64,000 nt of DNA, taken from positions 576,001 through 640,000 of the forward strand of contig CAWHXD010000008.1 in NCBI GenBank assembly GCA_963833225.1, in the 5' to 3' direction. Under the pieces are notes generated by a model. The model searched no databases, had not been told where the DNA came from, and saw only the letters and a list, made by a program, of their open reading frames with translations. Source of the stretch: an uncultured Chloroflexia bacterium. GTDB taxonomy: Bacteria > Chloroflexota > Limnocylindria > Limnocylindrales > CSP1-4. This document shows positions 1 through 64,000 of this stretch, piece after piece; within the stretch, counting starts at the first letter, position 1, and the number at the start of each line of letters is the position of its first letter. A program made the translations under genes and the position numbers.

Positions 1-2379
1 TATGACCTCCGAGAACGTGAAGGCGGCCCGCACTGACCGAGATCAGCGCAACGGTCCAGTCGATGAGTTCGCCATCTGCGTTGCTCGCCTGAATGAACTT
101 CCCAAGGGCAATCGAGTCGGCTTTCACCGCATCCGGATGAGTCCGGTATTGGGTGAGAAAGGTGCGGATGACATCCGCCGGCACATTGCGCCAAATGCGG
201 GTCGGCCGCTCCTTGCTAGTGGATGCCACGAAGTGCGGCCCCAGAGTCGAGACCAAGCGCTCCGTGGCGCCGAGGTTGTTCTCGATAACGTCACGGCGAA
301 ACGTGATCGTCTCGGCGGTGCTGTCGTTGAAGGTCACTCGGATGGTTCTGGCGTATCGCATCTTTGATGGCGCGGTGACCATCAGCCCATCGGGGCTCTT
401 CGCGTACCCGGAGTCCGAAGGTCTCGGGTGTCTGGTGCGAGGCGACCATTTCATCAAAGAGTTCCATCAGCTCCTCGTTCGCCTCGGTCACCTGTGCGTA
501 CCAGCGAATGAGCTCCGGGGTCGTATAGAGGCGGCATAGGTCGTCGTAGCCAGGTCGGTAGCCAAACCAGCGGCCCATCTGCATGAGCGTGTCGTACATC
601 CTGGACGCGCGCAGGAAGTAGCTGACACGTGAGGCCCTCGAGCGTGAGGCCGCGCGACGAGCTTGTCGCCGCCGACCGCGATCACCGTGAGTCCGGTTCC
701 GGCGTTCTCGACGTAGTCGAGCACGTCTCTCCGCCGTGCCGTTGACCTCCTTGACCCGATCGTCGCCGTGATCGGCTCGAGCACGTGCTTGCGAACGTCG
801 TCCCAAGCCAGTTCGGCTCCAGGGGGCCATCGACCGACGTCGTCGGCACGAAGTCGCGCTGCCACAGGTCGCTCGAGTTCGGCCCACGCGGACCCTGCGT
901 CACCGTCTCCGTATCGCAGGCGCCGGCGAAGCTGGTCAACCTCCTCCTTCACGACTTCTGACGACCTGCCTCTGCACGGCGGTGAAGCGGGTGACGTGGA
1001 CGAGCATCGAGTTGTGCGTCTGCCGCTGACCTCGCGCCGCGCGCGCCGCGGCTGCGAGCAGGAAAGCGCGCACCGCCTCAACGAGCGATGGCAGGGAGTT
1101 CCGTCGACCTCAGCGCTCTTCTTGTGCCTCGTCGGCAGCCAATCCTCGTTGTCCTTGACACTGCGGATAACGGGGAGAGGCTCCTGCGCGGTGGCTCCGT
1201 CAGGGTCTCGGCCGAGGCCAAAGACCTGTACGGGGCCCATGTAGTTGGACGGGGGCAGCAGGTTGATGATGAAGCTGCGCGGGAAAGAGACCGTCGCCGA
1301 TGTACGCCGAGTCCTGTCATTCGACCGGCTGAGGATGTTCGCGAACGGTGTGGCTGTGTATCCGACGTAGGCCTTCTTCTCGAAAGCCGCGAGGAGCGCT
1401 CGGATCTGGCCGTTGATGGTCGAGGGTCGCACCTCCTCGTCCGGCGACGCCGTCCTCGTCGAGCGGGACGTCCCCGTGGCCTCGGCTGTGTCAACGGAGG
1501 CGTTGTCGGCCTCGTCATCGATCACGAGCAACGGAACGTCGCGAACGACCTTTCGGCCGGTGACCGGGTCCTCGACCTGCGTAAGGGTCGTCGCCCATTG
1601 GGTCACGTTCGCCAGGATCGACCTGTTCTTCTTGACGACGAGCAGCACAGGGTCTGCCCCAGCCGACCATAACGTTCTGGGTCTGCGCGACTCGCAGGCT
1701 GAAGTCTCCTCTGTCCGCACTACTCGTGAGTGGGTGGACGTTGAGCAGCCGGAAAGCCTGGCAGTTCGCCAACGCCCATCCGGATCGTGAGGCCGTTCGT
1801 CCGGAGCCTTCGCTGCGTGTCAAAGCCAAGGAAGCCCTCGTCGAGCCTGACCTGCGTCTGGCTTCGTAGGCTGTTATGTAGGCCCGCCAGAACGATGATC
1901 AGCCGGTACCCGGCATCGGACGCCTTCGCAATCAAGCCGATGTACGTCGAGGTCTTGCCAGACTGGACCCGACCGACGACCAAGCCGCGCCTATCCCATG
2001 CGCCGGCTCGGCGCGGGTCCTCCAATCGACTGAGTATCTCGTCGGTCACCTCGTCGAGGCGACGGACTACCCCTCGAGGCCAGTTCATTCTTCGCTCAAG
2101 AAACGCCTCGTAGCGTTCCCAGAACGGCCACCTGACACCGGCCTTCGCGGTCTGTAGCCATTCCTCGTGGCCCCTAGGATCATCGAGGATCTGTCCCGTC
2201 GGGACCCAGACCATGCACCGAGTCTCGAGTTCCCAACCAAGCTCCTCGAGGGTCGTGTGGTCATCGGGGTGGAGGATCTTCCACGTTGACAGCCGAGCCC
2301 GCCGCAACGACTCAATCTCCTCCGGGGTCGGGGTATCGGAGAGCAGGCTCAGGGCGGAGCCAATGAGGCTGCGATTCAA
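1..2379 (-). CDS. Z1-domain protein (MzaC-like), frameshifted in assembly, runs off left edge
   Basis: Pieces across ORFs 1720-3174, 488-1720 and 291-887: GLVVGRVQSGKT, IIVLAGLHNSLRSQTQ, LVIDDEADNAS, YVGYTATPFAN, SYFLRASRMYDTLMQMGRWFGYRPGY. Probable TTG start overlaps the upstream stop (TTGA). Confidence 0.88.
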
Positions 2380-3880
2380 CGTGACCCTCGCTCGTCTGGC
2401 ACAAATGCCGCCGCGACTATTCCCGGAAAACGGTCGGAGCCCTCCATGCTGTGCAGGAGGCGAATGATCGTCGTCGTCAGCCATGCCCTGCCCGCGAAGC
2501 TGATCCCTCGCTTGCCGCACCATTTGGCCCATCTCGGCGGCCGTGACGGAGTCAAATGCAGCAGGCTGCTGCTCCGGACTTTCAGCATGGTCGATTGCAA
2601 TCAGCGGAATTGGGATCGTCTCTTCGATGAGGCGCAGTGCGGCCGCTCGCTCCGCCTTGTTTGAGTCTGCCCTCAGGATCGCCGCAATGGCCGGATGATG
2701 CCTATTGATCCGATAGCGGATGCGGTTGGCCTTCTGTTCGCGGGTCCAAACGAAGACTGCTTCGCTGCCGATGCTCGAATCACGGGCGATGATCTTGCCT
2801 CGATGTCGGTAGACGTCGATGGCGCGAGCCCGGGTCTTCTGCGCTATCCGGCGCAGGGTGTCACGAATTGGGCCGGGCGGGTGGGCGGTCGCCTTCCGAA
2901 CATCGAGCTGCCACTGCTCATCCATGGCATTTGGGATCTCGATGCTAATGCGAGCCAGCTTGGCGTGTTCTTCCTTCTGGAAGCCGAGTCCGAGCCAACT
3001 GCCCGCAACGATGAGGCGACGGTTACGATGGACGTAGAATCCCTGTTGCGCGTTCCAGCCGTGCTCACCTGCAGCCCGGCGAAATTCGGCGTCCGACAGT
3101 CGTGTGTGATGGGGTAGCACGTAGGCCCTAACCGTAGCTTGGTGCCCTCGGTAGGTGATTGTCTCCTCGCCCACGACTGCGTTGCCACATGGCCGCCTAG
3201 GAACGGGTCCCAGCTCTCAATGGGGTGCCCATTGAGGTAGATCGCCAGCGCCGTCTTCCCGGCGAGGTAGCCGTGGAAGGTGGCCGCGAGGTGCGCTTCG
3301 AGTTGTTCCACCTGCAGGAGGAACCGACCGCGCGCCTTCGCATCGTCAGCAGCCGCATCGCCAACGACGCGGTCCATTCGACGCCAGAGGACGCCGGTGC
3401 CGGATTCTGCGCGCTCGACCGGAAGGAGCCCGCGGCTCCGATCATCGATCTGCCTAGGAGTCGCCACTCGCCGCACGCTGCGACGACGTCCAGGTCCCAT
3501 CGTCGCTCCGCAATAGTGCCATCGCGGTTGGAGCGGACCGTCAGCTCCCGCGCCTGCGAGAACGAGGCAGTCTTGAGCCCGAGCCGAAACCTCCGAGGTC
3601 ATCGCTTCGGCGGACATCGCGAGGACTCCGCGACCCGGCGCGCATCGCCTCCTTGAGGTCTGACTCGGTCATGCCCGTGCCGTCGTCGATAACAGAGATC
3701 CACGACTCCTGGACCTGCCCAGTGCGCGGTGATCCAGATGCTTCGAGCCTTCGCGCCGATACTGTTGTCGATCAGATCGGCAACTGCAGCCGGCAGGGTA
3801 TATCCGAACGCCCTGAGTGATTCGACGAGCGCTCCTGCTCGAGGCTCAGCGATTTCGAAGTCCCCGTCGCCTGGCTCCAT
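2376..3880 (-). CDS. MutL/MORC-type GHKL ATPase (MzaB-like), frameshifted
   Basis: ESLRAFGYTLPAAVADLIDNSI (GHKL N-box), QQGFYVHRNRRLI, KLARISIEIPN..D.QWQLDVRK, YRINRHHP. Spread over 4 ORFs. Confidence 0.85.
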
Positions 3881-4037
3881 CAGAATGCCTCTCGCCGCGA
3901 AGGCGGCCGCCATGTACGTGTCGCTGCCCCGTCGGACCGTGATTGTGCCATCGGGCTGCGCCGATAGGCGCCGCCGGCAGGTGGCCTGACCCTCGGCACA
4001 GGCTCGTTGGTCGCGGCTGTCGGCAGCCGCGGCAAGC

Positions 4038-7000
4038 TCACACCCGCTCCGGACACATCGCCCGATAGTTGCACCAGCGGCAGACGGCGCCCGGGTTGGC
4101 CGTGAACTCGCCGGCGCGGATCGTCCTCACGCGGGCAAGGATCTCATCGCGCGCAACGTCCAGCTCCTCGTCGGTGCGGACGGTGGACTGGCGGGTGCCG
4201 AGCTCGGTGTAGTAGAGGGTCAGCTGCTCGGGCGTGCCGAGGCCCAGGGCGTCGCGGCAGGCGAGGGCGTAGATGGTGAGCTGCAGGTTCTCGTCGACGC
4301 CCTTCTGGCTCCGCGGGCTGCCGGTCTTGTAGTCGATGACCTCGATGCCGCCGGACGGGAGGCGGTCGATGCGGTCGATGCTGCCGTGGATCTTCACGGG
4401 CGCGCTGCCGTCATCGGGCTCCAGCACGAGATCGAATCGCTGCTCCTCCGATAGCGCCTCCCCTACCGACGCGAGCTCGCCGCTCCAGAAGTTGTCCAGG
4501 AGCCGGCCGACGCGTCGCCCAAAGGCCTGCTCCTCGGTCCGGTCGCCAAAGCCGGTGGACTGCCAGTTGGCGGCGAACAGCCGCTCGAGATCCTCGCGGG
4601 TGGGCGCGGGCTCGCCGCGGGCGATGCGCTCCCGCCGCTCGCTGGTGAAGGCCTCGAAGGCGGCATGGGCGGTCGATCCGAAAGTGAGGGGCGCCTGGGG
4701 ACGGGCGGGCTCGGGGATCCGGTAGATGTACTCGAGGGCGTAGGCGAGGCCGCATCGCTCGAACGCGTTGAGGGCGGAGTAGCTGAAGTGCCCGGGCACG
4801 GGCGCGACATCGAGCAGGCTCGAACCGGCGGCGGTGTCGAGGGCGAGGTGCCGGAAGGTGAGGGGGTCGAGGCCGGCGGCCCGCGCCTGGTCCGCGACGG
4901 CTGCGGCGCCGCGCCCGATCTCGGCGAGCTGGGCGGCGAACGCGTCGCGGGCGCCCTCGGCCTCGGGATCGGTGGCGACGGTGGCCTCCATCAGGCCCAC
5001 GAGCTCGGCGGCGCGGAGGCGGCTGGCGAGTCGCCGCTCGCGGGCGGTGGGCAGGGGCATGACGCGGCGAGCGGTGGTCAGCGCATCGGACACCCTGTCG
5101 GTGGTGCGCGCCGGGCTGTCGGGCGCGACGCCGCCGTTCGCCGGGCGGACCAACGGTTCGCCCCAGGGGACGTTTGGTTCGCCCGTGGGCCCATTCGTGG
5201 GCTGTGAGGTCGCGCCGGCAAACGAACCGGCCGGTGAGCGGGGCAGTTGTTCGTTCGAGCGGACGGTTGAGCCGGTGGGCGGATCGCCGGCCGAGGGCAG
5301 CCCGCCGGCCGAGGGCAGCCCGCCGGCCGAGGGCAGCCCGCCGGCCGGCGGCGGCTCGCCGGTCGAGGGCAGGGTGCCGGCAGTGGTGGGCAGCGCACCA
5401 GGCCCGGAGCCCGCGCTATCCGTGCGATCCACCACACGAAGCTCCTCCCCCGCCCCGTCCCGCAGCTCGCCCACGAACCGCGACGGCTCCTGCCCCTCGA
5501 CCCCGGCGGGCGAGGTCAGGATGAGCCGCTCCTGCGCCCGGGTCATCGCCACGTACAGGAGCCGCCGCTCCTCGTCGGTGTGGATGTCACCGGTGGGGAC
5601 GGCCTCGCGCAGCAGCTCCCGCGGGAACCAGCCGGCGCCCTGCTCGCGAATGGGCCACTCCCCTTCCAGCAGGTTGGGGACGATCACCACGGGGAACTCC
5701 AGGCCCTTGGCCTGGTAGAGGGTCATCAGCCGGACGCCGTCGACGTCCTCGGTCAGCTCCACGCTGGTCGGCAGCTCGCCCCCGGCGGCCTTGTAGGCGT
5801 CGAGGTAGTCCACGAAGTCCGCGAGGGTGCGGGCGGGATTGGCTGCCTGCCAGTCGGACGCGAAGCGCATGAAGCTGGCGATGTTGACGACGGAGCGCCG
5901 GGCCTCGAGGGTGGCGGCGGCGAGGAGGTCCAGGACGACGCCCGTCCGCTCCAGGTACCGCTCCAGGATGGTGTACGGACCCTCGCGCCAGGTGAGCGGG
6001 TTGAGCTCCTCGATGGCGCCCAGGAGCATCCGCAGCTTGGCCCGGAGCGTGAGCGGGACGGCGGCCAGCTGCCGCCACGGCTCGCGGGACTGGCCGGTGT
6101 CCTCGTCGATGACGTCTTCGTGCTCCTGGCCCTCCTCCACCATGCGCTGCGCCGCGTCGGCGAGGCGGCTGCGGTCGAAGCGGGCGTCGCGGGCGACCCG
6201 GAGGATCTCCAGGGCGTCCATCCGCCACGGCCCGGCGGTCATCATCCGGACGAGGGCGGCGTCGTCGTGGGGATCCGCGATGGCCCGCAGGCCCTGCTCC
6301 AGGTCCCGGATCTCGGGCGCCTCGAACAGCGACAGCCCGCCCACCACCGTGTACGGGATGTCCTCGGCCCGGAGCCGCTCGACGATGGCGTCGCGGTGCC
6401 TGTGCTTGCGGTAGAGGACGGCGATGTCGTTCCAGCGGCGGCCCGTGGCGGTCCCGTGGCCGTCGGCCGGACCCGCGTGCGCGCGGATCTCGTCCACGAT
6501 CGCGACGGCCTCGTCCTCGATCCCGGCGCAGACGTGGAGCTCCACCGCGATCCCCGCTTCCCGGTCCGTCCACAGCCGCTTGTCGGGCTCGAAGCGGGTG
6601 ACGTTGCGCTCGATGAGCCGGTTGGCGGCCTCGATGACATGGCCGGTGCTGCGGAAGTTGCGATCGATGCGGAGGCGGCGCGGCGGATCCGGCGGCGGCG
6701 AGCCTGGCGCGTGCGCGGGCGGCGCCGAGAACCGGGTCATGAGCTCCGCGAAGGCCGCGAACGACGCTCCCCGGAAGCGATAGATCGACTGGTCGTCGTC
6801 GCCCACCACCATCACGTTGTCGGGCCGGTCGGGCGTGCGGCCGAGGAGCTCGATCAGCTCGATCTGGGCGACGTTGGCGTCCTGGAACTCGTCAACGAGG
6901 ATGTAGCGGAACTGGCGCTGCCAGCGACGAAGGACGTTGGGCCGCGTCTTGAACAGCCGCGCGACCAGGGCGATCTGCTCGCCGAAGTCGAGCGCCCCGC

Positions 7001-7920
7001 GAGCGCCCAGCTCCTGCTCGTAGGCGCGGTAGACGCGGGCCAGCTCCTCGAGGCGCATGACCTCGAGGGCCGCGCCGTCCCGCTCGTAGTCCGCGGCGAG
7101 GGTGTCGATCCGGGCCTGGTCGTCTCGGCCGAACTGGTGGCGGCTGCGCGCATGACCGTCTCCACCCACGGTCCGCCTTGCCTCGCGGTCCGCGGCCTTC
7201 TCGACCATCCGCGGCTCCCAGTTGCGCTCCTCGCCCGCCGTCTCCGCGCGCTCGTTCGCCCGCAGGCCGGCATAGGCGCCGCGCACCGACCGCAGCGGGC
7301 GCGAGATTGCCCTGGGTTTCGAGCCGTTCGGGGGCGCCGCTGAAGGAGCCATACCGGCGCTCGTATTCCCGGCGCTCGGTCTCCACGAACGCGTCGAAGT
7401 CGTCCGGGTCCACCAGCTCGTCCTTGGCCCGGTTGATGAACTGGACGAACCCGGGGAACGACCAGTCGCTGTGGTAGCGGAGATCCAGGGCGTGGCGCAG
7501 GTCGCGCAGGAGCAGCAGCTGGCCCACGCCGTCGAGGACGTCCGGCCTGGCCGGCAGCCCTGCATCGCCGGCGCTCTCGGTGAGCACGTGCTGGCAGAAG
7601 CTGTGGAAGTTGCTGACCGTGATCCTCGCCCGGACCGCGGGGCCCACCGCCTCGTCCAGTCGCTCCTGGAGCTCCCGCGTGGCCTTGACGTTGTACGTCA
7701 GGACCAGGATCTGCTCGGGGACCAGCGGGCCCCCGAACGGATCGCCGTGGCGGGGCGTGGGCTCCGCCGCCAGGTTGCCGCCGGGGTCGCCCTTGGACTC
7801 CAGGAGCCAGCGCACCCGCTCCACGATGACGCGCGTCTTGCCCGTCCCGGCCCCCGCGATGACGACGATCGGGCCGTCCTCGGCCTCGACGATCGCGCGC
7901 TGCTCGGGGGTCAGGTCCAT
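4038..7920 (-). CDS. UvrD/PcrA-family helicase fused to C-terminal PD-(D/E)XK Fe-S nuclease (AdnAB/AddAB-like); frameshift ~7290
   Basis: AGAGTGKT, VDEFQD, VGDDDQSIYRFRGA, NFRS, AKGLEF, RRLLYVAMTRA. C-terminal GSIDRID..VIDYKTG and CRWCNYRAMC. Confidence 0.9.
5287..5346. repeat. 18-bp in-frame tandem repeat (GGLPSA x3) in helicase linker
   Basis: ccggccgagggcagcccg repeated 3 times. Confidence 0.85.
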
Positions 7921-7921
7921 C

Positions 7922-8443
7922 TCAGTAGCGGTAGAGCGAAGCGACAAACGGGACGCGGTTGAACAGCATCAGCCCGATCGGCAGCGTGATGATCAGGAGG
8001 CACAGGGCATACCCGATCGACATCACCACCGCGGACGCCCACCAGCCCACGAACACGAACCACAGCCCGCGCGCCCACCAGGGCGGCTGGTCGATGGTCG
8101 CCTCGGTGGTGAACGTGCGCCCGGAGGCGTCCGTCCAGGCGTAGACGTAGCTGGTGCGCGGCCGGAGCGTGAGGACCGTGGGAATGCGGTTGATCAGCCA
8201 GATCCCGAGCGGGAGCCCGATGATCGTGATCATCGAGAACCACGCGATACCGGCGACGAAACCCGTCAGCCACCAGCCCACGAAGAGGAAGTAGAGGGCA
8301 CGAACCAGCAGGCCCGGCCCACTCTTCCGCTCCGCGACCACCCTCACCCCGTGGGGCGCGGGCTGAGGGGTTGGCGGGGGCGCGTGCTGGGGCGTGGGTG
8401 GGGGTGCGTACGCGGGCGGCCGCGGCGGAAGCGGCTCGGTCAC
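7922..8443 (-). CDS. YccF-domain inner membrane protein
   Basis: Two repeats of (L/W)YFLFVGWW...ITIIGLPLG, typical of YccF. Confidence 0.8.
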   Translation of the reverse strand: MTEPLPPRPPAYAPPPTPQHAPPPTPQPAPHGVRVVAERKSGPGLLVRALYFLFVGWWLTGFVAGIAWFSMITIIGLPLGIWLINRIPTVLTLRPRTSYVYAWTDASGRTFTTEATIDQPPWWARGLWFVFVGWWASAVVMSIGYALCLLIITLPIGLMLFNRVPFVASLYRY

Positions 8444-8513
8444 GCGACGCCTCCTCGCGATTCGACCCGGATCATCAGGGGCATCATCGATCCTCTCTGT
8501 GACAGGTTGGGTG

Positions 8514-10235
8514 TCATCGTCGCAGGCGCTCCGCGAGCGCCGGTGGAGCGATGACCACGAGCTGGGTGGTCGCCCGGGTCAGCGCCGTGTACAGCAGGGC
8601 GTCGAGCCGAGGGGAATTGGCGGACAGCTCGCACACGATGATGACCGGCCGCTCCAGGCCCTTGAAGCGGCGAATGGTCTCGAACGGGACGATCCCGTTG
8701 TCGGGCGGCGGTTCCGGGACCTTGTCGGCCGGCAGGCGGAGCGACTGCCCCTCGTCGTCGATGGCCCCGTTGCACAGGACGGCGCTGCCGAACGTCCGAT
8801 GTCGCCAGACCTCGCTGTGGGGCGCGCTCTGGCCCGAGAGGACCGCCACGTCCCAGCTGCGGACCTCCTCCTCGACGAGCAGCCGGTGAAGGTGGCGTCG
8901 CACCGCCTCGACGGTCTCCCGGCCCGGCTCCGCGATCTCGATGACGGGGGCCCGTCCGGTGTCCGCGATCGCGATGGGCGCAAACGGCCCGTGGTAGAAG
9001 CCGGCCGCGAGTGCAGCGACCGGCGCTGGCGACCGATAGTCCTCGAACAGCTCGATCCTCGGCAGGCCCAGCTCCGCGACCCGGTCGTCACGGATGAGCG
9101 CCTGGCCCGGGTCGTGGAAGATCCAGAGCACGTCCTCATCCGGGGCACGAAGCAGGAATCCGAGCGATTCCAGCCACGCGAGCTCGAAGTCCTGGCCCTC
9201 GTCGACCACGATCGCCTGGAAGCGCTCGTCGGGGAGCGCGTCGATGGCGCGGTCCAGGGCGGTGGGCAGGGCGACATCCCACCAGCCCGTCGGCAGCGGA
9301 TCGGACTTCTCCGGCAGGGTGCCTGCCCGTGCGCCCAGGGTCTCGCACAGCTGGTGGAACGTGGACACGACCGGGCGGCGATCGGGCGGCTCGCCGTCGT
9401 CCCCGATCTCGTGCATGACGGCCGTCGCGAGCGGCTGGTTGAAGCACACGAACAGCGTCCGCCAGCCCTCTCTCGCGAGGCGGCGCGCCTTCTCGATCGC
9501 GACCAGGCTCTTGCCGCTCCCCGCCGGCCCCACGACGTCGAGGCGGCGCGTCGTCCGGTGCTGGTTGAGCACCAGTCGCTGCGCGCGGGACGCATCGAGC
9601 AGCCGCCCCTGCCCCTCCTCGACATCCCGCCGCAGCAGGCGGTGCAGGCTGACGACCGGGGCGAGGAACTCGTCGATGCGGCCGAGCTGGGCGTCCGTCA
9701 GCGGGTAGTCGCGGGACCCGTCGCCCACCCACCAGGCCCAGGTGCGGTCGAGGGCGCGGCGCGTCGCGTGATCGTCGGCGAGGTCCGCCGCGTCGAGGAT
9801 CAGCTCGCGCGGCGCATCCGGGCCGAGCAGGACGTGGCCGCGAGGCAGGGTCGCGAGATCGGCGTCGGGGAACGCGACCGCGTGCCCGCAGCGGGGGCGA
9901 TGGCCGGCCGGGAGCGACAGCACCTCGCAGACCGCATTGACGAGGTCCCGCTTCGCCGCCTCGGCCTGCTCGAACGGGCTGCGATCGAGCGGGTGGCTGC
10001 CGATGAACCAGCTCCCGCCGCTGTCCCTGCCCGGTTCGCCGGCCTTGGTCTCGATCACGAGCAGGCCGTACTCCGGATGGACGATGACGAGGTCCGCCTC
10101 CCCGTCGTGCGCGGGCTTGTCGCGGCGTGAACGCGCGACGAAGCGCACGTTCGCGTAGAGGCGCGCGCCCTCGGGCAGGGCGTCGCGGATGCGTGCTTCG
10201 CTGTGTTGCTCGGCCTGTGTTCCCAGGACCCCCAA
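8514..10235 (-). CDS. NERD nuclease + SF1 helicase fusion
   Basis: GEADLVIVHPEYGLLVIETK (NERD), GPAGSGKS, VVDEGQD, FKGLERP, LYTALTRA. AAGGAG RBS precedes TTG at 10235. Confidence 0.85.
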   Translation of the reverse strand: MGVLGTQAEQHSEARIRDALPEGARLYANVRFVARSRRDKPAHDGEADLVIVHPEYGLLVIETKAGEPGRDSGGSWFIGSHPLDRSPFEQAEAAKRDLVNAVCEVLSLPAGHRPRCGHAVAFPDADLATLPRGHVLLGPDAPRELILDAADLADDHATRRALDRTWAWWVGDGSRDYPLTDAQLGRIDEFLAPVVSLHRLLRRDVEEGQGRLLDASRAQRLVLNQHRTTRRLDVVGPAGSGKSLVAIEKARRLAREGWRTLFVCFNQPLATAVMHEIGDDGEPPDRRPVVSTFHQLCETLGARAGTLPEKSDPLPTGWWDVALPTALDRAIDALPDERFQAIVVDEGQDFELAWLESLGFLLRAPDEDVLWIFHDPGQALIRDDRVAELGLPRIELFEDYRSPAPVAALAAGFYHGPFAPIAIADTGRAPVIEIAEPGRETVEAVRRHLHRLLVEEEVRSWDVAVLSGQSAPHSEVWRHRTFGSAVLCNGAIDDEGQSLRLPADKVPEPPPDNGIVPFETIRRFKGLERPVIIVCELSANSPRLDALLYTALTRATTQLVVIAPPALAERLRR

Positions 10236-10389
10236 GTAGGCTCCTTCCGACTCCCCCGCTCCCTTGTCAGGGACGCTACCGGAGCGTGGGGGCGCGCGCA
10301 CCGGTACGTCTGTCCCGGAAGGAGGGCGCCGACTGGCCCTGATCGGGCGCCTGGCAGGGCAGGTCCCGGCGCATTCCGGTCCGAGCGCG

Positions 10390-10490
10390 ACCTGGTGCGG
10401 GCCCGCACCAGGTCGCGGGCTCCGGGTCGGGTCGCGGGCTCCGGGTCGCGGGCTCCGGGTCGCGGGTTCCGGGTCGGGTCGCGGGCTCCG
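10390..10490. repeat. GC-rich short tandem repeat (ccgggtcgcgggct-like)
   Basis: Several degenerate 14-19 bp units in the intergenic region. Confidence 0.7.
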
Positions 10491-10824
10491 GACGCCTGAA
10501 CCGGCGCAGCCCGGTCCGATTCGGGCGTCTCGCGCCCCACGTGTCACGCGGCGGGGGCGACCGCGCAACAGGCGAGGCTCGGGACGCCCAGTGCGTCGCG
10601 CGACGGAACCGTTGGGGCGCCGGGCGCCCAGCGCCGGCGCGGACTCCCGAGGCGCGGGGCCCGGGCGCCGGGCGCCCAGCGCAGGCGCGGGGGCGCGGGG
10701 CCCGCCACGCGGACTCCCCGGCGGGGGCTCGAGCCCCACCCACGCAACCGAACGGCCGCCATCGGCGTCAGGGTGGCGACCGGCCACCATGACGCCGCTC
10801 CCCCACCCTCGTGAGGCACCATCG

Positions 10825-11631
10825 ATGAGCTCCAACCCGACCCCCGCTCCGACCGCCACCTCCTCAACCTCCCAGGCGATGCGCTGGGCTCTGCTCGCCG
10901 GCGCGGGTGCGCTGCTGGTTGGCCTGGTCGCGGGCCCGGTCCTCGCCGGCGCCGTGGCCCCCCGCACCTACGCCCCCACGAACGGCGCCACGGACCAGCC
11001 GCCGGAGCACACGATCTCGGTCGCCGGCTCGGGCAAGGTCGTGGTCGTCCCCGACATCGCCACGGTGCGCCTCGGCGTCGTCATCGAGCGCAACACGGCC
11101 AAGGCGGCCCGCACCGCGGCCGCGGAGGCCATGACCAAGGTCGTCGCCGCGGTGAAGGCCCTGGGCATCGACGACAAGGACATCGCGACCGCCAACGTGT
11201 CGCTCCAGCCGGTCTACGACTATCCCAACAACCAGTCGCCCAAGATCCGCGGTTACCAGCTCCAGAACATGATCACGGTCACGGTCCGCGACCTCGACAA
11301 GCTGTCTGACGTCCTCGACAACGGCGTCCGGGCCGGCGCCACGTCGGTTGACGGCGTCAGCTTCGACGTCTCCGATCGCACCGCCAGCGAGGCGAAGGCC
11401 CGCGAGGCGGCCGTCGCCGATGCCAAGGCCAAGGCCGAGGCGCTCGCGTCCGGGCTGGGCGTCCGCATCGAGGGCGTGGCGTCCGTCTCCGAGCAGGTCT
11501 CGACGCCGGTCTGGTACGACCGCATGTACGCGGCCGGTGACATGGTGGCCGAGGCCGCACCGCAGACCCCGGTCATGCCGGGCACGACCGACGTCGTGAT
11601 CACGGTCCAGGTGACCTTCCTGATCCCGTAA
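10825..11631 (+). CDS. SIMPL (DUF541) domain protein
   Basis: N-terminal TM/signal, ISVAGSGKVVVVPDIATVRLGV, AREAAVADAKAKAEALA. Confidence 0.9.
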   Translation: MSSNPTPAPTATSSTSQAMRWALLAGAGALLVGLVAGPVLAGAVAPRTYAPTNGATDQPPEHTISVAGSGKVVVVPDIATVRLGVVIERNTAKAARTAAAEAMTKVVAAVKALGIDDKDIATANVSLQPVYDYPNNQSPKIRGYQLQNMITVTVRDLDKLSDVLDNGVRAGATSVDGVSFDVSDRTASEAKAREAAVADAKAKAEALASGLGVRIEGVASVSEQVSTPVWYDRMYAAGDMVAEAAPQTPVMPGTTDVVITVQVTFLIP

Positions 11632-11669
11632 CCCGGAGCCGCTCGCGCGGCCCGTCACCCCACGAACGA

Positions 11670-11699
11670 CAACGCGCCGGGCACCCGCCCGGCGTGTTG
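11670..11699. terminator. hairpin between convergent genes
   Basis: caacgcgccgggc-accc-gcccggcgtgttg. Confidence 0.6.
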
Positions 11700-11718
11700 C
11701 GATGAATCGCGCCCGCGT

Positions 11719-13108
11719 CTAGCGGTCCAGCGCCTGGGCGAGATCCGCGATCACGTCGTCCGGGTGCTCGCCGCCCACGGAGAGGCGGATCAGACCGGGG
11801 GCAAGCATGGCCACCGCGCGTCCCTCCTCGCCCTGCTGCTGGTGGGTGGAGATCGACGGGATCGTGGCGATGCTCTTCACCCGCCCGAGGTCCGTCCCCC
11901 GGAAGATCAGCCCGAAGCGGTCGTAGGCCCGCCGCGCGGCGGGGAGCCCGCCCCGGAGCGTGAACCCCAGCAGCGTCGAGTACCGGACGGCCTCCGCCCC
12001 GTCCGCGTCCCCGTCGGCAAGCTGGAAGTCCCGGGCGGCGATCTCGTGGCCCGGGTGGGATTCCAGGCCTGGATACGAGACGCTCTCCACGGCCGGGTTC
12101 GCCTCGAGGAACCGCGCCACCCGCATGGTGGTCCGGCTCCAGGCGTCCATCCGCGTCCGCAGCGTGCGCAGGTCGGAGAGCAGCAGAAGCGCGCTGAACG
12201 GCGACAGCGCCGGCCCCAGGTCCCGCGCCGGGAGCAGCTTGACGTGGGTCGCGAAGTCCTCGCGCAGCTCGTCCGGCCCAACGCGGGCGGGAATGTCGTG
12301 GCGGGCGATCACGGCGCCCGCGATCGCGAGCCCGCTCGACCCGATCGCCTTCGACAGCGACTGGATCACGATGTCCGCGCCGAGCGAGAGTGGCCGAAGG
12401 AGCGCCGGGGTCGCCACCGTCGAGTCCACGATCAGCGGCATTCCGTGGGCGTGGGCGAGGGCCGCGAGCGCGGGAATGTCCGAGATGGCGAGCGCCGGGT
12501 TCGAGGGCACCTCCGCGTACAGGAAGCGGGTGTTGTCGTCGATGGCGCGCGCGAACGCGTCGGTGTCGAGCGGGTCCGACGACCCAGCGGACCTCGATCC
12601 CCCGCTCCGCGGCGTACCGGTTGAACAGCATGAACGTGCCGCCGTAGCACCTCGCCGACGCAACCAGGTTGATCCCGGCGCCGGGCCGGGCCGGGTCGAT
12701 CGCGAGCAGCGCGTTGGTCGCGAGGTGGACGGCGGCCATCCCCGAGGCCGTGACCACCGCGGACGCCTCGAGATCCGTCCCGTAGGTCTCCAGCAGCGCC
12801 AGCGTCTCCTCGAGATAGTGGGTCGAGGGGTTGGCGATCCGCGTGTAGCCCCAGGCCGGGATGAGGTAGGCAAGCGCCGCCTCGAGATGGTCCGAGTCCT
12901 CGAAGTGCTGGGCGGGCGACAGGTAGGCAGGCTCGATCAGGCTGCCCTGGTTGGCCATCGCGGCGGCGTGGTCGTACATGCCGTGGACGGCGATGGTGTC
13001 GAACCGACGGGACCGGGCGCGACGGCGCCGCTCCACCTCAGCTGCCGTGTCCTCACGGCCGCGTTGGATCCACGCCTCGAGGCCGGGCGACGGGGTGGTG
13101 GCGGTCAT
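11719..13108 (-). CDS. PLP-dependent Cys/Met metabolism enzyme (O-acylhomoserine sulfhydrylase / cystathionine gamma-synthase family); frameshift ~12580
   Basis: YTRIANP, ASGMAA, YGGT, LIVDSTVATP, QSLSK (PLP Lys), LIRLSVGGEHPDDVIADL. Confidence 0.85.
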
Positions 13109-13135
13109 CGGCTGGATCCTCCGTGCAGAGATGGG

Positions 13136-13604
13136 TCAGATGGGCAGCGCCACGGTGTCCTTCACCGTGGACAGGACGACGCTGGTCTGAATCCGGGCGA
13201 TGCCCGGCAGCGGGGTGAGCTTGTCGACCACGAAGCGCTCGAGCGCCCGGCGGTCGCGCAGCACCACCTTGAGCTGGTAGTCGAACTGCCCGGTCAGGTG
13301 ATGGCATTCGAGGACCTCGGGCAGCTCCGAGAGCGCCTTGCGCACCCGGGCGACCGCGTCCTGCTGGTGGAGGCCGATTCCGATGCTCACCAGGCACAGG
13401 AGATCGAACCCGGCCCGCTCGGCGTCCACCCGGGCGGCATAGCCCGGTGATCACGCCGCGCTCCTCCAGGCGGCGCACGCGGGCGTGCGTCGCGGCCGGG
13501 CTGAGCCCGATGGCCCTCGAGAGGTCAAGGTTGCTCGTCCGACCGTCCACCTGGAGCCGGCGAACGATGTCGCGATCGAGGTCATCGAGGCTGATGTTGG
13601 TCAC
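13136..13604 (-). CDS. Lrp/AsnC transcriptional regulator; frameshift ~13440
   Basis: LDDLDRDIVRRLQVDGR...RVRRLEERGVI followed by EVLECHHLTGQFDY. Confidence 0.9.
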
Positions 13605-13804
13605 GCGGCGGCCCTCGGTGCAAGTGGATGTTCGGTCACTCGCAATGATGTCCGAAGAACCTTCGGCTTGCCCAGCCCTGCCATGACGAACATTCGGCGT
13701 GGGCGCCTACGTGGCCCGACTGCGCGAGCGCCGCGTGACCCGCGTGATCCCCGCCCGGGCGCCCGGAGATCCCCCGCCCGAGCGCGCGCGGCTGCGCGTG
13801 CGGC

Positions 13805-13833
13805 CTGACGCAATCGATTGCACGCGGTACGCT
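13805..13833 (+). promoter_or_regulatory. sigma70-like promoter with LacI-type operator in the spacer (CGCAATCGATTGCA, 13809-13822)
   Basis: CTGACG (13805)-17 bp-TACGCT (13828). GTG start follows 7 nt later, so possibly leaderless. Confidence 0.65.
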
Positions 13834-13840
13834 TGCGTGC

Positions 13841-14809
13841 GTGACCGCATCGCCCGATCAGACCGGCCCGACCGCATCGGCCGTCCACAGCCGCACGGCC
13901 GCGCTCGTCCTCCTGGTGCTGCTGGCCCTCGTCTGGGGCGTGCACTGGGTCGTCGTGAAGCAGGGGCTCCACTACCTGCCGCCCCTCACCTACGGCGCCC
14001 TGCGCATGCTCGGCGGCCTGCTCACGATGGTGGCGATCCTCGGGGTCCAGCGGCGGATCAAGCGGCCGCCACGCCACGACCTGCCGATCATCGCGTCCGT
14101 GTCCCTGCTCCAGATCGCGGCCGGCGTCCTGATCATGAACTTCGCCCTCCAGGCCGTGCCGGCCGGGCGCTCATCCGTCCTGCTCTACGCCATGCCGCTG
14201 TGGGTGGCCCTCCTGCTGTGGGCGTTCTTCCGCACGCCCCCTCGCCGCAACGAGGCGGTGGGCCTCGTCCTGGGCCTGGGCGGGATCCTCATCCTGGTCA
14301 ACCCGACGGTCATCGACTGGGGCGTGCCGCTCGAGCTCGCCGGCACCCTGGCGCTGGTCGTGAACGGGATCCTGTGGGCAGCCGTGACGATCCACATCCG
14401 GCGCCACACCTGGATGTCCTCGCCGCTCGACCTGCAGCCGTGGATGCTGCTCACCGCGTCTGTGCCGGTCGTCCTGGCCGCGCTCCTCCTGGAGCAGGGG
14501 CGGGAGATCCGGTGGGAGCTGCCGGCGATCCTCGCGCTGCTCTACAGCGGTCCGCTCGCGACCGCGTTCGCCAACTGGGCGAGCCAGTCGATCACCCGCT
14601 CGCTCGGCCCGCTCGCGTCCGCGATCGGCTTCCTCGCCACGCCGGTGGTCGGTCTGGTGAGCGGCGCCGTCCTGCTGGGCGAGTCGCTGGGGCTCCTCGA
14701 CCTTGCCGGGTTTGCACTGGTGCTGGGGGGCATCGCGGTCACGTCGCTGATCCCCGCGGCGCGGGTGCAGCCACCGGCCGTCGCGGAGGCCACGGCGGCG
14801 TCTCGCTAG
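13841..14809 (+). CDS. DMT/EamA family transporter
   Basis: About 10 TM segments; LVWGVHWVVVKQGL, VPAGRSSVLLYAMPLW. Confidence 0.9.
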   Translation: MTASPDQTGPTASAVHSRTAALVLLVLLALVWGVHWVVVKQGLHYLPPLTYGALRMLGGLLTMVAILGVQRRIKRPPRHDLPIIASVSLLQIAAGVLIMNFALQAVPAGRSSVLLYAMPLWVALLLWAFFRTPPRRNEAVGLVLGLGGILILVNPTVIDWGVPLELAGTLALVVNGILWAAVTIHIRRHTWMSSPLDLQPWMLLTASVPVVLAALLLEQGREIRWELPAILALLYSGPLATAFANWASQSITRSLGPLASAIGFLATPVVGLVSGAVLLGESLGLLDLAGFALVLGGIAVTSLIPAARVQPPAVAEATAASR

Positions 14810-14825
14810 GAACGTCGCGCGGCGT

Positions 14826-16108
14826 CTACGCTCGCGTCATCCGCTCCGCGATGGCGCACCACTCCCACAGGCGCTGTGGGTCGGCCCGGCAGGTGCTGAT
14901 GTCCTTGAGCGTGAACTCGACCGGGCAGCCGTTGGCGCGCGTGGCCTCGAGGACCTCGCGGAAGTCCTTCTCCGCGATCTCCGGGACCCAGGTGTCCATG
15001 GCCACCATCGAGGGGTTGGGCTTGCGGCTGAACACGAACTCGGACCCGATGGCCTCGGCGCCTCTGCCGATCTTCGCCCATGGGCTCATGGAGATCTTCC
15101 GGACGTTGGGGATCTTGCGGACCGAGTCGATCCGGTTGTGGAGCGGGTCACAGCAGCCGAAGTAGCCGAGCCCGAACCGGTCGAACCAGCGGGCGTAGTA
15201 GGGCGGGACGAACTCGTCGAAGGTGGCGTCCCCCACCGACACGAACAGCTGGCTCCGCCCGACCGTCCAGGTATCGATCGCCCGCGGCTTCGCCGGGTCG
15301 AAGCCGGGTCCTGGGAAGCTCCGTGGTCTGGGCCCCGGTGCAGTGGATCCGGTCGTTGCCATAGCCGATGAGCCCCTTCGCCTCGAGGATGTCCAGCTCG
15401 GCAAGCCGGACCTCCGTGAGGCGGTCGGCGATCGCGTGGAGGTGCTCTGGGCGATCCATGAAGTCGAGCAGGATGGGCTCGGTGCCGCGGAACTGCTCGA
15501 TGTCGTCCCAGAGCGGGAACGCGAGCTCGTCGCCGTCGTAGCCCGTGAGCCCCTGCATCCGGACCTCGAGCAGGCCGTCGAGGCACTCGTGGGCCCAGGC
15601 CTCGCGCTCGGCGGTCCCTTCGACATCGAGGCTGGGTTCCAGGACGCGGAGCTTGTCGATGTCCTCGGGGTTCGCCAGCTGGTCCTCGTAGTGGTGGCTC
15701 TGGATCTCGCCGCCCTGGTCGATGGTGTCCTGCGTGATCCGGATCCCCCACCCCGGGCGGTCGATCACCTTCTTGATGTCGAGGTACGGCTCCACGACCA
15801 TGTCCACCCGCAGGTGGTTCCAGCGGTACAGCTCCTGGCGGAGGCGCGTCTCCAGGTCCCGGGTGAAGGGGTGGGTGCGACGCGACGCGCAGCTCGTCGG
15901 CACCCGGGACGTTGCCCGTCAGCTCGTGCCACGGGATCTCGTCGATCATCGCCATGGGCCGCTCGGGGTGGAGGTCGTTGAGCGCCTGCCACTCGCGGAT
16001 CCGCTCCGCCTGCACGGGCAGCGCGGCGAGCTCGGCGACCTTGGCGGCGAGCTCGCGGACGACGGCGACGTCCGCAGCCGGGAGGCCGGTGCTGGTCTGG
16101 GTGGTCAT
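14826..16108 (-). CDS. uroporphyrinogen-decarboxylase-fold (MtaA/CmuA-like) putative methyltransferase; frameshifts ~15880 and ~15310
   Basis: FRGTEPILLDFMDRPE, FDEFVPPYY, YFGCCDPLH, KISMSPW, FSRKPNP. Co-oriented directly behind a corrinoid protein gene. Confidence 0.6.
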
Positions 16109-16126
16109 CGGTCCGATCCCCGTTTC

Positions 16127-16754
16127 CTAGGAGGCCAGCAGGCCGCGGGCGAGGTCAACCGCGGACCCGGCATCGGGGGCGTAGCCGTCGGCGCCGATCT
16201 GGTCGGCGAACTCGGGGGTCACCGGAGCCCCGCCGATGACGACCCGGGTGGCCAGGTTCGCGGCCTTCACGGCCTCGACCACCGCCGCGCATGTTGGGCA
16301 TCGTCGTGGTCAGCAGGGCGGAGACGCCGATCAGGTGCGCGTCGTGCTCCTGCGCTGCCTCGACGAACTTCGCGGGCGGGACATTGACGCCGAGGTCGAA
16401 GACCTCGATCCCGCCGCCCTTCCACATCATGCCCACCAGGTTCTTGCCGATGTCGTGGAGGTCGCCCTCGACCGTGCCCACGACGGCGCGGAACTCGGGC
16501 TTGACCCCGGCCGCGAGCAGGACGGGCTCGAGGATCTGGGTGCCGGCCTTCATCGCCCGCGCCGCGATCAGCATCTCGGGCACGAACAGCTCGCCCTCCT
16601 GGAACTTGCGGCCCACCACGTCCATGGCGCTGGTCATCGCGTCGAGGATCGTGGTGGGGTCGATCCCCTCGTCGACGGCCGCCTGCGTGTGCTCGGCGGC
16701 GGCGGTCCGGTTGCCCGCCTCGACGGCGGCGGTGAGGGCGGCGAGGTCGGCCAT
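16127..16754 (-). CDS. corrinoid (B12-binding) protein of methyltransferase systems; frameshift ~16285
   Basis: ELFVPEMLIAARAM, GTVEGDLHDIGKNLV (DxHxxG), SALLTTTM, IGGAPVT..FADQIGADGYAPDA. Confidence 0.93.
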
Positions 16755-16804
16755 GGGTGCGTCTCCTGCTCCTGGGTGGGGGCACGACGGTCCTCGGGCC
16801 GTCC

Positions 16805-16848
16805 TGTAATCGATTGCATACGCTAGCGGACTGCGGGTCCGACGTCAA
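16805..16848 (-). promoter_or_regulatory. promoter + LacI-type operator (TGTAATCGATTGCA, 16805-16818) for the corrinoid operon
   Basis: Minus strand TTGACG (16848-16843)-17 bp-TAGCGT (16825-16820), with the operator immediately downstream. Confidence 0.8.
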
Positions 16849-16859
16849 TCCCCGTGGGC

Positions 16860-17093
16860 GTTGACTCCCAGACCACGAACTCGCCGCGCCGGGGGGCGAC
16901 TCCACCGTCAGTCCTCGGGGCGCTGCCTCGCAGTCCACGAAATCGCCGCGCCAACGGGCCTGGGGGCGTAGACGTAGCGCCACGGGCATCACCGCGTGGT
17001 GTTGCGCGGCCTTTGATGGCTGTGGGGCAACGAGATCGCCGTGTGCGGGTCTGCTGAGGCACCAATGCCCGATTTCGTGGTCTGGCAGTCAAC
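16860..17093. repeat. degenerate copies of the 17-bp palindrome family, including an inverted pair
   Basis: gttgactcccagaccac (16860), gctgcctcgcagtccac (16922), gtggtctggcagtcaac (17077, near reverse complement of the 16860 copy). Confidence 0.55.
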
Positions 17094-17155
17094 GGCGACC
17101 GCGCGCGATGGGGAGGGGCGAAGGGCGACCGCGCGCGATGGGGAGGGGCGAAGGG
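17094..17155. repeat. 30-bp direct tandem repeat x2
   Basis: ggcgaccgcgcgcgatggggaggggcgaag twice. Confidence 0.85.
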
Positions 17156-17174
17156 CCGACGAGCCAACACGCCC

Positions 17175-18044
17175 CTACCCCGCCAGGTGGCTCCAGCCTG
17201 CGGTGCGGCGCTGGATCTCGGCGAGGTTGTGGAGGCTGGACTCCCGGGCACGCTCCTCCCAGGCGAACACGCACACGGTCATGATCCCATCGAACCGCAA
17301 CTCGCCGAGCGTCTCGAAGAACGTGTCCCAGGGAACCTCGCCCTGCCCGATGTCGAGATGCTGGTGGACCCGGACCGCGTTGCCGGGCGGGTTGGTGATG
17401 TACCGCAGCCCCGACGAGGCGCGGTGGTCAAAGCCGTCGGCGACGTGGAGCTGGGTCAGCAGCGGACCCGCGTGGCGCATGATCTCGGCCATGTTGCCGC
17501 CCTGGTGGAACGTGTGGGGCGCGCAGTAGAGGAACGACACGTTGGGTGAGTTGATGCCGCGGATCATGTCCACGGCGGCGATGCCGTCCTCGATGAAGTC
17601 GTCGGGGTGCGGCTCCAGCGCGAGGTGCATCCCGGCCCGCTCGAACACGGGCAGCAGCTCCTCGAGCGACTTCCAGAACTGCGCCTCGGAGATGGACGGG
17701 TTCTCGGGCCGGCCGTTGAACTCCGAGTTCATCACCGTGGCCCCCAGCTCCCCGGCGATCTCGATCGAGCGCTTCCAGTAGCGGACGGCGGCCTGGCGCT
17801 CGTCCTCGTCAGGCCCGGACCAGCGGAACAGCGGCAGCACGGAGCTGATCTGGACCCCGGCGGCGTCGAGCGCCCGGCGGAACGCCCGGATCCCGGCCGT
17901 GTCCACGCGCGGGTGCCGGAAGAACGGGATGCAGTCCTCGCGGGGCGACAGCTCGATGTATCGATAGCCCAGGTCGGCGACCAGCCCCGGCAGCTCCGCC
18001 AGTGGCGTCGTCCGGAACATGTACGGGTCGAGCGCGATCTTCAT
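17175..18044 (-). CDS. iolH: sugar phosphate isomerase/epimerase, IolH-like
   Basis: MKIALDPYM, FFRHPR, LEPHPDDF, LYCAPHTF, HQHLDIGQGEV, VFAWEE. Confidence 0.75.
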   Translation of the reverse strand: MKIALDPYMFRTTPLAELPGLVADLGYRYIELSPREDCIPFFRHPRVDTAGIRAFRRALDAAGVQISSVLPLFRWSGPDEDERQAAVRYWKRSIEIAGELGATVMNSEFNGRPENPSISEAQFWKSLEELLPVFERAGMHLALEPHPDDFIEDGIAAVDMIRGINSPNVSFLYCAPHTFHQGGNMAEIMRHAGPLLTQLHVADGFDHRASSGLRYITNPPGNAVRVHQHLDIGQGEVPWDTFFETLGELRFDGIMTVCVFAWEERARESSLHNLAEIQRRTAGWSHLAG

Positions 18045-18116
18045 CGTGTCCTCCTCGTCGGTCGCCGGCCTGGGCCGGCCGATGGGGCTGGCCGGGGCCG
18101 GCTGATGGGTGGAACG

Positions 18117-19127
18117 CTACCGGTAGATGGCGGGCTTCTCGACGTAGTCGATGGCCACCCGCTCGCCGCTCTTCACGGCCTGGACGCCGAACTCCGTGAC
18201 CCGCGTCGCCGCGTAGCCGTCCCACGCGGACGGGCCCACGATCTCGCCCTTCTGCAGACCGGTGATCCAGGCCTGGAGCTCGGCGGTGTAGGCAGGACCG
18301 AACCGGACGCGCCAGTCGGGCGGGACCACGTCCACGTCCTGGCCATTGGCGATCGTGCTGGCGACGACCGGGTTGACCAGCGATGCCACGCCAAGCTCGC
18401 CAACGAGCTCGCACCGCACGTCGTAGCCGTACTGGCAGTTGGCGAAGAACTCCGACGTGGACAGCACGCCCGACTCCATCCCGAACAACGCGAACTGCGG
18501 GTCCTGGAGGTGCGGGAAGGCCTTGCTGGTTCGCTTGGGCGGCGCGACCTGGACCGAGGTGATCTCCTCGCCCAGGAGCCACCGGGTGGTGTCGATCTCG
18601 TGGATCATCGAATCGGTCATGGTCATGAAGCTGGTGAACGACTCAGGCACGGTGGCGTTGCGGTGCACGTTGTGGAGGATCAGCGCCGCGCCGATGTCGC
18701 CGCCGTCGAGGGTCGCCTTGACCTGACGGTAGCCCGGGTCGTAACGGCGCATGAAGCCCACGATGACCAGCCGCTTGCCATGCTTGACCTCGGCCTCGAG
18801 GATCGCCTCGCACTCCGGGGTGGTGGGCGCCAGCGGCTTCTCGCACATCACCGGCTTGCCGGCGGCGATCGACGCCAGCGTGTACTCGGCGTGCGTCTCG
18901 CCGATCGAGCAGACCAGGACGGCATCGACGAGGTCGCTGTTGACGAGCGAGATGCCGTCGTCGAACACCTTGACGTCCGGCCCGAGGTCCGCGGCGACCT
19001 GCTCCGCACGGGGGCGATTGACGTCGGTGACGGCGCTCACCGTGGAGCCGTTGATGACGTTGACGAGCTTGTTCGCGTGGTCGGTGCCGATGAGACCGGT
19101 ACCGATGACGCCGACGCGGATGGCCAT
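18117..19127 (-). CDS. iolG: myo-inositol 2-dehydrogenase (Gfo/Idh/MocA)
   Basis: RVGVIGTG, CEKPLA, GFMRRYD, DSMIHEID..RWLLGE, YGYDVRCELVGE. Confidence 0.88.
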   Translation of the reverse strand: MAIRVGVIGTGLIGTDHANKLVNVINGSTVSAVTDVNRPRAEQVAADLGPDVKVFDDGISLVNSDLVDAVLVCSIGETHAEYTLASIAAGKPVMCEKPLAPTTPECEAILEAEVKHGKRLVIVGFMRRYDPGYRQVKATLDGGDIGAALILHNVHRNATVPESFTSFMTMTDSMIHEIDTTRWLLGEEITSVQVAPPKRTSKAFPHLQDPQFALFGMESGVLSTSEFFANCQYGYDVRCELVGELGVASLVNPVVASTIANGQDVDVVPPDWRVRFGPAYTAELQAWITGLQKGEIVGPSAWDGYAATRVTEFGVQAVKSGERVAIDYVEKPAIYR

Positions 19128-19177
19128 GGGGAACACCCTTCCTTCGCGGTGGTGCGGACGCTGCGGGATTGGCGGGA

Positions 19178-20107
19178 TCAGGCGAGCGGACGGCCGGCGC
19201 CGAGACCGCAGGTCTTGAAGTACTGCTGGGTGCGGATCGCGATCGGCAGCGGCCGGTCGAAGTCGCAGGGGTACATGTCCTGCTCGACGATGCAGTACAG
19301 GTCGCGGTCGAGCGCGGCGAGGGCGTCGATGAGCGAGGGCATGTCGGGCTCGCCCAGCGGCGGCTCCACCATGGCCCCGAGACGGACGGCCGGGGCGAAG
19401 CCCAGCTTCTCCTCCCGGACCCGGGCCTGGATCGCCGGGTCCACCTGCTTGAGGTGGACGTATCCGATCCGGTCCGGGTAGTCGGCGATGAGCTTGAGGT
19501 TGTCGGCGCCGCAGTACGCAACGTGCCCGGTGTCGAGACACAGCTGCACGGTCTCGGGGTCCGTGCCGTCGAGGAAGCGCTCGATCTCCGCCTGGGTCCC
19601 CACGTGGCTGTCGGCGTGGGTGTGGAACACGAGCACCGCGCCGTGGTTGTCGGTCACGTACTTGCCGAGCTCCGACATGCCCGAGTTGAGGCTGGCCCAC
19701 TCGTCATCGGTGAGCGTCGGGCTCGCGACCAGGTTGCCGTCGAAGTCCGTGAAGCCCTCGGGCAGGATCACCAGGTGCCGGGCGCCGTTGGGCCCGATGA
19801 CCGCCATCTCCGCGTCGCAGTCGGCCTTGGCCTTCTCGAGCGCCTCCCTGCCCTTGTGGAGGGCGACGAAGACCGTGCCCCCGGAGAGCGTCAGGCCCCG
19901 GCTCGCGTACGCCTCGCGGACGATGCCCGGGTCGGTGGGCAGGTAGCCGAACGGGCCAAGCTCGCTGTATCGGTAGCCCGCCTGCTGAGCCTCGTCGAGA
20001 TAGCGCTGCCACGGGGTCTGGAGCGGGTCGTCGCCGGGGTTCCAGACACCCCAGGAGTCCGGGGCCGTCCCCAGGTGGAGCTTCGGGTAGTCGACCTGCA
20101 GGTTCAC
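19178..20107 (-). CDS. IolE-like inosose dehydratase / TIM-barrel protein
   Basis: GTAPDSWGVW, ELGPFGYLPTD, FHTHADSHV, CLDTGH, YVHLKQ, IVEQD. Confidence 0.8.
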   Translation of the reverse strand: MNLQVDYPKLHLGTAPDSWGVWNPGDDPLQTPWQRYLDEAQQAGYRYSELGPFGYLPTDPGIVREAYASRGLTLSGGTVFVALHKGREALEKAKADCDAEMAVIGPNGARHLVILPEGFTDFDGNLVASPTLTDDEWASLNSGMSELGKYVTDNHGAVLVFHTHADSHVGTQAEIERFLDGTDPETVQLCLDTGHVAYCGADNLKLIADYPDRIGYVHLKQVDPAIQARVREEKLGFAPAVRLGAMVEPPLGEPDMPSLIDALAALDRDLYCIVEQDMYPCDFDRPLPIAIRTQQYFKTCGLGAGRPLA

Positions 20108-20165
20108 GTCGCGGACTCCTTGGTGGGACGCGGGCGGGTGATGGGGCGGATGCTGATGCCCATAA

Positions 20166-20179
20166 TGTAATCGATTGCG
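20166..20179. promoter_or_regulatory. LacI-type operator TGTAATCGATTGCG
   Basis: Palindrome about 60 bp upstream of the gene starting at 20107. Confidence 0.75.
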
Positions 20180-20222
20180 CCACGGAATGGAAGCCCCCGG
20201 GGCAATCGACGGGCCAAGACAG

Positions 20223-20251
20223 GACCGCCGGGTCCCGAAGGTCCCGGCGGT
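20223..20251 (-). terminator. hairpin after ABC permease
   Basis: gaccgccgggtcc-cgaa-ggtcccggcggtc. Confidence 0.55.
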
Positions 20252-20296
20252 CTGAAGCGACAGGTGTCTGGCAGCGCCGGCAGGGCCGCCGCAGGA

Positions 20297-21304
20297 TCAG
20301 CGGTTCTTGCGCTCGTCGATGATGATCGCGACGATGATGATCACGCCCTTGACGACCTGCTGGTAGAACGGGGAGACGTTGAGCAGGTCGAGGCCGTTGT
20401 TCATGACGCCGATGATCAGCGCGCCGACAACGGTCCCCCAGACGGTGCCGATGCCGCCGGCGAAGCTGGTGCCGCCGATGACCGCGGCCGCGATCGCGTC
20501 GAGCTCGTAGCCGATGCCGAGGGCCGGGGTCGCGGACTGGACGCGGGCGGTGAGCACCACGCCACCGAGGCCCGCCATGAGACCCGAGAACGCGTAGATG
20601 CCGAGCTTTGTCCGGCCGAGGTTCACGCCCGAGACGCGGGCGGCGGTCTCGTTGCCGCCGATCGCGTAGGCGTGGCGCCCGAAGCGCGTGTAGTTGAGCA
20701 TGAGGTGCGTGAGGACGATCACGGTCAAGAACACGATGATCGGGACCGGAAGGCCCAGGATGTCGCCGCCGCCGATCCACAGGAAGTCTTCGTTGAGCGT
20801 GCTCACCGGCCGCCCGTTCGAGTAGATGTAGGCGAAGCCGCGGGCCATCGTCATCATGCCCAGGGTGGCGATGAATGGTGGGATCTTGAACGTCGCGATC
20901 AGCCCGCCGTTCACGGCCCCCAGCAGCAGGCCGGCACCGAGGCCTGCCAGCACGGCGACGAACGCCGGCAGCTGGAGACCCGGGTAGAGGGCCTCCTTCC
21001 AGCCCGGCTGCTGGACGAGGCTGGCGGACACGACGGCGGCAAAGCCGAGCACCGACCCGAGAGACAGGTCGATTCCCAGGGCGATGATGGTCAGCATCAC
21101 GCCGATCGCCAGGAGCCCGATGACCGAGATCTGGCGGACGACGTTGATCAGGTTCTGGGGCTTGAGGAACGAGTTGTTCGGGGAGAAGATGGCGAGGAGG
21201 ACGCACATCCCCAGGAAGATGAACACGATCAGGTACTTCCGGAGGAAGCCCGCCGCCGCTTCCCTGGTCACCAGTCCACCCGCGCTGGGCGCTGCTGCAG
21301 TCAT
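20297..21304 (-). CDS. sugar (inositol) ABC transporter permease, RbsC family
   Basis: [33 protein letters not shown]. Confidence 0.95.
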
Positions 21305-21321
21305 CGACCCTCTCTCCTGCC

Positions 21322-22824
21322 TCAGGCCGCCGGGGCGACGAGCGTCGCCGCCTCCAGGACCTTCTCCTGCGTCGCTTCCTCGCGGCTGAACTCCGCGGTG
21401 ATCCTGCCGCCCGCCATCACAAGCACGCGGTCGCTCATGCCAAGGATCTCGGGCATCTCGGACGAGACCATCAGGATGGCCTTGCCCTCCTTCGCCAACC
21501 CCGACATGAGCCGATGGATCTCGGCCTTGGCCCCGACGTCGATCCCTCGCGTCGGCTCGTCGATCATCAGGACATCGGGCAGCGTCAGCAGCCAGCGGGA
21601 GACCAGCACCTTCTGCTGATTGCCACCCGACAGGTTCTTGATCAGCTGCGAGAGCGACGGCGTCTTGATGGCCAGCGCCTCGCGCTGGCTCCGGCAAGCG
21701 ACCTCCATCTGACCCTTCCGGAGGATGCCGCCGGGGCTGAACCGGTTGAGGTTGGCGATCGTCATGTTGTCCCGGACGGACAGGGCGCCCATGATGCCCG
21801 TCAACTTCCGGTCCTCGGTCAGGAGGCCCATGCCAGCGTCGATCGCGTCGGCCGGGGACTGGATCGAGACCTTCTTGCCGCGGATCGTGATCTCGCCCGC
21901 GTCGGTCTTGGTGACCCCGAAGATCGCCTCGAGCACCTCCGTCCGGCCGGCACCCATAAGGCCGGCGAGGCCCAGGATCTCTCCCCGCTTGAGGTCGAAG
22001 CTGATGTCGCTGATCACGCCGTGCCGGGTCAGCCCCCGGACGGACATGACCACGTCGCCGATCTCGGCATCCTCCTTCGGGAACAGGTGGGTGAGCTCGC
22101 GACCGACCATCAGCGTGATCAGCTTCTGGCGATCGAGCGCGGAGGCGTCCTCGGTGGCGACATGCTTGCCGTCGCGGAAGACCGTGACCTTGTCCGCGAT
22201 CTTGAACACCTCGTCCATCTTGTGGGTGATGTAGATGACCGCCACGCCGCTCTCGCGCAGCGAGCGGATCATCCGGTGGAGGTGGTCAACCTCGCGCTCG
22301 GTGATGGCCGAGGTGGGCTCGTCCATGATGACCAGCTGGGCGTCCGTCGAGATCGCCTTGGCAATCTCGACCATCTGCATCTGCGCGACGCTCAGCGTCT
22401 TCATGACGCGCCGCGGATTGATGTCGATCGACCACTTGTCGAACACGGCCTGGGCGTCCGAGACGATGCGCCCCTTGTCAACCAGGCCAAACCTGTTGAC
22501 CGGTTCCCTGCCGAGGAACATGTTCTCCGCGACGGTCATCGCCGGAACCGGGGAAAGCTCCTGGTGGATCATCGCGATGCCGAGGCCGAGCGCCTTGGCG
22601 CTGTCGGGCACCTGGACCGGCTTGCCGTTGAGCTCGATGGTCCCGGCATCGGCGTGGTAGATCCCGGCAAGGACCTTCATCAGCGTTGACTTGCCCGCGC
22701 CGTTCTCGCCCATCAGGGCGTGGACGGTGCCCGCTTCCACCTCGAGGTGGACGTTGTCGAGCGCCTGGACCCCCGGGAATGCCTTGGAGATCCCCGTCAT
22801 CCGGAGGAGCACTGCCTCACTCAT
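21322..22824 (-). CDS. sugar ABC transporter ATP-binding protein (RbsA/MglA)
   Basis: [33 protein letters not shown]. Confidence 0.96.
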
Positions 22825-22895
22825 CCCCTGCCTCACGCTGCCCGCCTGCCGCCGGCCGGGGCCCACACCCCGGCTGCGTTCAGGCCCATGAACAA

Positions 22896-22929
22896 GGTTC
22901 GGAGGCCCGGCGAACCGGGCCTCCGAACC
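22896..22929 (-). terminator. perfect 15-bp stem with UUCG loop after the binding-protein gene (stabiliser/attenuator)
   Basis: ggttcggaggcccgg-cgaa-ccgggcctccgaacc. Confidence 0.75.
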
Positions 22930-22977
22930 GTACCACTCAGGTTTGTGCGACGGTCGGCGGTACCGACCGTCGCGATC

Positions 22978-23982
22978 CTAGTTGGCGCCCAGGTAGTCGT
23001 TGATGTTCGCCGGGGTGACGAGCACGTAGGGGATATCGACGTAGTCGGGAACCGCGACGCCGTTGATCAGGTCGACCGCGGCCTGCACGCCGCCCTCGCC
23101 CTGGCCCTTGGCGTCCTGGAAGACGGTGACCGCAAGGTCGCCGGCCTGCATGGCGGCCAGGGCCTCGGACGTGGCGTCGACGCCGCCGACAAGGACGCCG
23201 TCGCCGGCCGTCAGCGGGATCTGTGCGGCCTTCAGCGCGTTGATCGCGCCGAGCGCCATCTCGTCGTTGTTCGCGCACACGACCATGCCGGCCTTGAGGG
23301 TGCCGGACTGGATCCAGTTCTCGGTGATGGACTGGCCCTTGGCGCGGTCCCAGTCGCCGGCCTGCGTGGCGACGACCGTCATGCCCGCCGCGGCGGCCTT
23401 CTCGTTGCAGCCCTGGGTCCGGAGGACCGCGGCCTCGTTCGTGACCTGGCCCTGGAGGATGACGACGTCACCCTTGTTGCCAACCAGCTTGGCGAGCTCT
23501 TCCATCTCGACCTGGCCCGCGTAGAGGGAGTCGGAGCCGACGTACGGCACGCCCGCGATGGATGGGTTGCGGTTGACGAACACGATCGGGATGCTCGCGG
23601 CCTTGGCGGCATCCGCCATCGGCTGGGCGGCGCTGGTGTCGACCGGGACCACGATGATCGCGCTGACGCCCTGCGAGACGAAGTTCTCGACCTGGGACAG
23701 CTGCGCGGCGGTGTCGTCCTTGGCATCCGTGATGGTCACGGTGACGCCCAGCTCGGCGGCCTTGGCCTTCATGCCGTCCTGGACGCGGCTCAGGAAGGTG
23801 TCGCTGTTGGGGAACGCGACGCCGATGGTGATGTCGCCGGCCGGCGCCATGCTCTCGGGCGCCATGCTGTCGGCGGGCGCCGTGGTCGGGGCAGTGGTGG
23901 CCGCTCCGCCACCGCAGGCACCCAGGATGAGGGCGCCGGTGACCATCAGGCCGGCGACGCGCCCCGTGAACTTGAGATTTAT
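22978..23982 (-). CDS. sugar ABC substrate-binding lipoprotein (inositol-type)
   Basis: Lipobox LGAC, IPIVFVNR, YVGSD, ANNDEMALGA, TVFQDAKGQG. GGAGGAG RBS precedes an in-frame ATA at 23982; the first ATG is at 23946. Confidence 0.93.
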   Translation of the reverse strand: MNLKFTGRVAGLMVTGALILGACGGGAATTAPTTAPADSMAPESMAPAGDITIGVAFPNSDTFLSRVQDGMKAKAAELGVTVTITDAKDDTAAQLSQVENFVSQGVSAIIVVPVDTSAAQPMADAAKAASIPIVFVNRNPSIAGVPYVGSDSLYAGQVEMEELAKLVGNKGDVVILQGQVTNEAAVLRTQGCNEKAAAAGMTVVATQAGDWDRAKGQSITENWIQSGTLKAGMVVCANNDEMALGAINALKAAQIPLTAGDGVLVGGVDATSEALAAMQAGDLAVTVFQDAKGQGEGGVQAAVDLINGVAVPDYVDIPYVLVTPANINDYLGAN

Positions 23983-24064
23983 CTGTGCTCTTCTCCTCCG
24001 CCAATGTGGCTTGGTCGATCACGGGTCGCCGATCGTTCCGCGCCGGTCGGACCCTCCAAGGTCG

Positions 24065-24124
24065 CGGAAACGATTACGCCGCGTAATCGATTGCAAGGGT
24101 AGGTGAGACGACGCGTCGCGTCAA
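24065..24124 (-). promoter_or_regulatory. promoter + LacI-type operator (CGTAATCGATTGCA 24082-24095; degenerate second site 24065-24078)
   Basis: Minus strand TTGACG-17 bp-TACCCT, then the operator. Confidence 0.8.
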
Positions 24125-24434
24125 CCCCTTTGTCCGAGGTCGCAGCGGCGGCAACCTTCCCGGCCTCTGCCTGCAATCCGCCAAGGATGTCCCATCCTCC
24201 GTCTCCGCGCCAACTCACCCGCTGATCACCCCGGGTGAACACTTCGAACCCGAGGGTGGCTGAAGGGGCCGCGCTGGCGGCGCTGGCGCCTGGTTGCTGA
24301 CGTTGGGTGAACGAACCGGCAGGCAGCCTGGCTCCGGGCCGATGTCGACCAGCAAGCGTTGACGGTGAGTGAAGCAAGGGGTCTGCGGCGTCGGCAGTGC
24401 CCGCACTGGGGACCAGGATCGCGGATGGTAGGGA

Positions 24435-25366
24435 TCAGTGGTCGGTCCAGATCCTCCGTACCCGCTCCGCGACGCGCTCGGGCGTCAGGCCGTGCCGCTC
24501 GAGGAGCCACGCATTGGGGGCCGATTCCCCCACGTGTCCTCGATGCCGATGCGGATCATGGGCCGCGGCTCGTGCGTGACCAGGATCTCGGCCACGAGAC
24601 CACCGAGGCCGCCGGCCACCGTGTGCTCCTCCACCGTGACCACCATGGCCGCTTCGGCGGCGGCCGCGGCGATGGCCTCCTCGTCGCAGGGCTTGATCGA
24701 TGGCACGTGGAGGACGCCGGTGAAGAATCCTTCCGCGGCGAGCAGCTCCGCCGCCGCGAGCGTCCGGGCGGTCTGCTGCCCGGTGGACACGAGCAGCACA
24801 TCCCCGCCCTCGCGGAGCATGACCACGCGGCGCGGCTCGAACACGTAGTCCGTGCCGAACACATCCGGACCGGCCTCACGCCCCAGGCGCAGGTACACGG
24901 GACCTGGCGTCGCGGTGGCCCAGCGGGTCATCGCGGCGGTCTCGGCGGCGTCGACGGGCGCGAGCACGGTCATCCCCGGCATCGCCCGCATCACCGCGAG
25001 GTCGCTGACGTCCACGTGGGTCTTGCCCGAGAGGCCCGCCATCAGCCCGGTGTAGGCAGCGCCGATCTTGACGTTCGCGTGCGTCTGGGCCAGCGCCATC
25101 CGGACCTGGTCCAGCGCCCGGTTGGTGAAGAAGATCCCGAACGAGCTGAGCCAGGGCACGTAGCCGCAGAACGACAGCCCGGCCGCCGTCCCGACCATCC
25201 CCTGCTCCGCGATCCCCATCTGCAGGAACCGGTCCGGGTAGGCCGTGGCGAACGTGTCGGCCTTCGTGGACGTCGCGAGGTCCGCATCCATGACCAGCAG
25301 GTCCGGGTTGGTCGCGGCGAGCTCCACGAGGGTCTCGGCCCAGACGTCGCGTTGCGCCCTGCTCAC
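24435..25366 (-). CDS. transketolase C-terminal (pyrimidine-binding) subunit; frameshift ~24530
   Basis: DADLATST, MGIAEQ, GKTH, PGPVYLRLGR, VTVEEHTVAGGLG. Confidence 0.9.
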
Positions 25367-26268
25367 GGCACGCGGCCCTCCCCGTCCAGCTCGCGCCGGG
25401 CGGCCTCCGTCTCTTCGGCCGTGGCCGGGCGAGCGTGCCACTCGGAGCGGCCCTCGGTGAACGAGATGCCGCGGCCCTTGACCGTATGGGCGAGGATCGC
25501 CGTGGGCGTGTCCCCGGCGCTGGTGGACCGGGCATCCTCGCAGGCCGCGAGGATCTGGCCGAAATCGTGGCCGTCGATCTCGAGCACCCGCCAGCCGAAG
25601 GCCTCGAACGCCCCCCGGAGGTTGATGCCGGCCCATGGGTCGCGCCGGTTCCCGCGGTGCTCCTCGCCCTCCTCGAGCGGCCAGCCGTATTGCTGCATGC
25701 CGTTCCAGTCCACGATCGCCGTCAGGTTGCCGGCGCCATGGCGTGGGGCGACGTGCACGGTCTCCCAGACCTGGCCCTCCTGCGTCTCGCCGTCGCCGAG
25801 CATCGCGAACACCTGGCTCGGCAATCCGCGGCGGCGGGTGCCCATGGCCAGGCCCAGCGCGATCGAGATCCCCTGCCCCAGCGAGCCCGTCGACGAGTCG
25901 AGCCCGGGCAGCTTGAGCATGTCCGGGTGACCCTGGAGCCGGCTGCCCTCTCCGTCGAACGTCAGCAGCTCGGCCTCGGGGAAGTAGCCGCGCATCGCCA
26001 TCACGGTGTACAGCGCGATGGCGCTGTGGCCCTTGGACAGGACAAACCGGTCGCGCTCCGGCCAGTCGGGGCGCGCCGGGTCGATCCGCATCACGCGGAA
26101 GTAGAGCGCCACCAGCAGGTCCATCGCGGACAGCGGGCCGCCCACGTGGCCCGCCCCGGAATGGGCGACGGTCTCGATGACATGGAGGCGCCCGCGTCGG
26201 GCAAGCGCCTCGAGCTCCGCGTGGGGTCCGGCGCCGGCAGGCGTGCCCGGGGACGCGAGGCCGGCCAT
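25363..26268 (-). CDS. transketolase N-terminal (ThDP-binding) subunit
   Basis: GHVGGPLS, RDRFVLSKGH, LQGHPD, STGSLGQG, LGDGETQEGQVWE, HTVKGRG. Confidence 0.92.
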   Translation of the reverse strand: MAGLASPGTPAGAGPHAELEALARRGRLHVIETVAHSGAGHVGGPLSAMDLLVALYFRVMRIDPARPDWPERDRFVLSKGHSAIALYTVMAMRGYFPEAELLTFDGEGSRLQGHPDMLKLPGLDSSTGSLGQGISIALGLAMGTRRRGLPSQVFAMLGDGETQEGQVWETVHVAPRHGAGNLTAIVDWNGMQQYGWPLEEGEEHRGNRRDPWAGINLRGAFEAFGWRVLEIDGHDFGQILAACEDARSTSAGDTPTAILAHTVKGRGISFTEGRSEWHARPATAEETEAARRELDGEGRVP

Positions 26269-27153
26269 CAGGCCGGGGCCAGGCGCCCGAGCAGCGCTTC
26301 GAGGTACTCCCGGTTGGCCCGCGCGACGTCCTTGGGATCGTCGGGCGTGGTGTCCTGCTCCAGGACGAACCAGCCGTCGTAGCCGCGGTGGAGCAGCGCG
26401 TCCACGACCTCCGGGATCTGGGCGATCCCCTCCCCGAGGGCGGGGAAGATCCAGGTCTTGAGCGCCTGGCCGAAGCTCCACTCCTCGGCGCGCGCGCGTG
26501 GCGAGCACGTCGCCGTTGACGTCCTTGAGGTGGATGTGCCGCACGCGATCCCCGTAGGTGCCGAGCATCTCGAGGCTGTTGCCGCCGCCATAGGCCAGGT
26601 GCCCGACATCGAGGCACCAGCCGACCCTGGCCGGGTCCGTCTCGTCGAGGAGACGGGCGGTCTCGGCGGGGGTCTCCACGTACGTGCCCACGTGGTTGTG
26701 GAAGACGACGCTCATGCCCAGCGGTGACAGGTTGTCGGCAAGATCGTGGAGCCCGCGCGCGAGGTTGCTCCACTGCTCGTCGGTCAGACCGGCGGCCTCG
26801 TTGACGTGGCCCGCCTCAGCCCGGCGGCGGTCGTCGCCACCTTCCGCGGCGATCAGGAGCCGGCCACCGGTGGCGTGGAGCCGGTGGGCGATCGCCATCG
26901 CCTTGGCCATCTCCGCGTCATGCCGGTCCGCGTCGCGGAAGCCCAGGCCGACGAACGCCCCGACCATCTCCAGGCCGCGCTTGTCCAGCTCGACCTTGAG
27001 CTCGGCCGGGTCCTCGGGCATGCCGGGGCCCCACTCGGTGGCGTCGTAGCCCGCCTCGACGAACTCGTCCATCATCTGCCCATAGGGCAGCCAGGCGCGG
27101 TACTCGGGAACGTCGGGGTTGTTCCAGTTGACGGGTGCGGTCGCGATTCTCAT
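26268..27153 (-). CDS. iolE: myo-inosose-2 dehydratase-like; frameshift ~26495
   Basis: APVNWNN, FHNHVGTYVE, CLDVGH, HIHLKD, GWFVLEQD. TGATG overlap with iolD. Confidence 0.75.
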
Positions 27154-29039
27154 CACAGCAGCTCGGCTCGCTGGCGGCCCAACGCCACCTCGTACTTCTC
27201 GCGCGCGGCGTTGACCGTGTCCGACCCGGACACGGCCGCGACCGGCACGTCCCACCAGGAGTCATAGCCCGGGGCCCGCTTGTCGGGGCTCACCGCCACG
27301 TGGATCACGGTGACGCCATCGTGCTCGCGGCCCGCGGCCACGGCGGCGCGGATGTCGTCCTCCGTGCGGGCATAGAACCCCAGAGCACCCATCGACTCGC
27401 CGTGCTTCTTGAAGTCCACCGGGATGTAGCCGCCGGTGAGCCGGCCGCTCTTCCCCTCGCGGAACCGCAGCTCGTTGCCAAACTGGGGCACCCCGCAGTT
27501 CCAGGCGAGATCCTTGATGCACTGGTAGCCATGGTTGTCGAAGACCACGATCGTGAGCTTGATGCCCTCGGCGACCGCGGTCACGATCTCCGAGTTGAGC
27601 ATCAGGTAGGTGCCGTCGCCGATGGCGACCACGACCTCTCGCTCCGGCTCCGCCATCTTGATCCCGATCCCGGCGGGGATCTCGTAGCCCATGCAGGAGT
27701 AGCCGTACTCGAGGTGGTAGGCCTTGCTGTCCTCGGGCCGCCACAGCTTGAGCAGGTCGCCCGGCAGCGAGCCGGCCGCGCACACGATCGTCGCGTGCCC
27801 ACCCACCGCGTCGTTGAGGATGCCGATGACCTCGGGCTGGGCAAGATCGCCGCCGTCATCGACGGGCGTGCGATGGAAGGTGACCCGCTCGTCCCACTCG
27901 GCCTTGAGCGATGCGACCCGGGCCCGGTAGTCCTGGGCGGTCCCCTGGTGGGCAACGGCTGCCAGCCCGGCGCCGATGGCGTCGAGGGCGGCGCGCGCGT
28001 CCGCGACCACCTGGACGGAGCGCATCTTGCCGGCATCGAAGGCGTTGACGTTGATCCCGACGAAGGTGACATCCGGATCCTGGAAGGCGGTCCGCGAGGC
28101 GGTGACGAAGTCACCCATCCGCGTGCCGACCCCGATCACGAGGTCAGCCTCGCGCGCCAGCCGGTTGGCTGCCAGGCCACCGGCAGACCCGATCGGCCCC
28201 ACGTTCCACGGGTGGTTCCAGGGCAGCACGCCCTTGCCGGCCTGAGACTCGGACACGGGGATGCCGTGCTTGGTCGCCAGCGCGTCCAGGGCAGCCTCGG
28301 CTCCCGAGTAGATGGCCCCGCCGCCGGCCACGATCAGTGGCCGCTTTGCCGCCCGGATGAGGGCGACGACCTCGTCGGTCACCTCCGCCTCGGGCCGTGG
28401 ACGGCGGACGCGCCAGACGCGCTTGTCGAAGAACCGCGCCGGCCAGTCGTAGACCTCGGCCTGGACGTCCTCCGGCAGGGACACGGTGACGGCACCGGTG
28501 TCGGCCGGGTCCGTGAGCACGCGGAAGGCCTCCGGCAAGCTCGAGATGAGCTGTTCCGGGCGGGAGATGCGGTCGAAGTAGCGCGACACCGGACGGAAGG
28601 CATCGGACGCGGAGACATCGTGCTCCACCGGATGCTCCACCTGCTGGAGCACCGGATCCACCAGGCGGTTGGCGAAGTAGTCCGAGGGCAGGAGGAGTAC
28701 CGGCAGGCGGTTCACCGAGGCCGTGGCGGCACCCGTGATCATGTTGGTGGCGCCGGGGCCGATGGAGCTGGTGCACGCGAACGCGCGGAGCCGGTTGTTG
28801 TGCTTGGCAAAGGCCGCGGCCGCATGGACCTGCGCCTGCTCGTTCTGGGGCCGGTAGTACGGCATGTCGTACTCGTCGCCCAGCTCCTCGAGGGCCTGGC
28901 CAAGGCCCGCGACGTTGCCATGGCCGAAGATCCCCCAGACGCCGGCGATGAACCGCTGCTGGCGGCCGTCGCGCTCCACGTACTGCGCGGCCATGAAGCG
29001 GACGATGGCCTGCCCCACCGTCAGTCGAATCGTGCTCAA
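27153..29039 (-). CDS. iolD: 3D-(3,5/4)-trihydroxycyclohexane-1,2-dione acylhydrolase
   Basis: GIFGHGNVAGLGQAL, TSSIGPGATNM, AAGSLPGDL, YHLEYGYSCMGYE, SWWDVPVA. Confidence 0.96.
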   Translation of the reverse strand: MSTIRLTVGQAIVRFMAAQYVERDGRQQRFIAGVWGIFGHGNVAGLGQALEELGDEYDMPYYRPQNEQAQVHAAAAFAKHNNRLRAFACTSSIGPGATNMITGAATASVNRLPVLLLPSDYFANRLVDPVLQQVEHPVEHDVSASDAFRPVSRYFDRISRPEQLISSLPEAFRVLTDPADTGAVTVSLPEDVQAEVYDWPARFFDKRVWRVRRPRPEAEVTDEVVALIRAAKRPLIVAGGGAIYSGAEAALDALATKHGIPVSESQAGKGVLPWNHPWNVGPIGSAGGLAANRLAREADLVIGVGTRMGDFVTASRTAFQDPDVTFVGINVNAFDAGKMRSVQVVADARAALDAIGAGLAAVAHQGTAQDYRARVASLKAEWDERVTFHRTPVDDGGDLAQPEVIGILNDAVGGHATIVCAAGSLPGDLLKLWRPEDSKAYHLEYGYSCMGYEIPAGIGIKMAEPEREVVVAIGDGTYLMLNSEIVTAVAEGIKLTIVVFDNHGYQCIKDLAWNCGVPQFGNELRFREGKSGRLTGGYIPVDFKKHGESMGALGFYARTEDDIRAAVAAGREHDGVTVIHVAVSPDKRAPGYDSWWDVPVAAVSGSDTVNAAREKYEVALGRQRAELL

Positions 29040-29089
29040 CGCCAACGCTCCTCTCGCCTGTCCATCGACTCCGGCCACCGCTCCGTGGT

Positions 29090-29228
29090 CGCGTTCCGTT
29101 CCGGTGCGGGGTCGCGTTCCGTTGCGGCGGGTCACGATCCGTTGCGTTGCGGTCTCGCGGTCCGTTCCGTTGCGGTCTCGCGGTCAGCTCCGGCGGGGCG
29201 CCACGTGCTCCGTTGCGGTTCTCGCGGT
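29090..29228. repeat. degenerate short-unit repeat (gttccgttgcggtctcgcg-like) in the iolD leader
   Basis: About 5 imperfect units. Confidence 0.55.
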
Positions 29229-29241
29229 CAGCACCGGTTGG

Positions 29242-29285
29242 TGCAATCGATTACAAGTCTACCTTGCCAGTGCGAGCGAGGACAA
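29242..29285 (-). promoter_or_regulatory. iolD promoter + operator TGCAATCGATTACA (29242-29255)
   Basis: Minus strand TTGTCC-18 bp-TAGACT, with the operator immediately downstream. Confidence 0.75.
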
Positions 29286-29387
29286 CCCCAATGTTCTGAT
29301 GCGGAATGGTCAGGCGGCGGGCTCGCAGCACCAGCCGCGAGCTCGTGTGGCCGGCTGGGTGTGGCGTGCAGGCCGCCGGTGCTCGCC

Positions 29388-29663
29388 GTTGCCTCCCAGG
29401 CAACGAAACGCGCCGGAGCTGGCTCCGGACCCCCGACCATTGCCTCCCAGGCAGCGAAACCCGGCCGAGCTGGCTCCGGACCCTAGGACCGTTGCCTGCC
29501 AGGCAACAAGTCGGGCGTGAAGCGTCGGCCGGGGGCGGAATCGTTGCCTGCCAGGCAACAAGTCGGGAGTGAAGCGTCGGCCGGGGGCGGAATCGTTGCC
29601 TGCCAGGCAACAAGTCGGGAGTGAAGCGTCGGCCGGGGGCGGAATCGTTGCCTGCCAGGCAAC
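29388..29663. repeat. array of six 17-bp palindromes GTTGCCT-SCC-AGGCAAC, 51-52 bp period
   Basis: Copies at 29388, 29439, 29491, 29543, 29595, 29647. Spacers 1-2 resemble each other and spacers 3-5 are near-identical. Confidence 0.92.
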
Positions 29664-29674
29664 AAGTCGGAACC

Positions 29675-29717
29675 TTGACGCCGGGGCGAACGGGCGAGTA
29701 GGCTGCAATCGATTACG
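29675..29717 (+). promoter_or_regulatory. lacI-family gene promoter with autoregulatory operator TGCAATCGATTACG (29704-29717)
   Basis: TTGACG (29675)-18 bp-TAGGCT (29699), overlapping the operator. Confidence 0.8.
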
Positions 29718-29854
29718 TGTGCCCGTGTCGTGCCCATCGCGCGGGTCGTTCATCGGGAGGACCTTGGGATGCTGCCAGCTCGGGTCGCCGCGGGCCTGCC
29801 AGCTCGGGTCGCCGCGGGCCTGCTCGCCCGCTCCGGCGCCCGCGGGGTCCAGGA

Positions 29855-30889
29855 ATGACCGAGCGCGCGAGCCCCGCCACGATCCGCAACGTCGCGGACC
29901 GGGCGGGGGTGTCGACGGCCACCGTCAGCAGGGTGCTCGCGGGGATCGGCCACCCCAAGCCCGATACCGCGGCTGCCGTGATGCGCGCCGTGAAGGACCT
30001 GGGCTACCGGCCCTCCGGGGTCGCCCGATCGCTGCGAATGAAGCGCACGCGGACGCTGGGCCTGATCATCACGGACATCGAGAACCCGTTCTTCCCGGAG
30101 CTCGTGGTCGCCGCGGACTCCGCGGCCCGCAGCCGGGACTACTCGATCATCTTGGGCAGCGCCGCCTACGACGAGCATCGGGCGATGCACTATCTCGACC
30201 TCATGGTCGACCGCCGGGTGGATGGCCTGATCATCGCGTCGAGCCAGCTCTCGGACCAGAGCTGGGAATGGCTGGAAGGGTCCCCGGTCCCGGTGGTGGT
30301 CGCCAACGCGGAGCCCAGCGGGCTCGGCGTGCCGGTCATCACCAGCGACAACGTGGGCGGAATGCGGCTGGCCGTTGAGCACCTCGTCGGCCTCGGCCAT
30401 CGCAAGCTGGCGTACATCCGCGGCTACGAGGGGTTCACGGCCGACGCGCCGCGGTTCGAGGGGTTCCGGGCGGCCTGCGCCGATGCCGGGCTCGCCGCCT
30501 CGGACCTTGTGGAGATCCGGGGCGACGGCCAGTTCGAGGGTGGCGAGCACGCGATGGCGGAGCTGCTCGCCCAGGGCTCCTCCATCACCGGGGTCATCTG
30601 TCACAACGACGTGACGGCAATCGGCGCGATGCGGGCGATCCGCACCGCGGGCCTGAGCATTCCGCGGGACATCAGCGTCGTGGGCTGCGACGACATCGCG
30701 GCGGCGTCATGGGTCACCCCGGCCCTCACCACCGTCGCCCAGCAGAAGGCGGAGATGGGGCGGCTGGCGGTTGAGCAGCTGGCGGCGGCCCTCGACGATC
30801 CCCTCCAGCCCGGCGCGGCGGAGACCGTCCGGATCCCGATGCTCCTTCGCGTGCGCGAGTCCAGCGGCCCCGCGCGGACGGACGGGTAG
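29855..30889 (+). CDS. LacI-family repressor, likely the inositol regulon regulator
   Basis: TIRNVADRAGVSTATVSRVL, LGYRPS..ARSL, NPFF, CHNDVTAIG, PALTTV. Confidence 0.95.
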   Translation: MTERASPATIRNVADRAGVSTATVSRVLAGIGHPKPDTAAAVMRAVKDLGYRPSGVARSLRMKRTRTLGLIITDIENPFFPELVVAADSAARSRDYSIILGSAAYDEHRAMHYLDLMVDRRVDGLIIASSQLSDQSWEWLEGSPVPVVVANAEPSGLGVPVITSDNVGGMRLAVEHLVGLGHRKLAYIRGYEGFTADAPRFEGFRAACADAGLAASDLVEIRGDGQFEGGEHAMAELLAQGSSITGVICHNDVTAIGAMRAIRTAGLSIPRDISVVGCDDIAAASWVTPALTTVAQQKAEMGRLAVEQLAAALDDPLQPGAAETVRIPMLLRVRESSGPARTDG

Positions 30890-30896
30890 CAGGGAC

Positions 30897-32042
30897 ATGG
30901 CCGAGCGGGTCCGGATCGGGGTCGTGGGCACCAGCTGGTGGGCGGACTCGATGTACCTGCCCGCGCTCACCCGACATCCGCTGGCGGACGTTCGCGCCGT
31001 CGTCGGCGGGCGCCCGGAACAGACGCGCGCCTTCGCCGAGCAGTGGGCCATTCCCAACACCTACCCGACGCTCGAGGCCATGCTCGACGGTGAGGCGCTG
31101 GACGCCGTCACGATCATGGCGCCCAACCTCCATCACCACCCGTACACCATGGCCGCGCTTGCTCGCGGGCTCCACGTGCTGTGCGAGAAGCCGCTTGGAA
31201 TGACCTCCGCCCAGGCGCGGGAGATGACCGAGACCGCCGAGCGGATGGGCGTGGTCAACATGTGCCCGTTCACCTACTCGTTCATGCCCTACGCCCGGTA
31301 CACGAAGGAGCTGGTCGACAGCGGCTACATCGGGCGTCCGTACCACCTCAACATGCGCTACTACGCGGACTACGGCCGCGATGGACGGTACATCTGGCGG
31401 TTCGATCTCGGTGAGGCCGGGGCGGGCGTGTCGGGGGACCTCGCGTCGCACTGGTCATACATCGCCCGCTGGCTGTTCGGCGAGGTTGCGGCAGTCACGG
31501 CGGTGTTCGGGCGGGTGGTGCCGCGGGCGCCGCGGCCCGATGGGGCGCCATTCGAGGCGGCCGAGGACTCGGCGATGATCCTGCTGGAGTTCGCATCCGG
31601 GGCCACCGGGAACCTCCATGTGTCCTCGGTGGCGTACGAGCCATCCCGGTTCGGGCAGCTCCATGCGTGGGAGCTGCACGGGTCCGAGGGGACGCTCCAC
31701 GTCACCTGCGACTGGGATGCCACGGAGCGCGTGGAGGGGGTGCGGATCGAGGGCGCCGAGGCGGACCGGACGGCCGAACGACCCCGGATCGCGGAGCTGC
31801 CGATCCCCGACCGCCTGTTCGATGGGCTGCGCCGGGACACGGTCCACAACACGTACAAGGACACGTTCCGCGAGCAGGACAACATGGCCCGCGGGTTCGT
31901 GACCGCGATCGCCGAAGGGGGCACGGCGGCGCCATCCTTCCGGGATGCCTGGGCGGTCCAGCGGATCGTGGATGCGGCCGGGCGATCGGCGCGCGAGGGG
32001 CGGCGGGTCACGATCGAGGAGATCGCAGCGGGCGAGCGGTAG
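30897..32042 (+). CDS. Gfo/Idh/MocA oxidoreductase
   Basis: RVRIGVVGT, HVLCEKPLG, GDLASH. Confidence 0.9.
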   Translation: MAERVRIGVVGTSWWADSMYLPALTRHPLADVRAVVGGRPEQTRAFAEQWAIPNTYPTLEAMLDGEALDAVTIMAPNLHHHPYTMAALARGLHVLCEKPLGMTSAQAREMTETAERMGVVNMCPFTYSFMPYARYTKELVDSGYIGRPYHLNMRYYADYGRDGRYIWRFDLGEAGAGVSGDLASHWSYIARWLFGEVAAVTAVFGRVVPRAPRPDGAPFEAAEDSAMILLEFASGATGNLHVSSVAYEPSRFGQLHAWELHGSEGTLHVTCDWDATERVEGVRIEGAEADRTAERPRIAELPIPDRLFDGLRRDTVHNTYKDTFREQDNMARGFVTAIAEGGTAAPSFRDAWAVQRIVDAAGRSAREGRRVTIEEIAAGER

Positions 32043-32053
32043 GCTTTGCGGCG

Positions 32054-33124
32054 ATGCCGGACGACACGCCCACTCCTGCGCCGCCGACCACCGCGCCGCC
32101 GCCGGACGACCTGACCGTCCGGCCTTCCGAGCGGCCCACTTCGCCGACGCCCCGCACGGTCGCCCACCCCGCGCTCCGCCTGTGGGCCGGCGCGATCGCG
32201 TTCCTCGCGCTCCTGGTCGCGACGTACGCGCTGTTCGTGCTGACCGAGGCCGGCCAGCGCCTGGAGAACCTGGGCCTCGAAGGCTCCGCGCTCCGGGCCG
32301 GGGCGACCCGTGCCGACTCCACCTTTGGGCTGGCGACCATCAGCGTCGTGTCGTTTGCGATCTCGATCGTGGTGGTCGTGCTCGTCGCCCTGCTCCGCCG
32401 TCGGCCGGCGCTGGCGGTCGCCACGGTCGTCGCGATGGGCGGCTCGGCCGTGCTGGGGGCGATCCTCAAGGACGTCCTCCCGCGCCCCGAGCTGGTCGAG
32501 GGGCCTGCCTGGCTGCTGCGGAACAGCTTCCCCAGCGGCCACGCGACGGTGGCCGCGGCCGTCGGCGCCGGCATCCTGATGGTCGCCCCCGGCCGTCTCC
32601 GCTGGATCGCCCTCCCGGTGGCGGCGATCGGCACGGCGGTCATCGGCCAGGCGACCCAGATCGCCGGCTGGCATCGGGCGAGCGACGCCATCGGATCCAT
32701 GCTGCTCGTGCTCGCCGTGGCCGCGACCTCGCTCGCCGTCCTCGCGGCCGGTGGGTTCGTGGAACCCGATCCCCGCGGCCGCGTTCACCGGCGGATTCAC
32801 GTGGGCCTGGTGGCGTCCGCGCTGCTCCTCATCGCCACGGCCGGCCTCATGGGGCTGCTGCCGCTCCTGTTCCCGTTGCTGCGAGCGCCCACCGGCGCCG
32901 AGGGCGTGTTCGTGCATCTCGGTCTCGGCCTCGCCGGAGCGGGGATCACGCTGCTCGCCTTCGTCGGCTTCGGGCGTCTCGAGGAGCCGCTGGGGCTCGG
33001 CCGGCGACCCGGCGCGGGTGAGGCGTCCGGCACGGCACGCGGAACCGGTACGGCACGCGGAACCGGCATTGCCCACGCGCCCGACGCGGTCCCGGCGAGC
33101 GACGAGGTCCGGGCGAGCGACTGA
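32054..33124 (+). CDS. PAP2-family membrane phosphatase
   Basis: KDVLPRP, SFPSGHA, GWHRASD; multiple TM segments. Confidence 0.85.
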   Translation: MPDDTPTPAPPTTAPPPDDLTVRPSERPTSPTPRTVAHPALRLWAGAIAFLALLVATYALFVLTEAGQRLENLGLEGSALRAGATRADSTFGLATISVVSFAISIVVVVLVALLRRRPALAVATVVAMGGSAVLGAILKDVLPRPELVEGPAWLLRNSFPSGHATVAAAVGAGILMVAPGRLRWIALPVAAIGTAVIGQATQIAGWHRASDAIGSMLLVLAVAATSLAVLAAGGFVEPDPRGRVHRRIHVGLVASALLLIATAGLMGLLPLLFPLLRAPTGAEGVFVHLGLGLAGAGITLLAFVGFGRLEEPLGLGRRPGAGEASGTARGTGTARGTGIAHAPDAVPASDEVRASD

Positions 33125-33179
33125 ACCCGGGCCTGGCTCCGCCAGGGGGCCTCGAACGGGCACGGGGTACCATGGGAGC

Positions 33180-35460
33180 GTGCCGAGAGCCGCCCTGCCG
33201 GGGTCGCCGACCGCCACGTCTGCGAGGGACAGCCACTTGCCCGAGCGCCTCCTGGTGGTGTCCAACCGCCTGCCGCTGACGATCCGGCGGAGCGGCGAGC
33301 GATGGCACGCGGAGCGCAGCAGTGGCGGGCTCGTGGCCGCGATGGCGCCCGTCATGGAGCAGACCGACGGCCTGTGGATCGGCTGGCCGGGCGAGGCGTC
33401 GCCGGGTGGCGCGGAAGGACGCGCGGAGCTGCTCCGCAAGCTGGAACGCGAGCAGGCGATGGTCCCGGTGGAGCTACCGGTCTCGGTCAGCCGCGCCTTC
33501 TACGAGGGATACAGCAACAACACGCTGTGGCCGCTGCTCCACGGCTTCCCATCCCGGGTCACCTTCGACGCCGCCGCCTTCGCCGCCTACCGGGACGCCA
33601 ATGCGCGGTTCGCCGACGCCGTGGTCGAGCGCCTCGGACCCGACGACCTGGTCTGGGTCCAGGACTACCAGCTGATGCTCCTGCCGGGCATGCTCCGCGA
33701 GCGCCGTCCGGATGCGCGGATCGCGTTCTTCCTCCATGTCCCCTTCCCCGCCCCCGAGACCTTCAGGGTGCTCCCCCAGCGAGAAGACCTGCTGCACGGC
33801 CTCCTGGGTGCCGACGTGATCGGGTTCCAGACCCACGAGCACCTGGGGTCGTTCCGGCGAACGGTCCTCTCGGTCCTGGGCCTGGCCAACCGGATGGACC
33901 GGCTGGACCTCGACGACCGCACGGTCTCCCTCCAGGCTCGTCCGATCGGGATCGAGCCGGACGCCTGGGAGCAGCTCGTGGAGAGCGACCGACGGGTGAT
34001 CACCCGGATCGGGGATCTCGAGCGCCGTCACACCGGCCGCCACCTCGTCATCGCGGTCGACCGGCTCGACTACACCAAGGGCATCCCGGAGCGGCTGCGG
34101 GCTCTTCGCTACCTGTTCCATGCCCATCCCGAGTGGCGGGGCCGCATCACCCTCATCCAGGTCGCGGTGCCGTCGCGGGAGGGGATCCCCCGCTACGCGG
34201 CGCTGCGGCGCGAGGTCAACGAGCTGGTCGGCGAGATCAACGGTGAGCTCGGATCCGCGGACTGGACACCGGTCATCTACCTGCGCCGGTCCGTGCCACG
34301 CCATGAGCTGGCCGCCCTGTACGCGGCCGCGGACGTGGCCTGGATCGCGTCGCTCCGTGACGGGATGAACCTCGTTGCCAAGGAATACGTGGCCTGCCAG
34401 GGCACGCGGGCCGGGGTCCTGTTGCTGAGCGAGTTCGCCGGCGCGGCCGGCGAGATGGGCGAGGCGGTGCGCATCAACCCCTACGACGAGCAGGGGTCCG
34501 CGGAAGCCTTGATCCGCGCGCTCGAGATGGACGAGGAGACTCGACGGGATCGCCAGGAGGCGCTCCGGGGACGGATCCGCCAGAACACGGCGATCGCCTG
34601 GGCGGAGCGCTCCGTGGCCGATCTGCGCGACGCCGTGACCGAGCGGCGCCGGACGGTCAAGGACCTTCCGGCCCCACGGGTGGACGAGCTCCGCGTGCGG
34701 TTCGCCGCCGCTCGGCAGCGGATCTGTTACCTCGACTACGACGGCACCCTGGTGCCGCTCGCCCCACGCCCGCAGGACGCGACGCCGGGGGCCGGCGTGA
34801 CCGAGGTCGTGGCGACCCTGGCCTCACGTCGGGACACCACCGTCGCGATCGTCTCGGGCCGGCGCACCGCGGACCTCGAGCGCTGGTTCGGGAACGTGGA
34901 GCACCTCTGGCTCGCGGCAGAGCACGGAGCCCTGGTCCGGGCACCCGACAGCCACGAGTGGGTGCCTCTCCACCCGGGGGCCAACGCGGACTGGAAGGAG
35001 CGCGTCCGCCCGCTGCTGGAGCACTTCGCGGAGCGTGTCCCGGGAAGCCTGATCGAGGAGAAGGAGTACGCGCTCGCGTGGCACTTCCGGCTCGCCGAGC
35101 GGGAATTCGGGAGACTGGTTCGCCAACGAGCTCGCGGCCACCCTGGACCACCAGCTCGGGGGCACGGATCTCGCCGTCCTGCGGGGCAACATGGTGGTGG
35201 AGGTCCGGTTCGCGTGGGCGAACAAGGGCGATGTCGCGGCGTCCATCCGGGCGGCGGGGCCCGCCGCGGACCTTGAGCTGGCCATCGGGGACGACCGGAC
35301 GGACGAGGACCTGTTCGAGCGCCTGTCCCCGGACGCCATCACCATCCGCGTCGGTGGCGGGTCCACGCGGGCGAAGTACCGGCTACCCACCGCGGCCGCG
35401 ACGGTCGCGCTGCTGGGCACCCTCGCCGAGGCCGTTCCCGCGGCCCGGACCCGGCGCTGA
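33180..35460 (+). CDS. otsAB: bifunctional trehalose-6-phosphate synthase/phosphatase; frameshift ~35112
   Basis: VVSNRLP, SSGGLV, WVQDYQL, VDRLDYTKG, DGMNLVAKEY, then LDYDGTL and AIGDDRTDED. Confidence 0.92.
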
Positions 35461-35498
35461 CCGCCCGCTGACCGCGCCCTGATCCCGGCAACGACGAA

Positions 35499-35531
35499 GC
35501 CGGCCCCGGGGACGATGTCCCGAGGCCGGCC
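35499..35531. terminator. hairpin between convergent otsAB and iolA
   Basis: gccggccccggggac-gat-gtcccgaggccggc. Confidence 0.55.
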
Positions 35532-35545
35532 GGCGATGCGAGTGT

Positions 35546-37072
35546 CTAGCCGTTGCCGGGGAAGACGAGGCTCAGCGGCCCCTGCTTGCCGGGCTCCGGC
35601 CAGCGCTCGGTGACCATCTTCTGCTGGGTGAAGAAGCGGACGCCGTCCTCACCGCGCATGGCCAGGTCGCCCATCGCGGACTCCTTGGCGCCCGCGAAGC
35701 TCATGTAGCCCGCGGGCACCGGGATCGGCACGTTGACGCCGATCATCGGGACCTCGGACTCGAGCTTGAAGCGCCGAGCCGCACCACCATCGGTCGTGAA
35801 CACCGCGGTGCCGTTGGCGTACTTGTGATCGTTGATGAGCTTGAGGCCCTCGTCGAAGGTGTCCGCGTACACGATGCTGAACACCGGGCCGAAGATCTCC
35901 TCCTGGTAGATCTTCATGTCCGGGGTGACATGGTCGAACAGGGTCACGCCCAGGAAGAACCCGTCGGGGTTCGGGCCCTCGAACTTGCGCCCGTCGACCA
36001 GGAGCTCGGCTCCCTCAGCCTCGCCCACGCCGATCCACTTGATGACCGACTGGCGATGCTCGTCCGTGTAGATGGGGCCCATGTCGGTCCCCGGCTCCAT
36101 GCCATCGCCGATCTTGAGCTTCGCGATCCGCTCCATGATCTTGGGCTTGAGGCGATCCGCGGTGTCGCCCACCGCGACCAGCATCGTCTGGGCCATGCAG
36201 CGCTCGCCGGCCGAGCCGAAGCCGGCTGCGACCGCCGCGTCCGCAGCGAGGTCCATGTCCGCGTCGGGCAGGACGAGCATCGCGTTCTTGGCGCTCGTGT
36301 AGGACCCGACGCGCTTGCCGCGCTTGGTGCCCTCCTCGTAGACGTACCGGCCCACGGACGTGGAGCCCACGAACTGGATGGCCCGGATGCCGGGGTGCTC
36401 GACGATGGCCTTGACCGCCTCACGGCCGCCGTAGACGATGTTGAATGTGCCATCCGGGCCGCCGGCCTGCGTCCACAGCTCCGCCTGGAGCTGGGTGGCG
36501 CCCGGGGTGTGGGAGGACGGCTTGAGGATGACGGTGTTGCCCGTCATCAGCGCGATCGGGTAGATCCAGGCCGGGACCATCACCGGGAAGTTGAACGGCG
36601 TGATCGCGGCCACGACACCCAGCGGGGCGCGGAACGTGAACGCGTCCACCTTGGTCGAGACGTTGGGGGTCATCATGCCGGCGAGATGGACCGGCAGGCC
36701 GCACGCGAAGTCGATCGTCTCGATGCCGCGCATGACCTCGGCCAGGGCGTCCGGGAACGTCTTGCCATGGTCGCGGGTGATGTACGCCGCGAGCTCCTCG
36801 CGATGCTCGTACATCAGGTTCCGGAACTGGAAGAAGATGTTGGAGCGCGCGATGAGCGGCATGTCGCGCCAGGCGGGGAAGGCCGCGCTGGCCGCGACGA
36901 CCGCCGCATCGACCTCGGCCTGGCCACCGCGCGGCACGCGGGCGAAGACCTTGCCCGTGGCCGGGTTCGTGATCGGGCCGGTCTGCTCGGGGAGGACCTC
37001 GACAGCCGTGCCATTGATGTAGTGGGACAGGATCGGCAGGACTGCCGTCTCGTCGCGGGTTTCGATCGTCAT
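35546..37072 (-). CDS. iolA: CoA-acylating (methyl)malonate-semialdehyde dehydrogenase
   Basis: ITPFNFP, FVGST, AGFGSAGERCMA, EEIFGPV, IGVNVPIPVP. Confidence 0.92.
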   Translation of the reverse strand: MTIETRDETAVLPILSHYINGTAVEVLPEQTGPITNPATGKVFARVPRGGQAEVDAAVVAASAAFPAWRDMPLIARSNIFFQFRNLMYEHREELAAYITRDHGKTFPDALAEVMRGIETIDFACGLPVHLAGMMTPNVSTKVDAFTFRAPLGVVAAITPFNFPVMVPAWIYPIALMTGNTVILKPSSHTPGATQLQAELWTQAGGPDGTFNIVYGGREAVKAIVEHPGIRAIQFVGSTSVGRYVYEEGTKRGKRVGSYTSAKNAMLVLPDADMDLAADAAVAAGFGSAGERCMAQTMLVAVGDTADRLKPKIMERIAKLKIGDGMEPGTDMGPIYTDEHRQSVIKWIGVGEAEGAELLVDGRKFEGPNPDGFFLGVTLFDHVTPDMKIYQEEIFGPVFSIVYADTFDEGLKLINDHKYANGTAVFTTDGGAARRFKLESEVPMIGVNVPIPVPAGYMSFAGAKESAMGDLAMRGEDGVRFFTQQKMVTERWPEPGKQGPLSLVFPGNG

Positions 37073-37152
37073 GTTTCCGGTGTTCCTCCTGGGGTTCCGC
37101 CTAGGGATGTCTTACCTAGATGTTCGTATGCGCGGTCAAGCCACCCGCGGGC

Positions 37153-38253
37153 TCATGCGCCCTTCAGGTCCGGGTTGGGCATCATGATGTCGCGGACCGT
37201 TCCCTGCAGATCGTGGTACGACTGGACGAAGCCGCGCAGGGTCCGAACGGCGGCTCCATAGCCCTCGAATTCCGCCGGCGTCAGGCCATCCGGCTCATAG
37301 GCCCGGCGGAAGTCCGGGATCCGCGCGAGCAGGTCGTCGATCAGGCGCTGATCAACCGGCTTGTCGATCCGGGACTCCGGGTCGATGCCGGATGCGTTGA
37401 ACCGGACCTGCCAGGCGTAGGGCATCGTGAGCACGACGTCGCCGCCCACGAGCTCGGTCCAGTGGAGACGGTGGCGGTAGGCCGCCGCGAGCAGCCGCGT
37501 CCGGTAGCCGCGCTCCTGGAAGATCTCGTAGGCCCGCTTGAACGCGGCCACGCCGGCCCAGTTCGCCGCATCGGGGTCGAGGGCGACATCGTCCTTGCCC
37601 ACGAGGACCTTCATCCAGTCGTCGAGCCGCCCGATCATCAGCGAGCAGACCGGGCTGAACTTGCTGGTGTCGCCGCCGGCCGCCTCGAAGCGGCGGAGGC
37701 CGCGCTCGACCGCCTCCGCGGCGGCGATGCACTGGGCGACCGTGAACACCACCGTGACGTTGACCACGACGCCCCGGGCGGTGGCATCCTCGGCGGCCTG
37801 GAGGCCGGCCGCGGTGCACGGGAACTTGACCTGGATGTTGGGGGCGAGAGTGTTGAAGTGGACCGCCTGCTCGGCCATGCGGGCCGAGTCGCGGTAGTTG
37901 GCCGGGTTCGTCTGGAGCGACAGGCGGCCCTTCATCCCGTCGTGGGCATCGAACACCGGCTGCAGGATGCCGGCGCCACGGGCGCCCATCTCCTCGATCA
38001 GCGCCCAGGTGAGCTCCACCTCGGACCACGTCGGGTGCTCCCCGATCATCTCGCGGACCCGCGGGACCCAGTGATCCTTCTCCTTCTTCATCACCTCGCC
38101 CACGATCACCGGGTTCGAGGTGGCGCCGGTGCCCCCGCGCTCAACCGCGTAGGCGAGCTCGGCGACGGCGCAGGAGTCGTTCCAGAAGTCCGTCGGGGTG
38201 GCCTCAACCATCCGGGACAGCGGGCTGTCGATCGTGGTCAGCGTGGTGGTCAT
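37153..38253 (-). CDS. transaldolase-family protein
   Basis: WNDSC, GATSNPVI, IQVKFP (Schiff-base Lys), NVTVVFT, MIGRLDD, LLAAAYR. Confidence 0.88.
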   Translation of the reverse strand: MTTTLTTIDSPLSRMVEATPTDFWNDSCAVAELAYAVERGGTGATSNPVIVGEVMKKEKDHWVPRVREMIGEHPTWSEVELTWALIEEMGARGAGILQPVFDAHDGMKGRLSLQTNPANYRDSARMAEQAVHFNTLAPNIQVKFPCTAAGLQAAEDATARGVVVNVTVVFTVAQCIAAAEAVERGLRRFEAAGGDTSKFSPVCSLMIGRLDDWMKVLVGKDDVALDPDAANWAGVAAFKRAYEIFQERGYRTRLLAAAYRHRLHWTELVGGDVVLTMPYAWQVRFNASGIDPESRIDKPVDQRLIDDLLARIPDFRRAYEPDGLTPAEFEGYGAAVRTLRGFVQSYHDLQGTVRDIMMPNPDLKGA

Positions 38254-38347
38254 GCGTTCTCCGTGAGCTGTGGCCCGGGGTGCCTGTCGCACTCCATATA
38301 ATCGATGATCGATGCTTTGGGCGCAAGGGCCGACCCGGCCGTGTTCC

Positions 38348-39244
38348 TTACGCTCGAGCGCTCGGCCCGTCAGCTGTTGGCGCGGGCGGCGTCCAGTTCA
38401 TGAGCCAGGCATGGTCCGGGTCCAGGGTGAAATGCCAGGCCCGGTTGGGGCCGGCCATCACGTTGAGGTAGTAGCAGTCGTAGCCTGCCGGCACGCCGAC
38501 CGGGTGATACCCCTCGGGCACCAGCACGATGTCGCCGTCCATCGGCGTCATCGCCTCGTCCAGGCGGCGGTCCGCCGTGTACACCCGGGCGAAGGCGAAC
38601 CCCTGGGCCGGCTTCGCGAACTTGTAGTAGTAGAGCTCCTCGAGCCGCGCCTCGACCGGCGGGTTCTCGGTGTCGTGCTTGTGGGGCGGGTAGCTGGACC
38701 AGTTCCCGCCCGGGGTGAACACCTCGAATGCGATCAGGCGCCCGGCCTCCGCCGCGGGCGGCAGCAGGTGATGGATGCGACGGGCCGTGCTGCCCTCCCC
38801 GCGCGCCTCGACGAGGATGTCCTCCGGCCTGATGAGCGCGGTCCGGCGGATGGGGCCTCCGGGGGCCGCGCCGATCGCCACGAGGGCACTGGTCGTGGCC
38901 GTGGCCGACAGTGAGCGTCCGGGCTCAACGAGCAGCAGCGGCGGCGGCGGGCCATCGAACACCGAGGCCCGGGACCCCTGCTCGCCGAGGTCGTCGTCGC
39001 CCGCCGTCAGGATGGCACGGCCCTCGAGGAGGAGGAGCAGTCGCTCCATCCCGTCCGCGGCTCGTTCGACGCGCTGTCCGGGCTCCAGGCGATAGACGTG
39101 GAACGCGGTGAACTCCCACCCTGCCGACGCGGGGTCGATGCCGCAGACCAGCCCGTCGGGACCGGGATCGGCCGCGCGGCGGAGGAGGCGCCGCGCGGCC
39201 GATCGGTCGGGATGGGCGATGGGATCCCCTGTGGGATGGGTCAT
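38348..39244 (-). CDS. iolB: 5-deoxy-glucuronate isomerase
   Basis: EVFTPGGNWSSYPPHKHD, LEELYYY, LVPEGYHP, YYLNVMAGP. Confidence 0.95.
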   Translation of the reverse strand: MTHPTGDPIAHPDRSAARRLLRRAADPGPDGLVCGIDPASAGWEFTAFHVYRLEPGQRVERAADGMERLLLLLEGRAILTAGDDDLGEQGSRASVFDGPPPPLLLVEPGRSLSATATTSALVAIGAAPGGPIRRTALIRPEDILVEARGEGSTARRIHHLLPPAAEAGRLIAFEVFTPGGNWSSYPPHKHDTENPPVEARLEELYYYKFAKPAQGFAFARVYTADRRLDEAMTPMDGDIVLVPEGYHPVGVPAGYDCYYLNVMAGPNRAWHFTLDPDHAWLMNWTPPAPTADGPSARA

Positions 39245-39325
39245 CGATGCAGGCACCTCCGCGTCGCCCGGCCAGACGTCGAGTCCCGACGGGATCTCCG
39301 TCCTGGTGCCCGATCGGCCAAGATC

Positions 39326-39374
39326 GGCAATCGATTACATGAGCAATCTTCGCGCACCCTGACCGCATCGTCAA
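39326..39374 (-). promoter_or_regulatory. iolB operon promoter + operator GGCAATCGATTACA (39326-39339)
   Basis: Minus strand TTGACG-18 bp-AAGATT, with the operator 5 nt downstream. Confidence 0.7.
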
Positions 39375-39444
39375 GGGATTCCGGCCGATTGCGAACGAAT
39401 CGGGCCCGCGCCACAATGCGGCCGGCGTGGTCGCTGCGGCCGGC

Positions 39445-39668
39445 GTGGCCGGACAGGCAACGGAATCGCCGCTGGCCATCCCCCGCACCGGCCGGCGTGG
39501 CCTGCCAGGCCACGGATTCGCCCTCGCTGGGTCCGCTGACCGGTCTTCGTGGACTCTCAGGCCACAGGTTCGCCGGGCCCGGCCACCGTCGCCCGGTTTC
39601 GTGGCCTGCCAGGCAACGGACTCAGGGGCCGGGGTCGCGGTGCCGGGTTTCGTCGCCTGCCAGGCAAC
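39445..39668. repeat. array of five 17-bp palindromes (GTGGCCTGCCAGGCMAC), 51-52 bp period, with different spacers
   Basis: Copies at 39445, 39497, 39549, 39601, 39652. Confidence 0.85.
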
Positions 39669-39848
39669 GGCGCGGAACGGATCGCCACGTCCGCGGAACG
39701 GATCGCCACGGCCAGGGAACCCGCGAGATGGCCACGGAACCGGTATCCGGAGCCGCGCGTGACGCCGCGGTAGCGGCCCTGGAACGTCCAGCAGCCCGGG
39801 CCGGCGAGGGACCGGACCCGGGCGGTGACGAGCTGCCGTGGATGAACG

Positions 39849-41171
39849 TCAGCGCTTCTGCGACTTGCCGTCCACGGTCCGCATCCGCGCGGCCGTGCTG
39901 GCCGCGAAGTGCATCGCCTTGCGCGCCATCTCGGGCATCGGGGCCGCTAGCTGGGCCTCGTTGGTCACCAGCTCCTGCTCGAGCTCCGCGAGCATCGCGT
40001 CGCCGTGCGCGTACTCGTGGACTCTGCGCCGGACGCCCCCGAGCGCGTGGCGCGCGTCCTCGAACCGGCCCTCGCGGTTGAGCCGCACGGCCTCCTGCCT
40101 GGCGCGCTCGGCGAACAGGCGGGCGACGACCCGGTCGACCTCAACGTCCCGCGGCTGGCCGTCGTTGGCGGGATGATCCGCGTACTGCCAGGCGAGCGAC
40201 ACCGGGGCGGCGGCGGGCGTCGCGAGCTCGAACACCCGGTCCCGGTCCACGACCCGCACCACCGCGCCCAGCTCGCGACCGAGATCGCCGTAGTCGAAGC
40301 TCAGCCGGAGGGCGATGGTGAGCACCTGGCCCGACACCATGTCGCCCAGGTGGATCCGCGCGTAGCCGGGTCCCTGCTCGATGCGGAACGGGCTGAGCGA
40401 CTCGACGCGGACGGACTCGGGCAGCGTGAGGTCCACGACGACCTCCCGGGCGACGATGTCCAGGGTCTCGCCGACCTCGGAGGTGATGTGGTCGCGCATC
40501 GCCGCCACGTCACCCGCGAAGTAGAAGTGGCCGCCACCGCTGTCGGCCATGGCCTGGAGCAGCGACTCGTCGAAGTCCGTGCCCACGCCGAACGTGGACG
40601 TTGAGATCCCGCGCTGGCGGAGGTCGTGGGCGGTGCCGGCGAGCTGGCCGGGGTCCGTGACCCCCTTGTTGGCCAGACCGTCGGTCAGCAGCAGGACCCG
40701 GTTCACGCCGTCGGGTGCGAGCGCTGCGGCAACCTGCTCGCAGCCGGTGAGCCAGCCACCGTGCAGGTCCGTGCTGCCGCGCGGTTCCACGGGACCCAGG
40801 CGCCGGGCCGCCTCGCCGCGGGCCTCGGGGGTGGCCAGGGTGCCGGGCATCACGACGTCGATCAGGCTGTCGTAGGTCACGACGGAGAACCGGTCGGCGG
40901 GATCAAGGCGGTGGACCGCCTCGAGGACCGCCTGCTTGGCCAGCCCGAGCTTGTTGTGCCCGCCCATGGACCCGGACCGGTCCAGGACGAACGCGAGGTT
41001 CACGGGCGGGCGGCGGCGAGCAGGATCCGCCTGGATGGTGGGTGCCGTGACGTCGATGACGAGGAACCGCCGGCTGCGGCCGCTGGCCCGGATGAGCCGC
41101 CGGTCGGGGCGGACGGTGAGGCGCGCACCGACCAGGCGGTCGGCGGGCTGGGGGGTCTGCGGGTGGGTCAC
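39849..41171 (-). CDS. vWA-domain protein
   Basis: VNLAFVLDRSGSM (MIDAS), RVLLLTDGLAN, TFGVGTDFDE.LLQAMA..GGGHFYF. Confidence 0.9.
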   Translation of the reverse strand: MTHPQTPQPADRLVGARLTVRPDRRLIRASGRSRRFLVIDVTAPTIQADPARRRPPVNLAFVLDRSGSMGGHNKLGLAKQAVLEAVHRLDPADRFSVVTYDSLIDVVMPGTLATPEARGEAARRLGPVEPRGSTDLHGGWLTGCEQVAAALAPDGVNRVLLLTDGLANKGVTDPGQLAGTAHDLRQRGISTSTFGVGTDFDESLLQAMADSGGGHFYFAGDVAAMRDHITSEVGETLDIVAREVVVDLTLPESVRVESLSPFRIEQGPGYARIHLGDMVSGQVLTIALRLSFDYGDLGRELGAVVRVVDRDRVFELATPAAAPVSLAWQYADHPANDGQPRDVEVDRVVARLFAERARQEAVRLNREGRFEDARHALGGVRRRVHEYAHGDAMLAELEQELVTNEAQLAAPMPEMARKAMHFAASTAARMRTVDGKSQKR

Positions 41172-41270
41172 GTGGGACCTCCTTCTCGATGGCTGGTCGA
41201 GGCCCGGGATGGGGCGGGTCTCAGGGCATGGCTGGCCCGCGGGATGAGCGGGCTGACGGTGATGGCGGAT

Positions 41271-42000
41271 CTAGGTGTCTTCGAACAGCTCCCGGGCGAT
41301 CCGCTCCAGCTGGTCCACGCGCTTGTTCGTGGTCCGGTCCAGGGGGCGGCGGACGTGCAGCTCGACGTCCGGCGTGATGGCCAGGCGCTCCCAGGTGGAG
41401 CGATCGGCGATGGGCCTGGAGACGGCAGGCGATGCGGCGGACGGCGTGGGGGTCGGGGGGGCCGATCCATCAGACGGCGTGGGGGTCCGGGGGGGTCGCC
41501 GGCGCTTCGAGCGGCGCGGGGACCGCCATCTCGGCGGGCGGCGCGGACGCAGGCGGCGCGGACGCAGCCAGCGGGGCCGGAACGTCAGCCAGGGAGTCGG
41601 CAACGGCCATGCGACGGAGCAACAGGCCCCTGCCCGACCCGCCGCCCGGCACCGTGGGCCGGACGCCCGAGCGTGTCATGAGCGAGCGCACGAAGGCGAG
41701 CGTGTCGCCCGGCTCCTGGCTGGGCGCCGAGGCCTGGGGAGACAGCGCGCTGACGGTGGCGATGACCTCGTCGTCCCCCATCCGCTCCAGCCGCAACCGG
41801 ATCTCCGCGAGCGGCAGGTGATCCCGCTGCAGCCGCCGGATCAGGCGAAGCCGGGCAAGGTGGCCCTCGGCGTAGCGAGTGGCCGGCCCGGCGGCCTCGG
41901 GGGACGGGAGGAGCCCCTGCGCAACGTAGTACCGCACCGTGCGGGGGGTCACGTCCGCGAGGCGGGCCAGGTCGGCGAGGGAGTACGGATCGTCGGGCAT
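41271..42000 (-). CDS. MerR-family HTH protein; frameshift ~41480
   Basis: YSLADLARLADVTPRTVRYYVAQGLLP, C-terminal WERLAITPDVELHVRRP. Confidence 0.85.
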
Positions 42001-42154
42001 GGGGTGATCATGACACCACCACGTGCTGGTGTCAAGACTCTCGTTCGGACGGGTCCGGCACCGAGCGGCACCATCGACCGGGCTCGTGCAGTCCCACGAC
42101 CAATGGGCCGAATTCGGGGTATCGCGATCCGGCCCTGTCTGGCACCCTCGGGTC

Positions 42155-43807
42155 ATGCGTCTCCCCGACCACACCGCGGGCCGTGTCGCCCGGCTGGCCG
42201 CTCCCCTCCTCCTTTCCGTGGCGCTGACCCTGCCCGCTGTCGCCCCGGTGGCGGCCGCGGAGCCCGACTTCCCTGCCGACATGAGCGGCTACCACAACTG
42301 GACCGAGCTTGGGGACGAGATCGCCCAGGTCGCGGCGGACCATCCCGACATCGTGTCCGTGTTCTCGATCGGCGACAGCGCCCACGGCCGGCCGATCTGG
42401 ATGGCCAAGGTGAGCGACAACGTGACCGAGGACGAGAATGAACCCGAGGTCCTGGTCGACGCGCTCCACCACGCACGCGAGCACCTCACGACCGAGCAGG
42501 CCCTCGCGCTGTTCCACTGGCTGTCCGACGGCTACGGGACGGATGACGAGATCACGCACCTCGTGGACAGCCGCGAGATCTTCATCGTGTTCGCGCTCAA
42601 CCCGGACGGCCTGCGCTATGACCTGACCGGCGACCCGTTCCGGGCCTGGCGCAAGAACCGCCAGCGCGACGCGTCGGGCAATCCCATGTTCACGGACCTC
42701 AACCGCAACTACGAGTACCGCTGGGCGTGCTGCGACGGCTCCTCGGGCAAGCGGAACTCGATCACCTACCGCGGCCCCGCCCCGTTCTCGGCACCCGAGA
42801 CGCAGGCGCTGCGCGACTTCGTCGAGAGCCGCGTCATCGACGGGGTGCAGCAGATCCGGACGCACGTGACGCTCCACACCAACGGCGAGCTGATCCTGTG
42901 GCCCTACGGCTACACGAAGAAGAACGTGCCCAAGGACATGACCGCCCTGGACCACGGCGTGTTCGTCGCGCTGGGCCGGGCGATGGCGGCGACCAACGGG
43001 TACACCGCCGAGCAGTCATCGGACCTGTACATCACCGACGGCGACCAGATCGACTGGCTCTACGGTCGCCAGCGGATCTTCAGCTACACCTTCGAGCTGT
43101 TCCCGACCGAGAAGAAGACGGTCTGGAAGGACCACTATCCCGACGATTCGAAGATCGCGGCCCAGACGGAGCGCAACCGCGCGGCGCTGCTGCTGCTGAT
43201 CGACCGGGCAGGCTGCCCGTACGCCGCGCTGGGATCGGCCTCGGCGAAGGCCAACTGCGGGCCGCTGTTCGACGACCTGGAGATCAACCGAGGCTGGGTG
43301 CGTGACCCGTTCGGCACCGACACCGCCACCTCCGGCACGTGGGCCGTGGCCAACCCGCAGCCGACCAGGACGTCCGCCGGCAAGATGCAACGGGGCGCGA
43401 CGGTCTCAGGCAGGCGCGCCCTGGTCACCGGCGCCGCCGCGGGCGCGAAGGCGAGCTCAAACGACCTCGACGGCGGCAGCACGACGATCCGGAGCCACGC
43501 CATCTCACTCCCGGTGGATCCAGCGGACGTCGGGAGCCTCACCTTCTCGTGGACCTTCGCGCATAGCGCGAGCTCGTCCGCCGACGACGCCCTGCGGGTG
43601 ATCGTCGAGGCAGAGGACGGGACGCCGACGACGGTGTTCGAGGTGCTCGGGAGCCCGGTGGCGGAGGTGGCCACCTGGCGCACCGCGACGGTGGATGTCT
43701 CCGCCTGGGCCGGCCGGGCGATCCACCTCGTGGTGGAGGCGGTCGACGGCGGCAACGGCAACCTCGTCGAGGCGGAGATCGACGACGTGCGCATCCGCCG
43801 ACCCTGA
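42155..43807 (+). CDS. secreted M14 zinc carboxypeptidase (carboxypeptidase T-like) with C-terminal beta domain
   Basis: Signal peptide, HHAREH, NPDG, WRKNR, DLNRN, TLHT, FELFP. Confidence 0.92.
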   Translation: MRLPDHTAGRVARLAAPLLLSVALTLPAVAPVAAAEPDFPADMSGYHNWTELGDEIAQVAADHPDIVSVFSIGDSAHGRPIWMAKVSDNVTEDENEPEVLVDALHHAREHLTTEQALALFHWLSDGYGTDDEITHLVDSREIFIVFALNPDGLRYDLTGDPFRAWRKNRQRDASGNPMFTDLNRNYEYRWACCDGSSGKRNSITYRGPAPFSAPETQALRDFVESRVIDGVQQIRTHVTLHTNGELILWPYGYTKKNVPKDMTALDHGVFVALGRAMAATNGYTAEQSSDLYITDGDQIDWLYGRQRIFSYTFELFPTEKKTVWKDHYPDDSKIAAQTERNRAALLLLIDRAGCPYAALGSASAKANCGPLFDDLEINRGWVRDPFGTDTATSGTWAVANPQPTRTSAGKMQRGATVSGRRALVTGAAAGAKASSNDLDGGSTTIRSHAISLPVDPADVGSLTFSWTFAHSASSSADDALRVIVEAEDGTPTTVFEVLGSPVAEVATWRTATVDVSAWAGRAIHLVVEAVDGGNGNLVEAEIDDVRIRRP

Positions 43808-43869
43808 TCATCGAGGGCCCCGGCGCCCTGCGGGGCACCGGGCGCTGCGGGGCACCTGAGCCGAAGGCG

Positions 43870-44637
43870 TTACGGCAGCGAGCGGACCATCCCCCCGTCC
43901 ACCGGCACGATCGCGCCGGTCACAAACGACGCCGCGGGCGACAGCAGGAACGCCCCGACCCGCCCGATCTCGGCGACATCGCCGTACCGGCCAAGGGGAA
44001 TGCCCGCCCGGGCGCGAGCCTCGACCTCCGCAACCGTGACCCCATCCGCCTCGGCTCGGCGAGCGTCCAGCGAGGCGATCCGGTCGGTCGCGATCCGCCC
44101 CGGCGCAAGGCCGTTGATCCGGACCGGTGCGATCTCGGCCGCCAGCGTCTTGACCAGGCCCGCGAGCCCCGGTCGGAGGACGTTGGAGAGGGTGAGGGCC
44201 GGGATCGGCTCCCGGACCGACGAGCTCAGCACGATCAGGATCGCCGGGTCCATCCCTTCGCGTAGGTGCGGGAGGGCGGCACGCACGAGGCGCAGGATGG
44301 ACTGCAGCGTGCCCGCGATGGCCGTCTCCCAGTCGCCCTCGGAGAGCGTGTCGAAGGTGCCGCCGGGCGGACCGCCGGTGTTGGCCACGAGCAGGTCCAG
44401 CCCGCCCAGCGCCGCCACCGCCTGGGCCACCGCGTCCGCCGGGCCATCGGGCGTGGCGAGGTCGGCGACGACAGGCGTGCCGCCCAGCCGCGCCGCCGCG
44501 GCCTCGATCCGGTCCCGGGTCCGGCCGATCGGCGCGACCCGCGCGCCATCGCCGGCGAGCGCGGCCGCGATGCCGCCACCGATCCCCGAGCCGCCACCGC
44601 CGACGAGCGCCCGCCGCCCCTGCAGTCCCAGGTCCAA
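43870..44637 (-). CDS. SDR oxidoreductase
   Basis: GGGGSGIG, ANTGGPP, SNVLR, NGLAPG, VDGG. Confidence 0.9.
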   Translation of the reverse strand: MDLGLQGRRALVGGGGSGIGGGIAAALAGDGARVAPIGRTRDRIEAAAARLGGTPVVADLATPDGPADAVAQAVAALGGLDLLVANTGGPPGGTFDTLSEGDWETAIAGTLQSILRLVRAALPHLREGMDPAILIVLSSSVREPIPALTLSNVLRPGLAGLVKTLAAEIAPVRINGLAPGRIATDRIASLDARRAEADGVTVAEVEARARAGIPLGRYGDVAEIGRVGAFLLSPAASFVTGAIVPVDGGMVRSLP

Positions 44638-44704
44638 CCGTTCCTCCGATCACGTCCGGCAAGGGTAGCCTCCGGTATCCGGCGCGTTGGGCTACGCTCG
44701 CGTG

Positions 44705-45931
44705 ATGGACGGTTCCGTCGAAGCACCGCTCGGGATCGAGCTGTTCGTCCTGCTGGTGCTGGTGGCCACGATCGTAGCCATCCTTGCGCGTCGCGCCGCG
44801 CTCCCCTACTCCGTGGGCCTGGTGCTGGCGGGGCTGGGTCTCGCGTTCCTGTTCCCGGGGCAGCCGGTCGACATCACGCCGGGGCTGATCCTCGCCGTGC
44901 TGCTGCCCGGCCTGGTGTTCGAGGCCGCCTACAAGATCGACGTGCTGGAGCTCCGGCGCACGTTCACGATCGTGGCGGTCCTCGCCGCGCCCGGCGTGCT
45001 CATCACCGCGGGGGTCGTGGCGGTGGTCGTCAGCGCCACGACCGGGCTGGACATCGGGCTCGCGTTCCTGCTGGGCGCGATGATCTCGGCGACGGATCCG
45101 GTCGCGGTGGTGTCGATGTTCAGGCGGCTGGGCGTCCCGACCCGCCTGGCGACCTCGGTGGAGGCGGAGAGCCTCCTCAACGACGGCACGGGCGTGGTGC
45201 TGTTCGCCATCGCCCTCACGGCGCTCACGCGGCCGGTGACCCTGGGTGACGCGGCGCTGTCGTTCGTGGCCACCATCGTGTTCAGCGCGGTCATCGGGCT
45301 CGTGGTGGGCATCGCGGTCCGCTCGTTCATGAGCCGGATCGACGACCCGCTGCTCGCGGTCATGCTGTCCCTGGTCGCCGCCTACGGGACCTATCTCATT
45401 GCCGATCGCTTCCACGAGTCCGGGATCATCGCCACGGTGGTGGTTGGGCTCCTGATCGACACCGGGCCGGCGGCCCACCTGTCGCGGGCCACGCGGGAAG
45501 CCCTCGACATCGTGTGGGAGTTCGTCGCGTTCATCCTGACTGCGCTCGTGTTCCTGCTGGTGGGCCTGGTGATCAGCCCCGACCTGCTGCTGGCGGCCGT
45601 GCCGGTGATCATCGCCGGGTTCGTCGCGATCACCGTGGCCCGGGCGTTCGTGGTCTACGGGCTGATCGGCGCCGGCGAGCGGCTGCTGCCCGGTGCCTCG
45701 CTCCTGCCCCTGTCATACCTGCACGTGATGTTCTGGTCGGGCCTGCGGGGCGCCATCGCGGTCGCCCTCGTGCTGGCACTGCCGGCCGACCTTCCGCAGC
45801 GGGACCTGCTCACGGGCGCGGTGTACGGGATCGTGCTCATCACGCTCCTGTTCCAGGGCACGACCGCCAGCCGCGTGGTGCGGCACGCAGGCGTGCCGGT
45901 CGGCCAGTCGACCACGAGCGGGGCCGGCTGA
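44705..45931 (+). CDS. CPA1 Na+/H+ antiporter (NhaP-like)
   Basis: SATDPVAV, ESLLNDG, WSGLRGAI. Confidence 0.93.
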   Translation: MDGSVEAPLGIELFVLLVLVATIVAILARRAALPYSVGLVLAGLGLAFLFPGQPVDITPGLILAVLLPGLVFEAAYKIDVLELRRTFTIVAVLAAPGVLITAGVVAVVVSATTGLDIGLAFLLGAMISATDPVAVVSMFRRLGVPTRLATSVEAESLLNDGTGVVLFAIALTALTRPVTLGDAALSFVATIVFSAVIGLVVGIAVRSFMSRIDDPLLAVMLSLVAAYGTYLIADRFHESGIIATVVVGLLIDTGPAAHLSRATREALDIVWEFVAFILTALVFLLVGLVISPDLLLAAVPVIIAGFVAITVARAFVVYGLIGAGERLLPGASLLPLSYLHVMFWSGLRGAIAVALVLALPADLPQRDLLTGAVYGIVLITLLFQGTTASRVVRHAGVPVGQSTTSGAG

Positions 45932-45986
45932 GCGCGGACACTGGCGCCGTCACCCGCTGAGCGCGGTCGTGGACGCCGGCTCGCCT

Positions 45987-47862
45987 TCAGCGCCCGGTCT
46001 TGAACACCCAGGCCCGTGCGCCAACCGGGTTACCGGTGCGGTCCTGGGCCTTCGTCGTCACCTCGACCCGGTACCGCGTGTGCGGGTACATCCGGAGCAC
46101 CGGGTCCAGGACCAGCGTGTTCGTGCGCTTGATCCAACGGGTCGTGGTGCGCACGATCAGGCCGGTGTCGAGGTTCCGCAGGCGGACCGTTCCCGCTGGT
46201 GCACGGAGGGGCTCGGAGAACCGGATCCGAATGCTGGCGTCCCGGTCGAACCCGGTTGCGCCCGGCCTCGGCCGGCGGTGGACGATGGTTGGGAGCGATC
46301 GGGTCGACGACCTTGATCGGCCTGGAGACCGCCTCGGCGAAGTTGCCATCCTCGTCGATCGCGACGACGAGGATCCGGTAGCAGTGCCCCTGGCGGAGAT
46401 GGGTGAGTGGCAGCTCCTCGGCGTAGGCCAGGTCGCGAAGGCGCACCCGGCCACGGTAGTCACAGGCGCCGGCATCGATCCGCCAGTCGCCCAGCAGCGC
46501 GTACGCCTCCGAGACCTCGTGGTTGGCCTGGACACGTGCCGGGTAGGTCGATCCGGTCTGGACCACGGCGGCCGTCGGGGCGAGGAACGTGAGCTCGAGC
46601 TCCGGGAGGGCCGCCACCGGCTCGAGATCGGGCAGTGGATCGGGGACCGGCTCCGCCAGGGCGGAGGCCGCGTCGACCCGGCCATCACCGAACAGCGGGT
46701 CCCAACCCGGATCGCCAAGATCAACCGCGGACGCCCGGAGGACAGCCTCCAGCTCCGCGACTCCGAGCGCCGGGCGCGCGGACCAGATCAGCGCCGCAAC
46801 GCCCGCGACATGCGGCGAGGAGCCGCTGGTGCCACTGCCGGGCTCGTAGCCGCCGTCGGGGATGGTTGACCATGTCTCCACACCCGGCGCGACGAGGTCC
46901 AGCGCGCGCCCGGTGGTCGAGAACTCGGCCAGGTTGTCCTCGCCGTCGACCGCGCCCACCGATACCACGCCACGGAAGGACGCCGGGTAGTTGCGCAGGG
47001 ACGTGCCCTCGTTGCCAGAGGCGGCGACCATGAGGACGCCGGCGTCGCGGGCAGCGGTGAACGTGGGCTGGCCGAGGGCGACCTGCTCGCTGGTCAGGTA
47101 GCCGCCAAAGCTCATGTTGATGATGTCGGCCCCGTGGTCGCTGGCCCAGTCCACGGCATCGAGCGCGTCGGCAAACGAGATGCCCCCGTAATCGTCGGCG
47201 ATCTTCACGGGCATCAGCGTGATGCCTGGGGCGATCCCGGCAATCCCCTCGCCGTTGTCGGTCTCGGCCGCGATCGTGCCCGCGACCCACGTCCCGTGGC
47301 CCACCTCGTCGGTCACGTCCGCGTTGTTCCAGACCACGTTCCGCTGATCCGTCACCGCCACATCGTCGAGATCGGGGTGGGACAGGTCCACGCCGCTGTC
47401 GATCACCGCGACCACGACCGACGGGTCACCCGTCGTGACGGTCCATGCGTCCGGCACCTCGATCTGGGCGAGGTCACCTTGGTCGACGTAGAGGGGATCG
47501 TCAGGTGGCGCGTCCGCCGGCCAGTCCGTGAACCCCAGCCGCGCGTCGGGGACGACCGCGAGCACGCGAGGGTCGGCGCGCAGCCTGGCGGCAACGGCAG
47601 CAGCCTGGTTGGAGCGAGCCTGGACGACCGAGCGCATGGGCCACGCCGTCCCCTCGACGGAGCGAATGCCATTCACCGTGACCGTGGCCGGCGCCACGCC
47701 CTTCCAGGTGACGATGAGGCGGTCGCGGTAGGCCGCGGCGTCAGCGTCGTGGCGGGCGGCGGCGGGGATCGCGGCGGCTGTTGGTGCCGCGGCCGCGGGC
47801 ACCGCGACGCCAACGGCGAGGACGAGGGCCACGAGACGGGCGATGCGTCTGCTGTTCAACAC
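45987..47862 (-). CDS. secreted S8 subtilisin-like peptidase with C-terminal Ig-like domain; frameshift ~46290
   Basis: VAVIDSG, GHGTWVAG, AASGN, GTSGSSPHVAG. The tail IRIRFSEP...LDP..Y.VEVT is Big_5-like. Confidence 0.9.
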
Positions 47863-48103
47863 GAGATCTGTTCCCCCGGTACGGTGCCCGGCAGGAGGGT
47901 GTCGGGCATGCGGCTTCACCGGGACGCAGCGCGACTGTACCGCTCGCCGACCGACGCCGCGCAACCGAACCGCAACCACCTCGACGCCCGTCCGGGGATC
48001 GTGTCCGCGGCTCCACTCGTGCACGATCCCGTATCCACGGACCCGGTCCAAGTCCGCCAGCCACCGGCACCGTGCCGGCCCGCCCGCCAGGGAGGACCCA
48101 GCG

Positions 48104-48322
48104 ATGACCTACCCCGCCTTCGACACCAACAGCACGACAGGCTCGAGCGAGCCCACGCTCGGACCCGTCACCTGCGCCTCCTGCGGCTGCCGCCTGACCC
48201 GGGCGACCGACGGCCGCCCGGGCTGGGTCCACTTCTCACCGATGGCCGGCCGCGATGCCCGGGGATGCCGGGTGGTATGCGCCGACGCCGCGCATGACGC
48301 CGCGGGTCGAGCCGCCGCGTAG
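48104..48322 (+). CDS. small Cys/His-rich hypothetical protein (72 aa)
   Basis: GGAGG RBS; CASCGC...WVHF...GCRVVC..AAHD; followed by a hairpin at 48358-48392. Confidence 0.7.
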   Translation: MTYPAFDTNSTTGSSEPTLGPVTCASCGCRLTRATDGRPGWVHFSPMAGRDARGCRVVCADAAHDAAGRAAA

Positions 48323-48449
48323 CGCCCTCCGCCGGCCCGCCGGTCGGCACCACCACAACGACGCGGCCCTGGGCACGCCCCCGGGGCCGTTTCAATTCGT
48401 CGGGAGTGGGCGCCGCATCCCGCGCCGGCGCCGCTCGCCGACGGGGCCG

Positions 48450-49166
48450 TCAGGCGGCCTCGTCGGCCTCGATCCGGTAGCCAACCGAGCGCACCGCGAC
48501 GATGCGCGGCCCCCCGAGCGCCTCCAGCTTGGAGCGCAGGCGCGCCAAGTGCGGCTTGAGCCACAGCAGGTCCGGATCCGGCTCGGCCGGCCATCCGGCA
48601 CGGGCGAGGCGATGGTGCGGAACGAGGTCGCCGCCCGCACGGACAAGCGCCTCCAGAAGCCGGAACTCGGTTGGCGTCAGGCCCAGCGCCATGGCACCCA
48701 CGCGCGCCTCGTGGCGCGCCGGCTCGAGGGTCAGCGAGCCGGCCGTCAGCACGCCCGGCGTCCCATCGCCGGCGCGCCCCGTGCCGGCAAGGTCCACCCG
48801 GCGCATCACCGCGGAGATCCGGGCCAGCAGCTCCTGCTTGCCGAATGGCTTGACGAGATAGTCGTCCGCCCCGATGCCGAGGGCCTTGACCTTGGCCGCC
48901 TCCGCGCTCTCGCCGGACACGACGAGCACGGGCACGTTGCCCGACGAGCGCAGCTGGCCGATGACGGTGAACCCGTCGGGACCGGGCATGGCCAGGTCGA
49001 GCAGCACGAGGTCGGGCCGCTCCTCCCGGAACCGCTTGACGGCGGTCAGGCCGTCGTAGGCGGTGATGACCTGGTGGCCCTCGGTGCCCACCAGGGCGGT
49101 GATGGCGCCGACCATCGCGGGGTCGTCATCCACGACCAGGATGCGCAGCGGTCTCGTTCCAATCAC
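48450..49166 (-). CDS. OmpR/KdpE-family response regulator
   Basis: ILVVDDD, LLDLAMP, GADDYLVKPF, RLRSKLE, VGYR. Confidence 0.93.
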   Translation of the reverse strand: MIGTRPLRILVVDDDPAMVGAITALVGTEGHQVITAYDGLTAVKRFREERPDLVLLDLAMPGPDGFTVIGQLRSSGNVPVLVVSGESAEAAKVKALGIGADDYLVKPFGKQELLARISAVMRRVDLAGTGRAGDGTPGVLTAGSLTLEPARHEARVGAMALGLTPTEFRLLEALVRAGGDLVPHHRLARAGWPAEPDPDLLWLKPHLARLRSKLEALGGPRIVAVRSVGYRIEADEAA

Positions 49167-49184
49167 GTCCGATTCCTCGCTTTC

Positions 49185-50486
49185 TCAGGCGGCGACCGAC
49201 GCCGGCAGCGCAAGCACGAAGCGGGCGCCCCCGGTCGGTGCGGGCTCGCACCACAGCCGGCCCCGCATGGATTCCGCCAGGCGGCGCGCGGCATAGAGCC
49301 CGATCCCGGACCCCCGTGCCGTGTGCGTCTCCCGCCGGGAGTAGGGCTCGAAGATTCGCTCTCGCCACTCGGGCGGGATGCCCGGTCCCTCGTCGGAGAC
49401 CGCCATCCGGACCACACCCTCGACGAGGGTCCATTCCAGCTCCACCCTGGTCTCGGGTGGGGCGTACTTCACGGCGTTCTCCAGCAGGTGCTCCAGCACC
49501 TGGCGCAGGCGGGCCGGGTCCGCCACGACGTGCAGCTTCCGCGACCGCGCGATCGACGGGTGATGGCGGTGCAGCAGGGGCGAGACGTCCTCCAGGAGCT
49601 CTGCCACGAACTCGTGGAGATCGATGGAGTGGAGCTCGGCGGGACGATCGGGCACCACCCGGACCGACTCCAGGATGGAGCTGACGAGTCGGTCGAGGCG
49701 CTCGATCTGATCGACGGTCCCCTGGCGCCACGCGGCCCGGGTCCGGCGCCGCGTCGGATCACGAGAGGAGCGGCCATCGAGAACCGGCTCCTCGGCGAGC
49801 AGGTCCGTGTACGCGCGGACGACCGCGAGCGGCGTGCGGAGCTCGTGGGTGACCAGCGCGATCAGCTCGTTGCGTGCCTGGTCGAGCGCCTGGAGCTGGG
49901 CGACCTGCGCCTCCGCCTCGCGCTGGAGCCGGCCCTTCTCGAGGATGCCCGCGAGCAGGTCCGCGATGGCCGACAGCTGGGCGATGTCCTCGTCCGTGTA
50001 CGTCCGGCGCTCCTCGGTCTGGATGTTGAGCACGCCGATCACCTGGTCATGCCAGGTGAGGGGCACGGACAGCATCGAGGCGATGTACCGGCGCTGGTCG
50101 AGACCCCGGACCCACAGGAACCGCGGGTCCTCGGCGATGTCCGGCACAGCGATCGGCTCGCGGCTGGCGGCAACCCGCCCGGTGATGCCCTCGCCGAGGG
50201 GCACGACCGCGTGGCCGATGTGATGGCGATCGAGGCCGTTGGTGGCCGTGAGCGTCAGGGACAACCCGTCACGGTCCATGAGGTACAGCGACGACACGCG
50301 CGCCCGCAGCGCCGTTCGCGTTCCGTCCACCACGGTCTCGAGCAGCTCGTCCCAGGTCTGGGCCGTGGTGGCAACCCGCAGGAGCTGGTGCAGGAACCGG
50401 AGCTGGGCAACCGGATCATGGGGCGGCGGAGCCTCGGGAAGCTGGGGCTCCCCGTGGTTCACCGGCTGATCGTCATGCGGCGCCAT
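49185..50486 (-). CDS. cytoplasmic GAF-domain sensor histidine kinase
   Basis: GEGITG..SMLSVPL (GAF), THELRTPL, ENAVKY, DEGPGI, GSGIGL. Confidence 0.9.
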   Translation of the reverse strand: MAPHDDQPVNHGEPQLPEAPPPHDPVAQLRFLHQLLRVATTAQTWDELLETVVDGTRTALRARVSSLYLMDRDGLSLTLTATNGLDRHHIGHAVVPLGEGITGRVAASREPIAVPDIAEDPRFLWVRGLDQRRYIASMLSVPLTWHDQVIGVLNIQTEERRTYTDEDIAQLSAIADLLAGILEKGRLQREAEAQVAQLQALDQARNELIALVTHELRTPLAVVRAYTDLLAEEPVLDGRSSRDPTRRRTRAAWRQGTVDQIERLDRLVSSILESVRVVPDRPAELHSIDLHEFVAELLEDVSPLLHRHHPSIARSRKLHVVADPARLRQVLEHLLENAVKYAPPETRVELEWTLVEGVVRMAVSDEGPGIPPEWRERIFEPYSRRETHTARGSGIGLYAARRLAESMRGRLWCEPAPTGGARFVLALPASVAA

Positions 50487-50623
50487 CTCGATCACGAGGG
50501 TAAGCCTAGGAGGCGCCGCTACCGAATACCGTTGCGGCACGGTAGCGGGACGGTGCCCTTGCAGTCGAACCGTAACCGTGGGCATCGTGACAGCCGCGCG
50601 CCGCGTCGGCATCCTTGTCCGCG

Positions 50624-53536
50624 ATGCCATCCAGCGCCAACCGCCCGACCGAGGGCAAGCCCGCGCGACCCAGGGAGGCCCGGTTCGCGGCGATCGTCGC
50701 CGAGCCGCCGGGTCCCGGTCTCGGCCGCGCCCGCGACCTGGTGCGACGGGAGGTCGGCCTCCTGGGCTCGCTGCTCGGGCAGGTCGTCGCGGAGCAGGCC
50801 GGACGCGACCTGTTCCTGCTGGTGGAGCGGATCCGGCGGCGGATGATCGCGTTCCGCCGCGGCGACCCCACGCTGGTCTTCGAGCCGGACGCGGAACGGC
50901 GACGGCTCGACGCCGAGATCGCGTCCCTCTCGATCGAGCAGCTCGCCGCCGTGGGCCGGGCATTCACCATCTACTTCCAGCTGATCAACCTGGCCGAGGA
51001 GCGGCAGCGGATCCGGACGCTGCGGACCCGGGCCCGGCGGGCCCGCGGCCGCCCCATCGACGAGTCCATCGGCGAGGCCGTGGCGACGCTGGGTGCGGCG
51101 CATGGCCGGGCGGGGGTTGCCCAGATCCTCGAGCGAACCCGGATCCACCCGGTCCTGACCGCGCACCCGACCGAGGCACGGCGACGGACGCTGCTGGTCG
51201 CCCAGCGCCGGATCCGGCGGCTCCTGGACCACCTCGACGATCCGCTGATCACGCCCGACGAGGACGCCGACGTGCGGCGGCGGCTCCGAGAGGAGATCTC
51301 GCTCCTGTGGCACACCGCCGAGATCCGCACGATCGCGCCCACGTCGCTTGACGAGGTCCGTTCGGAGCTCGCGATCTTCGACGAGACCCTGTTCGTCGCG
51401 GTCCCGCGCTTCCAGCGGGCCGTGGATCGCGCGCTCGACGCGCTCGACCCGGCAGCCGCCCGCGGCTCCAGCGGCGCGGTCGCCACCGATGCCGGGCGGA
51501 CCGGGACGCGGCCCGCCGAAGCCCCGGCCCTGCTCCGCCTGGGCTCGTGGATCGGGGCGGACCGTGACGGCCATCCGGGCGTGACCTCGGACGTGACGCT
51601 CCAGGCCGCCCGCCTCCAGGCGGACCACCTGCTGCGCGGCTACGAGGCCGTGTGCACGCGGCTGATGCAGACCGTCGCGGCGCGCCTGCCGGCCTCGCGC
51701 CTCGATCGGGCGCTGGACACGGCCCTCGTGCGCGACGCCGAGGACCTCGGCGACACCGCCCGCCATCTCCGGCGCCGGTTCCCGGACGAGCCGTACCGGC
51801 AGCACCTGGGGGCGGTCGCCGAGCGCCTGCGCCGCACGCGCGCCGCGCTCACCGGCGAGACGGCCCCACGCGCCGGCAGCTACCGCGACGCCGCCGCCTT
51901 CGACGCCGACCTGGCGATGCTCCAGACGGCCCTCGTCGCCGACGGCCTCGCCCGCGTCGCCTTTGGCGAGCTGGCCGATCTCCGCTGGCAGGTCGCGACG
52001 TTCGGGTTCCATCTCGCCTCGCTCGAGGTTCGCCAGCACGCCGGTGTCCACCGCGACGCGCTGCGCGCGCTGGACAGCGGGGCCGACCCCGAGACCGAGA
52101 TCACAAGCGGCGTGCCGCTCGCCGAGGTGCTCGCCACGTTCCGGTCCATCGCCCGCATCCAGGCCCGGTTCGGGGTCGAGGCGTGCCGGCGCTACGTGAT
52201 CAGCTTCACCACCTCGCCCGACGATGTCGCGAACGTCCTGGAGCTTGCCCGCCGAGCCGCGGACCCGGAGCCGTTCTCGCGTCCCGCGCCGGTGCTGGAC
52301 GAGCTCCCGCCGGGGCTGCCGATCCTGGACGTGGTCCCGTTGATCGAGTCGGCCGATGCGCTCTGGGGCGCGGGAGCCCTGCTCGAGGGGCTCCTCGCCG
52401 ACCCGCCGTATCGCGAGCACCTGCGGATCCGCGGCGACCGGCAGGAGGTGATGCTCGGCTACTCCGACTCGTCCAAGGAGAGCGGGTTCCTGGCGGCGAA
52501 CTGGCTCCTGTACCACGCCCAGGAGGCGCTGGTCCGGACCGCCCGTCGCCATGGCGTGGCGCTCACCCTGTTCCACGGGCGCGGTGGCGCGATCGGGCGG
52601 GGCGGTGGACCCGCGAACCGGGCCATCCTGGCCCAGGCCCCGGGATCCGTGGACGGCCGCCTCAAGTTCACCGAGCAGGGCGAGGTCATCGCCGCCCACT
52701 ACGCGGACGTCACGATCGCCCAGCGGCATCTCGAGCAGGTCACCGCGGCCGCGCTGTTGGCGTCGACGCCCGAGCACGAGCGCGAGACAGCGGAGGTCGC
52801 CGCCACGGGCGAGGTCGCGATGACGGAGCTGAGCGCGATCTCGCGCTCGGCCTACCGGACGCTCGTCGAGCACCCGGAGTTCGCGGCATTCTTCGGTGCG
52901 GCGACGCCCATCGCCCTGATCGGCGGCCTCGGTCTCGGGTCGCGGCCTTCCTCGCGACCGCGGGGTCGCTCCGCTGCCGGGGCCCCGCCCGACCTCGACA
53001 CGCTGCGGGCGATCCCGTGGGTCTTCGCCTGGTCGCAGGCGCGCGCGAACCTGCCCGGGTGGTACGGGCTGGGCACCGCCCTGGAAGCGGTGGTGGCGCG
53101 TGGCGGCCGCGAGGTCCTCGACCAGCTCACGGCCCTCTACCGGCGGTGGCCCTTCTTCACCTCCGTCATCGACAACGCCGAGCTCTCGCTGGCCAAGGCG
53201 GACATCGCCACCTTCCGCCGGTACGCGGCCCTGGCGGGCGGCGCCGAGGCGGTCGCCATCCGCGGGCTCATCGAGGCCGAGTACGGTCGATCGATCCGCC
53301 TCCTGCTCCAGGTGACCGGGAGCGACCGGCTGCTCGCGGGCCACCCGGGCCTCGCCCGCTCGATCGAGCTCCGGGCGCCCTACATCGACGCCCTCTCGGC
53401 CGTCCAGGTGGAGCTGCTTGGCCGCCTCCGGCAGGCGGAGGCCGGCGGGGCCGGGCCCGAGACGACCGCCCCGCTGCGCGGCGTCGTGGGTGCCACGATC
53501 AACGGCATCGCGGCGGGCCTGCAGAACACCGGCTAG
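50624..53536 (+). CDS. ppc: phosphoenolpyruvate carboxylase
   Basis: VLTAHPTE, GSWIGADRDG, QEVMLGYSDSSK, FHGRGGAIGRGGGP, LRAIPWVFAW, C-terminal GLQNTG. Confidence 0.97.
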   Translation: MPSSANRPTEGKPARPREARFAAIVAEPPGPGLGRARDLVRREVGLLGSLLGQVVAEQAGRDLFLLVERIRRRMIAFRRGDPTLVFEPDAERRRLDAEIASLSIEQLAAVGRAFTIYFQLINLAEERQRIRTLRTRARRARGRPIDESIGEAVATLGAAHGRAGVAQILERTRIHPVLTAHPTEARRRTLLVAQRRIRRLLDHLDDPLITPDEDADVRRRLREEISLLWHTAEIRTIAPTSLDEVRSELAIFDETLFVAVPRFQRAVDRALDALDPAAARGSSGAVATDAGRTGTRPAEAPALLRLGSWIGADRDGHPGVTSDVTLQAARLQADHLLRGYEAVCTRLMQTVAARLPASRLDRALDTALVRDAEDLGDTARHLRRRFPDEPYRQHLGAVAERLRRTRAALTGETAPRAGSYRDAAAFDADLAMLQTALVADGLARVAFGELADLRWQVATFGFHLASLEVRQHAGVHRDALRALDSGADPETEITSGVPLAEVLATFRSIARIQARFGVEACRRYVISFTTSPDDVANVLELARRAADPEPFSRPAPVLDELPPGLPILDVVPLIESADALWGAGALLEGLLADPPYREHLRIRGDRQEVMLGYSDSSKESGFLAANWLLYHAQEALVRTARRHGVALTLFHGRGGAIGRGGGPANRAILAQAPGSVDGRLKFTEQGEVIAAHYADVTIAQRHLEQVTAAALLASTPEHERETAEVAATGEVAMTELSAISRSAYRTLVEHPEFAAFFGAATPIALIGGLGLGSRPSSRPRGRSAAGAPPDLDTLRAIPWVFAWSQARANLPGWYGLGTALEAVVARGGREVLDQLTALYRRWPFFTSVIDNAELSLAKADIATFRRYAALAGGAEAVAIRGLIEAEYGRSIRLLLQVTGSDRLLAGHPGLARSIELRAPYIDALSAVQVELLGRLRQAEAGGAGPETTAPLRGVVGATINGIAAGLQNTG

Positions 53537-53598
53537 GCACGGCACCATTCCCGCAGGCACGCCAACCGGCGTGCGGCGAACGGATCCGGAGGCGGCTC

Positions 53599-54717
53599 GT
53601 GCGGGAGATCAGGGCAGCGGTCATCAACGCGGCCGGGGAACCCACGGCCATCGAGTCCCTGCTCCTCGATGATCCGGGGCCGGGCGAGGTCCTCGTGCGG
53701 ATGACGTCGGCCGGGGTCTGCCACTCCGACCTCCACGTGCGTGACGGGCACTGGAAGCGGCCGGGGCCCATCGTCATGGGCCACGAGGGGGCGTGCGTGA
53801 TCGAGGCCGTCGGGGCCGGGATCGACCCGGCGGTCGTCGGCCGCCAGGCGGCGCTGTCGTGGTACGCCCCGTGCCTCCGCTGCCGGGAGTGCCAGCGCGG
53901 GCGGCAGTGGCTGTGCTCCGGGTCGCCGTCGCTGCGCCACGCGCAGGCGGACGGCACGACGCGGCTCGCCCGGCCGGATGGGACACCGGTCCTCGCCTAC
54001 CTCTCCATCGGGACCATGGCGACCCACCAGGTGGTGCCCGCCTCGGCGGTCGTGCCGATGCCCGATGGCGTCCCGCCCGAGGTCGCGGCCCTCATCGGGT
54101 GCGGCGTGTCCACCGGCGTCGGTGCCGTGGTCAAGACCGCCGAGGTACCGGCCGGGTCCACCGTCGCGGTCATCGGCCTCGGCGGCGTGGGCCTCTCGTG
54201 CGTCATGGGCTCCGTGCTCGCGGGCGCCCGCCGGATCATCGCCGTCGACGTCAGCCGGGCCAAGCTCGACCTCGCCGGCGAGCTCGGCGCCACCCACTGG
54301 GTCCAGGCCGACGCCGCCGACCCGGCGGTGACCGTGGACGGGATCCGGAAGGCCGCGGCCGGCGATGGACCCGACTTCATCTTCGAGGCCATCGGCCTGC
54401 CGGACACGATCGCCCAGGCCATCGCCGCCCTGCCGCCTGGCGGAACCGCCGTGCTCGTCGGACTGACGCAGTTCGGGCAGGTCGCCGCGTTCGAGCCGTT
54501 CCCGTTCGTGGACGGCGGGAGGCGGATCCTGGGATCCAACTACGGGTCCTCGGTCGCGGCGATCGACTTCCCGCGGTATGCCGAGGCATACCTTGCCGGC
54601 CGGCTGCCGATCGGCAAGCTGATCGACCGGCGCCTGCCGCTCGACGACCTCGAGGACGCGTTCGACAGGCTTCGGGCCGGGGAGGTGGCGCGCCAGATGG
54701 TGATGTTCGAGGGTTAA
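53599..54717 (+). CDS. Zn-dependent alcohol dehydrogenase (MDR)
   Basis: GVCHSD, GHE, CxxCxxC...C, GCGVSTG, GLGGVG. Confidence 0.93.
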   Translation: MREIRAAVINAAGEPTAIESLLLDDPGPGEVLVRMTSAGVCHSDLHVRDGHWKRPGPIVMGHEGACVIEAVGAGIDPAVVGRQAALSWYAPCLRCRECQRGRQWLCSGSPSLRHAQADGTTRLARPDGTPVLAYLSIGTMATHQVVPASAVVPMPDGVPPEVAALIGCGVSTGVGAVVKTAEVPAGSTVAVIGLGGVGLSCVMGSVLAGARRIIAVDVSRAKLDLAGELGATHWVQADAADPAVTVDGIRKAAAGDGPDFIFEAIGLPDTIAQAIAALPPGGTAVLVGLTQFGQVAAFEPFPFVDGGRRILGSNYGSSVAAIDFPRYAEAYLAGRLPIGKLIDRRLPLDDLEDAFDRLRAGEVARQMVMFEG

Positions 54718-54980
54718 GGCGCCGAGCGTGTCGGGCATGCCGCTGGGCGCCGCCAGCTGGATCAAGGCCACGCTGCTCGGGATTGGCCTGGGCGCTGCCG
54801 GGTCGATCGGCCTCGGGGTTCTTGGCGCCGGCTCCGGGCTCACGCTCCTTGTGGCTTGGCTGGCCAGGGCGGGCGGGCACGCGGCGCGGGCACGCGGCAG
54901 GGGGCGGGCACGCGGCGCGGGGCAGGCACCCCACCGGGCGTGCACGCGGCGCGGGGTGGGCATGCCACCACCGCCAAATG

Positions 54981-55116
54981 CACCTGATATCGCTCCCGAC
55001 TGATCCAGCAACGGGCGACAGCTCCCGGAGGGCCGCAATATCACCTCGGACCGCTACAGCGACCGTGACGGGACGCGGCGGCCGTTGCTACACCGGTGGG
55101 GACTGATATCTGGCGC
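54981..55116. repeat. ~135-bp element copy A with GATATC-containing inverted ends
   Basis: Aligns along its length with 55955-56090. Confidence 0.75.
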
Positions 55117-55236
55117 AATGTGCCGGGGTGCAAGCGAGCGTCGGGCCCGGCTCGGGTCGCGGGGCGCGGCCGGGTCGACGCGACTGGCCCTGGCCCGCAT
55201 AAGCCCCAGGTAAGGGACCAACCTCACCGTGTCCCC

Positions 55237-55977
55237 ATGACACCGGAGTCCATCGGGAGGGCACTGGCCGCGCTGCGCCTGCGGGCCGGCATGCGACAGG
55301 TCGACCTGGCGATGCGCGTGGACATCGGCCAGTCGTCGGTCTCGGCGGTCGAGCGCGGCCACCTCGACGCGGTGTCCGTTCGCACGCTGGGGCGCCTGCT
55401 CGGCGAGCTGGGCGCGGAGCTGGTATTGAGCGTCCGATGGCAGGGCGGCGAGCTGGACCGGCTGCTCGACCGCGCCCACGCGGAGCTGGTCGAGCGGGTC
55501 GCACGTCGTCTCGCGGCCCTGGGCTGGGAGGTGTTCGTCGAGGTCTCGTTCTCCCGCTACGGCGAGCGCGGCTCCGTGGACGTGATGGGCTGGCACGCCG
55601 CGACGCGAACCGCGCTCATCGTCGAGGTGAAGAGCGAGATCGCGGGCGTCGAGGACACGCTCCGGCGCCACGATGTGAAGGTGCGCCTCGCGCCGCACAT
55701 CGTGTTCGATCGCCTTGGTGAGCGACCGTCCCGGGTCGCACGGCTGCTGGTCCTGCCGGATACGTCAACGACCCGGCGTCGGCTTGCCGAGCACGAGTCC
55801 ACGTTCAGGCGCGCCTATCCCATCCGCGGCCGGGCTGTGACCCGGTGGCTGGCTCGTCCCAACGGCGTCCTGGCTGGGATCCTCCTGGAGCGGGGCCTGC
55901 GGGACGGCGGGCGGCGTCGACGACGTGTTTCGCGGCGCCGGACACCGGCGGACACACCGGATATCAGCGCCGCGTGA
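55237..55977 (+). CDS. XRE-HTH + PD-(D/E)XK-like nuclease fusion
   Basis: LRLRAGMRQVDLA..IGQSSVSAVERG (HTH); EVSF..GERGSVDV...IVEVKSE (E-D-ExK). Confidence 0.8.
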   Translation: MTPESIGRALAALRLRAGMRQVDLAMRVDIGQSSVSAVERGHLDAVSVRTLGRLLGELGAELVLSVRWQGGELDRLLDRAHAELVERVARRLAALGWEVFVEVSFSRYGERGSVDVMGWHAATRTALIVEVKSEIAGVEDTLRRHDVKVRLAPHIVFDRLGERPSRVARLLVLPDTSTTRRRLAEHESTFRRAYPIRGRAVTRWLARPNGVLAGILLERGLRDGGRRRRRVSRRRTPADTPDISAA

Positions 55978-56090
55978 TCCAACGACGGTGGACGGGCGCT
56001 GGACGGCCACAACATCATCCGGAGCTGCTGGAGAGGCCGTCCGGGGCGAAAAGGCGGTTGCTGTAGCGGTGGGGACTGATATCCGGCGGC
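55955..56090. repeat. ~135-bp element copy B, overlapping the gene stop
   Basis: caccggatatc...tgatcc...ggccacaacatca...gttgctgtagcggtggggactgatatccggcg. Confidence 0.75.
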
Positions 56091-56197
56091 GGGACCCGAT
56101 CTCCGGCGGCACCGGCGGCGGCGGGACCCGATCTCCGGCGGCACCGGCCGCGCCCGCCGGCCGCCGGCGCCGGCCAACCGCCCGCCGACCGCCCGGG

Positions 56198-57589
56198 CTA
56201 CTCCGGCGGCTCCGGCCGCTCGATCGGCAGGACCTGCGGGGCACCGGTGATCAGCCGCGTCGACCGCCCACGGGTCAGGAACGACCACGCCCAGCGCACG
56301 GTCACGACGATCCGGTTGGCGAACCCGATCAGGTACACGATGTGGATCCCCAGCCACAGCGCCCAGGCCACGAACCCGCCCTGGCGCCCGAACGGGCCCA
56401 TCCAGCCGATGTTGGTCACGCCCCGCAGCCGGCCGATGACCGCCACGTCGCCCGGGTCCCGGTAGTGGAACGGCTTGATCGGCATGCCACGGAGCCGGGC
56501 CGCCACGAGCCGGCCGGCGTACTTGCCGCCCTGGATCCCGCCCTGGGCGACCCCCGGCACGGACCGGCCGTCCTTCCACGGCTGCACGGCCGCATCCCCG
56601 ACCACGATGATCTCGGGGTGACCCGGGACGGTCAGGTCGGGGCCCACGAGGATCCGCCCGGACCGGTCCGTCTCGGCGCCGAGCGCTTCGGCGACGGATC
56701 GCCCGAATGACGCCGCGAGCACGCCCGCCGCCCACAGCACCGTTCGCGCCCGGATCTCCTCGATCCCGCCCGCGTCCTCCACGCGGACGAACGAGTCGCC
56801 GATGTCGATCACGCGGGTCCCCGTCCGCACGGTGACGCCAAGGCGCTCCAGCTGCTGCTTCGCTGACGCGGATCGGTCCGGCGGGTACATCGGCAAGACC
56901 CGGTCGAGCGCCTCGATCAGCTCGATCCGTGCGTCCTGGGGGTGGATCGAGCGGAAGTCGGACCGGAGCGTGTCGTTCGCGATCTCGCCGAGCGCGCCGG
57001 CCAGCTCCACTCCCGTCGGCCCGCCACCCACGAGCACGAACGTCATCCACTCGCGCCGCCGCACCGGGTCCATCTCGCGCTCGGCCGCCTCGAACGCGAT
57101 CAGGATCCGCCGCCGGATCTCCGTGGCGTCGTCGATGGTCTTGAGACCCGGAGCGAACGGCGCCCACTCGTCATGTCCGAAGTAGGCGTGGCGCGCGCCG
57201 GTGGCGACGACCAGGGTGTCGTACGGGAGCCCAAGGCCGTCCTTGAACCCGACGACCCGGGCATCAGGGTCAATCCCCGTTGCCTCGCCCAGCAGCACGG
57301 TCGTGTTGCGTTGCCGGCGGAAGATCGAGCGCAGCGGCTGCGCGATGTCCCCCGGCGACAGCGCGCCGGTCGCCACCTGGTAGAGCAGCGGCTGGAACAG
57401 GTGGTGGTTCCGCCGGTCAACCAGCGCCACGGCGACCGCGTCACCGGCCTTGCGCAGCTCCCGGGCAGCGTAGAGCCCGGCGAAGCCGCCGCCGACGATG
57501 ACGACGCGGTGCGGGCGTGGCGTGCCCGCTGGTCGGCGTCCAGGCGCGACGGGTGCGGGTGCGACGGAGGCGGGGACGGGCTGGGACAC
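56198..57589 (-). CDS. ndh: type II NADH dehydrogenase
   Basis: VVIVGGGFAG, HLFQPLLYQVATG, VGGGPTGVELAG, LWAAGV, WLGIHIVYL. Confidence 0.93.
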   Translation of the reverse strand: MSQPVPASVAPAPVAPGRRPAGTPRPHRVVIVGGGFAGLYAARELRKAGDAVAVALVDRRNHHLFQPLLYQVATGALSPGDIAQPLRSIFRRQRNTTVLLGEATGIDPDARVVGFKDGLGLPYDTLVVATGARHAYFGHDEWAPFAPGLKTIDDATEIRRRILIAFEAAEREMDPVRRREWMTFVLVGGGPTGVELAGALGEIANDTLRSDFRSIHPQDARIELIEALDRVLPMYPPDRSASAKQQLERLGVTVRTGTRVIDIGDSFVRVEDAGGIEEIRARTVLWAAGVLAASFGRSVAEALGAETDRSGRILVGPDLTVPGHPEIIVVGDAAVQPWKDGRSVPGVAQGGIQGGKYAGRLVAARLRGMPIKPFHYRDPGDVAVIGRLRGVTNIGWMGPFGRQGGFVAWALWLGIHIVYLIGFANRIVVTVRWAWSFLTRGRSTRLITGAPQVLPIERPEPPE

Positions 57590-57764
57590 GCCCAGATGGT
57601 AACCGGCAAGCGGGCTCTCCCGCGGCCGTGACGCGCTCCCGCATCGCGGCCCGTTCCTCGTCGGTGAACCCCTCGGCAGCCTCGTCGATCCCGGCGGTGC
57701 GCGTCCCTCGCGCCCGGCTGCTCTTACGGTCGTGTGGTCATGCGCGGATCGCGCGGCGATCCGC

Positions 57765-59735
57765 CTAGGGCACGGTCACCGTGGTGGCGGCAAGTGGACC
57801 ACGATCGTCACCGATGCCGTCGATGACGATGCTGTAGGTCAGGCCGGACGCGAGGCAGCCCACGGCCACGGTCCCGGAGCCCGCAGGCCCGGTCGCCTCC
57901 AGCACGCCGTCGAGGGTCAGCCCGCCATCGGGCGTCACGCCGGATTCGGTCGGGAACGCGCGCACGGCCACGCTCTCCTCACCGATGCCAACGAGCTCAT
58001 AGGTCACGTTCGCGCTGGTGCAGGCGCTGGACGCGGGCGCAAGCGCCACCTGGTCGAGGCAGAACCCGGTGCCGCCAAACGTCGCCGATTCGTCGCAGGA
58101 CGCGCCCGCGAGCTGATCGAGCCTGACCATCGGCCGCAGGAAGGCGTCGGCGGCAACGTGGGAGTAGGGCGAGAGACCCGTGCCGGCCTCGAACAATGGC
58201 GAGGCGACCGCGGCGAGCGACACGTCGAACGTCTTGACGCCACTGCCGGTGGTGAACGAGCCGATCCCGCTCGACCCGGCGAAGACCCCGCTCCCGGCCA
58301 CGGCCTGGAAGTCGTAGGTCGTCGCGGCCTGGACATCGAGCTCGGCGAGCACCATCGGGGTTCCGAACAGGGTGACGCCGGTGATCGAAGTGGCGGTGTG
58401 CACGTTGGCGGGGCTCTCGCCGTGGACCCAGAACTTGACGTCGGACGTGGTTGGTGGGTCGACGGTGAACCCGACGATCGCCTTGTTGGCACGGTCGGAG
58501 TCGACGAACAGGACGTTGACGGTTGGCCCCAGCTTGAGCTGCAGCAGGGGTGGATCCCCGGACACGAAGATGGCCTCGAGGCCCGTCGGGCAGCCGGACA
58601 GGCTCGGGCTCACGATGCAGATGTCGAACACCGGGCTGACCAGGATGCTGTCCCTCAGCCCGCCCGCCACGGGGGGCGCCGCCGGGCTGGCAACCTCGAG
58701 GCCGATGTCGCCGGGCTCCACCGGCAGGAACCCTGACGGCACGGGTACCGGCGTGGCACCGGGGTCCACCGAGGGCGGGGCGCTGGCGGAGGGATTCGGG
58801 GAGGAGCCGGGGCCGTGCGGGCCGGAGCTGTCGGCAGGAATGGGCACGACATCCGGACCCACCACGTCGGGGGCCACGCCGCCGGGCGGGAAGGCCCACA
58901 TCGCCGGGATCCGGCCGCCGCCGAACGCCGTCCCGAACGCATCCACGACCGAGGCCGGCCACCAGTCGCCCTTGTAGCCCGAGTGCGGCCGACCCAGCGG
59001 ATCGATCACGTAGTAGGCCTCGGGGATGCCGCGCTTGGCGTTGCCCGGGTAGTAGCCGTCGAGGTAGATCGCGTGGCCGCCGGTGAAGTCCTTCTGGAGA
59101 CGGAGGCCCGCGGGGATCTCGCCGTAGATGCCCTGGATCACGGCGCCGTAGCCGTGGGCGAGCAGGTCCTTGAGCTGCTGCGGGCGCAGGAGGCCGGTGG
59201 GCGCCGACACGCCGTATCCGCGCCACAGGGCCGCCTTCAGGTCGTTGAGGCCCGTGCCGCCGTCCTGGTCGTCCTGGAGCGTCCGGAGCACCGACCCGTT
59301 GGTGACGATGCCGAAGGCGAGCCGGGCGAGCATCGAGCCCGAGGCGAGGGTGCAGTTGGCGCCCTGGAACGGCCCGCCGTCGAACTGGGTGATGGGGTCG
59401 ATCCGCGGGAAGCCGGTGGGATCCTTGAACACCGCCGGCTCCACGCCCTGGCCGGGGTCGCCCGCACCCAGGATCGCCGCCGCCGCCGCGCTCAGGTCCC
59501 CGGGATCGAGCGAGGCCAGCGCGACCGGGTCGCTGGCGGGTTCGGCATCAAAGGCCGCGATGGCTGGGGCGTCGCCTGCGATGGGGGTGTCGGCACCGCC
59601 CAGGAGGTACTCGGGTGCCGTGCCGGCGGTCGAGTGGGGCGACCGATCCTGCATGGCGCCGACGACGACGCTCGCAACGACGAAGCCGAGGACGGCGCTG
59701 ACGACGAACGCCAGGAGTCGGAGGATCCAGCTCAT
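57765..59735 (-). CDS. membrane-anchored protein with C39-like (papain-fold) peptidase domain and beta-rich tail
   Basis: N-terminal TM; QFDG..ANCTLASGSM, GGHAIYLDGY, YVIDP (Q/C/H/D arrangement). Confidence 0.65.
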   Translation of the reverse strand: MSWILRLLAFVVSAVLGFVVASVVVGAMQDRSPHSTAGTAPEYLLGGADTPIAGDAPAIAAFDAEPASDPVALASLDPGDLSAAAAAILGAGDPGQGVEPAVFKDPTGFPRIDPITQFDGGPFQGANCTLASGSMLARLAFGIVTNGSVLRTLQDDQDGGTGLNDLKAALWRGYGVSAPTGLLRPQQLKDLLAHGYGAVIQGIYGEIPAGLRLQKDFTGGHAIYLDGYYPGNAKRGIPEAYYVIDPLGRPHSGYKGDWWPASVVDAFGTAFGGGRIPAMWAFPPGGVAPDVVGPDVVPIPADSSGPHGPGSSPNPSASAPPSVDPGATPVPVPSGFLPVEPGDIGLEVASPAAPPVAGGLRDSILVSPVFDICIVSPSLSGCPTGLEAIFVSGDPPLLQLKLGPTVNVLFVDSDRANKAIVGFTVDPPTTSDVKFWVHGESPANVHTATSITGVTLFGTPMVLAELDVQAATTYDFQAVAGSGVFAGSSGIGSFTTGSGVKTFDVSLAAVASPLFEAGTGLSPYSHVAADAFLRPMVRLDQLAGASCDESATFGGTGFCLDQVALAPASSACTSANVTYELVGIGEESVAVRAFPTESGVTPDGGLTLDGVLEATGPAGSGTVAVGCLASGLTYSIVIDGIGDDRGPLAATTVTVP

Positions 59736-59736
59736 C

Positions 59737-64000: not shown

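Follow-up and report, generated by a model that had tools for sequence, protein, structure and literature searches.

Two adjacent minus-strand genes in the 64,000-nucleotide stretch of DNA analysed here (the window), spanning 16754-14826, encode a corrinoid protein of the methyltransferase type and, after an 18-nt gap, a protein of about 427 residues with a predicted UroD/MtaA fold. We propose that they constitute a substrate:corrinoid methyltransferase and its carrier, which would demethylate an O-methyl cyclitol for the inositol (iol) pathway. We place this reading at slightly better than even odds (roughly 55%). The substrate, the MT1 role of the enzyme and the direction of methyl transfer are what we infer; co-regulation and the neighbouring genes point to an O-methyl inositol as the substrate. 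The two genes are as follows.

16127..16754, minus strand: corrinoid (B12-binding) protein gene, about 209 aa, PF02607 and PF02310, with a 1-nt insertion near 16287
14826..16108, minus strand: gene of an unnamed family with the UroD/MtaA fold, about 427 aa, putative MT1 (substrate:corrinoid methyltransferase), read in three frames with insertions near 15879 and 15309

The open reading frame 16155-16754 on the minus strand matches the Pfam domains B12-binding_2 (1.9e-18) and B12-binding (2.1e-18), the latter across profile positions 2-69 of 121 only; the remainder of this domain lies in another frame, which runs to the TAG at 16129-16127. Spread over the two frames, the window protein is 89% identical to the intact protein of a related locus (L013). 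The DxHxxG, SxL and GG motifs are conserved without exception in the 14 aligned relatives and can be read in the window copy. Its best PDB relatives are 1y80, 7xcn_M (a trimethylamine corrinoid protein), 4jgi, MetH, MtmC and MtaC, and its architecture, a helical cap (B12-binding_2) with a Rossmann B12-binding domain, is the one seen in methyl carriers. Judged by its Pfam domains, motifs and PDB relatives, the protein is a methyltransferase-type carrier. A scan of positions 13400-17400 with Rfam gave three matches, all below gathering scores (E 0.1-0.96), and no cobalamin riboswitch.

Family models do not recognise the partner enzyme: neither its fragments nor the intact paralog (E up to 1) nor the intact ortholog P0006 (E up to 1e-5) yielded a Pfam or NCBIfam match, and by this search the enzyme lies outside both URO-D (PF01208) and MtaA-CmuA (TIGR01463). 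Searching the PDB sequences with the family profile returned a single match at E 1.4, nothing meaningful. Orthologs have 425-430 residues and are up to 83% identical. The AlphaFold model of P0006 has a pLDDT of 92.4, and UroD and Methanosarcina mazei MtaA lead its Foldseek matches (E 4e-7 to 7e-6). When aligned with VIA-align, the model scores Z 17.7-19.1 against UroD (rmsd 3.8-4.5 Å over 283-296 residues), 16.5-16.8 against MtaA (4ay7/4ay8) and about 11 against MetE, with unrelated barrels at 10.4 or below. The predicted structure thus confirms a UROD/MetE-like (beta/alpha)8 barrel. The preliminary description of this DNA had named a pair of a corrinoid protein and a UroD-fold gene; Pfam confirms the carrier, and the fold of its partner, invisible by sequence-family search, is borne out by the model of the ortholog.

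At the sequence level, hhalign relates the enzyme to PF01208-type proteins with a probability of 95.3% (E 2e-8, 166 columns), which amounts to remote homology only. The zinc site of MtaA and MetE-type proteins has the motif H-x-C...C. In the enzyme, the nearly invariant C318-C319 of a GCCD motif aligns on the H-x-C-G of PF01208-type proteins with Gly at the His position, so that the His of the MtaA-type H-x-C is not conserved there; elsewhere the enzyme has an invariant H255 and a nearly invariant C394. The top structural matches are decarboxylases, effectively tied with MtaA, and no methyltransferase family claims the enzyme by sequence. Both observations would also suit a decarboxylase or other barrel enzyme acting on an inositol-derived intermediate, with the B12 protein serving for sensing or storage. 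The methyl-carrier cap, Rossmann architecture and motifs of the corrinoid protein, as well as the 18-nt gap, speak against such a role, to which we assign a low probability.

The preliminary description had recognised a frameshift in the second gene only. That gene in fact holds two 1-nt insertions, near 15879 and 15309, and a third lies near 16287 in the corrinoid gene. A GC-phase scan finds nine candidate frame breaks in the 64-kb window, three of them within the 1.9 kb of the pair, which is an excess; the four genes that immediately precede the pair (ATPase, iolE-like, iolG-like and isomerase-like) each align in a single frame to the proteins of locus L010. A second paralogous pair of the same clade, at C19:194154-196024, is also broken, in 3 + 2 frames. 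The three breaks and the broken second pair therefore make decay in this strain possible, whatever the pair does in relatives, and the insertions may be real frameshifts in a pseudogene remnant. Against this, metagenome contigs lack exactly the single extra letter at all three sites (16287 in X1; 15879 in X2 and X3; 15309 in X3). These contigs are short-read assemblies of near-identical strains from other metagenomes, about 92-98% identical over 150-380 nt, and their remaining indels at the three sites are multiples of three or mutually compensating. Other genes of the window are split as well (AsnC, a Cys/Met PLP enzyme, transketolase and a trehalose phosphatase domain), the completeness of the genome is 86% as compared to 91-97% among the relatives listed, and related long-read MAGs (L016, L021, L024, L025) have many genes broken at different places. 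In addition, the enzyme and corrinoid fragments keep a GC3 of 0.85-0.86, and those of the enzyme are still 83% identical to intact orthologs. We consider decay of the window copy the less likely explanation, albeit one with appreciable weight. In locus L013, the corrinoid protein, enzyme and EamA transporter genes are all intact.

The pair lies in an inositol gene cluster that contains the following genes.

13841..14809, plus strand: EamA/DMT-family transporter, convergent with the pair, Pfam EamA 7e-33
17178..18116, minus strand: xylose-isomerase-like TIM barrel (sugar isomerase/epimerase type), immediately preceding the pair, AP_endonuc_2 1.8e-48
18120..19139, minus strand: IolG-like dehydrogenase, best NCBIfam match at 374 bits with a cut-off of 540
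19181..20107, minus strand: IolE-like (inosose dehydratase type) gene, TIGR04379 at 146 bits, under the cut-off of 290
29702..30886, plus strand: LacI-family regulator (stop-to-stop frame), Pfam LacI and Peripla_BP_3

The products of iolD (TIGR04377, 884 bits) and iolB (TIGR04378, 284 bits) exceed the family cut-offs. For the IolG-like dehydrogenase, the best NCBIfam model, below its cut-off, is the bifunctional inositol 2-dehydrogenase/D-chiro-inositol 1-dehydrogenase; the product of 17178-18116 has a weak IolO-like match, with TM_0416 as its best PDB match. The cluster also includes a transaldolase-like and a transketolase gene, and no match for iolC or iolJ was found within the window. Such an unusual pathway leaves some room for a barrel enzyme other than a methyltransferase.

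Upstream of the corrinoid gene are a promoter-like pair of hexamers and a palindrome that recurs across the cluster.

16843..16848, minus strand: -35-like hexamer TTGACG, read directly; it recurs 17-18 nt before TAnnnT at the ABC, LacI and iolB operators
16820..16825, minus strand: -10-like hexamer TAGCGT with a 17-nt spacer from the -35, presumed to function as such; TACCCT, TAGACT and TAGGCT at other sites
16805..16818, no strand assigned: palindromic LacI-type operator TGTAATCGATTGCA, 14 nt, 1 nt past the -10 and 51 nt upstream of the ATG, with the same sequence as the iolD site
13809..13822: operator copy with 2 mismatches, 19 nt before the EamA start
20166..20179: operator copy upstream of the iolE-like/iolG-like/isomerase-like genes
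24082..24095: operator copy upstream of the gene for the ABC binding protein
29242..29255: operator copy upstream of iolD, with the same sequence as that of the pair, on the other strand
29704-29717: operator copy in the promoter region of the LacI gene itself
39326..39339: operator copy before iolB

A promoter belonging to the pair itself had been claimed. TTGACG-N17-TAGCGT is indeed present, and the ABC-transporter, iolD and LacI sites share its layout, TTGAC(G)/TTGTCC-N17/18-TAnnnT with the palindrome immediately after it, a weaker version being found at iolB; however, a sigma-70 and terminator scan of 14500-17400 reports 0 sites, the hexamer pair being rejected because its -10 matches at only 3 of 6 positions. 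An intergenic repeat at 16854-16897 has no second copy in the genome. Likewise, the operator directly below the -10 had been described as a perfect copy of the iolD, iolB and ABC-transporter sites. The identity with iolD and the 1-nt gap hold, but the sites of the iolB and ABC binding-protein genes differ from it by 1 nt, as do those of the iolE-like and LacI genes.

The search for this operator gives seven sites (14 strand matches) against 1.1 expected, and 14 was reached in none of 100 shuffles. The 12-nt core G[TC]AATCGATT[GA]C has seven copies in the whole genome of 3,890,542 bases, all of them at window positions 13810-39327. In relatives, the core also precedes the corrinoid gene (L025, L023) or the operon that the pair ends (L013, L015, L018). 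Membership of the pair in the inositol regulon, as first proposed from the window alone, is therefore supported by the operator shared with iolD and by the conserved position of the pair after the iolE-like/iolG-like/isomerase-like genes in relatives. The LacI protein is the presumed repressor of this regulon, and would bind the predicted operators. None of the sequencing runs listed as containing the stretch was an RNA run.

The closest loci to the pair are found in Chloroflexota MAGs, and on this ground an actinobacterial origin, to which the GC content of 71% might point, is rejected. Across the 16 loci of the Chloroflexota clade (L010-L025), the corrinoid gene is directly upstream of the enzyme in 12 (the copy in L017 being partial, at a contig edge), while the enzyme has no adjacent corrinoid gene in L011, L014, L016 and L020. 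This retained adjacency argues against a partner enzyme that is not a methyltransferase. The sister-clade loci L017 and L019 point the same way, with the order corrinoid protein, enzyme and then a Pterin_bind protein, whose gene comes immediately after that of the enzyme in L017 and is separated from it by an AraC gene in L019. Also encoded nearby in L019 are a formate transporter and an MTHFR C-terminal domain. A neighbourhood analysis of homologues, which the preliminary description had suggested, reveals iol genes in the same locus for 12 of the 16, counting loci with the pair or with the enzyme alone. Relatives have the pair at the end of an iolE-like/iolG-like/isomerase-like operon, with orthologs of 17178-18116 (84-90%) directly before the corrinoid gene. 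The EamA gene adjoins the pair in L010, L013, L015, L023, L024 and L025, and in L013 it is on the same strand and overlaps the end of the enzyme gene, while a sugar-type ABC importer directly precedes the pair in L012 and L021. The enzyme tree, from which frameshifted copies (L016, L024, L025 and the second paralog of the genome itself) were omitted, puts the window in an eight-row clade that is iol-linked in eight of eight cases (support 100/99); the earlier-branching L020 and L022 are also iol-linked.

Among six related genomes, the enzyme occurs within the genus only where iolD is present. Both are found in the genome under study, G103 and G007, and neither in G142; G058 and G067 have iolD without the enzyme and without an ortholog of 17178-18116. 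With only six related genomes, this co-occurrence is weak evidence. Since G058 and G067 manage with iolD and without the pair, the pair is not a core pathway step, which further lowers the odds of an enzyme acting on a pathway intermediate. In an even sample of the class, the enzyme family is present in 3 of 151 genomes and 1 of 35 genera, and the linkage evidence is phylogenetically narrow, coming from one lineage.

The enzyme family comprises 2,864 representative clusters at E <= 1e-3, for which no Pfam or NCBIfam model exists. A corrinoid gene lies within the flanks, many of them short, of a single one (L085) of the 63 distant loci L026-L088, so that no general tie between the family and corrinoid proteins is visible, and the lack of such a neighbour in most distant members is compatible with a non-methyltransferase function. 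Nevertheless, all five distant genomes tested have a B12-binding_2 frame of stand-alone size elsewhere, and Pfam confirms a corrinoid protein of about 217 aa in three of the four regions fetched. Sulfatase, glycoside hydrolase or sugar-catabolic genes are neighbours at 10 of 22 annotated distant loci (24 were chosen; L061 and L067 were left out), which links the family to carbohydrates. Paralogs or distant members elsewhere have other neighbours: genes of fucose/rhamnose use (L009, L068) as well as those for P450s, sulfatases and glycoside hydrolases.

These neighbourhoods raise the question of another methyl donor, such as an O-methyl sugar, methanol, or a methylated amine or thiol whose use is co-regulated with that of inositol. 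MttB-type methylamine or betaine systems are numerous in the genome, and the best NCBIfam match of the paralog corrinoid protein, far under the cut-off, is the glycine-betaine type MtgC. On the other hand, no copy of the operator core lies outside the iol cluster, the regulon has no enzymes of any other sugar pathway, and both the place of the pair at the end of the operon in relatives and, weakly, the restriction of the enzyme to iolD genomes argue for a cyclitol. We regard a different donor as unlikely.

Under the preferred reading, demethylation of an O-methyl cyclitol, the pair would supply two parts of a corrinoid-dependent methyl-transfer (demethylase) system, working as an accessory entry module to the inositol pathway. 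The LacI-type repressor would hold the pair, the EamA transporter, the ABC importer and the iol genes at the common palindrome, and induction would release them. Pinitol, ononitol, sequoyitol or a similar O-methylated cyclitol would be imported, and the UroD/MtaA-fold enzyme, as MT1, would transfer its ether methyl to the Co(I) corrinoid of the carrier and free the inositol. A metal or an acid probably activates the methyl ether, as happens to methanol in MtaB. An alkyl methyl ether has a much poorer leaving group than an aryl one, which counts against the proposal, and to our knowledge the known corrinoid O-demethylases act on aryl methyl ethers. The freed inositol could then pass to the neighbouring IolG-like dehydrogenase and isomerase-like enzyme and on to IolE, IolD and IolB. 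The methyl-Co(III) carrier would be unloaded to tetrahydrofolate by a pterin-binding methyltransferase, and the oxidised carrier re-reduced by a RamA-type activase, with candidates for both encoded elsewhere.

The methyl-acceptor methyltransferase and the reactivating enzyme had been noted as absent from the window; no pterin-binding methyl-acceptor methyltransferase occurs within its 64 kb, and the genome encodes, elsewhere, candidates for the former as well as activase genes for the latter. Candidate Pterin_bind methyltransferases are found at C14:58133-58804 and C19:332801-333409, each within an MttB-type cluster, in addition to a separate folP-like gene. The C19 protein shares only about 41% identity with the Pterin_bind proteins that adjoin the pair in L017 and L019, which counts against the proposal. 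RACo/RamA activase genes, unlinked to the pair, are located at C14:56027-56816 and C19:330086-330658. The genome also encodes MTHFR, and its MttB-type clusters have their own corrinoid proteins. P450s and a multicopper oxidase in the same genome suggest an oxygen-exposed lifestyle.

The aryl O-demethylases of Acetobacterium dehalogenans (OdmB/VdmB) and Desulfitobacterium hafniense combine a corrinoid protein, a UroD-superfamily methyltransferase, a pterin-binding THF methyltransferase and an ATP-dependent activase. The window corrinoid protein matches 4jgi, a D. hafniense corrinoid protein, at 1e-30. However, those systems act on phenyl methyl ethers in strict anaerobes, whereas here the methyl group would come from an alkyl (cyclitol) ether, the MT1 candidate is outside PF01208, and MT II and the activase are unlinked. 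Bacterial aryl O-demethylase systems are named in sections of a preprint by Kountz and Balskus (PMC10418091). The same sections describe type 1 mlp clusters with uncharacterised UroD-superfamily homologs and a corrinoid protein but without a linked THF methyltransferase (PMC10418091). There, two or three Mlps, members of IPR000257/PF01208, accompany a RamA gene in each cluster, the hosts are obligate anaerobes, and the proposed substrates are methyl-sulfur or methyl-selenium compounds (PMC10418091). The present pair resembles type 1 clusters in having a UroD-fold enzyme beside a corrinoid protein, with the THF methyltransferase likewise unlinked.

A likeness to Methanosarcina MtaABC lies in MtaA being among the best fold matches and in MtaC (2i2x_B) matching the corrinoid protein. 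MtaB demonstrates activation of an aliphatic C-O methyl donor such that its methyl group reaches Co(I). In contrast to MtaA, which unloads the carrier onto a thiol, the UroD-fold protein would load it; there is no MtaB-like gene here, and the acceptor is probably THF. In aerobic methylotrophs, the chloromethane dehalogenase CmuAB joins a UroD/MtaA-like domain and a corrinoid domain with the pterin-binding CmuB. Unlike CmuA, a fusion with a methyl halide as donor, the present family has no enzyme-corrinoid fusion among the six atypical-length representatives scanned, and a search for longer members found one protein of 762 aa, without Pfam domains. Oxygenase routes, namely rhizopine MocDE and P450 demethylation of 6-O-methyl-galactose, proceed by hydroxylation that releases formaldehyde and involve no corrinoid. 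They would do the same job as the one proposed here, O-methyl removal for entry to a standard pathway, with no homology to the pair.

Pinitol, ononitol, sequoyitol and quebrachitol are methylated inositols that plants, notably legumes, pines and halophytes, contain as abundant osmolytes, and we know of no bacterial enzyme for removing their methyl group. In line with the lack of a characterised system stated at the outset, a full-text literature search, its coverage stopping short of subscription journals, found no description of corrinoid-dependent demethylation of methyl-inositols or methyl sugars; the listed papers on corrinoid-dependent O-demethylation of methoxylated compounds all dealt with aromatics, and those on bacterial pinitol catabolism named no demethylating enzyme. 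In a 2022 paper, no demethylase for pinitol utilisation was found in a fungus or in Erwinia (PMC9788770). If the proposal is true, B12-dependent O-demethylation would reach beyond the aromatic ethers of anaerobes to aliphatic ethers, in a Chloroflexota bacterium of soil or marsh, with the methyl carbon conserved as methyl-THF and a B12 requirement added to plant-litter carbon turnover. It would also provide a first function for a large hypothetical-protein family, including its Akkermansia members. Intact orthologs, candidate substrates and partner proteins are all identified, which makes the proposal testable.

More tentatively, and at odds that we would put well short of even, the UroD-fold family as a whole could be widespread, unrecognised B12-dependent demethylases for aliphatic O-methyl ethers of sugars and cyclitols, with the window copy as the methyl-inositol (pinitol-type) member. 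Such enzymes would be scattered over the sugar- and glycan-utilisation loci of Chloroflexota, Armatimonadota, Spirochaetota, Planctomycetota, Victivallales, Akkermansia and Clostridia, and one orphan corrinoid protein per genome, with or without RamA, would serve them all, keeping the methyl group as methyl-THF with no loss as formaldehyde. The paralog at C19:421-423 kb would then be a methyl-deoxyhexose member. The family does occur in gut glycan degraders such as Akkermansia, and one of its members is fused to an NPCBM carbohydrate-binding module.

The corrinoid protein gene and the UroD/MtaA-fold enzyme gene following it probably make up a corrinoid methyl-transfer module that belongs to the inositol regulon, a reading to which we assign a probability of about 0.75. 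The own assembly comprises 3.89 Mb in 20 contigs at 86% completeness, with a GC content of 71% in the window, where the enzyme gene starts 18 nt past the TAG of the corrinoid gene:

16754-16127, minus strand: corrinoid protein gene, Pfam B12-binding_2 (1.9e-18) and B12-binding (2.1e-18)
16108-14826, minus strand: enzyme gene of about 427 codons, in three reading frames that change near 15879 and 15309

A frame shift near 16287 cuts the B12-binding match off at profile position 69 of 121, and the remainder (VVIGGAPV...GLLAS-stop) lies in another frame. The G-D-L-H-D-I-G, S-A-L-L and G-G motifs are invariant in the alignment of 14 relatives, and the nearest solved structures are 1y80 (6e-51), the trimethylamine corrinoid protein 7xcn_M (3e-33), 4jgi, MetH, MtmC and MtaC. 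The protein thus belongs to the methyl-carrier type.

For the enzyme, neither the fragments nor an intact paralog or ortholog matched Pfam or NCBIfam, and a profile search of PDB sequences with the family found nothing. The homologs are "hypothetical proteins" of 425-430 aa, at most 83% identical to the enzyme, and a profile search of 1.84 billion representatives gave 2,864 clusters at E <= 1e-3, of which 717 reach E <= 1e-30. The UroD fold proposed in the preliminary description was borne out by the AlphaFold model of an intact ortholog, P0006 (pLDDT 92.4, pTM 0.90), which Foldseek matched to uroporphyrinogen decarboxylases and the M. mazei methyltransferase MtaA (E 4e-7 to 7e-6); VIA-align Z-scores were 17.7-19.1 for UroD, 16.5-16.8 for MtaA, about 11 for MetE and at most 10.4 for unrelated barrels. 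Despite this fold, the lack of a Pfam match places the enzyme outside PF01208. Profile-profile comparison with nine PF01208-type proteins gave a probability of 95.3% (E 2e-8), with the nearly invariant GCCD motif of the family falling on their H-x-C-G motif, and the nearest ESM Atlas clusters are auto-named "URO-D domain-containing" and have no common Pfam.

Upstream of the corrinoid gene, the following elements are found:

16848-16843, minus strand: -35-like TTGACG, read directly
16825-16820, minus strand: -10-like TAGCGT, after a 17-nt spacer
16818-16805: palindromic 14-mer operator, one base after TAGCGT

Allowing up to three mismatches, the 14-mer occurs at 7 sites (14 strand matches) where 1.1 would be expected, and 0 of 100 shuffles reach 14; its repetition exceeds chance. 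The 12-nt core G[TC]AATCGATT[GA]C has exactly 7 copies genome-wide, all within 13810-39327 of the window, and the copies are arranged as follows:

13809: precedes the EamA transporter
16805: precedes the corrinoid gene
20166: precedes the iolE-like/iolG-like/isomerase-like trio
24082: precedes the ABC binding-protein gene
29242: precedes iolD
29704: precedes the LacI-family regulator gene
39326: precedes iolB

As previously claimed, the site below the -10 (16805) is identical to that of iolD, on the opposite strand. A sigma-70 scan rejects the TTGACG/TAGCGT pair, whose -10 matches at 3 of 6 positions; the promoter proposed there nonetheless fits a recurrent pattern, since TTGAC(G)/TTGTCC-N17/18-TAnnnT stands immediately 5' of the palindrome at the corrinoid, ABC, iolD and LacI sites and, in weaker form, at iolB. 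In relatives, the core lies 5' of the corrinoid gene (loci L025 and L023) or of the operon (L013, L015 and L018). In the gap between the isomerase-like gene and this promoter (16854-17150), a 42-nt sequence is repeated directly (16856-16897 and 16918-16959), a copy in inverted orientation lies at 17070-17099 and 30 nt are duplicated in tandem at 17091-17150; BLAST of the own genome gives no further copy of these repeats.

Among the 16 close loci (L010-L025), the corrinoid gene lies directly 5' of the enzyme in 12 (L010, L012, L013, L015, L017, partial at a contig edge, L018, L019 and L021-L025) and not in L011, L014, L016 and L020. The neighbourhood analysis suggested earlier places iol genes in the same locus in 12 of the 16 (L010-L016, L018, L020, L022, L024 and L025), commonly in the order ABC importer, iolE-like, iolG-like, isomerase-like, corrinoid protein, enzyme, EamA. 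Maximum-likelihood analysis of 30 members puts all corrinoid-adjacent ones in one Chloroflexota clade (support 100/100), with the window in an eight-row subclade that is iol-linked in every row (100/99) and L017, L019 and L021a as sister subclade. Actinobacteria were ruled out as the closest source, the nearest loci being Chloroflexota MAGs. When the class is sampled evenly, 3 of 151 genomes (own counted) and 1 of 35 genera have the family, so the 16 loci are closely related and do not count as independent. In the genus, iolD and the enzyme occur together in the own genome, G103 and G007; G058 and G067 possess iolD (above the cut-off) but lack both the enzyme (E <= 1e-20) and an ortholog of 17178-18116 (E <= 1e-40); G142 lacks iolD as well as the enzyme. 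Such a distribution, seen over six related genomes, is consistent with an accessory entry module.

The next gene after the pair in L017 encodes a Pterin_bind protein; in L019 an AraC gene intervenes, and a formate/nitrite transporter and a protein with an MTHFR C-terminal domain lie nearby. Judged by gene order, this is the classic three-component layout, the enzyme of the new family taking the putative MT1 position. L012 and L021 have a sugar-type ABC importer ahead of the pair. A ketopantoate-hydroxymethyltransferase-like gene (PanB-family, folate-dependent) lies near corrinoid/enzyme pairs belonging to the Chloroflexota clade in L008, L012 and L019, all with cytochrome P450 genes, and L008 and L019 also have a ferredoxin-reductase-like protein.

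At the distant loci (40-55% identity, many phyla), a corrinoid gene is found in the flanks in 1 of 63 (L085). In each of five distant genomes examined, one of them an Akkermansia muciniphila MAG, a B12-binding_2 frame of stand-alone size lies elsewhere; of four such regions, three contain a corrinoid protein of ~217 aa according to Pfam, once adjoining RamA, the fourth being read on the opposite strand. As raw counts, a sulfatase, a glycoside hydrolase, a sugar kinase/isomerase/aldolase or a sugar ABC lies no further than 4.5 kb away in 10 of 22 annotated distant loci, and 4 of 22 have a PF01208 neighbour. The Akkermansia MAG (L071 and L091), from a gut mucin degrader, carries a member of 40% identity and, on a separate contig, an orphan 217-aa corrinoid protein adjoining an FGE-sulfatase-type gene. 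A Spirochaetota member (L041, 10010-20640; 43% identity) lies ~5 kb from a transaldolase-like/iolD/iolB group, which may tie the family to inositol genes independently. The 595-aa member P0159, from the representative library, bears an N-terminal NPCBM/NEW2 carbohydrate-binding module (PF08305, 1.5e-20).

The frame breaks could mean that the pair is truly decaying in its own strain, which we consider unlikely. A GC-phase scan places 3 of 9 candidate breaks across 64 kb inside the 1.9 kb of the pair, the four genes immediately upstream are unbroken, and a second pair of the same clade (C19:194154-196024) is also broken, into 3 + 2 frames. However, four salt-marsh/wetland metagenomes contain contig pieces 92-99.5% identical to this stretch (e.g. 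213 nt with 1 difference in X4; 404 nt with 5 in X1), and these have one letter fewer at 15309 (X3), 15879 (X2, X3) and 16287 (X1), exactly at the three breaks; their remaining indels within both genes are in-frame or compensating, a 2-letter indel at 14791 lying outside. Further genes of the window are likewise split: AsnC (across 13056-13604 and 13139-13450), transketolase, the trehalose phosphatase domain and a Cys/Met PLP enzyme (profile positions 2-122 of 381 only). Related long-read MAGs are broken at different places. These observations favour assembly error as the origin of the breaks. Whichever holds, intact copies exist in relatives, as in L013 (corrinoid protein, 209 aa; enzyme, 428 aa; EamA). 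Candidate frameshifts, defined by a same-strand phase switch without stop or a Pfam domain divided between frames, also occur in the window at ~639, 7323, 12576, 13139-13604, 26496, 35053-35457, 46242 and 53616. In L010 (9961-12441), enzyme and EamA share a single 827-codon open frame with no stop between, either a fusion or an assembly error.

The preliminary description had the pair demethylate O-methyl inositols such as pinitol, and action on a methyl-cyclitol specifically is slightly favoured. The best model of the iolG-like gene is a bifunctional myo-/D-chiro-inositol dehydrogenase (374 bits, under the cut-off of 540), and the gene directly before the pair encodes a sugar isomerase/epimerase-type barrel; the two would suit D-chiro-inositol freed from pinitol. 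Halophytes accumulate methyl-inositols, and the salt-marsh and wetland occurrence of near-identical strains offers weak ecological support. The regulon includes iolB, iolD, iolA (mmsA type) and two iolE-like genes, with no iolC or iolJ match within the window. A transaldolase-like gene stands between iolB and iolA and a transketolase after an iolE-like gene, and the cluster may encode a variant lower pathway; the segments concerned are 24488-27261 and 35549-39334.

To our knowledge, O-methyl cyclitol or sugar demethylations known so far are oxygenase-based. A full-text literature search for a corrinoid route acting on methyl-inositols or methyl sugars gave none, in agreement with the earlier statement that no such system is characterised. 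Among known systems, the nearest are the aryl O-demethylases of acetogens and Desulfitobacterium, MtaABC, CmuAB and the Mlp clusters, the last uncharacterised according to the available text of PMC10418091. In that of PMC9788770, a fungal demethylase for pinitol is given as unidentified and candidate demethylases of Erwinia as dispensable. The mechanism is already known; the enzyme family, substrate class and regulatory wiring would be new.

The methyl-acceptor methyltransferase and reactivating enzyme, reported earlier as missing, are indeed absent beside the pair, yet candidates are encoded in trans:

C14:56027-56816: RACo/RamA gene
C19:330086-330658: RACo/RamA gene
C14:58133-58804: Pterin_bind gene
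C19:332801-333409: Pterin_bind gene

Identity between the C19 Pterin_bind protein and its counterparts beside the pair in L017 and L019 is only about 41%. The genome also encodes MTHFR, DUF1638, five non-HemE URO-D proteins and several MttB-type methyltransferases that have corrinoid proteins of their own, and appears from this gene content to be a versatile methyl-group user. Large MttB-superfamily clusters at C19:322001-340000 and C14:50001-66000 contain four MttB frames, a corrinoid protein, RamA, MTHFR, Pterin_bind, DUF1638 and URO-D; in the C14 cluster, a 1,360-aa single open frame spans RACo and MttB domains. A third, intact own paralog of the enzyme groups with the distant clade and lies between RhaM/URO-D/corrinoid genes and LarA/amidohydrolase genes, beside LacI, FucU and FucI. 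Its locus (C19:412001-431000), with an intact third copy of the module, is of deoxyhexose type: LacI, RbsD/FucU and L-fucose isomerase lie on one strand and RhaM, a PF01208 URO-D protein, a corrinoid protein and the enzyme (461-aa frame) on the other, followed by LarA-like and amidohydrolase genes. L068, from Hydrogenedentota, likewise combines a similar enzyme with URO-D (44% identity) and RhaM.

Follow-up and report, generated by a model that had tools for sequence, protein, structure and literature searches.

Introduction

A close described parallel to the system considered here is the sulfo-TAL pathway (PMC7491151), in which an isomerase makes an unphosphorylated 6-sulfonated ketose and a TAL-family sulfofructose transaldolase moves its C3 glycerone unit to glyceraldehyde 3-phosphate (GAP), leaving fructose 6-phosphate (F6P) and an anionic C3 aldehyde. 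The route that we propose for inositol follows the same logic as that of Bacillus aryabhattai and B. megaterium (BmSF-TAL, PDB 8bc3), which likewise needs no sugar kinase. Its donor, 5-dehydro-2-deoxy-D-gluconate (DKG), differs in carrying a carboxylate on a 5-deoxy chain rather than a sulfonate. With the established Bacillus subtilis-type route through IolC and IolJ or a DUF2090 aldolase it has in common the input (DKG from IolB), one product (malonate semialdehyde) and the genes iolG, E, D, B and A; it differs in that neither the kinase nor a class II/DUF2090 aldolase is recognised, and in that the C3 unit would leave as F6P or sedoheptulose 7-phosphate (S7P) and not as DHAP. In the accessible text of a survey covering 193,757 genomes, the indispensable core consists of iolB, C, D and E, and no transaldolase is mentioned (PMC9430895).

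Organization of the inositol locus

The window, a stretch of 64,000 nucleotides, comes from a soil-type Chloroflexota bacterium whose 3.89-Mb genome (3,890,542 bases in 20 contigs) is 86% complete. The features of the locus are as follows.

17175-20296, minus strand: IolE-like TIM barrel (19178-20296), IolG (18117-19181) and a further TIM barrel (17175-18116), from Pfam domains
20166-20179: operator-type motif, inside the predicted 5' end of the gene at 19178-20296
20297-24018, minus strand: sugar ABC transporter (binding protein 22978-24018, ATPase 21322-22977, permease 20297-21325), operator at 24082-24095
24485-25369, minus strand: transketolase C-terminal half (Transket_pyr and Transketolase_C)
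25363-27261, minus strand: IolE-like TIM barrel joined to a transketolase N-terminal half in one open frame (AP_endonuc_2 and Transketolase_N)
27153-29135, minus strand: iolD (TIGR04377, 883.8 bits against a cut-off of 715)
29242-29255, no strand assigned: operator upstream of iolD (YAATCGATTR motif)
29717-30889, plus strand: LacI-family regulator (LacI HTH and Peripla_BP domains), its own operator at 29704-29717
30771-32042, plus strand: Gfo/Idh/MocA oxidoreductase downstream of the regulator gene (weak IolG-model match, 104 bits against a cut-off of 355)
35546-37072, minus strand: iolA/mmsA, CoA-acylating (methyl)malonate-semialdehyde dehydrogenase (TIGR01722, 603.2 bits against a cut-off of 448.5)
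37153-38253, minus strand: iol-linked TAL-like gene, a divergent member of the transaldolase family and the proposed DKG transaldolase (PF00923, 126.9 bits)
38348-39256, minus strand: iolB, 5-deoxy-glucuronate isomerase, which makes DKG (PF04962, 283.8 bits; TIGR04378, 284.5 bits against a cut-off of 205)
39326-39339, minus strand: 14-nt palindromic operator TGTAATCGATTGCC upstream of iolB, from reading of the sequence
39345-39374, minus strand: promoter-like TTGACG, 18-nt spacer and AAGATT directly upstream of the iolB operator, read by eye

With iolB, iolD, IolE-type and IolG-type genes, iolA and a common regulator, the locus meets the description of a bacterial myo-inositol catabolic (iol) cluster. 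The call rests on iolB, iolD and iolA, which exceed their NCBIfam cut-offs, together with IolE-like and IolG-like genes that fall below theirs. The IolE-like barrels score 146 and 173 bits on TIGR04379 (cut-off 290), the higher value over model positions 2-223 in the frame at 25363-27261, which also reaches 260 bits on transketolase models; the lower value belongs to the 17175-20296 group, where NF052679 (inositol 2-dehydrogenase/D-chiro-inositol 1-dehydrogenase) gives 374 bits, below its cut-off of 540. The iolA/mmsA gene is the only copy found in the genome, the next best tblastn match being 31% identical.

The TAL-like gene thus named lies between the DKG producer and the malonate semialdehyde consumer. 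Its longest open frame spans 37153-38292, and the likely start is the ATG at 38253, which is preceded by GGAG and gives a protein of 366 residues, similar in length to its homologues. Gaps of 94 and 80 nt separate iolB, the TAL-like gene and iolA, a scan found no minus-strand terminator between them, and the three form a single unit with one promoter-operator in front, as the preliminary description had it. A second, paralogous cluster in the genome (iolD-iolB-tal-gfo-iolE-iolG) again pairs tal with iolB.

A strict sigma-70 scan called no promoter at 39345-39374, and the promoter-operator layout read there recurs before iolD (TTGTCC-18-TAGACT-operator) and before lacI (TTGACG-18-TAGGCT-operator). 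The operator core YAATCGATTR occurs nine times in the 3,890,542 bases, and seven of these occurrences lie in the inositol locus, a concentration far from chance. A LacI-type repressor would control the entire gene set through one operator type.

Absence of the canonical kinase and aldolase

No iolC or iolJ is present in the window, as had been claimed, and none is recognisable in the genome, although absences there are qualified by its completeness of 86% and its division into 20 contigs. On TIGR04382 no gene in the genome exceeds the iolC cut-off of 300; the best match (165.8 bits, contig C19) adjoins a KDPG-aldolase/SDR gene. A genome search for DUF2090 gave no match, and PF01116 (class II aldolase) gave only two weak ones, of 52 and 44 bits, on contigs C17 and C13. 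An operator-controlled iolC or iolJ elsewhere in the genome would have refuted the preliminary description; a whole-genome motif search found no iol-type operator before any kinase or aldolase gene, and no kinase was found among the annotated genes of the operator-marked locus. In three congeneric genomes (94-97% complete) iolC is likewise missing at E<=1e-55, and in each of them a TAL copy adjoins iolB.

A transaldolase subfamily with an altered active site

Membership of the TAL/FSA superfamily is clear (126.9 bits on PF00923, cut-off 27), and the fold criterion is met as well: the AlphaFold model (pLDDT 94.7, pTM 0.92) has 7bbx, 3r5e and 3clm as its best Foldseek matches, with E about 1e-17 and TM 0.77-0.83, consistent with a TIM-barrel TAL fold. 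None of the specific transaldolase models is satisfied, the scores being 113.1 bits against 367 for NF002881, 69.6 against 233.75 for TIGR00876 and 51.2 against 396.2 for TIGR00874. The two iol-linked copies reach 113 and 102 bits on the best of these models, whereas a separate housekeeping transaldolase on contig C7 passes it with 378.8 bits. Identity to classical enzymes (E. coli TalB, Corynebacterium glutamicum 3r5e, Neisseria gonorrhoeae 3clm) is 20-23%. The gene belongs to a distinct transaldolase subfamily, which comprises 336 representative clusters at E<=1e-30 and of which 82 members were examined.

The signature of the protein is D39, N60, Q127, K156, M219, R222 and R273. What it has in common with the classical enzymes is the Schiff-base Lys, the Asp, the Asn, the N/T pair and both phosphate-binding Arg. 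Lys156, Arg222 and Arg273 are kept in 82 of 82 members, Asn60 in 81 and Asp39 in 78. K156 aligns with TalB K132, D39 with FsaA D6 (TalB D17; the MAFFT alignment shifts TalB by 3 residues around this position), and R222 and R273 are the counterparts of the TalB phosphate binders R181 and R228. The TalB residue numbers are consistent with PDB entry titles. Residues conserved in addition, unlike in the classical enzymes, are K252 and W294 (both 82/82), H277 (78/82) and Q154 (74/82).

Two positions depart from the classical pattern. Gln127 stands in all 82 members where TalB has the catalytic Glu96, a criterion for a classical transaldolase that is not met, and because of this replacement the protein is not an ordinary transaldolase; its chemistry may, as far as such a substitution can indicate, be unlike that of the textbook enzyme. 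By their entry titles, the PDB structures in which this Glu is changed to Gln, in TalB and in the Neisseria enzyme, are all engineered mutants. Met219, present in 81 of 82, occupies the position of TalB Phe178, which is also that of the catalytic Tyr131 of FsaA.

E. coli fructose-6-phosphate aldolase (FsaA) has Gln59 at the position of Gln127, and this agreement is the point in favor of an FSA-like lyase that would split DKG into free dihydroxyacetone and malonate semialdehyde without an acceptor, as FSA does with F6P. We regard such an activity as unlikely. The catalytic Tyr is replaced by Met, and the lack of a proton donor at that site fits transfer rather than release; the FSA model TIGR00875 is not met (48.2 bits against 245.95); and the protein is about 150 residues longer than FsaA. 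Both phosphate-binding Arg are retained, whereas a DKG lyase would need only one anion site. Finally, a search of the genome (86% complete) for the dihydroxyacetone kinase Dak1 came back empty, which leaves free dihydroxyacetone without an obvious outlet.

Comparison with BmSF-TAL (8bc3) sets the long, 366-residue type of the TAL-like protein against a match that is merely local, 31.6 bits over residues 124-198, and use of a similar reaction would therefore be an independent recruitment within the superfamily. Identification as a sulfofructose transaldolase was rejected on this local match and on the neighbors, which are iol and not sulfoquinovose genes.

Synteny and distribution relative to iolC

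Among 80 related loci, 24 have an iolB and/or iolD-type gene within 10 kb of the subfamily gene (TAL), the phyla represented being Chloroflexota, Actinomycetota, Acidobacteriota, Spirochaetota and Pseudomonadota. An iolA homologue lies within 3 kb of TAL in 23 of the 80, and one representative protein is an IolE-type TIM barrel fused to a subfamily TAL. Of the 80 loci, 32 lack iol context, some of them being on short contigs.

The preliminary description had called for a comparison of iolB-tal synteny with loss of iolC, and the two do go together in a sample of 400 Chloroflexota genomes. Among the 90 that are iolB-positive, iolC occurs in 0 of 24 with TAL and in 25 of 66 without it, and of the 24 genomes having both TAL and iolB, 19 carry the two no more than 3 kb apart. 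For the 42 with iolB and iolD the division is 12 with TAL only, 25 with iolC only, none with both and five with neither; the TAL-only genomes belong to 4 families and the iolC-only genomes to 11, with no family common to both within this set. Fisher p values computed from these counts overstate the case, because related genomes are not independent. A Thermoleophilia sample behaves alike with one exception: among 14 iolB-positive genomes, four of five TAL carriers lack iolC, while in the nine without TAL iolC exceeds the cut-off five times and narrowly misses it once more, with a match of 285.7 bits. Across many lineages, 19 of 23 genomes with TAL in iol context are without iolC.

TAL and iolC are not strictly exclusive. 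Both occur, with iolC over the cut-off, in 4 of 40 carrier genomes from other lineages; in three of the four (loci L077, L088, L099) iolC lies inside the TAL cluster, and so it does at a fifth locus, L076, known at the locus level only since the whole genome was outside the search, and one TAL carrier (G014) has an adjacent iolC-class II aldolase pair. The five iolB- and iolD-positive genomes that have neither TAL nor an over-cut-off iolC imply that other outlets or divergent kinases exist; in one of them, G327, the iol operon contains a split transketolase and neither of the two genes. A match of 294.7 bits in genome G198, under the cut-off, is probably a true iolC. Of 35 Chloroflexota TAL carriers, 11 have no iolB, and TAL there sits in a tal-mmsA-transketolase unit without iol genes.

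The four genomes with both genes could also be taken to mean that the TAL-like protein is an extra transaldolase that, with the transketolase of the locus, rebalances sugar phosphates of the pentose phosphate pathway while DKG goes to an unrecognised kinase and aldolase elsewhere. The split transketolase is indeed within the same regulon, and the genome has at least five PfkB-family genes besides the two weak class II aldolase-like matches. Yet the genome already has a canonical transaldolase, the catalytic Glu is missing from the subfamily, whose score lies far under every transaldolase model cut-off, no kinase gene has an iol-type operator, the best PfkB gene adjoins a KDPG aldolase, TAL is complementary to iolC in two phyla, and outside Limnocylindria and G327 the iol clusters with TAL have no transketolase. 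Such a helper role is in our judgment improbable.

Discussion

The reading that we favor, with real reservations, is that the TAL-like enzyme takes the dihydroxyacetone unit from DKG, hands it to a phosphorylated aldose and frees malonate semialdehyde for IolA. With comparable caution we think it would stand in for IolC and IolJ in the breakdown of myo-inositol; its substrate, its acceptor and the choice of transfer over hydrolytic release are all inferred. In the proposed sequence IolG, IolE, IolD and IolB would convert inositol to DKG, an unphosphorylated ketose acid with a D-threo head as in fructose. Lys156 would bind the keto carbon as a Schiff base, cleavage of the C3'-C4' bond (ketose numbering, from C6 of DKG) would let malonate semialdehyde depart, and the bound dihydroxyacetone unit would pass to GAP to give F6P or to erythrose 4-phosphate to give S7P. 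IolA would then convert malonate semialdehyde to acetyl-CoA and CO2. The chemistry is sound, since DKG numbered from C6 has the D-threo ketose head required by transaldolases (by Fischer-projection reasoning, IolJ being an FBP-aldolase homologue).

Observed are the identities of the genes, their regulon, the lack of iolC, iolJ and DUF2090, the residues that mark the subfamily, the synteny and the iolC-complementary distribution; activity, acceptor and transfer rather than plain aldol cleavage are inferred, no biochemistry exists, and a literature search found no paper on a DKG transaldolase route. The kinase-free transaldolase reading of the preliminary description is supported, with a restriction on its claim that the conversion proceeds without ATP: this stands for the cleavage step alone and fails overall if F6P goes through phosphofructokinase, where the ATP balance equals that of the IolC/IolJ route.

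A split transketolase acting first as the DKG outlet (a sulfo-TK analogue giving xylulose 5-phosphate and 3-hydroxy-4-oxobutanoate, the latter possibly oxidised to malate, with the TAL-like protein working on another ketose) would find support in the operon tktN-tktC-iolG-iolB-iolD-gfo-iolE of G327 (99% complete, no iolC, no subfamily TAL), in the continuation of the window's iolE-like frame into the transketolase N-terminal half and in the tal-mmsA-tkt units of relatives, but it is very unlikely. By chemical reasoning transketolase cleavage of DKG cannot give malonate semialdehyde, the substrate of the adjacent IolA, and the iol clusters in which TAL occurs in Gaiellaceae, Bryobacterales, Spirochaetaceae, Propionivibrio and Anaerolineaceae showed no transketolase next to it.

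The absent kinase and aldolase together with the interposed TAL-like gene point to an untested, ATP-free splitting of a sugar acid. A wider view, which we hold possible but slightly less likely than not, is that the widespread Gln/Met-type transaldolases, known here from at least five phyla, would be the first of their kind with a carboxylated sugar acid as donor. Inositol catabolism would then have a kinase-free branch that delivers the C3 unit straight into the hexose and pentose phosphate pool and that, where a dedicated split transketolase is present, would form with it a self-contained non-phosphorylative entry module; in genomes without iolB, the TAL-MmsA-transketolase units would point to yet another, unknown source of DKG-like 2-deoxy-ketoacids.

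The iolB-tal-iolA unit and its operator

The window (GC content about 71%) belongs to a genome of 3.89 Mb in 20 contigs that is 86% complete, and in it a divergent transaldolase-family gene (tal; its product and subfamily are called TAL here) lies between iolB and iolA:

38348-39256, minus strand: iolB (TIGR04378, 284.5 bits against a cut-off of 205)
37153-38292, minus strand: gene of the TAL/FSA family (PF00923, 126.9 bits)
35546-37072, minus strand: iolA/mmsA (TIGR01722, 603.2 bits against a cut-off of 448.5)

The tal start is most likely the ATG at 38253, judging from the GGAG ahead of it and the resulting predicted length of 366 aa, which matches that of homologues, the nearest of which are labelled as Limnocylindrales/Chloroflexota MAGs. 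The three genes are separated by 94 and 80 nt, and a terminator scan found no minus-strand terminator between them. Upstream of iolB, TTGACG and AAGATT, separated by 18 nt, are followed by the palindrome TGTAATCGATTGCC at 39326-39339, and this promoter-operator arrangement recurs ahead of iolD and of the divergent gene for a LacI-type regulator. Gene order, gaps and the promoter-operator ahead of iolB bear out the preliminary description in placing iolB, tal and iolA under one operator. Five RNA runs each contain at most 0.08 of the sampled words; from the four of these that were aligned, short RNA-library contigs (about 100-670 nt, mostly 90-95% alike) map to parts of iolA, tal and iolB, but they come from relatives, may include DNA and form no single transcript, and no claim here rests on them.

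The operator core YAATCGATTR occurs nine times genome-wide, with seven copies in the iol locus (window positions 13811, 16807, 20168, 24084, 29244, 29706 and 39328). The remaining two have a different flank (GATAATCGATT) and lie close to a transketolase paralogue at C8:949455, with no kinase near them. The operator-marked locus comprises iolD; a single open frame in which an IolE-like TIM barrel is joined to a transketolase N-terminal half; the C-terminal half of that transketolase; a sugar ABC transporter; a second IolE-like TIM barrel; IolG; a third TIM barrel; the LacI-type regulator; a Gfo/Idh/MocA oxidoreductase; and iolB-tal-iolA. No kinase gene is present among its annotated genes.

Several further features of the locus were observed. 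The split transketolase (24485-27261, minus strand) is part of the iol operon, immediately following iolD and iolE, and its N half, which shares one open frame with the TIM barrel in the window, is in a different frame from it in the paralogue on contig C1; split transketolases also occur at two other loci (L115 11966-13833 and L118 12910-14193). One iol-type operator (13809-13822) is at the 5' end of an EamA transporter gene (13748-14809) and another (16805-16818) at the start of a gene for a B12-binding-domain (corrinoid) protein (16155-16844, 229 aa) that adjoins a 256-aa ORF without a Pfam match; speculatively, this arrangement could hint at demethylation of O-methyl-inositols. The iolD-lacI intergenic region contains tandem repeats (29389-29670; 52 nt, 3.5 copies, 99% matches), every copy of which holds the palindrome GTTGCCTGCCAGGCAAC, and repeated copies of similar palindromes (GTTGCCTGGCAGGCSAC) precede the iolB promoter (39440-39700). 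A strict pattern for the intergenic palindrome has five matches in the genome, all within the window. Between the regulator-gfo unit and iolA, and convergent with iolA, is a fused trehalose-6-phosphate synthase/phosphatase gene (GT20 plus Trehalose_PPase; 32751-35276, plus strand) with no operator seen ahead of it.

Absence of the canonical outlet and distribution of TAL

The canonical outlet for the IolB product, 5-dehydro-2-deoxy-D-gluconate (DKG), is the IolC kinase together with an IolJ or DUF2090 aldolase. Searching the genome for iolC (TIGR04382) gave at best 165.8 bits against a cut-off of 300; neither DUF2090 nor Dak1 had a match in this 86% complete assembly, and class II aldolase had two weak matches, on contigs other than the window's. 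The best PfkB gene (on C19, 165.8 bits) was considered as a divergent iolC and rejected, as it adjoins a KDPG-aldolase/SDR gene, has neither iol genes nor the operator nearby and looks like a KDG-type kinase. The missing 14% of the genome is a caveat on the absence of iolC, eased by three congeneric genomes in the sample (94-97% complete), in which iolC is absent at E<=1e-55; a tal copy adjoins iolB in each of them.

Among 400 sampled Chloroflexota genomes, iolB was found in 90 (E<=1e-30), the TAL subfamily in 35 (E<=1e-40) and iolD in 80 (E<=1e-150). The iolC search was limited to the 90 iolB-positive genomes, where it exceeded its cut-off in none of the 24 with TAL versus 25 of the 66 without. 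Some low-scoring iolB matches look KduI-like, and the comparison was therefore restricted to the 42 genomes that have iolD as well as iolB; matches of about 210-220 bits in genomes of genus g4 and g75, with no iolD nearby and with KdgK-like kinases as neighbors, were rejected as KduI-like.

TAL and iolC in the 42 Chloroflexota genomes with iolB and iolD
TAL only: 12 genomes, 4 families
iolC only: 25 genomes, 11 families
TAL and iolC both: 0 genomes
Neither TAL nor iolC: 5 genomes

The families of the TAL-only and iolC-only genomes do not overlap within this set, and of the 24 Chloroflexota genomes carrying both TAL and iolB, 19 have the two no more than 3 kb apart. An independent sample of 150 genomes, from the class of a Gaiellaceae carrier (Thermoleophilia), contained 14 that are iolB-positive. 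Five carry TAL, four of these without iolC; in the fifth, iolB-iolC and TAL are on separate contigs. Among the nine without TAL, iolC passes the cut-off in five, and a sixth scores 285.7 bits.

Related loci were scanned with one genome per species, and their context was determined by local tblastn with the proteins of the window. All 80 are MAG records, with no cultured host among the listed cluster members. The subfamily gene has iolB within 10 kb at 19 loci, an iolD-type gene without iolB at five more, and an iolA homologue within 3 kb at 23; 32 loci, some on short contigs, have no recognised context. Lineages with an iol context span Limnocylindria, Anaerolineae, Gaiellaceae and other Actinomycetota, Bryobacterales, Spirochaetaceae, an alphaproteobacterial MAG and Propionivibrio. 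An IolE-type TIM barrel is fused to TAL in one representative protein, and in another gene call TAL runs into an IolB fragment. iolC was also searched for in 40 of the 80 locus genomes (23 with iol context and 17 others) and found in four, all among the 23; the 19 iol-context genomes without it include Gaiellaceae, an Actinomycetes MAG, Bryobacterales, Spirochaetaceae and Anaerolineaceae. The preliminary description, having seen neither iolC nor iolJ in the window, had proposed a kinase-free transaldolase route for inositol, to be checked by a genome search for iolC, iolJ and DUF2090 and by asking whether iolB-tal-iolA synteny co-occurs with loss of iolC. Both computational tests have been run and both favor that interpretation, the second in Chloroflexota and, with one exception, in Thermoleophilia.

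Other variants were noted. At a Bryobacterales iolB-tal-iolD locus (L096 6360-6608), 89 residues share 39% identity with the C-terminal portion of the kinase domain of IolC and may be an iolC remnant or a piece of another PfkB gene. Thirty-eight of the 80 strong-iolD Chloroflexota genomes lack iolB at E<=1e-30, among them 13 from family f21 (the 80 and the 38, but no other counts, take in the unpublished genome G267), and in 12 TAL- and iolB-carrying genomes the sole iolD-like protein is a divergent ThDP enzyme (42-44% identity at loci L035 and L037). From such genomes it seems that further pathway variants exist.

Several results count against the transaldolase reading. TAL and iolC coexist in four genomes (G013, G014, G018 and G022), and iolC lies within the TAL cluster at loci L076, L077, L088 and L099, as an IolC-DUF2090 fusion in all but L077; in G014 iolC and a class II aldolase form an adjacent pair. 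Because these four loci fall in one clade of five rows in a quick tree, coexistence may be the state of a single lineage in which the TAL route is redundant. In addition, 11 of the 35 Chloroflexota TAL carriers lack iolB, and most of these have tal-mmsA-tktN/C, a unit conserved in Limnocylindria without iolB (L116, L117 and L118, from G128, G098 and G293, and L038-L062). No iolD was found in G128, G098 or G293 either. At L118, the one locus with annotated flanks, the unit adjoins GntR regulators, a 588-aa PEP-utilizers mobile domain protein, a molybdopterin hydroxylase and a cyclase.

The TAL protein and its paralogues

By its model scores, the iol-linked TAL is not the housekeeping enzyme: a transaldolase on contig C7 passes NF002881 (378.8 bits against 367), and the iol-linked protein and its paralogue in a second cluster reach 113 and 102 bits. 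That cluster (C8:785208-792358, locus L017) has the order iolD-iolB-tal-gfo-iolE-iolG, and no iol-type operator was found at it; a third tal copy, at a contig end (C17:388675-389762), is 65% identical and frameshifted. The genome contains three iolD genes and two complete iolB-tal pairs, L017 and L018 (C1:957-5794) being among these loci. A more divergent TAL-like gene (C7:342829-343893; L020 8829-9893, plus strand) directly follows an acetolactate-synthase/Xsc-like ThDP enzyme and scores just 51 bits against transaldolase models; it has Gln at the Glu position and keeps the Lys, but the catalytic Asp is replaced by Asn and Arg222 by Ile.

The subfamily comprises 336 clusters at 50% identity (E<=1e-30). 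The AlphaFold model of TAL (pLDDT 94.7) superposes on Neisseria and Corynebacterium transaldolases with TM scores of 0.77-0.83 at only 20-23% identity. In an alignment with E. coli TalB and FsaA, tallied over 82 subfamily members, K156, R222 and R273 are kept in all 82, N60, N178 and T180 in 81 each and D39 in 78. Q127 (82/82) is equivalent to Glu96 in TalB and Gln59 in FsaA, and M219 (81/82) to Phe178 in TalB and Tyr131 in FsaA; the TalB numbers match both a count along the TalB sequence and those in PDB titles, for example 'E96Q F178Y'. Also conserved are K252 and W294 (82/82 each), H277 (78/82) and Q154 (74/82). A quick IQ-TREE placed E. coli TalB inside the subfamily with a branch length of 10, which we read as a long-branch artefact, and so no topology is claimed except the long stem setting off housekeeping transaldolase.

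A proposed transaldolase route for DKG

Written from C6, DKG is CH2OH-CO-CHOH-CHOH-CH2-COO-, and turning its D-gluco Fischer projection places the 3'-OH left and the 4'-OH right, as in D-fructose, the configuration required both by FBP-type aldolases (IolJ) and by transaldolases. Inferred from this established stereochemistry alone, DKG would suit a transaldolase. Cleavage between C3' and C4' would yield OHC-CH2-COO-, malonate semialdehyde, the substrate of the downstream IolA. That Lys, Asp, Asn and Thr are all retained points to a Schiff-base mechanism, and retention of R222 and R273 to an anion site that could hold the DKG carboxylate and the acceptor phosphate in turn; K252 and H277 are further candidates for binding the carboxylate. 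We consider it reasonably probable that TAL is a DKG-donor transaldolase.

The Gln at the TalB Glu position lacks an explanation under this reading and is the residue found in FsaA; an FSA-like lyase is nevertheless unlikely, since Met at the FSA Tyr position and the lack of a Dak1 match in the 86% complete genome argue for transfer and not release. The carriers without iolB indicate that the subfamily works outside inositol catabolism too, yet still beside MmsA. Given the complementary distribution with iolC, we hold a role as pentose-phosphate helper to be improbable for the iol-linked enzyme. A route that begins with the transketolase could draw on G327 (99% complete, one of the five genomes with neither gene), whose operon tktN-tktC-iolG-iolB-iolD-gfo-iolE lacks iolC and subfamily TAL and leaves room for another DKG outlet, but is very unlikely here, as a sulfo-TK analogue would, after isomerisation, leave a C4 product without a 3-OH instead of malonate semialdehyde.

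If TAL is a DKG-donor transaldolase, the step itself would need no ATP. Where F6P passes through phosphofructokinase the energy balance equals that of the canonical route, and ATP would be saved only where F6P or S7P goes to biosynthesis or the pentose phosphate pathway, a use that the adjacent transketolase may serve. The nearest functional precedent is sulfofructose transaldolase, described in PMC7491151 as converting SF and GAP to F6P and sulfolactaldehyde. The sequence relation of TAL to the solved BmSF-TAL is merely local (31.6 bits), so this would be an independent recruitment. The proposal combines known elements, the iol pathway and the substitution of a transaldolase for a kinase and aldolase. 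We found no paper in which a transaldolase is connected with DKG or with the breakdown of inositol; the search did not extend to subscription journals or supplements, and a prior description cannot be excluded. An inositol-cluster genome survey (PMC9430895) takes iolB, C, D and E to be the indispensable core, puts a missing fourth gene down to incomplete data and does not mention transaldolase.

If correct, this would be the second natural replacement of a kinase and aldolase by a transaldolase, after sulfo-TAL, and the first with a carboxylate substrate; mechanistic studies and biocatalysis would also gain a naturally occurring active site in which Gln stands for Glu and Met for Phe. In genome surveys and in tools that look for pathway gaps, iolC counts as an essential core gene, and genomes with iolB and iolD and no iolC are scored as incomplete or as non-utilisers. 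Were the TAL route real, inositol and phytate turnover would be under-called in Thermoleophilia, Acidobacteriota, Spirochaetota and the abundant Chloroflexota of soil and freshwater (Limnocylindria and Anaerolineae), where it would concern 12 of the 42 sampled genomes with iolB and iolD.
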